A stretch of 63,005 nt of DNA, filler included, from Folioceros fuciformis (lineage: Eukaryota): NCBI GenBank assembly GCA_049999805.1. It is 3 parts of 3 records of this genome, joined end to end, with 100 filler letters (N's around TTAATTAATTAA, not from the genome) between each part and the next. Parts side by side here need not be neighbours in the genome. Positions count along the whole stretch, not along the records: positions 22,694 to 46,651 come from JBNGIO010006337.1; 2 more parts are not named here. One strand, 5' to 3'. Positions 1-63,005 of this stretch are shown here, piece after piece; the first letter of the stretch is position 1, and every line of letters begins with the position of its first letter. The translations under genes were made by a program, and so were the position numbers. Below the pieces are notes generated by a model. The model saw only the letters and a program-made list of their open reading frames with translations, had not been told where the DNA came from and searched no databases.

Positions 1-109
1 CCTAATGTTAGCAACATGTGCATCCTTAACTTCAGTAGTGGGAGTATTGAGTCTTGTGGCACCCTCCAATTTTGGAGGAGTTTGCAAGGACAAAGAGGAA
101 ACATATTTC

Positions 110-426
110 CCTAGGTCTATACCATTGGGGATTCCTACAAACTTGGGATGGCTATCATGAAATGTTGCCATTGCAACAAAGTGTGGCCAAGAGGAGTTTG
201 TTTGGCTAGAGCTTGTCTTCATGTCCTTCTCCTTCTTGTAGAGCTTCTTCAAGTTTTCCAACTTTTGTTTGCATTAATTTTCTTAATTGTGAGGTAGCCC
301 ATGTTGTAGGTGCTGCTGATTTCTTGGGCAATTCGTGTGCTTAGTTCCCAAATTCCTGTGCTTCACGTGCAGAATCTACATCTCCAAGTGAGCATTAATA
401 AGTGTTGTTGTGGCCTCTTCACTCTA
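110..426 (-). pseudogene. Degenerate trihelix Myb/SANT-like DNA-binding ORF (probably a PIF/Harbinger ORF1 remnant)
   Basis: Manual minus-strand translation across stops and frameshifts: *SEEATTTLINAH...RIAQEIS...*CKQKLENLKKLYKKEKK...SSWPHFVAM, matching the trihelix pattern WSxxxTxxLI...QCKxKxENLKKxYK...WPxF. Confidence 0.65.
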
Positions 427-1669
427 TGCGACAAGGTTGGATCGTTTGCGTGCAACTTTCAAGAAATCTTTGGCACTTCCAGGCAAAATATCGTCGTCTA
501 ATTCCACCTTCTTCTCTATGTTGGGCCACCAGTACCCATGTAGATACAAATGGCTGCCTCCATGCTGCAATGTTATAGAGTGAAAGACGCCTTGTGTAGC
601 CTTGCATATACTTTATGTGGCTTGTTTATGTTGTTGTTGGGAAGATCCACACCTAGTGAAAGATCACGGCGTAGAGTTTTAGGTGATTGAGTTTAGGATC
701 CGCGGATATGCAATGGAACTAGTACTTGCACCCGGCCTACACCCATCTTATTGTGGAGGCTATTTATAGGCACACGACACTACGGAAGGGGTAGTGAGAA
801 GCCGAGTTGCAAGGAGAAGGAAAACCTTAAAATTAGGTTTTAGCGTTCTTTTTGGAAAGGACCAAGCTATTTGCAGTGACTCTTGTCAGCTGTTGGATGT
901 GAAAGCTGCATTAAACTCAACTTTCGCACGAGGTAAGGCAGTTGAAAAGAAGCTAGAGACAGAGGTAACCAGGCTAACCAGGCTTAAAAATGGACATAAC
1001 GAACAAAAAAAAAAAGAGAGCTAGTGCGAATCTTCGTGTTAGTGAAGAAGAAGAGATGTTAGGATTCTTCAATCTTGTGAAGAGCTCATGTGGCCGCTAT
1101 AAGAGACAAAACCAAACATGAGAATTCACCACTCCTTGGCCTTGGGAGAGAATGTTAAAAGTCATATGGTTGTTGGCCTTTGTTGTATTTGTTTAGATAC
1201 GATTATATCTTGGTCTCGTGTAAACTCACATTGGTCGATAATAGGATATGACAGCACTATAGCCTCAAAGGATCCCCTTTATATACCTTGGGATGACCAC
1301 TATGCTATTATAGTACTAAACTCTAGACCATAAATTCTTAGAACTAGCCATAAGCCCAACACGTTGGTAACCACTAATCTTAAGTGTCCATATGTTTCTA
1401 GGATGAATGAAACTCTGGATTATGTGCCACCTTAGCACTACTTTGACTTGTCAGTATATAAAGGGTAGACATCATTTGAGGATGGCTAAGTTCTTGTAAC
1501 AAAAGACGCAATCAAATAGCGTCTTTAGTAGCATACGATATAGACATATACTTTGCCTCAATAGAAGATAGAGAAACAATAGGTTACGACTTACTACTCC
1601 AACTAATAAAGGCATTTAAGACACAAAAAGCATATCTTTAAGTAGAGCTTCGAGTTTTCGTCATCTTTG

Positions 1670-3020
1670 AACATTGTCTCTAATATATTAGAGTTTTCTA
1701 AGATATATCTTACGAGTGTATCTTGGGTTCTAAAGGCTTTTTGAGAGATACGTCTAACAAGTGTATTCGGGGTTTTTTTGAGAGATACGTCTCATAAATG
1801 TATCAAGGGTTTTTTGCGAAATACATTTAATAATCTTTTAAGAAACATATATGAGGGTTTTTGGTTGATGGTGTTCCAACTTTAGACTTTTTTAGAGCAT
1901 GTTTGGTTGATGTTGTTCTTGTCCTATCGGTGAGGTTATTTTGGTTGGATTTTTTATTTTGGATTTATTAGTATGGCTCAAGATCGTGATCATTTTATAT
2001 ACCCAAGTTTAATGGCTCCAATTTTTCTTTTTGGAAGTTTTGCACAAAGGACTATGGCTCTTATGGATGATTGGTCTATTGTTGATGTTACTAAGGCCTA
2101 TCCTCAAAATGGTACCCCTACAAAACAATTGTCTTGGAGGCAAAAAAATTCTAAGGCTCTTATGCTTCTAGTTGGGTCTACTGAAGATTGTTGTCTTGGC
2201 CAACTCATGACTATAACTACATCAACAAAGGTTTGGCAAGTGTTGCTTTCTTCTTATGAATTGTATGGCTTGGCACATTCAAACATTTGCTATTGTAGTT
2301 TTAGTCATAAGTTGGCCAAGACAACAATCTTCAATAAACCCAACTAAAAGCACAAGAGCCTTAGAATTTTGTTTGTCTCCAAGACAACTGCTCTTGCAAG
2401 GGTACCATTTTGAGGATAAGCCTTAGTACCATCAACGATAGACCAATCATCCATAAGAGCCATAGACCAATCATCCATAAGAGCAATCTTTATACAAAAC
2501 TTCCAAAAGGAAAAAGTGGAGCCACTGTCTTGGGTATCTGAAATGAAGGCTCACTATCTTGAGCTATAATCACTTATTTAAATAAATAAATAATTTTTGA
2601 AAAATAAACAGACCAACCACAACAACCTCACCCTTAGGGTTGGAACAACATTAGCCNNNNNNNNNNNNNNNNNNNNNNNNNNNNNNNNNNNNNNNNNNNN
2701 NNNNNNNNNNNNNNNNNNNNNNNNNNNNNNNNNNNNNNNNNNNNNNNNNNNNNNNNAGCCTACCATCCTCACAAAAAATCCAGGGTGGGAACAACATTAA
2801 CCCAACACTTCACAAAACAATCCAAAAAGTTTATAACTGGAACACTATCAGCCAATAAATCCATGGCTGGAACACATTAAACAAAAAATCCACTGCTTGA
2901 ACACCATCAACCAAAAAACCCTCAAGATAGCTTGTTAGACGCATCTCTCACAAACCTTTAGAGTCTAAGATACACTCATAAGATACATCTCAGAAAACTC
3001 TAATATTTGAGAGACACAAT
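1670..3020. repeat. Large diverged inverted (fold-back) duplication of a Copia LTR/gag remnant
   Basis: ~1670-2242 is the reverse complement of ~2274-3020 (e.g. ttgttgtcttggccaact vs agttggccaagacaacaa); loop ~30 bp; the right arm contains an N gap. Confidence 0.8.
1973..2260 (+). mobile_element. Ty1/Copia gag (UBN2-like) fragment
   Basis: DDWSIVD...WRQKNSKALMLLVGS...TSTKVWQVLLSSYE resembles Copia gag N-terminus and the gag at 53464-56634. Confidence 0.7.
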
Positions 3021-3752
3021 TAAAGGGTTTCTCATACACCTTTACGTACCTTTAAAAATATAATCCTAAGATACCTAAGATAAGTTGATTAGACATATGT
3101 TAGATACAAGATATTGTAAGCCCTACAATTAAGACTAAGATACTTGGATTGGATGATGCTTTAATATCATGAGATGATACACTTAAATCACAAAAATATA
3201 AGAAAGGCTTTATAGCAAGGGTCCGAGAGCATAGAAGTAATAACAACAACGACCTATAAGACCCTTCCTCTCAAGAGTATCATGGGACTTAGTCTCATGA
3301 GACTCGAGAGTCTGGAGACTCAACAGACTCTTGACTAAGAGGACAACACTACAACATCAAGGAGGCCCGTTATATACCCTAGGGTGACACTATGCTATTA
3401 TAGTACTAAACTCTGGTGCACAAATCCTTAGGACTTGCCATAAGCCCTAGCATGCTGGCAACCACTGATCTTCCCAACTATTACAGAATCTGTTATTCTA
3501 TCGTGATAACAAGAACCGGACGAGGAAGAGGGGACGGCCTTTCTGCGCAGCACGCAACGTTCTTTTCGCGCTCCGCAGTTGTGATAACACCAAAGTATGG
3601 CAACATGCACTTAAATTTATCCTTTCCTGGCAGCAATCACCAATTCCTCGGTCGCTTCTTCTCCCTTTCCCTCTACCGCCAACTTTTGTGCCTTCGACTT
3701 CAGCCGCTCTTCCTTTGATTTCTCGAGCTTGAGCCGCTCTTTTAGCTTTCGC

Positions 3753-4915
3753 TCAACCTACACAGCCAAGTTTCTCAAGCTGAGGTTTTCTTTGAAAGAT
3801 TGAGCATGCAGGATTAGTCCACCAAGAAAGTGTATTCTCCACACCATTGTCATTCTGTCTTACCAGCTCTCTCATCGTCTCCTGCATTATGGCATAGGGC
3901 TGGCGCGGATATGGATGTTGAGTGGCCTGGGAAAATAGCGCACACTCGAGGAAAGTGAAGCTGATTTCGGGGCCTGGAAACCCCACGCGTGCACCTCATG
4001 TTCTCAAGTTACCAGTATGGCCAGGGGCTCGATTTATAGGATCCATCCATATGAGACACATGTTGTCCCCGGGTGTGAAGACTTGACCAGCAATAGCACC
4101 TGTGCTTGATGAACAATTCCTCGGGAAAGTAGGAAAGGGTTGCCACAACTTGTCGTGGACATGTAAGTGACATGAAAAAAGAGTTGTGTTCACTGGTTTC
4201 AATGGAGATAGCACAATCACCTCCAGACAGGGAACGCAAATATCCTCTGCTTGCACTCCTCTACAGCGATGTCCACAACCCAAAGTCCGCCTACACAAAA
4301 GCGTCAAGAGCTCCTACAGTCCGGTTGCGAAGAAACAGCAGAAGCGAGATTCTGCACGTGCTTTCCCAGGCACGAGGAAGCATCCATTTTACTTCTTCGA
4401 AACTCGTGTCTCAGCTGCTTTGAAGACATGAACTCCAGTTCTTTGAAGTCTGTGTCTCTCGTCACTGGCAGAACGAATAATTCCCTTAAAAACGGTGAAT
4501 GCGGTAGCAGATAGCTCCTCCCTGTACTGCCCGACAATTTCCAGAAGCTCTTCATCACATTCAAGGTTGTCCCGAACTTCGTCCTTGAGGTGGACGGGGC
4601 CTACCGAAAAGGATTCCTGAGTCTTTGGATCCCAGCGACAGAGCGAGAAACATTTGAAGTACCAACGCTCTCCAACAGATTTGCCACCATCTCCCCTGCT
4701 TGACGCTGTCGTTCTGACTGCTACCGCCTCTGCACGCTGGGTGAGAGGAAGGAATCAGAACCGAAGCCCGAGACCCCGGGAGATAAACTTGTACCATTGT
4801 CTCCTTTCCTGTTGTTGGTACAGCCTCCACCTACATAAGTGATGAGAACAGAAGGACAGTGTAGGACCACTGCGTATAGCCCTTGGCCTACCACACCATT
4901 TCGTGTCCGTGGCAT
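3753..4915 (-). pseudogene. MYCBP2/Highwire/RPM-1-like C-terminal Cys-rich + RING E3 ligase pseudogene
   Basis: Joined frames read AVSSQPDC/LLTLLCRRTLGCGHRCRGVQAEDICVPCLE [intron] GDNMCLIWMDPINRAP/AILVT*EHEVHA/GFPGPEISFTFLECALF, paralleling MYCBP2 (recalled) VCSDADC...CSKTHPCGHPCGGVKNEEHCLPCL...[27 protein letters not shown]...GPRITFGFISCPIC; frameshifts and stops present; outer boundaries approximate. Confidence 0.7.
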
Positions 4916-4986
4916 ACGGACCGCGACGGCGAGCCGAACAGGCCTCCCCTCACCATTTCAAGGTTTTCCAGGAGGAGAAGCGAATT

Positions 4987-5021
4987 GCCACGTGGCATGA
5001 CGTGGCGTGGCGCCACGTGGC
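4987..5021. promoter_or_regulatory. G-box/ABRE cluster
   Basis: GCCACGTGGC at 4987 and 5012, TGACGTGGC at 4998, followed by ATTGG (reverse CCAAT) at ~5024. Confidence 0.5.
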
Positions 5022-5839
5022 TGATTGGCTTGATGCCGCTACTAGGTTAGTCGGGTTAATCGCGCGCTGATTTCACCGCGACGCATGCATGATTCTGGAC
5101 GGGCCATCAGGCTATGACGACGAGGCCGTCGTCTGCCAAGAATGGCCAGTTTGCCTCGGCTGTTGATCAGGGGATCGGTTTGGGCCGCTCACATCACAGC
5201 CACCCCGGCTCCGCTCCCTCCCACGCCCTGCTGCACCGTTGGCGGAAGCAGAGCGTGCGCCTGCTTTCCTGTGTGGCAGATGTTGCGCTGAGGCATGAAC
5301 GGCATCTTCAACCACTTGCGTTCCCGGACACAAAGCTCCGAGGTAAAAACAGGAGGATCACGTCACAAATTTGCAACAGCTCGTACAGGAGTTGTGCGAT
5401 CCCACGCAGATTGAAGTAAGTCATTACAAAGAACCTGACACCTTGTCACATTCCAATACCTGGTGCTTTCTTCATTGCAAGCAGTCTAGTCTAGGAGAGA
5501 TTGCTGTATGGTGCACCAGCTGCCTTGTGTGGTGGAGTGGATGTGTCTGACGACGAAAGTGTTCAAGCCACTCATTTCATCCTTGTTTTTCCGTTTCTGT
5601 CCAATTTCAGGACCGACCGCACTGATCTATCTGCATCCCCAGGAGGAGTATAATGATGTGCAAGTATTGCTGTACAATTAAGAAGGAGGATAGTGGAGGT
5701 CAAGAATCTGTCTTGGTAAATGCACATACTGTCAAGTACGTCAAGAAGACTGAGGACTTTGTCGCGGGCTGCTTTCGTCTTTCTCATGGGCATCAATCAT
5801 TACTTCCAGTGAGGTAGTACACTTTCAACTCCCAAGGTG

Positions 5840-7071
5840 CTAATGCCAGCAAGGCTCAGGGAGGAAGTGAGCGTTTGATTTCGAGTATGACCCTTGCGAT
5901 GGAAAATCTATAAAATCGTGTGGTTTACTGGAGACTGTTCTGAAATTGACTGAGTAGCTCATGCTCGTGCATATGGAGGCAGGATCTCTGAAAAGACCGG
6001 TTGTTACTGCATCCTGTGCCCACGGATTTAATGGTGAGCCACAACAATGTGGGCGTTGACACGGCATCTTATTCTTTCACTTCTTCAATCTCTGATATCC
6101 GACGTTCTGGTCTTCGTACTTCTTGGCTAATTCTAGTGGCACTGTGAGGATCCTCGGCACCTTCATGTGTCGCCGGTGAGAGGAACTTGTCTTCAAGTTT
6201 CTTCTTTTCAGACTCCATCTGTTGCAAAGTCTTGGATAGCTGGAAAAGCACCCGCTTATGATTCTCTACATCGTTTTTAGATTTTTCTTTCAATAGCCTG
6301 ATTTCGCTATCCTTTATAGCGATCGCATTCTCCAGTTGGGCAACTCTTCTTTTCACCGTCACGTGATCAAAAGGATTAGTCAGAGAACGTGGTAGAGAGA
6401 ACTCTGCAGACCCTCCTCTTTGGCAAAGCTTGTCCATGTACTCCGCTTTCAGTTTTGAGATATGGGCAAAGGTATCCAACATGCTCGATTTATTAGCTTC
6501 ACTCCACTGTGTGACCGTCCTTATGTATGGGTCATCTGCAGGTGCCACTTGAACATATTGTGACATGTAACACTTCTCCAATGATGCAACAGATTGGAAG
6601 ATATCCTGTATAAGCATATGACCCTCCGATGCAAGCTGTTCAGCTCGGTTGAGGCTGTTGTAGGCAGCGTTATTTTGTAGAATAGTAACTGGTGGAACAG
6701 GCTTCAGGCTCTTGGCCGAATTCTTTGACCACGGCTTACTTATCCTCAACCTAGACAGCCAGCTCTGCAATCTTGAGGGAGGTGCTTCTGGACAGGCCAC
6801 GTACGCCATTAAATGATCAAATTCTATGAGACACAGTGCAATTTATTAATGCTGGAAGGGCAAGACTTGGAGCACCTGGGTCTGGCGATCTCTCTCTGAA
6901 GGCCCGCATCTCCGCTTCTACTGGCCGCCGCCTTCTTACTGAAGCTTGTGACCCAGCTACACCGGCTGCAGCCGCATCCCTGTCATCTTGTGCAGAGCTG
7001 CTCAGCTGGGACTGCTGCTTTGGGCCCCGCCTTCTCCTCCACAGACCGCAGGCCGACAGGACACCACCCAT
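5840..7071 (-). CDS. DUF641 (GIL1/IRKI-like) coiled-coil protein with predicted N-terminal acylation
   Basis: Exon 1 7071-6876 (MGGVLSACG...) joins in frame through an 88-bp GT-AG intron (6875-6788) to the ORF with LIQDIFQSVASLEKCY...ISKLKAEY...KDSEIRLLKEK (DUF641-like); 3' end uncertain (stop at 6069, or a further exon ending at 5840). Confidence 0.6.
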
Positions 7072-7559
7072 GTTGAGCTAAACCATTCACTACCGTGATT
7101 GCAAGTACGATGTCACGGGAACAGCATGTTGCTGTCTGGTTGTCAGCAAACCCCTTTACGTCCCAAGATGTCTGGCTGCAGCGTGGTTCTGGCCTGGATC
7201 ATCTGAGGATCTAGCCAATGTCTTCATGCACCAGCTTGTTACAGTTGAGGACCACGCAAAAGTCACCACGTCCAAGGAAAGGCCAAGCAACCAGAACATT
7301 GCCGCTTCCTCTTTCGCACGGTTTTGCGCAGTGAAGCTGGTAAGGGACAGGTTGTCACCTTCTCTCTTCCCACAGTGGATAGTAGTACAGGTTCTCACGG
7401 AGTCAACCTTTACAATTTCCAAGTTTTTTTTGATAGATATACCCACCGACATACATACATACATACATACATACATACATCGGAATGTTTCAGTAGCTAC
7501 TAACTATAACACGTATGAATACAGGTAATTAACGTATGCGCAATGGACGCGCATGAGTC

Positions 7560-8959
7560 TCAGTCCCAGATCAGCACGACAGAAACAACAGCTACCCCGA
7601 GCGTGGCTGCCAGAACCTTGAGGAAGGGATCATCCGCCGCAATCCTGCCGTCCGGCCTGTATCCTTTAGCCAAGAGATGGTTGATTGCCACATAGATAAA
7701 AATTCCAGTGGCCAGGCCCATGGAGATAGCATAAATCCAGTCGGCAGTTGCCCCTTGCGTTGAGGCATTGATGATAATCCCAACCGCCACACCGATGGGC
7801 GAGGAGATGGCGAAAGCGAAGGCATAGCTGGCGCAGGCAAGAAATGGCCGTTCAGGCAGTACCCGCAGCAGCGCGATGGCCATAGCTATAGCGGCAAACA
7901 CCTTATGCAAACTCACCGTCCATAAAGCTTTCCATGCCTCCTTTTCAGTAGCTGCATCCACGATTCAAAGCCATGAGTAACTTGGTTGCCATTGCCGGCA
8001 TCTCACACGATAATGGTGCGCGAAAGCTAAGAACTTGTCATTTGCGACTCACGTGCAATCCCGATGGCTATGCCTTCGAACACGGAGTGGAAACACAAAG
8101 CGAAGATGAGGAGAATCGCATCTCCGTAGGACGCCTTGGGAACCGCTGCCAGACCCCTTGTTGGCTTGAAGTGATCCTCCTCAGCCTGATGTTGTAATAA
8201 GCGGCACCGGAAGTGAGGCTAATTGCGGCACTGGCTAACAAGGCTGTTTGAAAAAGTTGGAGAAAACGGACGATCTGCTCTCAACGCTTTAAAATTTCGC
8301 TCACTCACTCACCTTCCACTCGTTCGGTCCACCAGTATCGGCCTTGCCCTCTGCGCAAATTCAAGCCGGAAGATCCAAGGGCAAGATCAGCCACAAACGC
8401 AAGACACATTAGCATATCGAAACGTTCGCACTTTGAGCTGCCTACCTGAACCTTTACTGCTCTCCAAGTCGGATCCCGCAGATTGCTCCTTCCGATCGGA
8501 CCTGCCGTACACCGACTGGATGAGGGCATCAGCGAGCATCGTGATCAAGAACCCTACGCAGACCAGCATGAAGGCGAAGGGGTACGTCTTCTCGGAATGC
8601 AGCTTGAAAGTGGCATCGGAGTCCGGGAGGAAGTGAATTACGGACACGCCTAGGAAGACGCCTCCGGCGAACTGCGTTCCCAGGACCAAGAACGACTCGT
8701 CCCAGCGGAAGAACTGAGGGGAGATGCCAGGGATGAAGGTGGCGAAGAAGACGATGATGACCGCGTAAACCTTCACCAGCACCAGACCCTTCCGGCGGAG
8801 GTCGCGATCACCCTCCGCCACTGCGGCCCCCGCATCGCCGTCCTCGCCGCCGCCTCCGTGGTCGTGCCCCACGTGAGCCTGCACGAGGCACATCTGGAGC
8901 ACCACCAGCAGCAGCGCCAAACTCCATAGCCACACCATGGCAGCAGCTGCCTTCCCCAT
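7560..8959 (-). CDS. ZIP2: ZIP family zinc transporter (AtZIP2/ZIP11-like)
   Basis: Signal peptide + [42 protein letters not shown], ends VLIWD; about 4 exons with GT-AG introns. Confidence 0.93.
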
Positions 8960-9504
8960 TGCTCTGCCCCGAGCTGCAACCGCTGCGTCCAGCGGGAATT
9001 AAAGGTGCCTTGGATCCGGACCAGAAGCCATGCAGATTTCTGCTGTCCAATTCATGGCCGGTGCGTCATCTGTGCGCCACAAGTACGGCAAGGTGCCGTG
9101 CCGGGGGATGCCATATTTAGTAGCAGGTAGGAAGCATGGAAGACGCTGGCAGGCGAGGCGAGGCGAGCTCACGATTGACGGAAGAGCAGGATGATCGCTT
9201 GGTAGTACACCAGAAGTACAGCCAACGGCCAGGCGTCCCAGGACTCTGTCGTACAGCCCCGCGTGATCTCTGGTAACGCTCGCCTTAACTCTCCGTCACG
9301 TTAAGTAGTGTCGATTTTGATTAACTGGATTTCGACTAGGAGTTAAAGGGATTCGCGGCTCTCCCGCTCTCCGGTGCAATTTGGGTGACGTCGTGGTACA
9401 GCACAGATTGGAGCCCGAGGACTTCAGTAATTGGTGGCTGGATTGGAAGCGTGTCTGATGGGAATGAACTTCTTGGTTTAAGGATCTCAAGTCTCGGCTG
9501 CGAC

Positions 9505-10378
9505 ATGGTATATGCTGCTATGGCCTCGTTTCCCGTAGCCTTACAGCTCAACAGATAGGAATTCGCGTCTGTGGTGGTATAAGAGAAAGGATTCCGACAG
9601 GGTGTAGGGTGCAGGTGTTGGTTTGTTCAGCTACTGATTTTTGTCGTTGCCAACAGTCTGTCACGTTGCACACCAACCTTGGGGACATCAAATGTGAAAT
9701 CTACTGCGATGAGGTTCCTAAGGCATCGGAGGTACCAGGTTGTGTCTGGGGGAAGTTGCACTCGGATTTAGGGTTTCCAGGCTCACCTTGTTTTCTCTGC
9801 AGAACTTCCTGGCTCTGTGTGCCAGCAGCTACTACGATGCGACAACGTTTCACAGGAACATCAAGGGTTTCATGATTCAAGGGGGAGATCCCACGGGAAC
9901 AGGCCGTGGGGGCACCAGCATATGGGGACGAAAGTTCAATGATGAAATTCGGGAGTCTCTCAAAGTACAGTTTGAGTTAGCTCGTCTCGTGCATGGTGCT
10001 GCTCTTCTGTTTAGGATGTTCAAGATCTCACGAGAGTTTCCGTTGCAGCATAACGCGAGGGGCGTACTGTCTATGGCGAATAGCGGACCCAATACCAATG
10101 GCAGCCAGTTTTTCATCACTTATGCCAAGCAGCCACATCTGAATGGACTGTACACCATCTTTGGGAGAGTCATCCATGGATTTGAGGTGCTGGATGTCAT
10201 GGAGAAGGTACTGGAATCCACCTCGTCACCGCTTTCCGTTGACCCCCATTTTTCTCTGATCTTTGACATTTGAAAAACGCTTTGTAATTCGCAGACTCCA
10301 ACTGGAGCTGGAGACAAGCCTCTGGCCGAGATCAGGTTGAATAGAGTGACGATACATGCCAACCCCTTAGCAGGTTGA
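9505..10378 (+). CDS. CYP18-1: Cyclophilin-type peptidyl-prolyl isomerase, PPIL3/CYP18-1 ortholog
   Basis: ATG-only first exon, [54 protein letters not shown], ends TIHANPLAG*; 5 exons. Confidence 0.95.
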
Positions 10379-10691
10379 CATGAACAAGCAAAGCAAAGGG
10401 GGTCGCAGGCTTAACTTCAGAGCACGTGTCTGAACGCATGCATTGAGTTCTGTCCGCATTGACTAAGAGAAATGTTCATATGTACACAAACTTCTACGAT
10501 CAGTAAACCACATTCCAGCTCTTTCACAAAATTCATGCGGTACCTTTCATCTTTTGAATAGGTACCTCCTCCCTGCAAAACTCTACCTCCATGCGTCCGT
10601 CTTCAGAGTTGACCAGGTTGCTAGATGGTCTCACTTTCTGGAACATGAGATTGGGAGAGCATACAAGAGAGCCCTAGCAAAGTGAATGTGC

Positions 10692-11243
10692 TCAACAGAA
10701 CGCAGTAGGCGAGGGGTCGCCGGATATGAGCATCTTGGAGACGGATAACAAGCAGAAAAGCACAACAGTGGCGCCAACGTAGTGAGCCTCCTTGACGACA
10801 CACTTCAGAAAGCTAACGGCAATCTCCCTCGCAATCTTCCTCCCGTCCTGAATTATCACCTGCTTCCTCCACAAGCCCTTGCCAAACACATACTCGAACA
10901 CGATGGTAGTGGTCCAGGTCATGATCATACGGGGAACCAGAAACACGACCAATCCCGTCATCACCAGCATGCCGACCTCCACTCCCAGCACCAGCGTTGC
11001 CGTCAGGATGGACCAGTTCGTGGCGCTGCGGCTGTGCACTGTCAAGTCCCAGGTAGAGAAGATCTGCAACAAGACGTAGAGACCCCACAAGCTGATGGCG
11101 ACAGTGAGCAGCGAATTCCCGACCCTGGAGACGCGTTCCTGCGTCTCCACGCTTGGCCTACGAGGCGCGGGCAGGCCCGCCGTCTCCGTCGCCCCCCCGG
11201 ATTCTTCCTCCGGCATGTCACACCCGCACGCAGATGCGACCAT
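10692..11243 (-). CDS. Uncharacterized plant multi-pass membrane protein
   Basis: Intronless 183-aa ORF with 3-4 hydrophobic segments and a ...TW...GK..RK.VI.DGRKI.REI motif reminiscent of a conserved small plant membrane family. Confidence 0.6.
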   Translation of the reverse strand: MVASACGCDMPEEESGGATETAGLPAPRRPSVETQERVSRVGNSLLTVAISLWGLYVLLQIFSTWDLTVHSRSATNWSILTATLVLGVEVGMLVMTGLVVFLVPRMIMTWTTTIVFEYVFGKGLWRKQVIIQDGRKIAREIAVSFLKCVVKEAHYVGATVVLFCLLSVSKMLISGDPSPTAFC

Positions 11244-12159
11244 CGCTAGCCCCGCTCAACAGGCATCAAGAACCGTGCACATCCTCTTGCTGCATCTCCG
11301 TTGGCATCCACGACGCCACTCCTCGGCGTCGGCCACTGCGGGAGCGACGCGCTTGCTTCCATCCCCCCGTCCCCAGGGACACACCTTATAGGAACCATGC
11401 GATTAAGGATCGTGTGCTAAATCGTTACTTAGATAAGGTGCTTAACGGGAAATGCGATACATACTTAGATGAGGTGCGTAAAGGGACGTAAGCCCTGAGA
11501 AGGCTAGTAGGTGTAGCATGATACAAGTTAAGTCGTACATGCCAAGTCCGCGACGGAAATCCGTCGTTAGTGGACTCTAAAATAGAATTCTTCGTCGTCT
11601 GTCGACGGGACGGGAACTACCGATCGGGGACGGGGTCGAAACTTCACAAGACATTTCCAGAGCCCGGGCCCGGGCCCGGGCTAAGGGGACCAGGACCAGG
11701 CCCCGGCCACCCAGGCAGGGCATGCCTCGATGCTCGATGTACCACCGGGTCCCGGGGGCGTTGCCTGTTGAAAAGAGGAGACAAAGCTTTGAGGGGAGTT
11801 GCTGTTGCTATCGCTTCGGCTCGCGGAGACGGAATTGCTGGCATAGCCGGCGGGCTGTGCGTGTCTGGGACGGGCGATCCTGCTGCAACGTGTCTGGCTT
11901 CTGTCGCGTCGGGTCCGCATGGCGAGCGAGGGAGGCGGACTGACGGCGGTGCGCTGCGGGCTGGTGCGCAGGGGCTCCGGGTGCAGTTTGCGGGAGCGCA
12001 TGAAGGAGCCCTGGCCAGCGGGAGAGGCGGAATTGGTGTTCGCTGTAGGAGATTGAGCGGAGCGATGCAATGGTGGACACGGCGGGGGATCGGAATGGGA
12101 GCCCTGTGGTGAAGAGTGCTGAGTGAGTGATTGCGGGGTTGGCGGGCGAAGCTGCAGCC

Positions 12160-15100
12160 ATGGCAGACGAGAAGAAGAAGGAGGAGCATCATGGGGGGAA
12201 GGCGGGATTCGAGCAGAAGGCGTTCGAGGCCCTGGAAAGGGATTTTCAGGAGGTATGGATTTGGTTGAGGCCTGCCTTGACTAGCTCGCTGTGCAGTTGT
12301 GCGGTGGCGGAGAAGGGATTGAGGTGCGTGCATGCACGGTGTTGGTGCAGGTTTTGCAAGAATTGCAGGGCGACAGGAGCCTGGATCGGTTTCGGGTGGA
12401 GTATGAGAAGCTGCACAGAGCGCTGAAGAAGTCTCATGGTTCGGAGTTTGAGAAGTCCTTTTTCTCCGAGCACAGGCTTGGAAGGATTTCTTTTTCTTTT
12501 TTTTTTCTTTTGTTTGTGACGCTACGGTGGCTCATGCGCCGATGTTCCGTGCAGAGAGTGAGAAAAGGTTGATAAAGAAGTGCCGGGAGCTCAATACTGA
12601 GATTCTGGCGAATGCGGGTAAGGTGCAAAATGCGCTGAAGCTGAATGAGGAGGACCAGAACACCATTATTGCGTTGAAGAAGGAGATCGACAAGGCATGG
12701 AAGATGGTGGATGCCTCCCAGGAAAAGGAGGCGAAGGCCAAAGACAATATTATGTAGGTCTTGGCGCTGGTGCTGGTACTGGTTGGTTCTGTGGATGGAT
12801 GCAAGTCTTGTAGTCAGATACGGATGTGGGTACGCTGTGGAGTTGTGTCTATACGTCTGCTCGTATACGTCTTTTTTTATCTTAAACATCATGTAGGGAG
12901 CTGAAAGCTGAGATTATAAACTTGAGCAAACTGGTTGAGCAAGGCGCTGATCTTAGCGTTGGACAAGATTCAGCGGTAGATTTCAGGGCATTTAGGGAGA
13001 TGTTGGAGGTCAAGATCGGTTTTCTGCCTGCTAATTTTGCAGCTGTTTGTTTTCCTGGCAGGTCAAGGACTTGGAGAAGGACAAGGATCGGCTGGCTAAA
13101 GAGAGGGATGCCCAGGTGCAACAGATTGTTCAATTGAGGAATGAACTTGTGGAGATGGAGGAGCGGTTCAGGGTTGCGGAGGCTGACAAGGCTACACTTC
13201 AGCATGAGCTTATTGGCCTGAAAGAGCAGGTTGCTGTTAAAAAAGCCGAATGTGAGAGGTAACCTTCTGACTTTATCGTGAGGTGGAAGGATTTTATTTG
13301 GCTTTGTCACTTGTGGTAAGTGAGAAGCCCTGGCCTTTGTCCAGAGAAGCGAAGAAGAAGGAACGTATGGAAAAGGAGATGAAAGAGCTGAAGATGACAC
13401 TTGATGGAAGGCAGACTGAGATCAGGCAGAAACAGTTAACTATCACGCAGGGTCAGGAGCAGGTTACCAAACTGGAGTCAATGTTAAGAGAGCAGAAGCA
13501 GGCATCAGAAAAAGCTCAAAAGGAACTTGATCTTGTCACTCAGCAGGTATTGCTGCTGAAATGAGTGGTGGAACGCTGGTCGTCTTGTTCTGGAGTCTGA
13601 TGGATAAGATTTGATGAACACCCTGTGGTTTTATCGGCATTATAACAAGTGGCTCTGCGGGTAAGAGAGCGTCACCCTCTGCGCTGATGATTGGACTCTT
13701 TCTGTATGGCAGGTTACAAAACTTACAACTGACCTTGAAGATCAGATTCTCAACAATACCACGCTCCTAGCAGAGAATAGTCAGAGACAGGTTGAACTCA
13801 AGCTTAAGGATGATGAGATTGAAACAGTAAAGGCGGAGGTTTTTCGTGTAAACAAGGTCTGCAGGCACAGCTGAGAATCATGCCATTTTGTGACTTTCTT
13901 GTGTTCTTGTGTTCTCATTTTCTCTCCTTACCTATTCCTATCTTCTTGTTGCACAAGTGTTCAGCTTCGAGATGCAACTGTTCTCAAACTGAAGGCACTC
14001 GAGAAAATGAAGGAAGAGAGTGAGCAAGAAAGGGAGGAACTGCGCGCTGAGATACTTTCTCTTGAGAAAGACGTTGAAGCACAGAAAAAGCTCGTGGAGC
14101 AGGAACACAGACGACAGGATGAGCTTTGTCGAGAGCGTGATGTGTTGAACAAGATGAAGACTCAGGTGCTGCTCTCATCCTGTCGTTAGTCAGTTTGTTT
14201 GTCAGGTATCACAGCTCACCAGTGTATTGTTGGTATTTGTGTGAAACAGGCAGAAGCTTCAACGCAGAAACAGGCTGATCTGGTGAAGATAAACGAAGCC
14301 ACGAAGAATAATTTGGAGCTGGAGATCAATATGTATAAATATGCGGCTCAGAAGCAGGATAAGCAGATTGCAAAGTTGGAAAAGGAAAGGCAAAAGTTTG
14401 GTGCTGAAGCCTCGCAAGCTGCATCCAAATACATGCAGGTAGGAAATAGTTGGAAGTGGGTTTTGTCAGTGGGGCGACACTCTTTTGGAGAGGAACATGT
14501 CCCTCAGGTATATACTGTGAAACTTACATTTCTTCTCACAGGCTCTGGACGAGGTTAGGGCAAGGGAAATGAGTATCGTAGATCTTCAGAAAAAGGTTCT
14601 TGAGGGTGAAAATAAGCTCAAGCAGCAACAGACTGCGTATGAAGCTGTACGGAGTGAAAGGAACCTGTATAGCAAGACGCTACTGGAAGTTCAGGATGAG
14701 ATTCAGGAGCTGAAACGTAAATTCAAAATCATGACTCATCACATCGAGAATTTGAAGGAGGAAATCAATTCAAAGGATCTTGCGTTAATCAAGGAACATT
14801 ACGACCATACCAAGGTGGACTTAATTCCGGTGGTTCCCGTGGTCTTTCTCCTTGGATCAAGTGCCAACAGTTAATCAGGACCTCAGATATCCAAGTGTGT
14901 GTTTCCAGGTTGAGAAGGAAAAGGAGGTGTTGAAGCTTGAGCTTAGCAAATCGACTGCAAGTATCAAAGAGGTGGAGGCCCAAATCTCAGAATACCAGGC
15001 CCAGATTGAGAACCTCAATCACATCATCAATGAAGCAGACGATGAGGGCCAACGTCAAAAGAAAGAGCTTGAAATCATTAAGCACGAGCGTGACCTTCTA

Positions 15101-16227
15101 GGCGCACAGGTGACTCTCCACGGAAGGTGCACATGAGCTGTTGTATTTGCAGGCTCCCTGTACTGTCCAATCGATCCCTTCTGAACCGATCTGCAAATAC
15201 AGCTCATCCGCAGGAATGAGGAGCTCGCTCTGCTCTATGAGAAGATACGGATTCAGCAGTCAACTCTAAACAAAGGACAAATTCAGTATCGGGACAGGTT
15301 GAATGAACTAAGGATCCTCAAAATTAAAATGACAGACTTGAAAAGGGAGCATTGTCTTTTGTCGGGTTCTGTCAAAAATTTGGACGTGCTGAAGAAGGAA
15401 GTGCACAACCTGAATAGAGAACTTCTTCAAGAGCGCACGAAGGTACCAACCTGTTTTCATCGTTTAGTACTTGGTAGAATTGGCTAGCATCGCACGATGA
15501 CACGAATCCTTGGTTTAATCAGGTCAAGGCTTTATCGGAAGAACTTGAAACTCCTCTCAATGTGCATCGCTGGCGCAAACTGGAGGGCACGGATCCAGCA
15601 GCTTATGAGATGATACTCAAGATCCAGACTTTACAAAAGCGTCTCATACTCAAGACAGAGGAGGTGACGCACGTCCACTTTGCCTTGCCCTGGTCACTTC
15701 TAGCTCCTCAAGCCAAGGTGACGTTCATGGATGTAAGGAGTTGGTGCTTTATCTGCAGGTTGTAGAGAAGGACCTCCTTATCCAAGAGAAGGAGAAATTA
15801 TATATTGAATTGCGGAGTATTTTGGCCCGACAGCCTGGCCCTGAGCTGCAGGAACAGCTTGCAATGTACGCCAAGAACTTGCGGGAGAAGACTCGGCAAA
15901 TGAAGGCAATGGCCTCTGAGCTTAGCATGTACCAGGTATACGAATCTCTGTTCTTGTCTGAGACGGAGGCATGACCAGGATTTTGAAACCCATGCTGCCG
16001 TTGGGCTGCAGACGCAGGTAAATGAATACAAATTCGAGATTGAGCGATTGAACGGTGAGGTTGATGCGACCAAGAAGAAGTATTTTGAATTCAAGAAGAA
16101 GGAGCTTGCTGAAAAGGAGAGGAAGAAGTCCGTGCAGGTTGGCCAAACAATCACTTCTGCTCAGCATCCAATGGTTTTCGGTGGTGGATATAATATGAGC
16201 GCTCCTATACCCTCGATTGCGGGATGA
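12160..16227 (+). CDS. CFAP58: Cilia- and flagella-associated protein 58 (CCDC147/FAP189)
   Basis: Multi-exon coiled-coil gene: AFEALERDFQEVLQELQGDRSLDRFRVEYEKLHRALKKSH, YEAVRSERNLYSK, NVHRWRKLEGTDP, ILARQPGPE, FGGGYNM near the C-terminus. Confidence 0.93.
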
Positions 16228-16879
16228 AATGAGATCAGCTGGTGTACCACTGTTCGTACTCTCCTCATCCCGTTGCCAGAATTGCAGGGCAGGGTTACTG
16301 TATGCTAGAATCTCTGTCAACACATCCATTGGGAAGTCTTGAATGTTTGCTGGCGTCAAAAGATTCAAGGCATTTTGCAAGGATTTTGCTACGCGGCTTC
16401 ACAAAATAGTTAAGAACTGGAATGAGATGAATAGACTTGGGTTTCGGGCACACAGTTGGGGTGTATCGATCAAGACTGAGAGAGAGACTTGACGCGGTCT
16501 TACTTGTCGGTCTTAATTTCATATATAGCAACACGGTATGCATTTATGGTTTTGGTACCCGTCACCTGTCAGCAGTGCGAAGGTTTGGTCATGGGCAGCG
16601 CTCGTCCTCATGGATATTCAATAATAGTTCAGTCGACTCCGTCATTGAAGGGGTTTTTTTTCGAAGTCCGAATGTGAAAAGTTGCGAGAAAGCACACTTG
16701 AGGATTGTCCTGTAAATCAATTTCCATTTCTACACCGGGTGCCAATTCCTCATCCGTCGATTATGAGCCCATTTTTATTTTATGCGTGCCAATCCTATTA
16801 GAAAATATATGGATCAAATCTTATTTGAAAAAAATTATCCCAAATCTTTATTAAGAGGAATTATAAAATTGGACATTAG

Positions 16880-17650
16880 AAGTAAGGATGATAGTTCACG
16901 ACATGGCTCTTACACTTGAAATACTTATGTTACTCTATTCACCACTTATGTTACTCAATTCACAAGAGAGAAAGGCCAACTATTATACTACCCACTTCAC
17001 CATAAAGAATGGCCAACTCTTATGCTACTTACTTCACTATAGAGAATGGCCCAACCTCTTCTTGAGGCTCTTGATGATACTATCCCATATACTACCTATC
17101 TTGAGTAACTATCTCACTTAGGCTACAAACAAAGTTCTTATACCACTCATTCATGTGGTTGTATATTGTATGAATATTTAACTGCTAATGTGCATATTTA
17201 GTTGTTAATATAGAACACTTATCATTTTAATGCGTTGTCTTAAGCCACTTACTTATGTCATTTTCACTCAACATATCCAAATTAACCCCTTAAGCCAAGT
17301 ATTTTGTTGTTTAGACTCAAGCCTTTAGTCAAGATATCGGTTGGAATATCTTTTATCAAACAATGCTCGAAGTATACTTACTTTGATTTCATCTTTTCTC
17401 AAGGGAAGTGGTGTTTTGCTTTAATATGCTTTGTCTTGGCATGTAATGTTGCATTCTTGGCTAAGAAAATCCAACTTTGATTGTCAGAGAAGATTTTTAT
17501 CCCTTCATTCTCTTTCAATGCCAACTCTTCTAGCAAGTTGCATATGCAACCACATTGCCTCCATTGCTGCAAAGCATGAAGATAGTTATGTATTCTACTT
17601 CGATAGAGAATAAACCTATAGAAAGTTCTCCCTTAGTGTTCCAACATGTC
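16880..17650 (-). mobile_element. Degenerate Copia RNase H, PPT and probable 3' LTR remnant
   Basis: Minus strand reads EVEYI...EAMWL..LLEEL...IFSDNQS..FLAKNATLHAKTKHI..KHHF...DILTKGL, followed by purine-rich TTAAGGGG and TGTTGAG; LTR extent approximate. Confidence 0.7.
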
Positions 17651-18549
17651 TAGCCATAAAAAATCAAGTGGTAGGTCTAGGCCCCACTGATGCACTAGTG
17701 GAGCTGCCATGCTTTATGAGTTACATCCCATGGCATGTGCACGTGTATATGGGCAACATCTACATATGCTTGAACAGGGCATTGACAACTAGAGAAATAG
17801 AGCAACATGGGCAAGCCATTCTTTTTCGTCGCAAAAGAGCAGACTCGGGGTGTAGATCAAGAGCAAACTCCCGTCCTCAATTATAAGGTCTAATGTAGAT
17901 AGCTCAAACCACTATACTATGCACAATATTCTATACGATGACACATATATCTAAAATAAAATAATCACTAACATATGCCTCTAAAGCCCCTCCGCTTCTT
18001 CTTCTTCCGAAGGTGTAAAGAGGTAGATGTGTGTGTATGTGATTGTAAGTGAAAAAGGATTGGCCACGATTTGCAATTGCAAGAGCCTAAGCACCATGGA
18101 TTTGAAGGTTGGAGGTAATAGGGACATTGAGGCCTATAGTGCTATGTTTCCACAACAGAGCCCTATGGGCCTCAGTGGAATGGAAAATAATTGCATAGAG
18201 TAGCAAAAACATGAAAGCCATGATACTCATTTAGAGGAAAAAATATGCACGTAATCGTCTACCATTGTCCTCTACGCATTCTTTTTGCCACCTCCTACAT
18301 GCTAAGTGACTTTCTTCCTTTTCCCCTTAGGAGGAGAAAAGAAAGGTCTCAACCTAACTATGTTTATTCCAAGCAACAGTATATAACACTTTTGTGACAA
18401 TAGTGTAACAAAAACTGCAACATAGTATGATAGGGGCCAATACTAGTCTCCAACAAAAGTGTTACAAAGTGTTATATACTGTAACAAAAACTGTTACATG
18501 AGTGTTACAAAACACCTTCCAATGTAGTAGTGTTTGTCCTTCAGCTGGT

Positions 18550-20520
18550 ATAAAAGGTTGTAATGGTCTGCACTCAAGTTGTTCCTCCTTCTCCTACATT
18601 TGGGCTACAAGTTGCTTCACAGCCAACAAAGTATTATGCACAAGGACATCACCCTCAAACACAATGGCATCGTGCATATACACACAATCCCAAATGTCCT
18701 TACACCTTTGTGCGACACTCAATAGTTTCTTTTCCTTCAATTCCTTATACATAGACTTATGAGGTTTCATTGGAGGTGATATGCTTGGGGTACAATACTC
18801 ATCCAATGAATGTAATAAAATAGTCTCACTATCTTGTGGACAATGAAGCCAATTTAACTATAACGTTGGGTTCACTTCCTCACCTTCTTTTCTATTAGTA
18901 AATGCAAACTTGTGATTAAGGGTTGACGTATGAGTAAACATCCTAAGGACCTGTTGAACTTTTACAACGTGCTAACATAAAAAAGCTTGTTGTTTTTGTA
19001 CGCAGCAGCAAGTTGCCCACATGAACATTGGATTGGTGATCACGTAAGCTGGCTTATAAGGATTTGTTGTAGATATACACTTTGCAACTCTATAAGGCTC
19101 CACAGGAAGGGTCAACACATTATCAAGGATATCATTTGCACTAGCTCCTGCATACTTTTGTAGTTGTTCTCTTTTAGTGTTGACATTGTAACCTCCCTCC
19201 TTACAATGATTTTGGTACAAAAATGAATAGCAATTACAAAACACAATTAGTGCAACAACCAATCAACTAGGCGAGCATGAATGCCTACTTTTGAGTTAGC
19301 TAACCTCCCCTTCGAGAATTTATGCCAAGCTTCAGTAGAGGAGGCACAACCCTATCTAACATGAGGTATTGTGCAAGCTGCCTTTATAAATATATTTGGA
19401 AAAGTACAATTCATTTAAAATGAACACAATTAATACACTTCACAAACGAAATTTTGTAGACTTTTTGTAGAAGAGTTAAAAAAAACACTTATCTAGCTGG
19501 CCTTCCCAAGTATGTCGAATGTAATCCACAAATTGGTGTTGTGTTTGGCTCCACTTACTGTAAAATGCTAGGAGAAGCTCCGTCCTAAAGCAAGTCCTCC
19601 CTTGTTTGTCCCCCTTAAATATACATAATTTGTTTTAACTCAACCCACATAGCTTGCATGTCCTGCACATTCTTCACTTTCTTCAGCAAATTGCATAGCT
19701 TGGCACAACGAATGAGCCATAAACATAAAAAGATTGGCACATCACATAACCAAACTTCACTTAAAGCATCTATTTCTGCAATACAATCATCAACCAAGAA
19801 GGCGGCAAGCAATCAATTTGGAACTGCTTGTAGAACTCTTATGTGAAATGTCATAAGCCATGTAACTAATGATTTTGTAATTGTCTCTAGTGTGAGAGCC
19901 CAATCTACAAGAATCGACTCCTGGTGTTGGTCAACTACTATGACAGTAAATAATTAATACTTGGATCTGTTTACCTCAAAAGTGGAGTGCATTGCAAGCA
20001 AACTATTGTGCCCATGTTGGACACAAGTTTCTAACATGAAAGATGTTTGTAAGCCAAGGCAAAAAGATTCTCCTTCAGTAGATCTATGGAACACATACCC
20101 TGTATGTAAATGCATCCACATTCCCATACTAAGGTTATCATCGTCATGATACCTCCATTGTATCTTGTCCACCTCCCTGGCTATATTGTAGACATCGTCC
20201 CGTATAAGGAAGTCATCTCGTACCTTCACATAGGGAACTTCATGATTTGATAAAGCAAACGGACAACACTTAGCTATAATAGCCTGCTGATGACGACAAA
20301 AAATCTCATCAACTGATACATGACAATTTAAACAGTGCCTCACCCAAGCTCTCTTCTCCGTTTAGCCATAAGAATAACTTTTTCACAATAAGACTAGCTT
20401 GACAACCATATTTGATGTATGGTCTAGCTTTCAATCGTGATCGCCTCTTGGTTTGTGGGGGGTGCATAGGCCAACCCTGAGCGCTAGTTGCTGTGGTCAA
20501 ACGATAACCTTCATAGGCAC
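18550..20520 (-). mobile_element. Degenerate Mutator (MULE) transposase with SWIM zinc finger
   Basis: RDDFLIRDDVYNI, HGHNSLLAMHSTFEVNRSKY*LFTVIVVD, FLVDDCIAEIDAL, FLCLWLIR, WATCCC...FLC*HV (SWIM); many stops; termini not identified. Confidence 0.8.
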
Positions 20521-20699
20521 ATCAATACGTGTACAATCAACGTGTAAGTGAGAAGGCAACCCGTTTATGAAATTCATACTTCTGGGATAGACACTAGAAG
20601 CTAGAATATGAAGCAAGTCATTTTTTATTAGCATCCTAATCAATTTATATTTAAATAAAAAAATACATACAATTTTATTTATCTTGTTAAGACAAACGG

Positions 20700-21120
20700 A
20701 TTGGTATAGAGCATGAGACGGTAAGTGAAGATTGAAGAAAGAAACGAACATCCAAAGCCAAACCATGAAGAAAGCCATTTCTTCTAGCATCATGGTATCA
20801 TGAATTGTAAAATAGACATAAAACACATCATTTGTTTGTTTTGTTAAAAAAAAAAAAATTGATATACAGTATGAGAAGATTAGTGAAGACTGAAGAAAGA
20901 AATAAGCATCGAAAGTCAGATTTGAAGAAAGCCTTTTCTTGCAGGATCAGGATTAAATATGTTATGAACTATGCATAAAATACACCATTCTATTTGGCTT
21001 GCTGAGACAAAGAGATTGGTGTATAGTATAAGACGATTAGTGAAGACTGGAGAAAGAAATGAGCATCCAAAGTAAGAATATGAAAAATGCCTTTTCTTGT
21101 AGAATCATTATGAAATATGC
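20700..21120. repeat. Diverged ~150-bp tandem repeat, about 3 copies
   Basis: Core agtgaaga(t/c)t(g/a)aagaaagaaa...catc...gccttttctt recurs at ~20724, ~20882 and ~21039. Confidence 0.65.
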
Positions 21121-21543
21121 TCAAAATTGAATACATTGCATATTGGTTAGATTCGTCTTAACAAGAAAAACAATTTGGAATGTCATTTGATAAAAATATA
21201 GTCTAGTAGAGCAAGCCTTGCCATTATAAAATGCAAGGTAGTGACGACATCGCGTAGAATTGAGAATGAAATAAAAGAAGCAATTTTGCAATCCAAAACC
21301 CATGTATCTAACTACAATGATAGAAGAATTTGCTTTAGGCTAGCGTTGTTGTAGTAATTGACTTGGCCCCTTTGTCCATACATAAGCAAAATTTGTAGGT
21401 GCTTCACGCTCGCTGTTCATTCCTCCTAGAAAATCCTAAACTCTTTTCTGAGGAATGTGGGAGATTGTAGCCTACTTTACACATCCTGGAGTTGAAGAAT
21501 GTTTGTACAACAATTTTTGCCATGTGAGATGCCATTTCTGAAA

Positions 21544-21835
21544 TGGGCTCGAATGTAGTATTTCTATTGAGAAGGGCTATCATAAATCCTTAGTAAATCA
21601 AAATCCATGACTGCTAACATATTATTATTTGGTGGTTAGCAATACCACACATCATTTGCTAGTAAGCTCAACTCCCACTAGCTATGTCCAATTTCGGGCT
21701 TGAACGTGGTACTTCTATTGAAAAAGGATAAATCCTTGGCAAATCAAAATCCATGACTACTAACACACGATTATTTGGTCGTTAGTAATAGCACTCATTA
21801 CTTGTTTGTAAGCTCAGCTCCCGCAAGCTATGTCC
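21544..21835. repeat. ~150-bp tandem duplication
   Basis: gggct...ttctattga...aaatcaaaatccatgact...gctatgtcca occurs twice (~21544 and ~21696). Confidence 0.75.
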
Positions 21836-21900
21836 ATATAACAAGCTCCAATTTGGCAGCATTTCCATGCAAGTAAATCAATGTAGCCTGCATTATAGGG

Positions 21901-22316
21901 TGTAGGGTTATTAAAGCGCAATGTGCTTAGACTAATGTAATTATTCTAATTAGACTAATGTGATTATTCTAATTAGACTAATGTGATTAGTCTAATTAAA
22001 CTAATATGATTAGTCTAATTAAACTAGTGTGATAAGTTTAATTAGACTAATGTAATTAGTCTAAGATCAGTGTTTAATTAAGTATCATTAGCTTAAGCTA
22101 ATCTTTAGGAAGCTTCCTGCATAGCTTTCTGTGAGCTTCTTGTGAAGCTTCCTTGGGAGCTTTTCTAGAGGGTATAAATACCCTCTTGAGCTCCCTTTGC
22201 AATAGAGCTGTGAGAGACACTGTGAGACCTCTCTTTCTCCTCTCCTCTCCTCCTCCCTTCTTCTCTCCTCTCCTTCACCATGCTCCTCTAATGATCCTTT
22301 CAAGTGGTATCAGAGC
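21901..22316 (+). mobile_element. LTR (TG...CA, ~400 bp) followed by tRNA-Met primer-binding site; internal part runs into a gap
   Basis: TGTAGGG at 21901, TATAAATA at ~22173, TTTCA ending 22302, TGGTATCAGAGC at 22305-22316. Confidence 0.75.
21927..22064. repeat. Six tandem copies of a 23-bp palindrome inside the LTR
   Basis: Unit TTAGACTAAT-GTG-ATTAGTCTAA starting at 21927, 21950, 21973, 21996, 22019, 22042. Confidence 0.85.
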
Positions 22317-22593
22317 ATGAAACACTGGATTCTTTGCCAATTGAATAGCACTCTGGCTATCACAATGCAACACTAGCAGCTCAACCTTGATCCCTAAATC
22401 GCCCACTAGACAAGCAAGCCATATGGCTTCCTTGCATGCCTCAGTTGCTGCAACATACTCGGCCTATGTGGTAGATAGCATTATGCATGATTGCAAACGA
22501 GATCGCCATGAGACTACCCCTCATGTGCACATGAAGACGTAACCTCATGTGGACCTCCTTTTGTCCATATCCCCTGCATAATCAGCATCCGTA

Positions 22594-22693
22594 NNNNNNN
22601 NNNNNNNNNNNNNNNNNNNNNNNNNNNNNNNNNNNNNTTAATTAATTAANNNNNNNNNNNNNNNNNNNNNNNNNNNNNNNNNNNNNNNNNNNN
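22594..22693. other. Assembly gap with TTAATTAATTAA linker
   Basis: N-run/TTAATTAATTAA/N-run, a stop-in-all-frames scaffold linker; same pattern at 46652-46750. Confidence 0.9.
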
Positions 22694-23042
22694 TTGTCAC
22701 ACTCTGCCATGGCCGTGCCCGCGGCAGCGTTGCTGCGCCTGCCGGCCTGCCAGGTCCTGGTCCTGGCCCTGGCCCTGGCGACGGAGATGGACGCGCAGGA
22801 AGCCGGAGCCCCAGCACGGCGCGTTTGAGCCTGGCAGCTGCCGCTGTCTTGGAAAGAAGCAGATGCGGTGGCAGCTGCGCATTGTCGCATTCACTCATGC
22901 GCTGGATGCAGAGGAGGGAATGCTGGTTGTGGCAAGAGAGGAAGGAGGCGGACGCGGGAGGTAGGGGAAGAGGGGGAGGAGCAGTAGAAGTTGGAGTAGG
23001 TGTAGGAGGAGGAAGAGGTTCGGTGTAGAGGTGCTCTTGCCA

Positions 23043-25234
23043 ATGCCTTCTGCTGTGTTCTCGTCCGAGTCCGGGCTGGAGAGCGACAGTGTGCATAACA
23101 CGTCCTGTGCTTCTTCTGCGCATCCGCATCATCCCCGGAGCTTGTTCTCGCTTTCCGCGCAGCAGCAGCGCTACAGCGCCTTGCAAGCGTCCATGTCGTC
23201 TGGGGACAGCTTCATTCAGGCGCGGAATCTGTCCCTCGGCCACGGGTTCATGGCTAGCCGGGTGTGGAGTCCCTTCCCCGGCATTGCGCAGGGGCAGGGG
23301 GCGCACGACGTTTGCCCGCAGCCGGTGATGGTGGAGAAGGAGCTGGTGGCGGAGGAACACGACTCTAACAACGAGCACGGTGCCGGGGGCCTCGCGGAGC
23401 ACGACTACATGTCGGATGTGTCGTCCGCGCCGGCCGAGGAGAAGGAGAGGAGCGACTTTAAGGGGGACGACGCGTTGGATACCGACTCCAACCTCAACAT
23501 GCGGGAGACGGAGCTGAGGCTCGGCCCGCTCGGGCCGCCCCCGTCGGGGGAGGACGGCCGTTTGCCGCAGGCCGGGGCCAAGCGGGGGTTTTCGGAGGCC
23601 ATTGGTGGCTTGTCAGAATCCAAGCGCTCTCTGTCGGATCCGACGGAGGCTAAGCGCTCGTTTCCTGAAGCTACCAATGGAAGTGGGAATGGTAATGGGA
23701 ATGGGAGTGGCGCCGGGGATGCTGGAGAGCTGCGGGCCCGAAACGGCCCTCCCGGGAGCACGGCTCTTGCTATGAAGTCGCCTTGTTTCTCTGACCATGG
23801 CGGGCTCAAGGACTGCAGCGACGGCCGCCCTTGCTTCCCCTCGCTCTTCGGCGTCTACTCTGCGGCCAAGCTTGGCGTGGCCGGGCCCGTGCCCATGCCC
23901 GTGGATGCGGATGGCAAGCTAGGGAGCGGGAAGCATCCTTCGGGTTTCCGGGTCCCCAGCCTGCCTCCTCCATGGCAGGGTCTGGAGCAGTCAGCGGGCT
24001 CGTTCGGGCCTTTTCCGTCACAAAAGTCCCCTATAGAGGCGCCTCCTCCTGCCAAGTTCATCGGAGAAGGGGGTAGCATGTGCGGCCGTGACATGAGCTT
24101 CTCTTGGGAGAACAACAGGGTGTCAAGAAGCAGCGCGGGCGACACTACTGCTACCTCCGGCCAGTGCAGCGCCTTCGCTTCCGAGGGTTCCTCGGTTGAG
24201 AGTGGAAGGAAGGGTGTTGCACCCCCTTCCGAGGTGGCTGCGTCTCCTGTCGGCAGGTGTGGTCGGCCGCGTGATATTCGTTTTCTTGGAGTGGGGTTTG
24301 TTGGGAATTGTAATGGAGCTGATCGTGGAGTGATTGGATTGGATGCAGATCGGCGCCTGTGGTAGGATGGCCGCCCGTCCGCGCTGTTAGGAAGAGCAGC
24401 GTGCCTAGTCCTCCGCCTCTGAAGGGTGGCGAGAACCTGTGTGCCTCGGCCTCACCGGGCAAGGCGACGCTGGCCTCTCCTTCGGTGCCCAGGCCTGTCC
24501 TGGAGGGTTTGCCCAAGGTGATGCGGCCTTCCGCGGACGCGGGGCCAAGGGCCAGCAGCAATCCTTCTCCTACGGCGGTGTCGTCCAACTATTGCTTCGT
24601 GAAGGTGTACATGGACGGGATTCCATTCGGGCGGAAGGTGGACCTGAGGATCCACAGCTGCTACGAGAAGTTGTCTGTGGTGCTGGAGGAGATGTTCACT
24701 CGCTACGGTAGGGTTTGCGTGTCCGATGGTTGCGTTGTGGCCATGTGCGACCATGTGGGTGAGCTGGGGATCATGCTAATAACGCTTGTGGTTCCGTGCA
24801 GTGGAGCAAAGCGCCACAGGTGATGGCAAGCCACTGAAGCTCCTTCAGGGTTCGGAGTACGTGCTCACCTACGAAGACCAAGACGGAGATTTAATGTTGG
24901 TTGGAGATGTGCCATGGACGTAAGTGAAGGGAAAGGCGTGTGTATGCTCAGTCACGCTGGATGGTGGAATGGTTTCCAATAGGAGTCTGATGGTGTTGTT
25001 TCCCGCTTGCTCTTGCGTTTCTGCAGCTTGTTCATTGGATCCGTGAAGCGCTTGCGCATCATGAAGCGGTCAGAAGCAGCCTGCATCCGTAAGTATTTTC
25101 AGTTGGCCGTCAAGGGTTGCGGTTGATGCTTTCCAAGAAGAAATGGGAGGTGATTTATGTGAGTGTGTGTTGGTGACGGCGGGTGTGCAGCTCCGAGGAA
25201 TAGCCCGAAGCTGTGGAAAGGAGGAGCGACTTGA
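23043..25234 (+). CDS. IAA: Canonical Aux/IAA auxin co-receptor/repressor with long N-terminal region
   Basis: Domain [13 protein letters not shown], degron [12 protein letters not shown]1 [17 protein letters not shown] and [20 protein letters not shown]...[12 protein letters not shown]; exons ~23043-24256, 24349-24707, 24802-24919, 25027-25088, 25191-25234. Confidence 0.95.
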
Positions 25235-28030
25235 TTGCGGTCTGTGAATCAAAGAAGCATATTGTGCCCCCTCTCTGAACAAGGGGGCTGGAGTGCCCTC
25301 TGCACGGTGCGAAGGCAGCAGAGCGCAGCAGGGCGGAGTAGAGGCTGAGGTAGCTTATCCTGGTGGTGGGGGGTAAAAAGTGGGATGGCTACCTACGCCA
25401 TGCTCGATTCCAGCTCACCTTCTGTCACGTAGCGAGCGTAGAATAAATTTTTCCCGGGCCTTTGTGGGCCAGACAATGACGTACTCTTGTTATGCCCTGT
25501 GCTCCTTCTCCTCACCTTCCTTACCTTACCTTACCTTACCTCCCTTCTGTATTATATACTATATAGTTAAAAGTTAAGGACTAGAGATGTTTGGAGCTCG
25601 TCATGAGCGGCACATCCGTAATCCATATGCTGAAATGAGTCACTTGGTCGAAGATGTTGGTGTGGCCTGCGCCTACGGCTACGCCTGCCTGCCTGCCACA
25701 AGGCGCGCAGCGGGGCCCGGGGCAGTGGGATTGCTATCACAGCACAGCTACCGAGTGTGTGTGGTCCCCAGAATGCAGAGCAGGGAAGCGTAGAGAGTGG
25801 GGCCCGCCGCTGCCCGCTGCCCGAAGCTCGTAATCCGTGCAGGGAGGGAGGGGGTGTGGAGTGGCGGGCGGGGCCCCGGGTGTAACATGTACATAGAGTA
25901 GAGTAGAGTAGAGTAGAGCATCGCATTCCCCCAAGCTCAGGCTGCCTGCTAATCGGGAGGCAAAGGTGATAGATTAGGTGCGGGGAAGCGTGAGAAGGTG
26001 GAGCACATGCGAAGCGAGCGAGACGTGAATCGGAGCGGCACATGGCATTTGTCGCGATGTTGGTCCATCCCTGTTCACACTGGAGCCGTGTGAGCCGAAT
26101 TGGGTCGCTGCTGTGGACGTGGTGTGGGCCGAAGTCGGTCGCTGGTGTGGACGTGACTACGGTCAGTCACACGCAGGAGCCAGGCCCAGGCCCAGGCCCA
26201 GGCCACGGCCACGGCCAAGACACGGCGATATTTTGAAGCTGGGGGCCTAGGACTGGTGTGGCTTGGCCTGGCCTGGTCACCTGGGAGGAATCGGATGCAA
26301 TTAAGCTCATCACATCACATCACATCACATCACGGCACAGCACAGCACAGCACAGCCAGGCAGGGCCAGGCGGAACAGAAGAGAGCATCATCGCGGCAGG
26401 TAACTATCTACGACATACATGCCCTGCTGCTGCTGCTGCTGCTGCTGCTGCCACTGTTGCAGGCCCTTTGCTGCTGCTGCCGCCAGCGCAATAGGTATGT
26501 ACGATGGCAGTGTGGTACACGCAAGTGTCCTTGCGCCGTGTAAAAGTTGGAGTAACAGTGGAGGGAGTGGTAGGTGAAGGTCACCTCGCGCCCATGGACG
26601 TTTAGGAGGAAGGAAGGAAGGAAGGAAGGAGGGAGGCAAGGAGGAGAACAGAGCAGCAGCACCAGCAGGCGCCGGCTGGCAGAGGCTCCAGCGGAAATCA
26701 ATGTGTGAAAAGTAGCAGCGTCTTTGCAGCGGGATATGTGGCCAGTGGTGCGGAGTGGCCAAAAGTGCAGTCCTGGCCGCATTCGCAGCGATACAGTATG
26801 GCCATGGGCTGGGCATGGCAGGGAAGGGAGGCGAGGAGCAGCAGATGCCGCCGAATCCGATCCATTGGGAGGGCTTTGCGCTGTGGGAGCCAGATGACGC
26901 CAGAGAAGGAAAGCAGCTCGGCAAATTAGGGCAGATGCTCGTGGGGAAAGACGGTGAGGAAGCCGGGAATAGCAGGTGCCTATCATTTAATTTCATGGCC
27001 GGGACGGGGCCAAGGGCTTGTGTTATTGAGAGTCATTGGGTTATGTTTGCCCAACTGCTCCACATAAAGGCAGAGGGTGGTGGCATTCAAGGCCACGTAC
27101 AAGCTCTTCTGACATGCAATCCTCCGCACTGCCGCAACAGCTCAGCACAGCGGAAAGGTACTTCTGTCGCGAAGCTAGAATTGGAGGGAGGGGCCGCCTC
27201 TGCTCGCCTCCTCGCCTTCTGCGAGGAGCGTGGATGTTAGCGCCGCTCTGCTACTGCTCTCATTCTGCCCAATCCCGATCCCGATATCCCCGATTCGCTT
27301 CCACACCACTCTCCTCCTTGACCGCCCACGACTGCCATCCTGAGGACGCACACGTCGCCACGCTGTTCGCTCTGTGCCAACCGATGAAAATGCCTATCTC
27401 CTGTCCTCAGTCCCCGGAGTCCCGTTCCCCCTTCCAAGGGAGCCGGCCTTGAGGAGTGTGCTCCGGTAGAAGCTACATATGTACCCCTCCTGCAGCATCA
27501 CGCAAACGCCACGCCATGCCCCGCTCTGGCTCTAGCCCGGGCCCTGGCCCTGGCTGCTCAACAACAAACGCCGCTTTTGGAGGCGCGCGTCATCGACTAA
27601 CCTTCATTCCCCCTGCCTTGCTTGCCTTGGCCTGCCCTGACCTGACCATATGTCGTTCCCCATGTGGCATGTCCCCATGTACAATATTTCAGAAGCTGCT
27701 CGCGTGAATGTGTATATAGTGCGTGTTGTGCTTCGTGCCACCTTGAAGCTTGTTCTTCCTTGGTTTTCTAGGAGACAGCCCGACCGAAGGCACCTGCGCC
27801 TCTGGATTCTTAAAGAAAGGGAAAGGGGAAGAATGTAGAAGAACGGAGGAAGCAAGCAACTTTCGGTTCAAGAGGAATTAAACGCAGGGAGACGCATGAT
27901 ACATACATAGATTCTAACAAACGAGGCAGGTAACAGTCGAGAGAAAAATGGTGGCCCTGCGCTTGCGCTTGCCTGGAGCGGGGAGCAGTAGCCTGCAGCT
28001 CAGCAGGAATGGGGCCGATGGGCCGGAGGC

Positions 28031-28090
28031 CCGGGCCGGGGCCGGGGCCGGGGCCGGGGCCGGGGCCGCTGCCGCTGCCGCTGCCGGGGC
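28031..28090 (+). repeat. (GGGGCC)n hexamer run followed by (GCTGCC)n; G-quadruplex-prone
   Basis: ccgggccggggccggggccggggccggggccggggccgctgccgctgccgctgcc. Confidence 0.8.
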
Positions 28091-29578
28091 GAGCATGCCA
28101 TGAAAAGATTCTGTGTCGGCTGCGCTCTATCGTGGAGACAGTGTGCGAGCCACATGCGTGGCGCTCGTCACAGTGATGCGCTGTGACATTCTTCCGGGAA
28201 CCCCGTTGTCGTTTCCGGGCCCCAACGCTGACCAGGCTGCACCAATGTCACAAACACTATTGTATGGTTTGATACCATGCCCCTCTTTGTGAGATGGGGA
28301 GCCATGGCCACCAACCCACGTCCCTCTCTCTCGCTCCATCCCCATTGCACACGGCAGCATAAAAGCAAACATGCCGAGCTCCCGTTCTGCATCTCCATCT
28401 GCCTCCTCAGCAATCTCATGTATGGCCGACCTTTGGCGGGGTCGTCATAACTGTTTTACGAGGGACGACGCCTCCACTCCTTCATTGGACCGACAAACAT
28501 CACTGTTACGTATGTAAGGGCGTTTGCAAAGCCATAGCCCTGCCCTCCATAGGACCAGATCCACTGCAGGGACCGGAACCGGGTCCGGCTCCGGGGCCCA
28601 ACCACCTGGCTAGTACCTCTCCGCCTGCCCCTCACTCGGATAAGAGAGTGAAGCAAGCATTCCATACGGCCAGCTGCTGTTCCCAATACTCTCACCTCAC
28701 CCACTAAAGGGAAAAAGAGAAAAGGTCACAAGGAGAGAAAGCAAGAAAAGCAAAGCAAAGCAAAGCAAGAACCCCTGGTAACCCTATCCTACCCTACCCT
28801 ACCATGCTCCAGTCTTCCATATCCTTAGACCTACTTGCATGCCCCTTTGACCCGATCCGAGCAATTGCAACAACCACAACGCAACGCAGCATGGGCCATA
28901 ATCACGCGGCTCCGGCGGGACGTGAATCCCGACGCCACGGTCCCTCACGAAGAGCCATCTCAAATGCCTTCCCTCCCCCCGAGACACCGTGATAATCAGA
29001 GCTCTGCATTCTGGTCCCCTATTGCCGTTTCTTGCCTCACCCTAGGGGAGCAGTGACACCCCTGTGATCACTGCACTGATGCTGCAGGCATCATGACATG
29101 CTTCCCGTGCTTCGATGCCCTGCAGCAAGCGCAGTGCCGCGTGCAGCAGGCCAAGAGATGGCCCATGGCCAGGCGCTATTCATCACTACTACAAAGTAAT
29201 TGAAGGCACGAAACCCGAAGCGACAGGTCGACATGCTCATGTCTTCGTTTGCATCATGCTAAGCGCAAAGTCACCGTATCCATAATCTGGGGTCTAATAA
29301 CAGAGTGTCTGGCCGTAATGCATGCCGTTCCGGATCATTGTGATCTCACTGCAGCGTAACCGTAACTGTTTGTATTCTAGCTGTATACATCTACGGCGCG
29401 GAGAGGAGACACCGCAACTACCTTTCAAATGTTCTAAGCCACAAATGCAACGCATCCCGCGCATGTTGCTATTCCGAATTGCGTATGAAGCAACGTGCAC
29501 ACCCAACCGGAGTGAACAATTGAGTGCTTCGATTGAGTGAACTTGGAACAATCGGGTGGTCTCTAGATTCCAAAGATC

Positions 29579-30700
29579 ATGATGGAAGTTGGGTGTAGAA
29601 ATGCAGATGGTTCTTTATTCAGCCACAAACGTGCCCCTTCATTGTTAAGACTCCTTGCCCAAGACCTTTCTCAAAGAAAACCTTGGAATGGCAAGATGTT
29701 GTGCACACTGTCAAGAAGAAAGTTAGTCTCGTCAAAACTTGTTACATGCCATGAGAAGATATGTAGATTTCATCGTTGGGAAGGAGGCATCAAAATTCTT
29801 TGCAACGAAGTTGGTAAGGGTGAATGTGTGGACACGGTCAAGCATGAGGCAAAATGCAATCTCTCAACCACTCCTTGCCATTACATGAAATTCAGTTGTG
29901 CTTTTGGTTCCCGAAAATACAGTTTCACGGGAATCAAACATTTATGTTGATCTCACTAACAAACCAAAGACAAGTGCTAGCAGTAGGCGCTCTAAAGTGA
30001 TGTGTGGGGAGAGTAAGAAGCATGGATGCCAATTTTTGGTGTTTCTCAGCCAACTTGAAATGTTCCCTGATGTAGCTGAATTACGATTACATGAAACACA
30101 CCACATCGATTCCACAGGGCAATATTGTCATGGAGCGCTTACCATCAACTCAAGTCCAAATTGCATTCTAGCTTCTTACTTATCTATGGCCAAAAAGGAA
30201 GACATCAGCCTTTCACATCATGAGTCTGATGTTTTCTTACGAAAGCAAGGTGATCCACAAGCAGTGCTGCATAGGGATGATTTTCTCATTCCTAGTGACA
30301 TTAGGAATTCACAAGCTGAACTTGATGCCAAGGTATGGCATACCAAGAATAGAAGACCATGCCACAGACGTCATGCTAGGCATCTAGAGTGATTTTCAAA
30401 TGTAGACTATGCTCCGTTGGGGTCACAACTCGATCATTTATATGGATGCCACATTTGGCACCAACAAATGGAAGTTCCAGCTCTTCACAATTTTGGAATT
30501 TGATGACCACTTCAATGCCATTCCTGTGGCTTGGGTTGTCACATGTAAGGCCACATCATATACTATTTCAGAGTGGTTGCATTGCTTGCATGAGAAGATG
30601 GTACAACATTAGTCTACATGGCAAAATCATTCATTATTGCTTGCTGGAATCATGAATGTGTGTACATATACCATTTTTGTGATTATATGGGTGGACAAAA
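29579..30700 (+). pseudogene. MULE transposase remnant, truncated within the DDE core
   Basis: SKKHGCQ...H, RDDFLIPSDIRN, WGHNSIIYMDATFGTNKWKFQLFTILEFDDHFNAIPVAWVV; same family as 18550-20520. Confidence 0.8.
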
Positions 30701-31099
30701 GATGCTTCCACTTTAAGCCACATCTTTCGTTTTTTAAATATAGAATGTGGGGAAGTCTTATAAAAGCCAGCACGGTGCAATGCCTGCAGGGCAAAGTATG
30801 AAAGAAATAGTGGCAAGGGTGGTAGTTAGGAGGGACATTATCACTATAACCCCTACTATGGATAAGCAGGAGCAAATGACAAGAGCAGTAGACAATGACA
30901 AAGGCTTGTTTGCTGGTTGTAAATTCATGTTTGCATGAGAAGATGCGGGTATGGCCGTGTCTAGGACACCTATGAACAAACCTTTAATGCTTGGTGTTCT
31001 TGGGCTGTAAGCACAACATGGTTTTTCTACGTGTGGTCTAGCTAGTGTGCTCCTTAGCTCTGAAATGGCTGGAAACAAGTCCTCCACATACATTGCATC

Positions 31100-31495
31100 A
31101 GCTTGTAAAACAATAACGCTTGCAGGGTAGTGAGCAGTGGTTCTCTTAATGGAGAATAGGCAAAAGAAATGCCTTCTTTGCAACCTTCTGAGCAAAGTTG
31201 AGGCTTCTCCTCTCACTTCTTTCATACTAACCTCCTCCAAAGTCTACCTCATAAAATCCCTTCTGACTGCGAAAGCGGTTGCCCATGTCTTGGAACTTGA
31301 ATCTGCAAGCAGTAATCGTAAACGATAATGCAGCTTGCCACTTACAACTTCGTTACATTTTTTGCACCAACCATTTGGGGAGATCGCTGGGAAACAAGTA
31401 ACACACCCTCGATACACATCTGAGCCTGCATCATAATCCTCAACAATAATGCGCAGTAATACATAATCAAGTTGCATAGGTTTATCTTCTTCCAA
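31100..31495 (-). CDS. RPA70 C-terminal-like Zn-ribbon/OB-fold ORF inside the MULE (interrupted by one stop)
   Basis: VYRGCVTC...WCKKCNEVV...HYRLRLLLADSSSKTWATAF matches the Rep_fac-A_C pattern YxxCxxC...CxxC...YxLxxxxxDxSGxxWxTxF; continues past a TAG at ~31244. Confidence 0.65.
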
Positions 31496-32714
31496 CTAAG
31501 CAATCTCCAAGCGCATAACCAAGTTGCATAGATTTAGCTTCTTCCAACTAAGCGATCACCGCTTGGAGCTCAATCCTCACCGTGCGCTATGGAGCGTGAA
31601 CTACGAAGCCTGCTTTCGGTGCGCACTGCTACGCTGTCCTCTCAAAACACAAGCAACCACGCAATGTAACTTGATACGCGTTGTGAGGTATACGGCGTTG
31701 TCACGTAACTCGCGCAAGGTATTTGTGCTGTATACAAACAGCTGGAATACAAACAGTTATGGTTACGCTGCAGTGAGATTACAGTGGTCCGGAACGGCAT
31801 GCATTACGGCCAGGTACTCTCTGTTATTAAAGCTCAGATGATGGACACCACGGTGACTTTGCGCTTAGCATGATGCAACCTGACCATGCGACCTGACCAT
31901 GCGACCTGACCATGAGACCTGACCATGACGACCTGGCGCTTCGGGATTCGTGCCTTCAATTACTTTGTAGTGACGAATAGCGCCTGGCTGGCCCATGCGC
32001 CACAACCCATCTTCCATGGCCATGATTGTCCCAAGCATGGGTGCCATGGCACTGCCTCCACTCTGGGGCCTGGAGTATGGAGTCCGGACTCTCTGGCGAT
32101 CTCCAGTCTCTGGCTATGGCAGGAGTACGGCTGACAGCCAGAATCCGGCAGGGATCAGGGTTAGGGCTCGGGAATCGGACCCGACTCACGGTCGGACGGT
32201 GGCAGATGAAGCCACGCCTCTCGGTCCCCAGCAAAAGTGGCCACTTCGACCTTTCCCCAACTCTGACACCCTACTTTTCTGCCCGCCCTATGTGCTATTC
32301 TGGCCGCGTCTCGATCCCTTGCACGTTTGCCCTAACTCGGAACCTGGGCCCACCACCGCTACGCTTTTCTGTACCTTGTACTACCTACACAACAGTACAT
32401 ACGTACTGTATTATGCAGTTTCTGTCCATTTGACCTACACCGATTCTCATTCACCGAGCTCATTCACTTCGTACCTCCTCTTTTACTCCACCTACCACTT
32501 GAATACATACATACAAGCGTATACACACGGTGGGACTGCACACGTACGTACGTCCACGCTGGGAGCGTGAAGTGAAATGCAGTGCAGCGCATTGGAGCAC
32601 TTGGGTGCTAGGAAAGTGAAGTGACGTGGATGAGGTTTGTGTCCATGCTGGCCTGGCGTGGCACTTGGCGCAAGCTGGGAGCAGGAGCGAGAGCGTCGTC
32701 CTCATCCTGCGAGG

Positions 32715-35700
32715 ATGGCCATGGCCTCGGGCGAGCCCTGGTGGGATGTGGTGCAGCTGCGGCTGCCGGAGGTCCGCTTGGAGCATCTGCTTCGATGTGG
32801 TTTGAGGCTCGGTGATGCCCAGCTCCTGCTCCAGGCCTTGCACCGGGTGCTGGATCGTGCGGGCCGGGCTGGTCCCCCGGCCCTTTGGAGGGGAATTTCT
32901 CGGTTCCTGCTGCGGCCTTCGCATCCCTTCGACCTGCACCGGCTGCTCTACTCGTGCAGCTTTCGGGATTGGAATTCTGCGGAGCAAGGGCCTCCGCCCG
33001 CTTGGATGCCGTCTTTGTGAGTAAGCTGGTTATGTTGTGGATGTGTGTCGGGGGATGGATTTGTTTCTCACCTGGAAGGGGGCTGGGTGTGGGTTGAAAT
33101 CAGGGCATCCGCGGAGGATACCAACGTCGGCCGGATCCTCAAGTTGGAGGGTAGGCAGCTGCTGGGTGGTCGGTGTCAGGATGTGGTGTCGGGATTTGTT
33201 GAGTTGCAGAAGCTGTCCGTTGAAGATCCGGAGGTGGGGTTACGTGTGTCATTGAACTCGAGTGCCATGCGGTGATGGGATTATGGAGACTGACTGCCGG
33301 TGGTGTGCCTGGATTAGGCTTACTGGAGCCTTGTGCTGGAAGAGCTGGATGTGCCTTTTGTGGACCACCCGTCATGTATTGTGGATACCAGCACGTCTCC
33401 GGAGGGGACGTGGTTACCTGGGGCCACTCTCAATGCTGCCTCCTGGTGCCTGCAACCCAACTCTCGCAAGGATGGGCTAGATGTTGCAGTTCTGTGGAGA
33501 GATGAAGGGAACGATGACTGGTTGCAGTCTTTGACCCTGGATCAGCTCAGGGCAAGAGTCTGGTAACGAACGAAGCGTCTGATTACCACATGCTTTTACT
33601 CTGTCGCTGCCATTTGTCCGGTGAAGATGTAACGGCATCACAACGTCCTTGTTGTCTTTTTCCAGTCAAGTGGCAAATGCCTTGCGGATCTACGGCTTCA
33701 AGAAGGGCGATGCCATTGCCATTGACATGCCCATGACAGTGCACTCGGTCGTCATCTACCTGGCCATTGTCCTTGCAGGATGTGTTGTGGTTTCAATAGC
33801 CGACAGCTTTGCCCCAAGAGAAATTGCCACCCGCCTACAAATATCCAAGGCTAAAGCCATTTTCACTCAGGTATGCCCATTGCACGACCCATTCAACACT
33901 ACGTATTGCATGTATTTCTAGACAGACATGTCTTGACATTGTTGTCAGCTTATTGTGTTACCTCAATTTCATTCATGCTCTTCGCCTTGTGGTTCTTGAT
34001 AACTGCCTCAGGACGTCCTTGTGCGTGGTACAAAGACACTTCCCTTGTATTCGTAGGTACCCTGACTATCACCGTTGGATTCCTGATGTAATTCGGGCCA
34101 GTCTTTCACTCTTGGGCTGTGTTTCACAGTCGAGTTGTGGAGGCCAATGCTCCAGCTGCGATTGTAATCAACGAGAGGAGCCATAGCTTGCCTGTGTCCT
34201 TGAGGAAAGGTGACATATCTTGGGAATATTTTCTCGCTCTCGCTGATAGCCTTACCAGGTCTGTGCTTTGCCCATCCCATGATATTTTTCTTGCCTTGGC
34301 TGGCTGCGTACTTTTTCAAACTTCTTTCATTCATAATGACTTGCAGTCCATTCGAATTTGAGGCTGTCGTCCAGCCTGTGCAAGCCTTCTCAAACATTCT
34401 TTTCTCCTCTGGAACAACAGGCATACTCTTTGCTCATCCATCTCTTTAATAGCTCATTATCGTAGTAACACATTGCTGAAGATGACCACGGCTGGGCACA
34501 AGATTTTTCTCCTCTGTGACGCAGATTTTTTGTGACGGTTTCCATTCTGGTTTGCTCTGTGAGCTCTCAACCATGTCAGGGAGCTGATATATCTGAGATG
34601 GATTTTAACAGGAGATCCAAAAGCAATACCCTGGACACATCTTGCTCCTATAAAGGTTGCAGCAGATGCGTGGGCTCATCATGACCTAAGACGACGGGAT
34701 GTAGTTGCATGGCCCACAAACCTGGGATGGATGATGGGGCCGTGGCTTGTATATGCGGCATTACTGAACGGCTCAACCATTGCTTTGTACAACGGGCTCC
34801 CATCTGGCCGTGGGTTTGCCAAGTTTGTGCAGGTACCTCAGGAGGCACAACAAAGTGAGATGATTGAGCCATGTTGTCTGCGAATTTTAGCTGACCCCCC
34901 ACTACCACCACCACCGCCTGTTGATTTGCAGGATGCTAGGGTCACGATGCTTGGTGTCGTGCCAAGTATTGTGAAAGCATGGAAGAGCACGGATTGCGTG
35001 GCTGGATTGGACTGGTCCAGCATAAGGTGATGTCTTGGATGCGATTCTCTTCCATCCACTTTTGGTTCACATTATTGGGGTTTTTGCGTCTCTCAAGTTG
35101 GTTTCTCTGTTGAAAAGGTTCGAACTAACCTGATTTCATTCCTGTGAACTCTGTACCAGATGTTTCAGCTCGACAGGGGAGGCCTCGAATGCAGATGATT
35201 ACTTATGGTTAATGGGAAGGTCAAATTATAAACCAGTAATTGAATATTGTGGAGGAACGGAAATCGGAGGAGCTTTCGTCACTGGCTCTTTGTTACAACC
35301 CCAAGCATTAGCGGCGTTCAGCTGTCCAGCGATGGGATGTGCTATAACCCTCTTAGATGAGAGTGGGGTGCCCCTGGTGTGTGTCATGTTCACCTTCAAC
35401 ATTTCTGGCACGTCCTTCTTCCCTTGCTGTAGCCATGAAGTATACACTCAATGGCTATGTGTTACCTGTGCATTATGTGGTTGGCAGGCTGTAGATAAGC
35501 CAGGCATGGGAGAGTGTGCTCTGTATCCATTCATGCTTGGAGCTTCATCAACTTTGTTAAATGCAGATCACTTTCGGGTGTACTTCAAGGGCATGCCCGT
35601 GTACAATGGGAAGGTGAGAACTTCCAGGTTAGCTGTCACGTGCTTATAGTTTGGAGTCCCAGCATCTAACTTGTACATGGGCACATCTTGTAGATTCTAA

Positions 35701-36342
35701 GAAGACACGGGGATGAATTCGAGCGAACTGCAGGTGGGTTCTACCGTGCCCATGGCCGGGTGGATGACACGATGAACCTCGGAGGAATCAAGGTAAACAC
35801 TTCGTTACCCTTTCCAGCATAGACATCACGGATCAACGTGAGAGAAGTACAGGCAGCTTCATGTCTCGATGAACTTTTGCATGTTGATGAATTTGACCGT
35901 CCTGTCAGGTAAGCTCAGTGGAGATTGAAAGGTTGTGCAACAGTTCACATGAAAGTGTGCTCGAAACGGCAGCAATAGGTGTTCCTCCGGCAGGTGGTGG
36001 TCCTGAAGAGCTTTGGATTGTAACTGTGCTGAAGGGTAACCCTGCTAATATCTCTGTTAGGACGCTTAAGCAGTCTTACAGCCAGGCTATCCAAGCCAGA
36101 CTAAACCCTTTGTTCAAGGTGGTATCATTGCAATGACATTTCCCTATTCAAATACTGCAACGTTTGTATCTGCACCCACTGATCGAGGTCGTTGCTTGCA
36201 GGTGAGCCAAGTGGTGATAGTTCCATCACTTCCTCGAACAGCCTCCAACAAAATAATGCGACGAACACTTAGAAGTGAATATGCGAGTCGGAGCTTCAAT
36301 GCAGGGTCTGGACGCCGTCCACAGCATTTGTCGAGCTTATGA
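32715..36342 (+). CDS. AAE18: Acyl-activating enzyme 17/18-like, peroxisomal (PTS1 SSL)
   Basis: [98 protein letters not shown]-terminal SSL; multi-exon. Confidence 0.92.
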
Positions 36343-36907
36343 GAATGCACATGTGCCTCACAGCTCGAGTGCAGGCCCTGGACGTCGGCCCCAGTGGAAG
36401 CGAAGCCGATGAATTTTAGGAAATTTCAGGCTCACAGTCGCATACAAGGTGGAGCCAACCACCTTAATGCTCCATTACAAAATTTGATGTGACTGCGCTC
36501 TCTGGTTGGTGGAGACAGTACTGAGTTGCAACGGAGGTATTCACCACACTTGAACTACGGAGCATGTGCTCGTGAAGCGTCGCATGGCTGTCAAATCAGG
36601 AAGGGTGTGCTTCTCACGTTCTCCGGCAATCCACGGTTGAGGCAAGTCGGTGCACGGCAGTCCAGGGCGAAGTGATGAGGAAACGTGGAATCTTTCCCTT
36701 ACTGTACTACATACCAATTGCGAGGTTCTGGCAACATCCTGGGCACGGTGGCCAACCCATAGGAGAGGTTACCGGGTTAGGTTAGTGTGCACCAGTAGCC
36801 TCGCACGTCCCCTGTAGGAGGACCATTCATGGAAAATGCATACGAGCTTAGCATTATTATTTACACACGTCAAAGTCCTAGTATAGTACACACATGGTAA
36901 GAAATTT

Positions 36908-38708
36908 TCATGAAGGAGAGCCGGCAGGTACGGTAGCAATTCTACTCGCAGAAGCCCTCAACGCCGATCTGGAGGCCTTGGCGAGGAGTGCCTTGTAGTC
37001 AGCACTCTGAGCCCACTGATCTATCTCCCGTGCCCTCAGGACAGGCAACGGGTGGGAGAGCTGCTCTGTCTGTGCGTTCCTGCGGAGTTGTATATGCACA
37101 GCCAGTCAGCGGGTCGAAGGTGGATATATTTGTAGTGCAAGCATCAACCAGAACCCCTGTTCAGTAGTCAAACCTGAGATACCATCCCAGAGGACTCTTG
37201 GATGCGTCGTCGTAAGACCTGGCCTGTTTCAAAAAGGCGTCCACGTTCAACTGGTCCGCAAGAGACGGGCACCCGCCTGCAAGCTTCATAAGCACCGACA
37301 CTACAACCTGCACAGGCGAATCGAGGCCTAGACTCAAGCTTCTTGGACAAGCAAAAGGAGTTTAGACGGCCACAAAAGGAAGTACTACGGACCTTGGGAT
37401 CCTGAGCTACCAGAAGAGCTGCCCTGTCACAAGTGAGTTCGGCTGCCCTTAGCCATCTCATGATCTGGTCTTCCAAGTTACGAGCAATCACACCACCAAG
37501 CCCTGACGAGGTAGACACACAACGAGGCGTGTCATGGGGCTTGAGACAATGGTGGATTTGCAGCGAAGGAAATGAGCCGTACGCACCTGGTAGGGAGTAT
37601 GCACCTAGTGCAATGATGTTTGCGAAAGTAAGCCAAATGCCATGGTCGCACTTCAAATGCCCCAGCTCATGCGCCAAGACTGCCTGCATCACTGGACAAC
37701 AGTTAATGCAACCAGGCGCATTATCATGCGCCACAGCACGTTCCAATACTGTCAGACACTTCGAACAAGGGTTTGCGCATTTGACGAAGGAACATCAAAC
37801 CTGTAGTTCTCTCTTATCCAGAAGCTCCACAAGGCTGGTGTGTATTACCACGAATGGTCTCCGTCCAGATATGGCCAGTGTGTAGGCATTAGGGTTTGGG
37901 TTTTGGCGCACGTACAGGTCTGGGGCCTCCAGGCTCAATATGTTAGCAGCCTCTATCATGAGATGGTGCAGCTCGGACAGCTGTGGAAAACTCCAAGCTA
38001 GAATGTCAGCACGCTTCTTCACAGCGTTCCACAAGAGAGGGCTATGTAGAGCAGGGGAACACCTGTTCCTCGCTGACTAGCACAGACTTGCCAATATTTT
38101 CCATAAGCATGACCTGCTCCGCCACCGGCCCTACACCAGACATAACACACCAGCTGTCACAAGGCCACATGCACACAGGCTGAATCACTGACCATGCCAC
38201 TCCTGAAGAGAATCAAACCATGTCCTGCAATTCCGCCCTGCACCATACCTAGCAACAGCTTCCCGACATCTCTAACCCCAGGAATCGCACGTAAAAGCGC
38301 CGTGTTCTGCAAAGGGTCAACCCACGTTCAGCATACGCGACCTCCCCGATGCAATCCTCCTCGAGCTCAGCACACAGAACCAACCTGCCTATCCAGAGGG
38401 TGCCTGAAATCATCTGCTTGTAAGTTCGGGAACGCCAGCCCTGCACTGACCTTGAGCGACCGCCACGACCGTCTCAACACAACCTGGCTACCATCACATC
38501 CCATCCCTCATTAATCATTTACTGCAACAAGCTGACCCAGCAACCCGTCCTCTGGCTCAGCCACTCCCCAACCCCGGCACCCCTTACGAGTCCGCACCTT
38601 CGAGCCAGTGCACATCCACCCCAAATCCACCCCCAGAGCGCCCGCAGAACCCAGAGGGCGACGCCGTCCTGCACAGGAAGGAAGTAGCACGTGCACCCGC
38701 AAAGCCAT
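36908..38708 (-). CDS. PGM48: M48 family zinc metallopeptidase, plastoglobule PGM48-like
   Basis: Transit-peptide-like N-terminus, LQADDFRHPLDRQ, PDLYVRQNPNPNAYTLAISG, AVLAHELGHLKCDHG (HExxH), WLRAAELTCDRAALL, SHPLPVLRAREID. Confidence 0.92.
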
Positions 38709-39613
38709 TTCTGCTCTGCTACCTCTCCCAGTACCCGCAAATCTCCGTATCCTACCTAGAGACCCAAAGCGCAGTCATCCAAATGCTGTTCATGGTCGCA
38801 GCCTTGGAGCCCAATTGTCCACGACAAGCGCTTCGACTTAATCATCCGACCAGACTGCACACTCCAATCTCCACCTCGCATTTTCCTCCTCCACAGTTAA
38901 TCCGTAAACTCCGAATTGTCGAGCTCGGAGTCCTTAAAGATGTGATGATTTTTCCTCCTACCTTCGATTTCCGTTCGAATCCGTCAGCTACCAGGCCGAG
39001 GATGGGCCACGTTGAAACACTAGATGCATTTCCCTTGACCGCATCTCAAGTCGCTATTGAACGGATAAAATTACGTGTTTAGACGTCTTTCAACTCGTCT
39101 CCCCGGTGGCTCTTCCGATCCTCTCTTTCCAACTACGGATGATATCTCTCTCCTTTTTCAGCTTTGGTCATCCTCTTTTCTCTCTCCTTTTTCAGCTTTG
39201 GTCATCCTCAAAAGAGGGGGCGAGATGGAAATCCCTACCTCGAAAGGATGAGAACAAAGGGTTGCTGAAGTGCATCGGAAAGTTGACTTAAATTTTTATG
39301 GATGTATATTTTATCTTATATTTATATATTGATATTATTATTGAATTATAATGTTATTAAGACAAAGAAGAAATCTATCATCTTTGTCTAACACAAACCT
39401 CATAGAGTCAAGTAAATTCCATGTGACTATGTATTAGAGTGCTCATTAATTTTGCTTAGTTTTGATGTGCACTTTGGTTACAATTCCTTTCCTTTCCTCT
39501 ATGGGAGGAACGTCCTTTGTCACACTATGATCAATGATGAATAACTTACCAGTCTCTTCATGTATGCTAAGCAACCTTCCTACTTTAGCTCCTACTAAGC
39601 GTGCTTCAAGACA

Positions 39614-39748
39614 CAACTTTGATATGCTCTTCACCTTAGTTTCACTATGTACAACTTTGATATGCTCTTCACCTTAGTTTCACTATGTACNNNNNNNNNN
39701 ACTATGTACAACTTTGATATGCTCTTCACCTTAGTTTCACTATGTACT
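39614..39748. repeat. 37-bp tandem repeat around a 10-N gap
   Basis: acaactttgatatgctcttcaccttagtttcactatgt repeated about 3 times; may be partly an assembly artefact. Confidence 0.65.
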
Positions 39749-39789
39749 ATTCGTAAGCAGCACATACAATGCCCTGCACATCTCGTTTA

Positions 39790-40140
39790 TATTTGTAATG
39801 AATTTGTGATAAGCCCCAAAAAGGCTATTTCTAATGAATTCGCGGCAATAATTGATAAGCCTCGAAAAGGCTATTTCTAATGAATTCGCTGTAATATAAT
39901 TAAAGCCCTAAAAATGCTATTCTTAATGAATTCAAAGTAATACAATTTAAGCCCCAAAAAAGTTATTTCTAATGAATTCACAGTAATAATTGATAAACCC
40001 AAAAAGACTATTTTTAATAAATTCATGGTAATAACTGATAAGCCCAAAATAACTATTCTTAATGGATTCGCGGTAACGTAATTTAGCGTCAAAAACACTA
40101 TTCTTAATGAACTTGCGGTAATATAATTGATAAGCCCAAA
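39790..40140. repeat. AT-rich ~45-46-bp tandem repeat, about 8 diverged copies
   Basis: taatgaatt...gtaata...ataagccc.aaaa..ctatt recurs at 39832, 39878, 39924, 39970, 40015, 40060, 40105. Confidence 0.8.
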
Positions 40141-40144
40141 AACT

Positions 40145-43100
40145 TTCTGTGGGTGGGTCTTCCAGCCTTGCCGGTTCAGCTCGTCCCGCTGATTCGCAAA
40201 ATTCTGGAGACCATTGGCAGGGTGGTGGAGGTTCCTAAGGTGGACTCTAGCTTTTTCGACAACAGCAAACCGCCTCGCTTTGTGGTGAGGGTTGACAGCC
40301 TCCATGGTTTGCCAAAAGGGGTCGTAGTTTGTGATCCGGAGGACCCATCCAAGTGTTTTACACAACTCTTTGATTACCCGGATCTTCCTATTCGGTGCGG
40401 GGTGTGTGGCTTGCAAAATCACCTTAAGCAGGCTTTGTCCCCTTGGGGCTGGATCGGAAGGTCGGGGAGGCAATTCAAAGAAGGCGCATTCAGGACCCCT
40501 TCCTGGATTTAAAGGTGCCTCAACGAGGTCCTGGAGGACTAACCCTGGTATGCTGTTGTGGGTGAAAAAAGTGCAGGAAGAATTCTTCTCGGGGAGCGGG
40601 GGCACACACAGTACACAGGCCAAGCTTTGTGTCCTTCTGAGGAGGAAAGTAGGTAACACATACTTCTATTGGATGCCGAAGGGGGGAGAACTCAGAGCCT
40701 TACCTACACGCGCGTTCCAGGTAGGGGGGTCGATTGGGAATCAGCCCCTTGTGATTTGGTCTACAGTCAAGTCAAAAGTCAAGGACATGTTGCAGGCGGG
40801 TCTGGGGTTTGATGAGCAAGCTGTGAGATTGGTCTTACAGGAAGCATGGCATAGTATCGTGTGCCATAGACTAGAGGATAGCTCAGCTATCGTCTTTGTC
40901 AACACCTTGATTGAGCTGAAGGAAGAGTGCCAAATCCGGGACTCCAAGGTTTCACAGTGGTTGGGGGAGTCTCAGCTACTGGCCTATATCAAGGATGCAA
41001 AATTTGGTAAAGGCCGAGTTACGCTCGCGTCGAGAGTGTTGTTCAAAGCACATCTTGGTTTTCTCGGGTTGCTTAATGCCCCGATATCAATCAAACTCCC
41101 AAAAAGTTGGGAACTTAGATGGGAAGAAGATTTGATGGTTGAGGGTACGGTGCCTATGGAAGAAGATTATAACAAGGTGGACTTAGGTAGTGTGACCCCA
41201 GCAAATGGTCTCAACATTCTGGCAGTAGAGGGCAAGGACTCTATCGGGGAGCTTCAGCAAAGGGGAGGTGCTCATCAATTAGCCAACCCCGCAACTCAGC
41301 AAGACCTCTAAACTGTCCCCCAGGTAGCAGACCCGGCAGGGTCTGAATCCCGAGCCATAACCTTAGGAGATCAACCGAAGGGTGGAATACATAAGGCAGT
41401 TGATAAGGTGGCCTTCTAGGGTGCGTTGAGACAAGCTCCTACACAGGGGAGTCAAGGAAAGGGGCAGTCTACTAGGTCGGCTTTCCAAGGGGAGTTAGAA
41501 CGGGGTGTTGAGAATCTCAAGGCAAGAAAGCTCACAAGTATATCTGCTAGGATGGAGATGGGGACCACAGTGAATGGTGGGAGTTTCCCAGGAGGTCAGC
41601 AGAGGTCAGGTGCCGAAGGAGAATCTCAGCAGTTTGCAGATTTAGGGGGTAGTTTGGCTCCCGTGGCCCAACAAAGGTGGGGCAAATCTTCAATCAGTTG
41701 GAGTGCTAACAATAGACAAGGAGGCCCAGGAAGGAGCCTCCGGGAGGTCGACGGAGGTGGGAGGTAGCGCAGGAAAGTCTATCCCGGAGGGTTCCTCCGC
41801 CCAGCCTCAGGAAACTTGTCAAACCGGCTCCGGAGGGATGGGAGCAGGTATTAGTTCTTCCTTGATAAGGGAGGAGGAAGGGCTGGTTTCTCGAGTGTTG
41901 CAGAAGGGGGAGTCCAATCGTGAGGACGAGGTGGATAGGCTGGAGCACCTTCAGCCCAGGTGGATACAAAGAGGCTCTCAGAAGGACCCTGGCGAGTGTC
42001 AAGCTAGGGGATTCTCCGGTGTATTTTCTCCCCAGACTAGGGAAGAGCTGCTCGAGCATGGGCTCCATGCCTTCCTTACAGCACCAAACAGGATCGGTGG
42101 GCAGAGCAAAGGAAAAAGCTGGGTCATGGCGACGGTCCAGCCTGGAGCTGGGGTCAGGGCTGCAGTGCAACCTGGGTAGTCTTTGCAACAGCCTGTGTGT
42201 CAGAATGCTGAGGTTGAGAGTCTCTCATTGCTTCCCAACGGTGTCGATGCATGCACAGCTAGGGTCTCGTTGTATGAACATGAGGACGCACTGGGTAGTG
42301 CAAGGGAAGGCCTGCAAGTCGCATCCTCCAAGGCTCTGAAGGCGAGCTGGGATCAAGGTGGAGTGTATCCGGGAGCCTGTGGACACCACTGCGTAAGAAC
42401 TCAGGGAGATTTTGCGCTGGAGGTGCAAACCAGGTCAGGATCACTATCTTTTGTCGAGAGTGATGCAGGGTGACTCCTTCCTGGCCACGAAGCGTTGGCA
42501 GATCAGCTAATGTCCACCGACGCAGTCTTCCAGACAGGTTGCTGGCAGGGAGAGACGGCCCCCTCGGCTGGAAGTATCTCCGCCAAGCTCCAAAATGAGC
42601 TCGCTGAAGTAGTCGGCAGGGACACCATGGCGGGAGCTCAAGCGGTGGACGCTACTTGCGATCAAAGGGCGTGCTTTGAGGTGATGGACGTGTCGCTAGC
42701 AGGTAGATCAGTGGCAGAAGGGACTAAAAGATCCCTAGTTTTTTGGCATGGAGCAGGAGGTGTGGGCAAGCTCGGTTGGTGCTCCAGGTTGTATAAAGGA
42801 TTCAGGAGCCAAGCTGGGGCGACCCTCCCATGGTGCGTGCATGCAAGGCGAGGAGGGTGCGCCGACTTTGCCCTCGAGCTGGGAGCCAGTGCAGGAGGAT
42901 TCACGCGCTAAAGGTGGTGAAGCCTTGGGGATGATAGGAGTGTCGAGTATGAAACTGTCCTTCAGGGACAAAGCACCCCTAGAGGGGACTGGTCAGAGTG
43001 GAGTGGTAGCGGCGACTGGAGGCCTCCCAGCCAGGAACACAGCACCTGATCCAGGCCCGGCTATCGAGGTTGGCGAGTTGGGCGAACCCACTACATGTGC

Positions 43101-46100
43101 TCCAGCTTCGGTTCTAGGTGTCACCACGGTGGGAGGTCAGGGGGAGGCAGAGAGTCGCGAAGTGATGATCACCCAGGAGATGCAAAACGTGCTAAGCACT
43201 GATGGCCGTGTGGCTAGAGAAACAAAGCGCGTCCTGGACGATAGGGTCGGGGTGGAGCAATGGACTGGCAAGGGATGTAGGGCGGAGGAGGGCAATACCT
43301 CTGATGCACTGATGGGGCCATATTCCCAGATGCTCAGGCTTCGTGGTGCGGGGGCGGTGCCTTCTCCTTTTTCCCAGCAAGAGGTGGAGGCTGGAGATTT
43401 CTTAAGGACAGTGGGTGAGGGCCTGAGTTGGTGTCCAGAGGAGGTAGGTCAACATGTTTGCTAGGGTAGGGGACTCCTGGCTGGAGCCCCCCAGGGAAAG
43501 GAGGTACATGAGGACAGATATTCCCCTGCCACATCCAAGGAAGATGACACCGTAGAAGCGTGTGGAGATGCCGACAGGGGAGGGGCCAAACAGCCGCCTG
43601 CTGACAAGAGCTTGGAAGAGGAGGAGCCAATTACTGGCGGTGCCTTCCTATCGGACACCAAGACTGGAGCACCATCAGAGGATTTTCCGCAGCGGCTAGG
43701 TTTGCAGGTGTCGGAGGTGTTGACGCCACTGGGTTCAAGCTGGGGGACAGGGCTTGGGTTGCTGTCAAGGGTGGTCGGCAAGGACGGGGGGAGGAAGACA
43801 ACCTCGATTCTCCATGGGCAACACCCACTCGGCCCTTCGGCGCCGTCGTCATCACTTGATCGTGAGCTGGCAATGGCTCCCAGAGACTAGGTGCAAGAAC
43901 CAGATTCTGGTTCTGCTGTCGAATTGGTGATGGATAGGAGTTTGGTCCAGGCTTCCAATTCTGAACTAACAGCATTGGTTTCTGCTTAGGTTCCTGGCAA
44001 ACACAAAAGCACTGCGGTTTCTGTGGGAAAGAGAAACCGCATCTCGGAGGATCCAACATCAAGACTTAAGAGGCAGGACCAGATCGCTGTTGCCAAGGCT
44101 AGGAAAGCGTTGAATAGAGTGGTTCAACAGATGGCCTTGGACATAACCTTCCCGGAGGGAAAGAAGATCAAAGTGGTAGAAGGGATGAAGGGTGAGAATC
44201 AGTTGCATGGTCAGAGCTTCAATGGGAGTCGATGGAGAGCTTAAGCAAACATGGAAACTGCCGTGCGGTAGAGCGATTGGGATCCAAGGCAGTTGGAACA
44301 GGCTCTATGAGCTTAGACAGCTTTCTGCCTGATGGCTACAGCCCCATCAAGGGTGAAAATGTTGTATATGCCTCTAAGGACAACTTGTTCTCCACCCTTG
44401 GTGCAGAGGACGACGAGGAAGGAGAACCAGTCTGGCATGAAGTCCAAGCTGTCTTCTCTGGGGACGAAGGTTGCTCCTCTCCACTAGGCCCCTGGGAAGG
44501 GATGGAGAATCCTGCTAGGAATGGTGGCCAGGGTAGCCGGGCGTCGGAGAAACTCACCCGGCGGAAGGGTAGGCAATTCGCAGTCAATCTTTCAGTTACG
44601 AGGACGGTCCAGAACTCTTGTTTGTACCTGGTTAAGCTAGGAGATGAGGGAGAGTTGCTCCCTATCATCATTTCAATACAGCAGTTGCATTCAGGGCAGG
44701 AAAATTTTTTGCCGCCTTGTCATCCGGAGGGGTTCTTGCGAGTAAGGAAGGCAAGGAGGTGGAGTTTTTCAGCGGTGTTTACCAGACGGGTGATAGATAT
44801 TTCGCGGACATCCATCTCAAACAGGCATGGGGACCAATTTTACCACTTACTGCAGACTGGAGGTGGACCTTAGATGTGCCATGGGCGAATGACAGGCCAT
44901 GGATTCCGGGCATGCCAGTGGGAGAGTCTGAGAGGACATTAGGCTTTGAGGGCAAAAGGTGTGCGCCTGCCGTCCGTAAATCTGAACGGATTCAGAGAAT
45001 GTCTTTTGAACTCAAAGCTAATAATCAGATGTCTCGGTCTAGACTCATGTCTAGGGCCAAGGTATCTAAACCTGCAGCGATCAGAAAGCTCCCAAGCAAA
45101 GCCTGATAAAAGCGTCTGGGCACTGTTGAAAATTATGAGCGGGGGGTACATTTGTGAATCATTTCATGGAATGTTAGGGGCTTGGGGGGTTGGTCCAAGA
45201 CGGCTTCAAAATGTAGGAGGTAGAAGCACCTGTTAGAAGAAGAGGTCACCTGGGATATTGTTTGCCTGCAAGAGCATAAGCTTTCTTCGGAGCATATCCA
45301 AAAAGTGAAGAAGCTTTTCCTTCGAGGTAGAACAGTATGGGTGGCAGCTAGGGTAGATGAAGAAGGCGGTGGGGATTGTCCGACTCAGCGTCTATCAGCA
45401 ACCAGGGGGGGCGTATCCATAACTGTTCACCCTGAGCACACTCACAACATCTTGGAGTCGGGGCAAGATGAGGGTGGTAGGTTTGTTTGGCTGGTGTTGT
45501 AAACTCCTCAAGACCCCTTCAGCGTCTATAATATTTATGCCCCTAATGCTGCCTCTGACAGGAGTAGACTATGGAGTAGGCTGGGGAAACAATTGAATGA
45601 GCAGATCCCTTGGATGTTGGCCGGGGATTTCAACTTTGTCGAAAGAAGGGAAGATATTCGAAGGGAGAGCCCGGCAGAGTTTCGGTCGGTGCCCATGTCC
45701 TGGCAGGAGCTGAGAGACACTATCTTGGATGTGCAAGATCCGTGGCTGGCCTTACTAGCACACCGTCAGCCACAATCCTTGAAGTTTAGCTGGTCTAACC
45801 AGTAAGAACAGGATTTGGGTGCGCACAGGCTGGACAGGTTCTATGTTCCGTCAGTCTGGCTACCACTTGTACAATTGTATAGTATTCTTGCTGGTACGAT
45901 CATGTCGGACCATCATCCAACTAGCCTACACTTGAGGCTTGCCCCTGCCACGGGGCGATAGAGGAGGTTTATGCAAAATTACCGGATGAACACGTCCTTA
46001 CTGAAAGAAAAAGGGGTGTTCGAGGAGGTCAAAAGCATCTGGCAGGGAATTGAACAAGGGGAAGAGCCTACTGTGTCTAGATTAATAAGTGCTAACAATG

Positions 46101-49100
46101 CTGCGACTAGGTTTTTGAGGAATCGGGGAGTCCAACGTGCGAAGGAACTGCGCCAGCAAGAATGTTTTTGGAGAGAAGAACTAAGTTGGCTCCAAAGGCG
46201 AGGTGAGGAGAGGGACTCCACAATCGAAGAAGAAGCCCGGAAAACAGAGGTATAATGCGCTTTGGCCAAGTTAGAAGAAGACAGTGCTAGAGGTTGGTTC
46301 AAATGGGCTAAAGTTAAGTGGGTCAAGGAAGGGGACAGTCCGTCGAAATTCTTCTTCGACAAGGTAGCTGCGAACCGGCATAGGACGCGCATTCCTGCGC
46401 TCCCGAACACTCAAGGGGTGGTACAGGAGTTGCTTGATGGTTTGAAAAAGCTCATTACCCTTTTCTTTGTGGGAATTTTTTCTAGTGTTGGGAAGGTGAC
46501 AGTGTGGGAGCAGCTATGGTTTTTTGCGTATGGGTCACTTTCGGCTAAAGTGTCTGAAGCCCAGCGGAAGGCGTTGGATAAGCCGATTACTGTAGAGGAA
46601 GTGCTCCAGGCTCTGAAGGGGATGCCGAGGAATAAATCCCCAGGTCATGACNNNNNNNNNNNNNNNNNNNNNNNNNNNNNNNNNNNNNNNNNNNNTTAAT
46701 TAATTAANNNNNNNNNNNNNNNNNNNNNNNNNNNNNNNNNNNNNNNNNNNNATGCAGGGCTCTGGATCAGTCGATAACTGCCAATGAGGTGTTCCGGCCC
46801 CTAGAGGGGATGCCGAGGGATAAATCCCCAGGGCATGATGGTATTCCCCCTGAATTCATGCTCTGGGGTTGGGAATTTATGCAGCCACTATTCATGGAGG
46901 CGATTAACACGTGCTGGGAGTATGGTAGCATTGGGGGTTGGTTCAATTTGGGGGTTATCTCCCTACTGCCTAAGCAAGAAGCCAGTTTATCAATATCCAA
47001 CTGGCTCCCGATTACCTTGCTCACTACCACGTACAAGGTGATTGCTAAGGTACTGGCTAACCGAATTACTCCATTTCTTGATGATTGGATTGAGAAAGAA
47101 CAGAGAGGATTCATTTAAAATAGGTGCATCCTGGACAACCTACTTCTTCTGAGGGAGGCTAAATACAATGCACAGGTACAGAAGAAAGCTGCTGTTTTCA
47201 TTTCCCTTGACTTCTACAAGGCCTATGATTCAATTGAGTGGCATTTCCTATGGCGATGCCTATGTAGTTTTGGCTTTGGGAATAACTTCTGCAGATGGAT
47301 AGCCATTTTGTGTGAATACGCAGGTGCCAAGGTAGCTGTCTGCTTCTTTTACGGAGTGTTTCGCAATCTCCCGGTCGATACGTCAGGGATGCCCCCTTGC
47401 TCCGTTTTTATTTATTATCGTCACTGACTTCTTTCTTAGAGTTGTCAAGCAAGACCTGGCAGTGGTGGGTAATCGGAACTCAGATGGGACACAATTAAGG
47501 GTTTCTGCATTCGCAGATGAGACTCTTCTTTTTTCCTCGGCAGAGGAGGCCTCATTAAAAGTGCTGCTCCAACAGGTTAAGGTCTTTGGTGAGCTTACGG
47601 GTTGCAAGGTGAACTGGAACAAGACGCGCATGATGTGTCTTCACATGGAGAGAGAGCCCCCTCAGTGTATTAACCATATCAGGCGAGTGACCCTGGGGTC
47701 TACTCACAAATATTTGGGGCTTCCTTTCCAAGAAAGGGATGAGAATGGGAAGATAGGGAAGTACATCTGTCTTAGGTTCATTCGAAAAGCGGCTGGTTTA
47801 CAATTGTTGGAGCTCAATTTGGCAGGTAGGTTGGTGGTGATCAACCATATCCTAACTGCAACTCTTTGGTACTATTTGTTTTTGTGGGCCCCTTCTAAGT
47901 CAGAGGCGAGGCGCTTACAACAGGTGCTAACTTCTTTCCTGTGGAAGCGTTCAGGAGATAGTATGGCAGAGTGTTCTAAGGTGTCTTGGCAGCATATTAT
48001 TCAGCCGCGCAGATTGGGAGGTCTTGGGGTGGTGGACCCGGTTGCCAAGATGAAAGTTTTGCATGCGCAGTGGGTTGTTAGGGCAGCTGATCCGGCCTAC
48101 TATCCTTGGAAGAGCCTTCTAACACAGCACTTGGATTGCACCCAAGCTGTCCCCAGGTGTAGGAGGCATATAGACAACATTCTGGCCGACAAACTACTAT
48201 TGGATACTACAGATTGCTCCCCGCTTTTTAAGTCTATTTGGAGTAGTTATCTGGAGGTCAAACATTATGTTCTTCCGGGCAACTTCTCCCATGTGGATGA
48301 TGTTCTTGGTATCCCTTTGCAGGGTTTCTCGAGATTATGGGTACAAGACTTCAGGTCTAGGGTATATCGGTCACAAATCTTCGGGCTGGCTTGTCGGAAA
48401 GGCGTTATCCGGCTTGGACATTTATGCAACAGAGTTGAGTCCTGCGGGAAGGAAGTAGCAGAGGTCAAAGGGGAGTTTGGCATTGGGGCCCGGCACATCA
48501 GGTTCATTTTTTCATGGTTGCACGAGGGATTAGATGAAAAGGTGCAACAGCTCGTAAGGCAGAAACCTATCATGGGAGAGGAAGGGTGGTACGCTTACTC
48601 CATGGATAGTAGGGGAAGCGAGTCAGAGGAGGAGGATAAGCATGACGAAGCAGTGGATTTGGATAGGGCGATATGGTTTGCGAGAGCTGATGGCAAAGAG
48701 ATGCTGGAGTCGTTCCAGGTCGTGGCTCCTGACGGTTCTCTGGAAGTGCAGGGTAGGGACGATGGGAAAAGCCGAGGGGGAGAGCTGCGGGCTATCACTA
48801 TCCTCTGTAAATCCGCTCGGGCAGGGCGATGGTACATGGCAAGCGAACGCCCAATTAAGTCACGTACCTCCGATAAAACAAAGGTTCAGTGTTGGTTCCG
48901 ATTAGGTGAGAACTAGGCTTTGACCTTCAGACCAGATCTTTACAGGTGGCCCAAGCGTCCGGGGTGCAAGAAGGATACTTCTCGATCTTTCTTCAACTTC
49001 CCAACGGCGGATTTATTCTTCTGGTTGGTGCGAGCGCAGAAAGTCAAGCTAAGACAACCAATGGCGCCCTGACTGCAGCTATCTAGACGACGACAAAGGG

Positions 49101-49680
49101 AAGCCATCAAGCTCCTATGGAAGTCTGCAGGAGTCCCACCCAAGGTCAGGTTTATGATTTGGTGTTTCTTTCAAGCGTGTTTGACTAATGCGGATCGCTG
49201 GGATGGGCTGTTAGCTGCAGCGGGTGAGAATGTGTGTCGACTGTGCACCGAGGGGGCTCCGAACAAGAGCCAACACATATTCTTTCATTGCAGTTTTGCT
49301 CAAGAGATCTGGAGGGAGGTGGGCAGGTGGCTTCGATTGATCTTTCCTAGTGCTAACCTAAGGATCACGAGTCAATCAGCCCTATTCGGGTTGGACGCAG
49401 CCTCAGGCAAGCCTCTCCTGAAAACCCAATGGTAGGGCTTACTGTGGTCTTCGTGTCTCTTTCACCTCTGGGCCAACTGGTCCGCGGTGGTTTATGGTGG
49501 ACAGAAGTCAGCCTCCCCGAAAGCTTTGCTCTGGCGCATATGGGAGCATTTATTGATAGCAGCAGAAGCCCTTGAGCAATCCCGACGAAATCAGTTCAAG
49601 AGGAAAGACTGGAGGACGGCGGGTCTCCTATCGCTTGGGAAAGATCGCTGGAATCACTCGTGCCCCTGGGGAAGGTGAGT
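40145..49680 (+). mobile_element. L1-like LINE retrotransposon(s), degenerate: ORF1 with zinc knuckle, ORF2 with EN-RT-zf-RVT
   Basis: ORF1 WVGLPALP...YPDLPIRCGVCGLQNH; ORF2 IISWNVRGLG (45160), LAGDFN, RLDRFY, SDHHP, KSPGHDG, LDFYKAYD, RQGCPLAP, AFADET, KYLGLP, CRLC...HIFFHC; many stops and frameshifts; gap at 46652-46750. Confidence 0.9.
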
Positions 49681-49970
49681 ATTTAGGGTCTGTGAGAGGA
49701 TTGGAGGTGGATGTATCAGAGGCTTTGGCAGTATGCGAGTACCATCGGATTGGGGAGTGCTCGTAAAGCGCCTNNNNNNNNNNNNNNNNNNNNNNNNNNN
49801 NNNNNNNNNNNNNNNNNNNNNNNNNNNNNNNNNNNNNNNNNNNNNNNNNNNNNNNNNNNNNNNNNNNNNNNNNGGAGGAGCCTTTCCACTCATAATCAGA
49901 ATTATTTTCTTCGCGAAAAAAAAAGATAAGGCACCTTGGCCAGGTCCTCCTTTTCTACTTCAGTTGTGGG

Positions 49971-51058
49971 TCAATCGGCTAAGGTGAGCTTGACTCCGGT
50001 TGGAAGTGGTACTGGAGCAGGATGAGCATCTAAGAGCTTGATCCTATCTAAAATTTGAAGAACGTACTTCGACTGGAGTAGAGATAGCGTGCTTTCCTTT
50101 CTATCTCTACGGATTTGTACTCCGAGACAGTACTCCAAGGGCCCTAAGTCCCTCATCTTAAACTTGGCAGCGAGCATTTCCTTCACATCAACAAGCATCG
50201 TCTTTGGATGATTTGTGAACGGAATGTAGTCGTCTACATATAAGGCAAGTGCAAGAAATTGCTTTCCTTTGCGTAGTAGATACAGGTTCTGGTCGGCATG
50301 GGTCTTAACAAATCCAATGGTAAGTAGAAGGGTGTTAGTAAGTTGGTAAAATTTTGCAGGTGATTGCTTAAGGCCGTATAGACCCTTGAGCAGCTTGCAT
50401 ACCCATGTGGGCCTTTCAACATCTTCATACAAAGGTGGCTGCTCCATGTAGATTGTTTCCTTTAGTGTAGCATAGAGGAATGCTGTATAGATGTCAAGCT
50501 GATGTACATCGAGATCGTACTCGGCAGGAGGTGCCAGTAGGAACCTAATTGGCTAGGCAATCACCACAGGTGTGTAGATGTTGTCACCATAATCAATCCC
50601 AAGCCTCTGACTGTAGCCTTTAGCCACAAGCCTTGCCATAAGTCTTTCTGTAGTTTCGTCAGACTTCAGCTTTCGTTTGAAGGTCCACTTACATTTGATG
50701 GCCTTGCGACCAGGGGGTACGGGGGTGAGCACCCATGTCTTAAGTTCGAGTCATATTCTTGTTGGATTGCCTTCATCCATCCTTCCTTTTTAGATGATTT
50801 GAGGGCTTCTTCTAAGCTTGCGGGCTCAGGAACATGGTTTGCAGCCAGCATTGCTCTTGCCATGAGATTATTTGGGGCGTCGATCTCAGTGCTTGTCTCT
50901 ACAGGCGTGTTTTCAGTCTTAGGAATGTGAGGAGCAACTTCCGCGATGATGGGCTGCTGAGGAGTAACTCTTGGGACATGATAGGCATCCAGATAGGCGG
51001 GGCACCTACGAACTCTGGTAGATTGGCGTCTCTCCGGAATGATGGTTGCAGCTGGTAG
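49971..51058 (-). mobile_element. Older Copia element, RT part (host of nested insertion)
   Basis: EPASLEEAL...WMKAIQQEY, HQLDIYTAFL, VCKLLKGLYGLKQSP, LYVDD, MRDLGPLEYCLGVQI. Confidence 0.88.
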
Positions 51059-51614
51059 TGTTAGCGGAAGCATGGAAGCCAAACCCAGACTAAAGCAAAA
51101 AGGAATATTGCATTAATTAAAAAACAACTCAAAGGTCACTTAAATACAAAAAGGTTCATAACCTAATTTAACTAAATAATATTAACCCTAGGTAGGTTGC
51201 TTTAATCAGGGTTAACCTAACCCGTAACACTCCCTCTTAACCTACCAGGGATAACCACATGCAACTCAAACCAGCTCTGAGTTACACCGAGTGTATCGCT
51301 TCTTCAACGGAACGTAAACGGGCACCATTTAAAGCCACGTTACTTCGCCGTTACCACTCGTGCCACCATTACGCTCACTGCATCTTCCTGAGACCTCGTG
51401 ACGCCGGTTCACATTTGCAAGCACAGAGCATGGAGCCCGCTGCAATTCTGGAGCTCTTAAGCTCGATCGTCATGGGCCTCTCAGCAACTCTGTTTCTGAT
51501 CGCGACGGGTGCATCTCGACAGAGACTAGTGGAAGCCTGAAGACAGACAACTCGCGTCGACGTTCCACAAGGGCTCTGGCGTAGCTCTCCAACCCAGCAG
51601 CAGTCGCGGCAGAC

Positions 51615-51875
51615 ATGGCAAAGGCAGCAAGCATCCTCCGAAGAGCCGACCTCGAGCTTCTGCGCTATCTTCAGAAGACTGCCCTAAAGTGTGAAGAAGC
51701 CAGAGAGGCAATGGACGTGGCGCGCGACAGGGTCCTGGAGCTGAGGGACCTGCTTGCAAAGACTCCTGACAACTGCGGCTTCGAGATCCCTCCGACCATA
51801 GAAGAACTCACGACAATCGTTGGAAGGCTGGAGCAAATGGGATACGGTAAACTGCAGAACACACCCACGACTTGA
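51615..51875 (+). CDS. Antisense extra ORF in the Copia 3' region, helical/coiled-coil, unknown function
   Basis: 86-aa ATG ORF MAKAASILRRADLELLRYLQK...; frame stays open further upstream apart from one TAG at ~51582. Confidence 0.4.
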   Translation: MAKAASILRRADLELLRYLQKTALKCEEAREAMDVARDRVLELRDLLAKTPDNCGFEIPPTIEELTTIVGRLEQMGYGKLQNTPTT

Positions 51876-52042
51876 TTTGCGCTTTACGGCTTCATCCACT
51901 GTGTGTATTCTGAAAGCCTGTCAGCTCATGTGTAGGTGGAGAGTTTCCTCCAGACAGAAAGCAGCCTTCCCAGCTATCTGAAACTGTAAGAAACACACTT
52001 GTTTGCTCATGACTGACAGGCTGTAGCCACTTTTTTTGTACT

Positions 52043-55000
52043 TTAGGCTTTAGGCAGAGGTAGGGAGAACTCTTTCAGTCCCATAGCTGCCGTATGCTGA
52101 TAATGTTTGAACTGAGGCAAGCCCTTAGTTAATATATCAGCTGTATTAGAGTCTGTGTTGATGTACTGTACGCGGGCTATGCCTCTATCTGCCACATCCC
52201 GGATATAATGATAGTAAAGCTCTATATGTTTTGTACGAGCATGAAACCTGGGATTGGAGACTAGGGCAATTGCTGACATATTGTCACAGAAGAGCAAAGT
52301 CGGATCAGTCTATGGTAAGCGAATTGCCTCAAGGAAACGCCTTTCCCACTCAAGTTCCTTGCATGCATCCGTGAGAGACTTATACTCGGCTTCTGTTGAT
52401 GACAGGGCTAAGGAAGACTGCTTCTTACAAGACCAGTTCACAGCACCACAAGCCAAGGTGAAAACATAAGCTGATAAGCTACGACGAGAGTCAGCGTCTG
52501 ATGCCCAATCAGCATCTGTGAAAGCTGTAAGTGTAAGATCTCTATTTCCACTTGAAATATAGTGTAAACCATAATTAAGAGTGCCTTTTAGAAATCTGTA
52601 TATACGCTTAACAGCTGACCAATGTGCTCTCCCTGGGTTTTCCAAGAACTGAGAAACGGAACTCACAGCATAGCTGATATCAGGCCGGGTCCAGTTCGCC
52701 AGAAAAATAAGACTGCCTACAGCTTCTGCATACGGAACTGTAGACATATACTCCACCTCATCTGCATCTTGAGGGGACTGCTCTACAGTAAGTTTTACCC
52801 CCACTGCAGAAGGTGTAGATAAAGGCTTGGCTAAATCCATATGAAAGCGTTTCAATATTTCCTTAATATACTTTGTCTGATGAAGTACAATGGAATGTGT
52901 ACTCCTGTCCCGCAGAATCTGTACACCCAAGCAGTATTGAAGAGGGCCTTGGTCTGTCATCTCGAATTCAGTACGCAACAAGGCTTTAACCCTATCCATG
53001 TGTACCATCTGGTCACTGAGGAGGATGGCATCATCGACATAAAGGGCAAGTATGACAAAGGAAGACCCAACAGCAAGGTAAAATACATTAGAGTCTGCTG
53101 GAGACTGAATAAAGCCATGTTTCCTTAGAAAAGCTGTAATTCGTTTATACCACGCTCGAGGACTTTGCTTAAGACCGTAGATAGTTTTCAACAACTTACA
53201 CACCTTCTTTGGAAACTTCTTGTCCACAAACCCTTCAGGCTGGAGCATGTACAGTACCTCTTCAAGCTCACCATGCAGAAAGGCTGTACACACATCCATC
53301 TGATGCAATGCAAGGTCAAATTCGGCAGCCATAGCAAGAAGAATACGTATAGAGGGTGGCTTCACTACTGGTGAAAAAGTGTCACCATAGTCGATACCAG
53401 GTATCTGTGAAAAACCTCTTGCTACTAAGCGTGACTTATAGCGTGCTATAGTACCATCTGACTTCAACTTGGTTTTAAACACCCATTTGCAGGAATAGGC
53501 TTACGGCCAGGCGGGAGATCAGCAAGCTCCCATGTGTGATTCTTAATCAAAGAATTATATTCATCATCGATGGAGATACGCCAATGATGACCATCCGGTC
53601 CATTCAAGGCTTCCGAATAGCTTTGTGGATCTGGCCTCACCTCAGGCACATGAACATCAACAACATGGGCATAAGACCTCCGGAAATCAACAGCTTGGTA
53701 TGGTGACTCCATCCAGTCAGCTCGTCCTCTCCTTTCTCTTGTTGGATACCTAGGAGGAGGATCTTCAGCTGGTACTAACTCATGAATGATAGGTGGTTGT
53801 ACTCCCTCTGCAGCTGTAGTGTCATGAGGCAAAGTATCTGAATCATCAGCAACAGACTCTGCATTGCTGGCAACTGACAAGGAATCTGAACCATCATCAT
53901 GAGGAATGTCAAGAGGCTCCACAACATCAGCCCCTTGTACATCAGGTACTAAAATCTGCTCACTGTCTTGCTCACAGTTCTGATTCACAGCTGAAGTAGA
54001 GGAACCATGTACGTCTGAAGCATCATCCACAACACTTGGTTCACCATCTGACATAGGAAAAACAGCTGGAACTAAAGCATTTGTTGACTCATGCTCCAGA
54101 CTTGGACTTGCAGATTCACCAGAACTCCCTGCATCAAGTTGCTCTACAGAGGACACTACACGAGGTAATAAAAGTTCCTTGAAAGTAGCACTTCGAGCTA
54201 GAACAATCTTCTTAGTTGCAGGGTCCAGCAACTTGTAAGCCTTAGATTCCTCTGAATAACCAACAAACACAAGTGGCTGAGACCTATCATCCAACTTGTT
54301 TCGCTTGGGTGCAGGAATATAAGCATAAGCAAGTGAACCAAACACTCGCAGATGGAGAATACTAGGTTTTCGACCCCAGAAGGCCTCATATGGAGTCCGA
54401 CCAACGACAGCAGAGGTAAGAACCCTATTCAGAGTATATGTAGCATAGACAATAGCTTCAGCCCAGTAGGATTTAGGCAATCCAGACCAAGACAGCTCAC
54501 TCCGTGTCATACCCATAAGAATTTGATTCCTCCTTTCAGACACACCATTCTGTTGCTGGGTATATGGAATAGCAAGTTGCCTAGTGATTCCGTACTGACG
54601 AAACAAGGCATCCACATTTCCTCCTGTGAACTCTCCCCCATTGTCGGTACGGAAACATTTAACCTGTTGTCCTGTCTGCAGATGAACCATAGGAATCCAA
54701 GCTAAAAGGATGTCACACACCTCACTCTTCACAGCCATGGGGAATGTCCAGGTATAACGTGAATAATCATCAGTCAAGGTAAGATAATACTCAGCGCCTC
54801 CAAGTGATTTGACAGGCATTCTTCCTGAAATGTCTGCATGAATTAAATCCAAGATTCCCTTTGCTCTTGTGGCAGACTTAGGAAAAGGGAGCTCCTTCTG
54901 TTTGGATAAGGCACATGCGCTGCACACAGGCAAGTGCTTGAAACAAGAAGGAAGACGTTCCCGATAACAATCAGACCTGGACATCAAATCCAGCTTAGAG

Positions 55001-56634
55001 CGATTCACATGACCTAGGCGAGCATGCCAGAGGTAAGCTTGAGCACTGACAGAAGAAACAAGAACTCTAGATTTGTCTTTAGACACTGTGTCTAACTGAT
55101 ACAAGTCCTCACACAGTGTAGCTTTGGCTATGTAGGTTTCAGGCTCAGACAACATGTAAAGGTAACAACACTTGTCCTCAAACCTAAAACCGTAAGTAGA
55201 ACCTTGTGCAATTGCTCGGACTGATAATAGATTTTTACTCATGTCAGGTACATAAAGGACATTCTCTAAAGTCAAGGACGAACCATCAGGCAAGGACAAG
55301 TGTACTATGCCAGCTCCCTTGACTTGTATAGCACGAGAGTCACCAACAAAAACAGATTGTGGGTAAGACCGTGTGCGAAAAGCTGCAAACTGATCCCTAT
55401 CATTGCAGACATGTGCTGTTGCTCCAGAATCGACAAACCAACATGATGGACCATGGCAGGAAGAAGTGAGACAAACTGTCAACGCAGTACTGCTACTTCT
55501 GGGAAGAGTTGAAGAAGAAGAAGGATTCCTGGAGTCCTTTGTTGCAACATGAGCTTCAGGTTTACTCTCGCGCTTCGGACTCCCTGCTTTCTTTTTCTTA
55601 CAGTCTCTTTCCCAATGTCCAGCTACACCACACCAGTTACAGTTTCCCTGGCGCTTCACTGGAGTAGACAAAAAGGAGCCAGCAGACTGTCCAGGTGAGA
55701 ACATCTGCTGCTGTTTTCCTTTAGTCTTTCCTTTCCAAGGCCCTTTCACTTTAGCAACCAAAACCTTGTCTCCTCGCAGGCGAGAGGAACCAGACCTCTG
55801 ACGGCTCTGTTCCTCCTGTAGCAGGGCACCAACCACTTCATTCAAGCTTAAGGTGGAAGGAAGACCAAAAGCAACTGCCTTATATGCATCTCGCAAAATG
55901 GAGTTCTGACTGGACACAAAATTCTGGTAGGATGAAGGCAAGCTAGAAAGCAGCTGAGCAGTCACGTCCAGCTCGGTCATCTTGCAACCCAACGCTGCTA
56001 GCTGAGCACGCAGGTAACGCAGACGAGTGACATGTGTTCCAACTGAATCTCCTTCTTTCAACCTCAAACCAAAAAATTCATTCCTTGCAGCAACTAATGT
56101 CAGAATGTTCTGCACTTGATAGGTGTCCTTGAGCTGACTCCAAACAGCAGCAGCAGAGCCAAGAAACTCAACTTCAGTTACAGTCGTTTCATCCAGCCCT
56201 GATAGTAGCATAGCAAAGGCAACTTTATTTCCTTTGTTCCACTTTGCTATCTCTTCTGGTGTACCCTTAGGAATTGTTGCTGATGGATCTGGGAGTGACC
56301 CGTCAACATACTCCCAGACATCTCTCGCATCCAGGTAAGCTCTCATCCTAGCTTTCCATCCTTCGAAGCGTCCAGGTTTGCCATCAAACCTGTCTTTTTC
56401 TTTAAAATCTCCACCATAACCTGACTGTATAAAGGCTGTAGATGGTGAAGGAGCAGATGAACTAGCCGTAGCACCAGATGCAGAGCTTGTGGGAACAGCC
56501 ATCTGTGACTGCAAAGGAAGAGCTGGACGCAAACCAGGTGAAGGGGCGGACACAGTTGATCCTACAGCTACTGAAGTCAACAGTAAACGAGCTAATGATT
56601 CAGCCAAGGTATCAAGATCAAGGTCCTCATCCAT
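52043..56634 (-). CDS. Copia gag-pol (gag, CCHC, PR, IN, RT, RNase H) with one frameshift (~53490) and one premature stop (52310)
   Basis: CNWCGVAGHWERDC, WFVDSGAT, LWHARLGH...CSAC, RTDNGGEF, YKSRLVARGFSQ, LYVDD, FTDADWA, CDNMSAI...HARTKHIE, ADILTK. Confidence 0.93.
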
Positions 56635-56790
56635 TCACCAAGTAGCACAGACACAACCAGCCTGGTGAGTCTATGCTGTGAATTCTGTTCCATGGCTGAC
56701 TAAACGAGAGGTAAGACACAGAACAGTCACCATAAAAACGAAACAAAACGAAACGACAAAACTCAAGTTAGTTTGCCCGCCACCGGAAAC

Positions 56791-57380
56791 CTAACTTAAC
56801 GTTTCGTTTCGTTTCAGCAGTCCGTCGAGGCCAGCAACTGAAGCAGCAACCTCACGCGCGCGACGCTCCAGATCTGGACCTTTAATCGCACGGGCTGCTG
56901 CTAGATGTGCCTGGGCATCGGCACGCGGGCTGAAGGGGAATCCGGCGCCGCTGAGGAACGCATGGAACACGTACAAATCCAATTCTGTGGTGAATTATGA
57001 CTTGTATTCTGTGTCTTTGCTCGTTCTCCACTCAGGGCTGCAATCTTCAACGATAGCTCATCTAGCTGCAGCGCCTCAACCCGTTGATTCTCCAGAACTC
57101 GCAGTAACAAGGATACAGCAGTGTCAAGCCGGGTAATCAAATGCTGTAGTGTTGGAATTGCCACCTTGCTCCTGGATTTCTTCTTACAGAAAAATCGCTG
57201 AAATTGAGAATGCAGAAAAGCTCTCTCATTCTCTCCAGAATATGCTGGTGGATAATAATTCCTCAGGTATGTGGCTGGCCTATTAGGTGCACGAAATGGC
57301 TCAGGCCTTTCTGACATACAATTTTTATGAGAAAAATGTCTCATCAAAAATTGTGGCAATGGCTCATATGAATACCGTTG
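56791..57380 (-). CDS. Extra sense ORF upstream of Copia gag (two overlapping frames), coiled-coil
   Basis: LQHLITRLDTAVSLLLRVLENQRVEALQLDELSLKIAAL, then DLYVFHAFLSG...LERRAREVAASVAGLDGLL; lies between PBS and gag; 5' end in gap. Confidence 0.4.
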
Positions 57381-57924
57381 CCTGCCNNNNNNNNNNNNNN
57401 NNNNNNNNNNNNNNNNNNNNNNNNNNNNNNNNNNNNNNNNNNNNNNNNNNNNNNNNNNNNNNNNNNNNNNNNNNNNNNNNNNNNNNGGCTCATATGAATA
57501 CCGTTGCCTGCCGCTCGAGGCGCTAGCGGCATCACAAATCCTGACAGAAAACACTACACATCCGACTACCCATCAAAAGATTGGACATTATCCAAACATC
57601 CGGAAAATCATAATCCTGTACTCTTATGACTACATAAAATAATGCATAAGAAACATGGAAAATCCAACTTAAGACGTGCTAATTACAAACACCATCCCAA
57701 GATCCTATAGACAGAAAAATCACTAAGATTAACTCTGCTCTGATACCATGTTAGCGGAAGCATGGAAGCCAAACCCAGACTAAAGCAAAAAGGAATATTG
57801 CATTAATTAAAAAACAACTCAAAGGTCACTTAAATACAAAAAGGTTCATAACCTAATTTAACTAAATAATATTAACCCTAGGTAGGTTACTTTAATCAGG
57901 GTTAACCTAACCCGTAACAGGTAG

Positions 57925-58600
57925 AGGTTGTGCTGCAACTGGATTTGGAGCTTGAGCGTCCTGGTCTCCTCCTTCATGGACAACCTGAAGAGAGCTATGG
58001 ATCCGCTTGAGCAAGGGGTTGGTGCACGGGAGGCTGCGCTAGCGGCATGAGTCCCCGTTGAGCGGCTTGGTGCCACTTGATCTCTATCTCAATTTCCTCC
58101 TTCACATTGCAATCGGGGGAGTCAAGGTAAGGGGAGGAGCCTATGATACTCCCGCTGTCTACCAAGCCACTTGATCTCTATCTCAATTTCCTCCTCCACA
58201 TTGCAATTGGGGGAGTAAAGGTAAGGGGAGGAGCCTATGATACTCCCGCTGTCTCCTGGGAGACTAAAAGGATGGTCCAGGTGTTCACGTACATAAACAC
58301 TCTGAGAGATTGTAACTTAATGTGAGTGTGGGTGAATGAGCTTGTAGCCTTTTACTCCATCCATATATCCAACAAATATGAGCTTCTGTGCTCAGGGATC
58401 AAATTTACTAGGCTTGGGATTATAAGCATGACGCTTCTCTTTGGGAATCCAAGAGTAGGTTTCTGACCCAAACACACGAAGGTGAGACAAGGAAGGCTTG
58501 GTGCCACTCCAAAGCTCAAAAGGACCACCGTAAAGCTTTGTTGTGCAATACTGGTGTGCTTGAAACCCCTGGTGGCTGGAAGCCATGGGTCAAAATAGGG
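57925..58600 (-). mobile_element. Older Copia element, integrase C-terminal part (other half of the host of the nested insertion)
   Basis: PFELWSGTKPSLSHLRVFGS..YSWIPKEKR; includes a ~95-bp tandem duplication at ~58072-58253. Confidence 0.75.
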
Positions 58601-59058
58601 GAAGCTGCATGCCCAAGGCACTGCCATATGGGGAATATAGACTCCCCACTCCCTAATCTCTCGTAGAGGCTACAATCTACAACCACCAAACATGTCAGTG
58701 CTACACCCCACTAAGAGCATCAAATAACACAATGATAAACTTGCTACAAAAGCTCCATCAGATTGAAAACAAGCTTCACATTGAGACCCGTTTGCTCCAT
58801 AACCTCATGGGCACTGTATANNNNNNNNNNNNNNNNNNNNNNNNNNNNNNNNNNNNNNNNNNNNNNNNNNNNNNNNNNNNNNNNNNNNNNNNNNNNNNNN
58901 NNNNNNNNNNNNNNNNNNNNGGCACTGTATACAGAGAAGTGAACGAACTAAGATGCGAATTGAACTCTTCGCAAGACAAACCAAACAATCCCTCACCATC
59001 CCGCAAGAACCCTATAAGATCACGATGAAGCCCAAGACTTGCGTGAAATCTCGACACC

Positions 59059-60885
59059 ATGTCAAGAGCTGGTGGAGGAACCGCTCAACCCAACCCTATA
59101 TACCACAGCAACTTCCGCATCGAAATAAAGGAAAGAGACAGATTCACTAGCATTGATTACGATGTGTGGTCTACCAGGATGAGAGGGCACCTTGAAGATG
59201 TCGATATGTGGACAATAGTTGATGGATCGCTCCCGTGCCCTACCTCCGTAGGGCACCTTGAAGATGCCGATATGTGGACAATAGTTGATGGATCGCTCCC
59301 ATGCCCTACCTCCATAGGTCTAGAACTTGATTAGTGGAATAAATCCGAGAGGAAAGCCAGAAACCTTCTAATTGCAGGACTAGATAAAGACATGGTGCAC
59401 CACACTTTTGGTACACCCACATCCTACACTATGTGGGAGTGCTTCCACCAGATGTACGAAGCAACCGACCCATACGTTGCTACAGCGACAAGGAACTTTC
59501 ACCTCCTTAGATATGAGGCCGACAAGGAACTTTCACCTCTTTAAATGTAAGGACGACAAGGAACTTTCACCTCCTTAAATAAGAGGACGACAAGGAACTT
59601 TCACCTCCTTAGATATAAGGACGACAAGGAACTTTCACCTCCTTAGATATAAGGACAACAAGGAACTTTCACCTCCTTAGATATAAGGACGACAAGGAAC
59701 TTTCACCTCCTTAGATATAAGGACGACAAGGAACTTTCACCTCCTTAAATATAAGGACGACAAGGAACTTTGACCTCCTTATATATAAGGACGACAAGGA
59801 ACTTTGACCTCCTTAAATATAAGGATGCAGATAGTATCCACACACATCTAAGCACCTTCCGAACCCTAAGAGCAAGATTGGCTTCCTATGGCACACATCT
59901 CTCAGAGCTTGAGGCGGCCATAGCCCTCCTAACCCTACCACAAAGCTGGCATACCTTCACAACCACACAAAATGGCCTTAATAAGCAGTCACAACAGGCA
60001 AACAAATTAAATCTTGGAGACAGGATGACCCTTTCAGAGGTCATAGCGGCCGTCATTAAGGACGACTCTGCCAGTGGATATCTAGAAGCGCAAGCGTTGC
60101 CCCGGGACATGCCTTATCATCTTGAGGCCTAATAGGCAAAGACACACAAGAAATAGAAACTGGCAAGGCAGGAACGAAGGAAAAAAGCTCATTTCTCCAG
60201 GCTTTGCTAATCCCCGTCGAAAGGGGAGCTGCAAATAGTGTAGAAATTTAGGGCACTATGAACGAGAGTGTCGAAGTAAACAAGTGGGTGAACCAAGAAA
60301 GCATGTTCCCCAAAGTGCTCACTTTGTGCAGAGAGCATGTTCCCCAATGCGCTCACGTTGTGCAGAGAGCATGTTCCCCAAGCGCTCACGTTGTGCAGAG
60401 AGCACCGACAATCCTCATCACTGCTCTCTCACTTGGCAATGATAGGTGCTCCTCATGGTATCTAGATAGCGGTGCCTCCGCTCACATATGTAAGGATCCT
60501 AGCTGCTTCTACACCTACATACCACTACATGAGGGAGGGCTGATCTATGCTGCAGGCACCGGCACAGTTACACTAACGTGCTAGACCGGTTGCACCATAA
60601 GTTTGACAGACTTGCTTCATGTACCCAGGGTAGGAAAAAACCTCGTTGCAGTTAGCAGTCTTACAATGATAAGCAACACGAGGTACACTTCAAAGCCCAG
60701 AAGTGTGAGATCTACCTGTATGACAAGGCCCTTTCGGTTATCTGCCGCGGAGAGAAAGAGGATCAACTCTACACTCTCAAAGCAACTGCAACCCTCGGAT
60801 CAGCCCAATTGGCTCGGACCTCAAACAAAGCTGAAGTCAAGAAGCTATGGCATCTCCGCCTGGGCCACTCCAATCTGAAACTTTT
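59059..60885 (+). mobile_element. Degenerate Copia gag-protease-GAG-pre-integrase fragment
   Basis: IKERDRF...WSTRMRGHL..DMWTIVDGSLPCP (66-bp duplication), HLSTFRTLRARLA, WYLDSGASAHIC, LHVPRVGKNLVAVS, LWHLRLGH. Confidence 0.85.
59487..59826 (+). repeat. 34-bp minisatellite, 10 copies, within the Copia gag remnant
   Basis: GACAAGGAACTTTCACCTCCTTAGATATAAGGAC at 59487, 59521, 59555, 59589, 59623, 59657, 59691, 59725, 59759, 59793. Confidence 0.93.
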
Positions 60886-62986
60886 TCCAGATTGTTTTCC
60901 GGAGGCAGCTCAGCCCGGCCGATGACGCAGGTCTCTGCCTGCTTGTAGATGTACCTGGAAGCCAGGAACAGGAAGACGATGACATTTACAGCATTTGCAA
61001 CAGCCACGAACCAATAGAAGTTATCCAAGCGGGAGGCGTTAATGTTCGCCCCGACCCATGCATAATTCCCGTTCCGCTCTGTGAAGAGGGATGTAAGTGA
61101 GATGAAGCCCGTATTGAGAAAATTCCCGGCTCCCGTGGCTGACAAAGTCATGGAAGCACCCACAGTCCGCATTTGATCTGGACAGTCATCATAGAAGAAC
61201 TGGGTTCCTGCCACCATGGCGAACACTTCCGCAAGCCCTATGATGACGTACTGGGGGACAAGGCGGAAGATGCTGAGAGGCAGCTTGGTGCGAGGGTGCG
61301 CTTCGAGACCGTGGTCCCACACATACTGCAGCCTCTGCCTCTCCGTGAGAGCTGCGCACACCATCGAAAGGCATGACAACATGTATCCTATTCCCATACG
61401 CTGCAGGACTGTGATCCCCCCTGGCTTGCCAGTGTATTTGCGGGCAAAGGGCACGAAGAACCTGTCGTAAAGGGGAAGGGAAATCATGACAGTGGCTTGG
61501 GCGAAGAACTGGAAGGAGGCTGGAGGGATGTGGAAGTGGGCTCCCAGTTTGTTATCCATGGTGCTGGCTTGCCTGGTGAAGAGAGTGCCGAGCTGGACGA
61601 AAGTTGCGTAGAAGACGGCCTGCGTCACCCAGAAAGGGAGTACCCCGACAAAGAGCTTCACTTCTTCCACTTGTGTCACAGTGCAGATCTTCCAGGGGTC
61701 GCTTTTGTCGTTGGCCGTGCCCACCGTCGCCGCCTTGTCTAAGAACCTGGAGGATAAAAAACAGTCCACGTTTTGGTTCAGGCCAGATGCAGCCGTAAGC
61801 TTGTAAAAGTTTGCACATGGCTTGAATTGAGGAACAGCACTTTTGCAACAGAGACTTGGGACGGGTCAGGGCTTACGTGAAGGAGTCGGTGTGCAGCATT
61901 TGCCTTCTGTTGGGATTCAGATGCTTCCTGCCGGGGACTTCGTACAGAAGCTGGGGGTTGTCAGGAATCGGGACCCTCCATTTCCGGAGTGCAGCAACCA
62001 GGACCTGGACGACCTGGGTGAAGGGACTGCCTTCCACCACACGGTTCCTGTACCGGTAGGTTCCAGTGAAGAAGAAACCAAGCGCAGCACCAAGGAAGAG
62101 TGTGGGGATGCCGAATCCCCAACCCCAGCTCACGAAATCCTGGACATAGACCACCAATGTGACGGACAGCACGATGCCCGCTGCCAGCATGGCGTACCAC
62201 CAGTTGAAAAAGGAGCTTGCGTGTGGGGCCTCCTTCGGGTCCTCCTGGTCGAATTGCGCGGCTCCCAGGGCAGTGATAGACGGCTTCATCAGTCCTATCC
62301 CCAGACCCATGACGTAGAGGGAGAGGAAAAAGAAGCTGCGTCTCCTTCCACCGATGTGCGTGCAGGGAATGGTGGACTCGGCCAGGCAGGGGGGCCTCAA
62401 CCAATCCACCGTCACGCTGCACACCAGCATGATGTGTCCCTGAAGCCATGCCACGGTCAGCTCGATCTGGCGGCTAGAGTCCTGGACACTGCAATGTGGT
62501 TGAGAATGTCGGTCACTTACGAGGAGGTTGACCATACCCCAGAATGCAATTGAGTTGTAGCGGCCCCAAAATGCGTCGGCCAGGAACGCCCCCGGCAGTG
62601 AACAGAAGAAGACGGTTCCCGCCCAATTGTTGACGTCCTTGGCAGCCGTTGCTAAGCCTGATCCCAGCACTTCCGTCAAGTAAGTCACCAGATTAGTGGA
62701 AATGCCGTAGTAGCTCACCCTCTCTGTCAAGTCGATCCCTGATCATTCACCAACATCAACATCAGCAACGTTCTTTCGCTCCTCATCTACAACAACGACA
62801 CCCACAAGCCTGTCGCGTTAAAGCTCAAAACTCTTGGCCCGCAGATCTACAAGTCGTCAACTGATAGCACCGACCCAGGACGAAGAAGCAAGCTTTCCAT
62901 CCTCCCGTACTGGACTTCCTGGCAGGCCTGCCTCTGTAGTCTACAGAGCCATCCTGAGTGAATTCTCCTTCAGAACCTAATTCCAT
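60837..62986 (-). CDS. NPF (NRT1/PTR) family transporter
   Basis: DGSVDYRGRPA...TGGWKAC, TERVSYYGISTNLVTYL, GAFLADAFWGRY, LGAAQFD, SFFNWWY, GSPFTQVVQV, QVEEVK, LQRMGIG, LVPQY, QFFYD; 4 exons ~62986-62875, 62738-62521, ~62440-61875, ~61746-60837. Confidence 0.93.
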
Positions 62987-63005
62987 TGTCTGATGCAGGC
63001 CATAG

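Follow-up and report, generated by a model that had tools for sequence, protein, structure and literature searches.

A dead Mutator-like element of Folioceros fuciformis with a reading frame resembling the RPA70 zinc-ribbon OB domain

Positions 29168-31988 of the analyzed DNA from Folioceros fuciformis (hereafter the window, a stretch of 63,005 nucleotides including filler) form a Mutator-like element (MULE) of 2,821 bp. Its minus strand bears an open reading frame (ORF) that, judging from the sequence, is most likely related to the zinc-ribbon OB domain Rep_fac-A_C. This copy is dead and non-autonomous. For the locus as a whole we lean, at slightly better than even confidence, toward a deletion derivative of an old multi-copy MULE family, the progenitor of which had the OB-like gene. 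Our best guess is that the family kept this gene as an accessory or passenger ORF, and that transposition did not depend on it.

Ends and general organization of the element

The target site duplication (TSD) TGGCCCATG is perfect and abuts both termini, and its length of 9 bp fits the 9-11 bp typical of MULEs (Table 1). The terminal inverted repeats (TIRs) were found in a repeat search as five collinear inverted-repeat blocks. In the MAFFT alignment of the two arms (217 versus 251 nt), 193 of the 214 ungapped columns are identical (90%) and 40 columns contain gaps, the mismatch in length being mostly explained by the 13-nt tandem repeat of the right arm. Two matches to the 22-nt terminus are present in the window, one at each end of the element (0 expected, 100 shuffles), and no second copy of the element is found elsewhere in these 63 kb. 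The original prediction of a MULE-type element is supported by its long TIRs, by the perfect 9-bp duplication directly flanking each terminus and by a relic of the MULE domain (see below). The element had also been called complete, which is true of its ends but not of its interior, where the transposase gene carries a frameshift and lacks its remainder.

The element is flanked by an AUX/IAA gene on one side and an acyl-CoA-synthetase-like gene on the other. No Rfam family reaches its gathering score within the window. An inverted repeat inside the element (30387-30409 and 30610-30632, 23 nt, 83%) was discarded as chance-level, as were several others of similar size in the repeat search.

Table 1. 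Features of the element and of its borders (positions in the window)
Feature	Position	Strand	Basis and remarks
Left TSD copy, TGGCCCATG	29159..29167		Read directly, matches 31989-31997
Left TIR, 217 nt	29168..29384	+	Repeat search, MAFFT alignment with right arm
Open frame of 167 codons, probably N-terminal part of transposase	29889..30392	+	Upstream of MULE fragment; no family match
MULE transposase-domain fragment	30406..30612	+	PF10551; holds first acidic motif region MDATFGTN
Probable internal-deletion breakpoint	30629..30630		MULE match ends at 30612; unlike sequence before 30630 in other copies
161 codons in the frame of the OB-like ORF past TAG, without recognizable family	30761..31243	-	Translation
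In-frame TAG, cuts the OB-like ORF short here	31244..31246	-	Read directly
OB-like ORF, 83 codons, resembles N-terminal half of RPA70 C-terminal zinc-ribbon OB domain (Rep_fac-A_C)	31247..31495	-	PF08646, feature search
Tandem duplication, 47-nt units, 89% alike, spacing 52	31462..31560		Covers start of OB-like ORF; some other copies lack it
Right TIR, 251 nt	31738..31988	-	Repeat search, MAFFT; 13-nt tandem repeat inside at 31873-31924
Right TSD copy, TGGCCCATG	31989..31997		Read directly

Relic of the transposase gene

A transposase remnant had been anticipated on the plus strand and is indeed present there as a truncated fragment, which matches the MULE domain PF10551 with a sub-threshold score (E=1.7e-4, 22.4 bits, cut-off 27.6) and only over positions 1-42 of the 99 in the profile. 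The related PF21056 (ZSWIM RNaseH-like domain) matches the same ORF (E=2.8e-4, 21.2 bits). These are the only two families that Pfam recognizes in the 53 ORFs (30-79 aa) lying at least partly on the element, besides noise at E=0.048, and a word-index search of the fragment against longer proteins gave no homologue at E<=0.01. The 167-codon ORF upstream lies in a different frame and has no Pfam match at E<=0.05; stop-free runs of such length are reached in 26 of 1000 shuffles. Its C-x7-C...H-x2-H pattern recalls those of WRKY/FAR1-like proteins, but a zinc finger of this type was rejected as unsupported by Pfam at the same threshold.

Other copies of the element were assessed from contigs of two DNA sequencing runs (X1 and X2) made from this organism. 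Before position 30630, six contigs in X1 and five in X2 carry unlike sequence, and a tandem duplication of about 30630-30717 is present in other copies. The element would descend from a progenitor that encoded a transposase. An internal deletion near 30629/30630 probably removed the remainder of this gene, i.e., everything past residue ~60 of the MULE catalytic domain. Such a derivative could be moved, by cut and paste, only by a related transposase acting in trans and binding the ~220-bp TIRs.

The OB-like reading frame

The expected minus-strand ORF with a CxxC...CxxC pattern was recovered; it is 83 codons long and contains an ATG at 31475-31477. Its translation contains the cysteines C31-x2-C34...C44-x2-C47 and YRLRLLLADSSSKTWATAF, and the resulting four-cysteine zinc ribbon falls inside the matched positions of PF08646. 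The start of the ORF had been placed ~230 bp inside the right TIR; the distance from the inner edge of the TIR is 243 bp to the ORF start and 261 bp to the ATG at 31477. The plus-strand frames begin at 29567 and 29889 and converge with the minus-strand ORF, so that at the level of reading frames the element has a two-gene layout of the MuDR type. The original prediction made no mention of the TAG, which falls in the middle of the putative domain. Together with the codons past this stop, the frame extends over 245 codons with a single interruption, a length that only 3 of 1000 dinucleotide shuffles of the interior attain, which argues for a recently intact gene, not scrap. The start of the ORF lies within the tandem duplication, around which contig joints of other copies skip 55, 81, 100 and 163 nt.

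The Pfam model PF08646 (Rep_fac-A_C) matches the ORF with E=1.7e-4 and 21.9 bits, under the gathering cut-off of 28.5, over profile positions 13-73 of 146; when the frame is read through the TAG, the match extends over positions 15-87 and the score is 20.4 bits. Among the 232 ORFs of at least 80 aa in the window, this is the only one matching Rep_fac-A_C, and the same set yields one unrelated sub-threshold match of similar strength (WWC1, in a coiled-coil gene, 2.4e-4). A language-model feature search independently placed Rep_fac-A_C at the top, with a score of 0.95, which about 1 in 100 shuffled proteins also reach, and with 195 of 256 features shared; 20 of the 30 matches belong to Rep_fac-A_C clusters. 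At least 170 shared features are seen for 9 of 10 same-family first matches and for 1-2 of 10 chance matches or distant relatives. The Pfam search comprised 24,736 models and the feature search 7.7 million clusters. The part past the TAG has no Pfam match and no usable feature-search match (residues 1-75).

Sequence searches with the OB-like ORF revealed no RPA protein, either at E<=1e-3 among 1.84 billion representative proteins or at E<=10 among PDB sequences (both by phmmer). The three matches at E<=1e-3 in the former set were judged spurious, as they are Cys/His-rich repeat proteins aligned over 4-8 short stretches each, and the latter set gave L3MBTL3 alone (E 2-4.3). Word-index searches at E<=0.01 found no match for the 83-aa ORF among longer proteins, nor for the read-through 245-aa frame among proteins of near length. 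An AlphaFold2 model of residues 1-140 built without an alignment, with the stop read as X, had a pLDDT of 35.8 and was unusable. Taken with these results, the proposed identity as the RPA1 C-terminal zinc ribbon stands as a likely but distant relationship, on which the sub-threshold Pfam match and the feature search agree, but which applies to the recognizable first half only. The strong divergence from RPA1 that had been claimed is supported, as regards canonical RPA1, by the lack of any RPA match in both protein sets. On the other hand, the notion of a working second gene finds no support in this copy, given the TAG and the match to only a part of PF08646.

Other copies in the genome

The OB-like sequence is not confined to this copy. 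Summed contig depth, which is not a copy number, amounts to 88-467 in every bin of 29204-31975 and to 170-372 in the OB-like region (31220-31471), compared with 6-14 in single-copy flank bins, and diverged contigs cover 30936-31350. In total, 411 contig pieces from X1 (68/104/162/77 by likeness class) and 468 from X2 (70/119/191/88) were located on the element, many of them 5-20% diverged from this copy. At the right end, X1 and X2 each have five contigs that exit exactly at 31988 into differing sequence, i.e., the same end is found at several insertion sites. The high depth of the interior, the divergence and the differing right flanks point to a mobile, old, multi-copy family. In agreement with its age, C>T and G>A are the dominant differences between copies, a pattern of old methylated repeats. 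The contigs on the element are short (at most 434 nt), and none of them joins the OB region with either a TIR or an intact transposase; in principle, therefore, another repeat family sharing this segment could contribute to the depth. No full-length autonomous copy was seen among the contigs, and no joint across the whole element, as expected of an empty site, was found among the 15 joints listed of 28.

Two contigs spanning the TAG and a part of the OB-like ORF differ from this copy at 45 of 285 positions and at 66 of about 415, respectively. Among the 40 differences listed of about 600, six from X1 and X2 fall in frame and two of these are synonymous; a seventh, non-synonymous, is present in X3 only. 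This tiny sample of six X1/X2 differences gives no sign of purifying selection on the OB-like frame. In X4, which is only a guess at RNA, eight pieces were found, located at the TIR ends, in the left flank (28775-29170) and in a 129-nt stretch of another copy (30341-30469); none of them covers the OB-like ORF, a result without weight for or against its expression.

Origin of the OB-like gene and alternative explanations

Since this copy keeps a transposase relic, a progenitor encoding the transposase probably already had the OB-like gene, in a convergent layout similar to that of MuDR. The progenitor gene would have been intronless, about 240 codons long and convergent to the transposase gene, with its start some 250 bp inward of the right TIR; by analogy with mudrB of MuDR, the TIR probably drove its transcription. 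Its N-terminal ~90 residues would derive from a zinc-ribbon OB domain of the RPA70 DBD-C type, the source being probably a fast-evolving RPA-like gene and not a recent copy of the canonical RPA1 of the host. In the present copy the in-frame TAG inactivates the gene.

An alternative, which we regard as quite unlikely, is a passenger in the manner of Pack-MULEs, whereby a derivative that had already lost its transposase caught an RPA-like fragment from a host paralogue or a Helitron and was then amplified, whereas the autonomous elements never had the fragment and it renders no service to the element. Capture of gene fragments by MULEs is known (excerpts of PMC6431247 and PMC3276141), RPA-like genes are typical of Helitrons (excerpts of PMC7385966, PMC6431247 and PMC9033089), and both the partial domain and the few listed differences without sign of selection would suit a passenger. 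However, the interior of a Pack-MULE is donor-derived and free of transposase, while transposase-derived sequence is still present here, so the element is not a classical Pack-MULE. Neither RPA1 nor any other candidate donor is detectably similar in the protein databases searched, and the frame runs on over 245 codons with a single stop, well past the recognizable fragment. Moreover, TIR depth is not above interior depth; thus, most TIR holders seem to have the same interior. Extremely improbable is a Helitron nested in the MULE and contributing the OB-like segment. Although RPA-like genes are typical Helitron cargo, as the same three excerpts state, a simple scan of the interior (29387-31735) found no hairpin followed by CTRR-T on either strand, and neither Helitron_like_N nor a PIF1-type helicase is encoded by the 232 window ORFs or by the 53 smaller ones that overlap the element. 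Contig depth is continuous over the whole interior, and the element has TIRs and a TSD, in contrast to Helitrons, which are marked by a 3' hairpin with CTRR, RepHel and the lack of a TSD. The nested-Helitron alternative raised in the original prediction was thus checked at the levels of both ends and protein domains, and neither was found.

The likeness to RPA could also be fortuitous, the locus being non-coding or a gene of an unrelated small zinc-ribbon protein, with the weak signals coming from CxxC...CxxC alone. The score below cut-off, its drop upon read-through, the retrieval of Cys/His-rich repeat proteins only by phmmer, the lack of RPA among PDB sequences, the low pLDDT, the unrecognized second half and the frequency of the feature score among shuffled proteins are all compatible with chance. 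We nevertheless find this decidedly improbable, because two methods of different kinds pick the same family out of thousands of models and millions of clusters, because the match extends beyond the zinc ribbon into the next strands up to profile position 73 (87 upon read-through), and because the shared features exceed the level of 170. At the other extreme, the OB-like ORF of intact members may encode a functional RPA-like protein that binds ssDNA on its own, is expressed from the right TIR, is maintained by selection on the element and aids transposition, e.g., by protecting single-stranded ends or gaps in excision repair. This, the original prediction in its fullest form, is rather unlikely. 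The convergent frames starting a few hundred bp inside the TIRs, as in mudrA/mudrB with their TIR promoters (excerpt of PMC3276141), the family-wide occurrence of the OB-like segment among contigs, the rarity of such a long one-stop frame, the absence of a recent canonical RPA1 copy and the descent of the host element from a transposase-bearing one all speak for a functional gene. But the ORF is broken here, no more than half a domain is recognizable, and the very large protein sets contain no relatives, hence no sign of a lineage conserved across species. The upstream region, including the start codon, is structurally variable among copies (joints at 31441-31605), only two of the six listed X1/X2 differences are synonymous, and no description of an RPA-like gene carried by a MULE was found in the literature searches. 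Roles of the OB-like ORF in gap repair or anti-silencing would be pure speculation.

Comparison with known transposable elements

In its anatomy the element resembles MuDR of maize, as it has TIRs of about 220 bp, a 9-bp TSD and two facing frames, each located a few hundred bp inside its TIR. MuDR contains the transposase gene mudrA and mudrB, convergently transcribed from TIR promoters, and mudrB is of unknown function and confined to Zea; a lineage-restricted second gene of uncertain role is thus a further point of likeness (excerpts of PMC3276141). The differences are that the second ORF here is RPA/OB-like, that the copy is internally deleted and dead, and that the transposase relic scores below the threshold of the MULE profile. 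With Pack-MULEs the element shares the status of a non-autonomous MULE of 1-3 kb that was amplified with non-transposase coding sequence between its TIRs. Unlike Pack-MULEs, it retains part of the transposase gene, and its ORF lacks a detectable donor protein and is open far past the recognizable fragment.

The RPA-like proteins of plant Helitrons are likewise transposon-borne, fast-evolving relatives of the RPA70 zinc-ribbon OB domain (excerpts of PMC7385966, PMC6431247 and PMC9033089). Here, however, the context is that of a cut-and-paste element with TIRs and TSD and without RepHel or Helitron ends, and a single partial OB unit is present, compared with several in Helitrons. Within the Mutator superfamily, KI-MULEs carry a ULP1-like protease and VANDAL elements carry VANC. 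These lineages similarly keep a second, non-transposase gene through amplification, but the accessory domain is a different one, and they are represented by intact copies (for VANC, also by experiments), whereas the copy described here is broken.

Implications

Taken by itself, the locus carries a modest message, namely that this transposon copy is silenced and dead. When found in transposons, RPA-like genes are regarded as a trait of Helitrons, fitting their single-strand rolling-circle mechanism (excerpts of PMC7385966, PMC6431247 and PMC9033089). If a MULE family was indeed amplified with an RPA-like gene, RPA-like ORFs alone would be insufficient to call Helitrons in plant genome annotation, and the question would arise whether some cut-and-paste elements use a single-strand binder of their own, for example in gap repair after excision. 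We consider it unlikely that there is a MULE lineage of seed-free land plants in which autonomous members encode a working stand-alone zinc-ribbon OB accessory factor similar to RPA70 DBD-C and driven by the opposite TIR. Such a factor would make this a cut-and-paste DNA transposon that supplies its own single-strand-binding protein, a capacity so far linked to Helitrons.

Boundaries and genomic setting

The original prediction placed a complete Mutator-like element (MULE) at positions 29168-31988, and these boundaries are real according to the alignment of its terminal inverted repeats (TIRs) and the abutting target-site duplication (TSD). The predicted long TIRs measure 217 nt (29168-29384) and 251 nt (31738-31988) and form five collinear inverted-repeat blocks in a repeat search; aligned with MAFFT, the arms have 193 identical positions among 214 ungapped columns (90%) and 40 gap columns. 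The right arm is longer mostly because of a 13-nt tandem repeat, represented by a single degenerate unit in the left arm. The perfect 9-bp TSD, TGGCCCATG, is found immediately outside each end, as had been claimed. The 22-nt terminus occurs nowhere in the window but at the element's two ends (none expected from 100 shuffles), and a blastn search with the element detected no second copy in the 63-kb window, returning only the element itself and its own arms. The anatomy of the element is solid.

The element is located in GC-rich (58-59%) sequence between an AUX/IAA gene and an AMP-binding gene. Open plus-strand frames enter it from either side (29057-29167 and 31989-32570), and both TSD copies read W-P-M in them, so that removal of the element and one TSD gives a single continuous frame of more than 220 codons. 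Neither part has a Pfam match, and the joined frame may be fortuitous in DNA this rich in GC or may represent an exon, so far unannotated, that was split by the insertion. Elsewhere in the window, retroelements occupy 49974-56634 (-), 47119-49432 (+), 59047-60922 (+) and 1934-2344 (+), including a Ty1/copia element with a 1056-codon open gag-protease-integrase frame and RVT_2 frames, a non-LTR relic with RVT_1 and zf-RVT, and further copia fragments. Frames matching CFAP58 and AUX/IAA, taken together, suggest a land plant whose sperm carry flagella, for example a bryophyte, lycophyte, fern, cycad or ginkgo. The window contains 586 N, and X runs in frames near ~22640-22700 and ~57390-57490 mark assembly gaps.

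Features of the element and of its genomic surroundings
Feature	Position	Strand	Details
TSD, nine bases	29159-29167 and 31989-31997		TGGCCCATG; directly abutting both termini
Open frame, 167 codons	29889-30392	+	Upstream of the MULE fragment, other frame
MULE transposase-domain fragment	30406-30612	+	PF10551, E=1.7e-4, 22.4 bits (cut-off 27.6)
Open continuation past TAG, 161 codons	down to 30761	-
In-frame TAG	31244-31246	-	Ends the OB-like ORF
OB-like ORF, 83 codons	31247-31495	-	ATG 31475-31477; PF08646 Rep_fac-A_C
13-nt tandem repeat, right TIR	31873-31924		Unit ATGCGACCTGACC-like, ~4 repeats
Myb_DNA-bind_4 (Myb/SANT-like)	1-273	-	E=3e-6, above cut-off; frame cut by window start
ZIP metal transporter	7563-8998	-	Pfam
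Cyclophilin	9722-10270	+	Pfam
CFAP58 central coiled coil (cilia/flagella protein)	14190-15484	+	Four consecutive frames, E 5e-11 to 3e-28
AUX/IAA gene frame	24323-24820	+	Pfam E=2e-20
AMP-binding/acetyl-CoA-synthetase-like gene	33318-35027	+	Pfam
M48 peptidase	37171-38076	-	Pfam
POT/NRT1 transporter	60840-62742	-	Pfam

Coding relics on opposite strands

Pfam was searched with every stop-to-stop frame of the window that reaches 80 codons (232 in total) and, separately, with 55 proteins comprising 53 element-overlapping frames of 30-79 codons and two large plus-strand frames. Within the element interior only two regions match, one on each strand. The predicted plus-strand remnant of a MULE transposase is present as a partial-domain match with a score under the Pfam cut-off; it covers only positions 1-42 of the 99 in the MULE profile, and the same frame has a second match, to the related ZSWIM1-3 RNaseH-like domain (E=2.8e-4). 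The 167-codon frame upstream has no Pfam match, and 26 of 1000 dinucleotide-preserving shuffles of the element interior yield a stop-free frame as long as this one. The short profile coverage and the change of frame indicate that the transposase gene was frameshifted and cut off soon past the first catalytic motif region.

The minus-strand OB-like ORF had been assigned to the C-terminal OB domain of RPA1, partly on a CxxC...CxxC motif, which is present in the translation as C31-x2-C34 and C44-x2-C47, followed by YRLRLLLADSSSKTWATAF. The profile search proposed for it does find Rep_fac-A_C (E=1.7e-4, profile positions 13-73 of 146), at 21.9 bits against a cut-off of 28.5, and no other ORF in the set of 232 long frames has such a match. 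Comparable sub-threshold matches without neighbour support are rare in this set, one being WWC1 (2.4e-4) within a coiled-coil gene. The ESM-Atlas feature search, a method of a different kind from Pfam profiles, also names Rep_fac-A_C for its top three clusters (0.95, 0.92, 0.90); the first has 195 of 256 features in common with the ORF, and the Rep_fac-A_C set makes up 20 of the 30 matches. Reading the TAG as X did not raise the PF08646 score (20.4 bits, profile 15-87), and the part of the frame past the TAG is recognised by neither Pfam nor the Atlas. The proposed structural check of the OB fold gave nothing usable, as the single-sequence AlphaFold model of the minus-strand frame has a pLDDT of 35.8.

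A phmmer search with the ORF against 1.84 billion representatives returned three matches at E<=1e-3, all to Cys/His-rich repeat proteins over several short stretches each, and no RPA was found among all PDB sequences at E<=10. Word-index searches with the 83-aa ORF, the MULE fragment and the 245-aa read-through frame had no match at E<=0.01. The predicted strong divergence from host RPA1 agrees with the phmmer results, and recent copying from the canonical RPA1 of the host can certainly be dismissed as the origin of the ORF.

Of 1000 dinucleotide-preserving shuffles of the element interior, 3 contain a frame at least as long as the 245-codon minus-strand frame with its one stop, which suggests that this frame still formed an intact gene of ~240 codons shortly before the decay of this copy. 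Such a gene would be stand-alone and intronless, and its start would coincide with the first strand of the OB-like domain. An in-frame TAG directly before the frame and a distance of only ~240 bp to the right TIR leave no room upstream for more OB domains.

Family members in sequencing runs

Of the words sampled from the element, a fraction of 0.47 is present in X1 and 0.45 in X2, two public DNA runs from the same organism and sample. The runs possibly come from the sample behind the assembly itself, which is irrelevant for counting paralogues in that genome. Contigs were placed on 28700-32450 at 80% likeness, giving 411 (X1) and 468 (X2) pieces, distributed over the likeness classes >=99, 95-99, 90-95 and <90 as 68/104/162/77 and 70/119/191/88, respectively. 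Summed contig depth, which by the tool's own warning is no copy number, is 6-14 in single-copy flank bins, 88-467 in every bin from 29204 to 31975 and 170-372 over the OB-like ORF (31220-31471). Pieces listed for other copies reach from beyond the stop into the ORF, differing by 66 letters over 30936-31350 and by 45 over 31012-31296. The OB-like segment is thus present beyond a single copy. Five contigs per run leave the element exactly at 31988 into differing sequence, which places the same end at other loci. As TIR depth does not exceed interior depth, this interior seems to be common to most copies that carry these TIRs; the contigs are short, and none joins the OB-like ORF to a TIR or an intact transposase.

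The commonest changes between copies are C>T and G>A, the pattern expected of old methylated repeats. A third run of this sample, X3, gave diverged pieces only over 28700-32450 (0/7/56/111 by likeness class). Most of its changed places are G>A (135) or C>T (87), as if the reads had been converted (bisulfite-type) or deaminated in some other way. Among the differences listed (560 more exist over the whole region), 2 of the 6 that separate X1/X2 from this copy within the minus-strand frame are synonymous, too small a sample to judge selection; a seventh, non-synonymous, occurs in X3 only.

Contigs of other copies have unlike sequence before 30630 (6 in X1, 5 in X2), which, together with the end of the MULE match at 30612, points to an internal deletion in this copy, with its breakpoint at about 30629/30630. 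Other copies carry a tandem duplication of about 30630-30717 and deviate from this one in the 30200-30341 stretch as well. The 52-bp tandem duplication that covers the start of the OB-like ORF here (31462-31560) is missing from them in several variant forms.

Origin of the RPA-like gene

We consider it very probable that the first ~90 residues of the minus-strand frame trace back to an RPA70 DBD-C-type zinc-ribbon OB domain and quite improbable that the resemblance arose by chance. Transposon-borne RPA is tied to Helitrons in three publications (PMC7385966, PMC6431247, PMC9033089). A Helitron nested in the MULE is scarcely credible as the source of the OB-like segment: a simple scan of both strands of the element interior detected no CTRR-T preceded by a hairpin, and neither the 232 longer ORFs of the window nor the 53 smaller element frames have a Helitron_like_N or PIF1-type match in Pfam. 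The original prediction had also tentatively set the element apart from a random Pack-MULE capture. Classical capture of an RPA-like fragment indeed does not fit well with the retained transposase sequence, the lack of a detectable donor and a minus-strand frame open far past the recognisable fragment. The claim is less secure against capture of the fragment by a non-autonomous derivative that then amplified, a history we regard as unlikely.

MULEs with other accessory genes, ULP1-like and VANC, are known, and we found no description of an RPA-like gene in a MULE in the open-access literature searched. The evidence for such a gene in this family is thin, consisting of two sub-threshold signals and read depth, in a broken copy, and a putative role of the OB-like gene in transposition is doubtful. 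The element is most likely dead, a non-autonomous derivative that arose by deletion within an old MULE family of multiple copies and that would be movable solely via transposase supplied in trans. Since the 5' part of a transposase gene is retained towards one end and the OB-like gene towards the opposite end, the element's origin is most simply explained by a transposase-encoding progenitor that would already have had both genes, in convergent orientation and each with its start a few hundred bp inwards of a TIR. This two-gene layout is like that of MuDR, for which PMC3276141 describes promoters in the TIRs and a second gene of unknown function, mudrB, present in Zea only.
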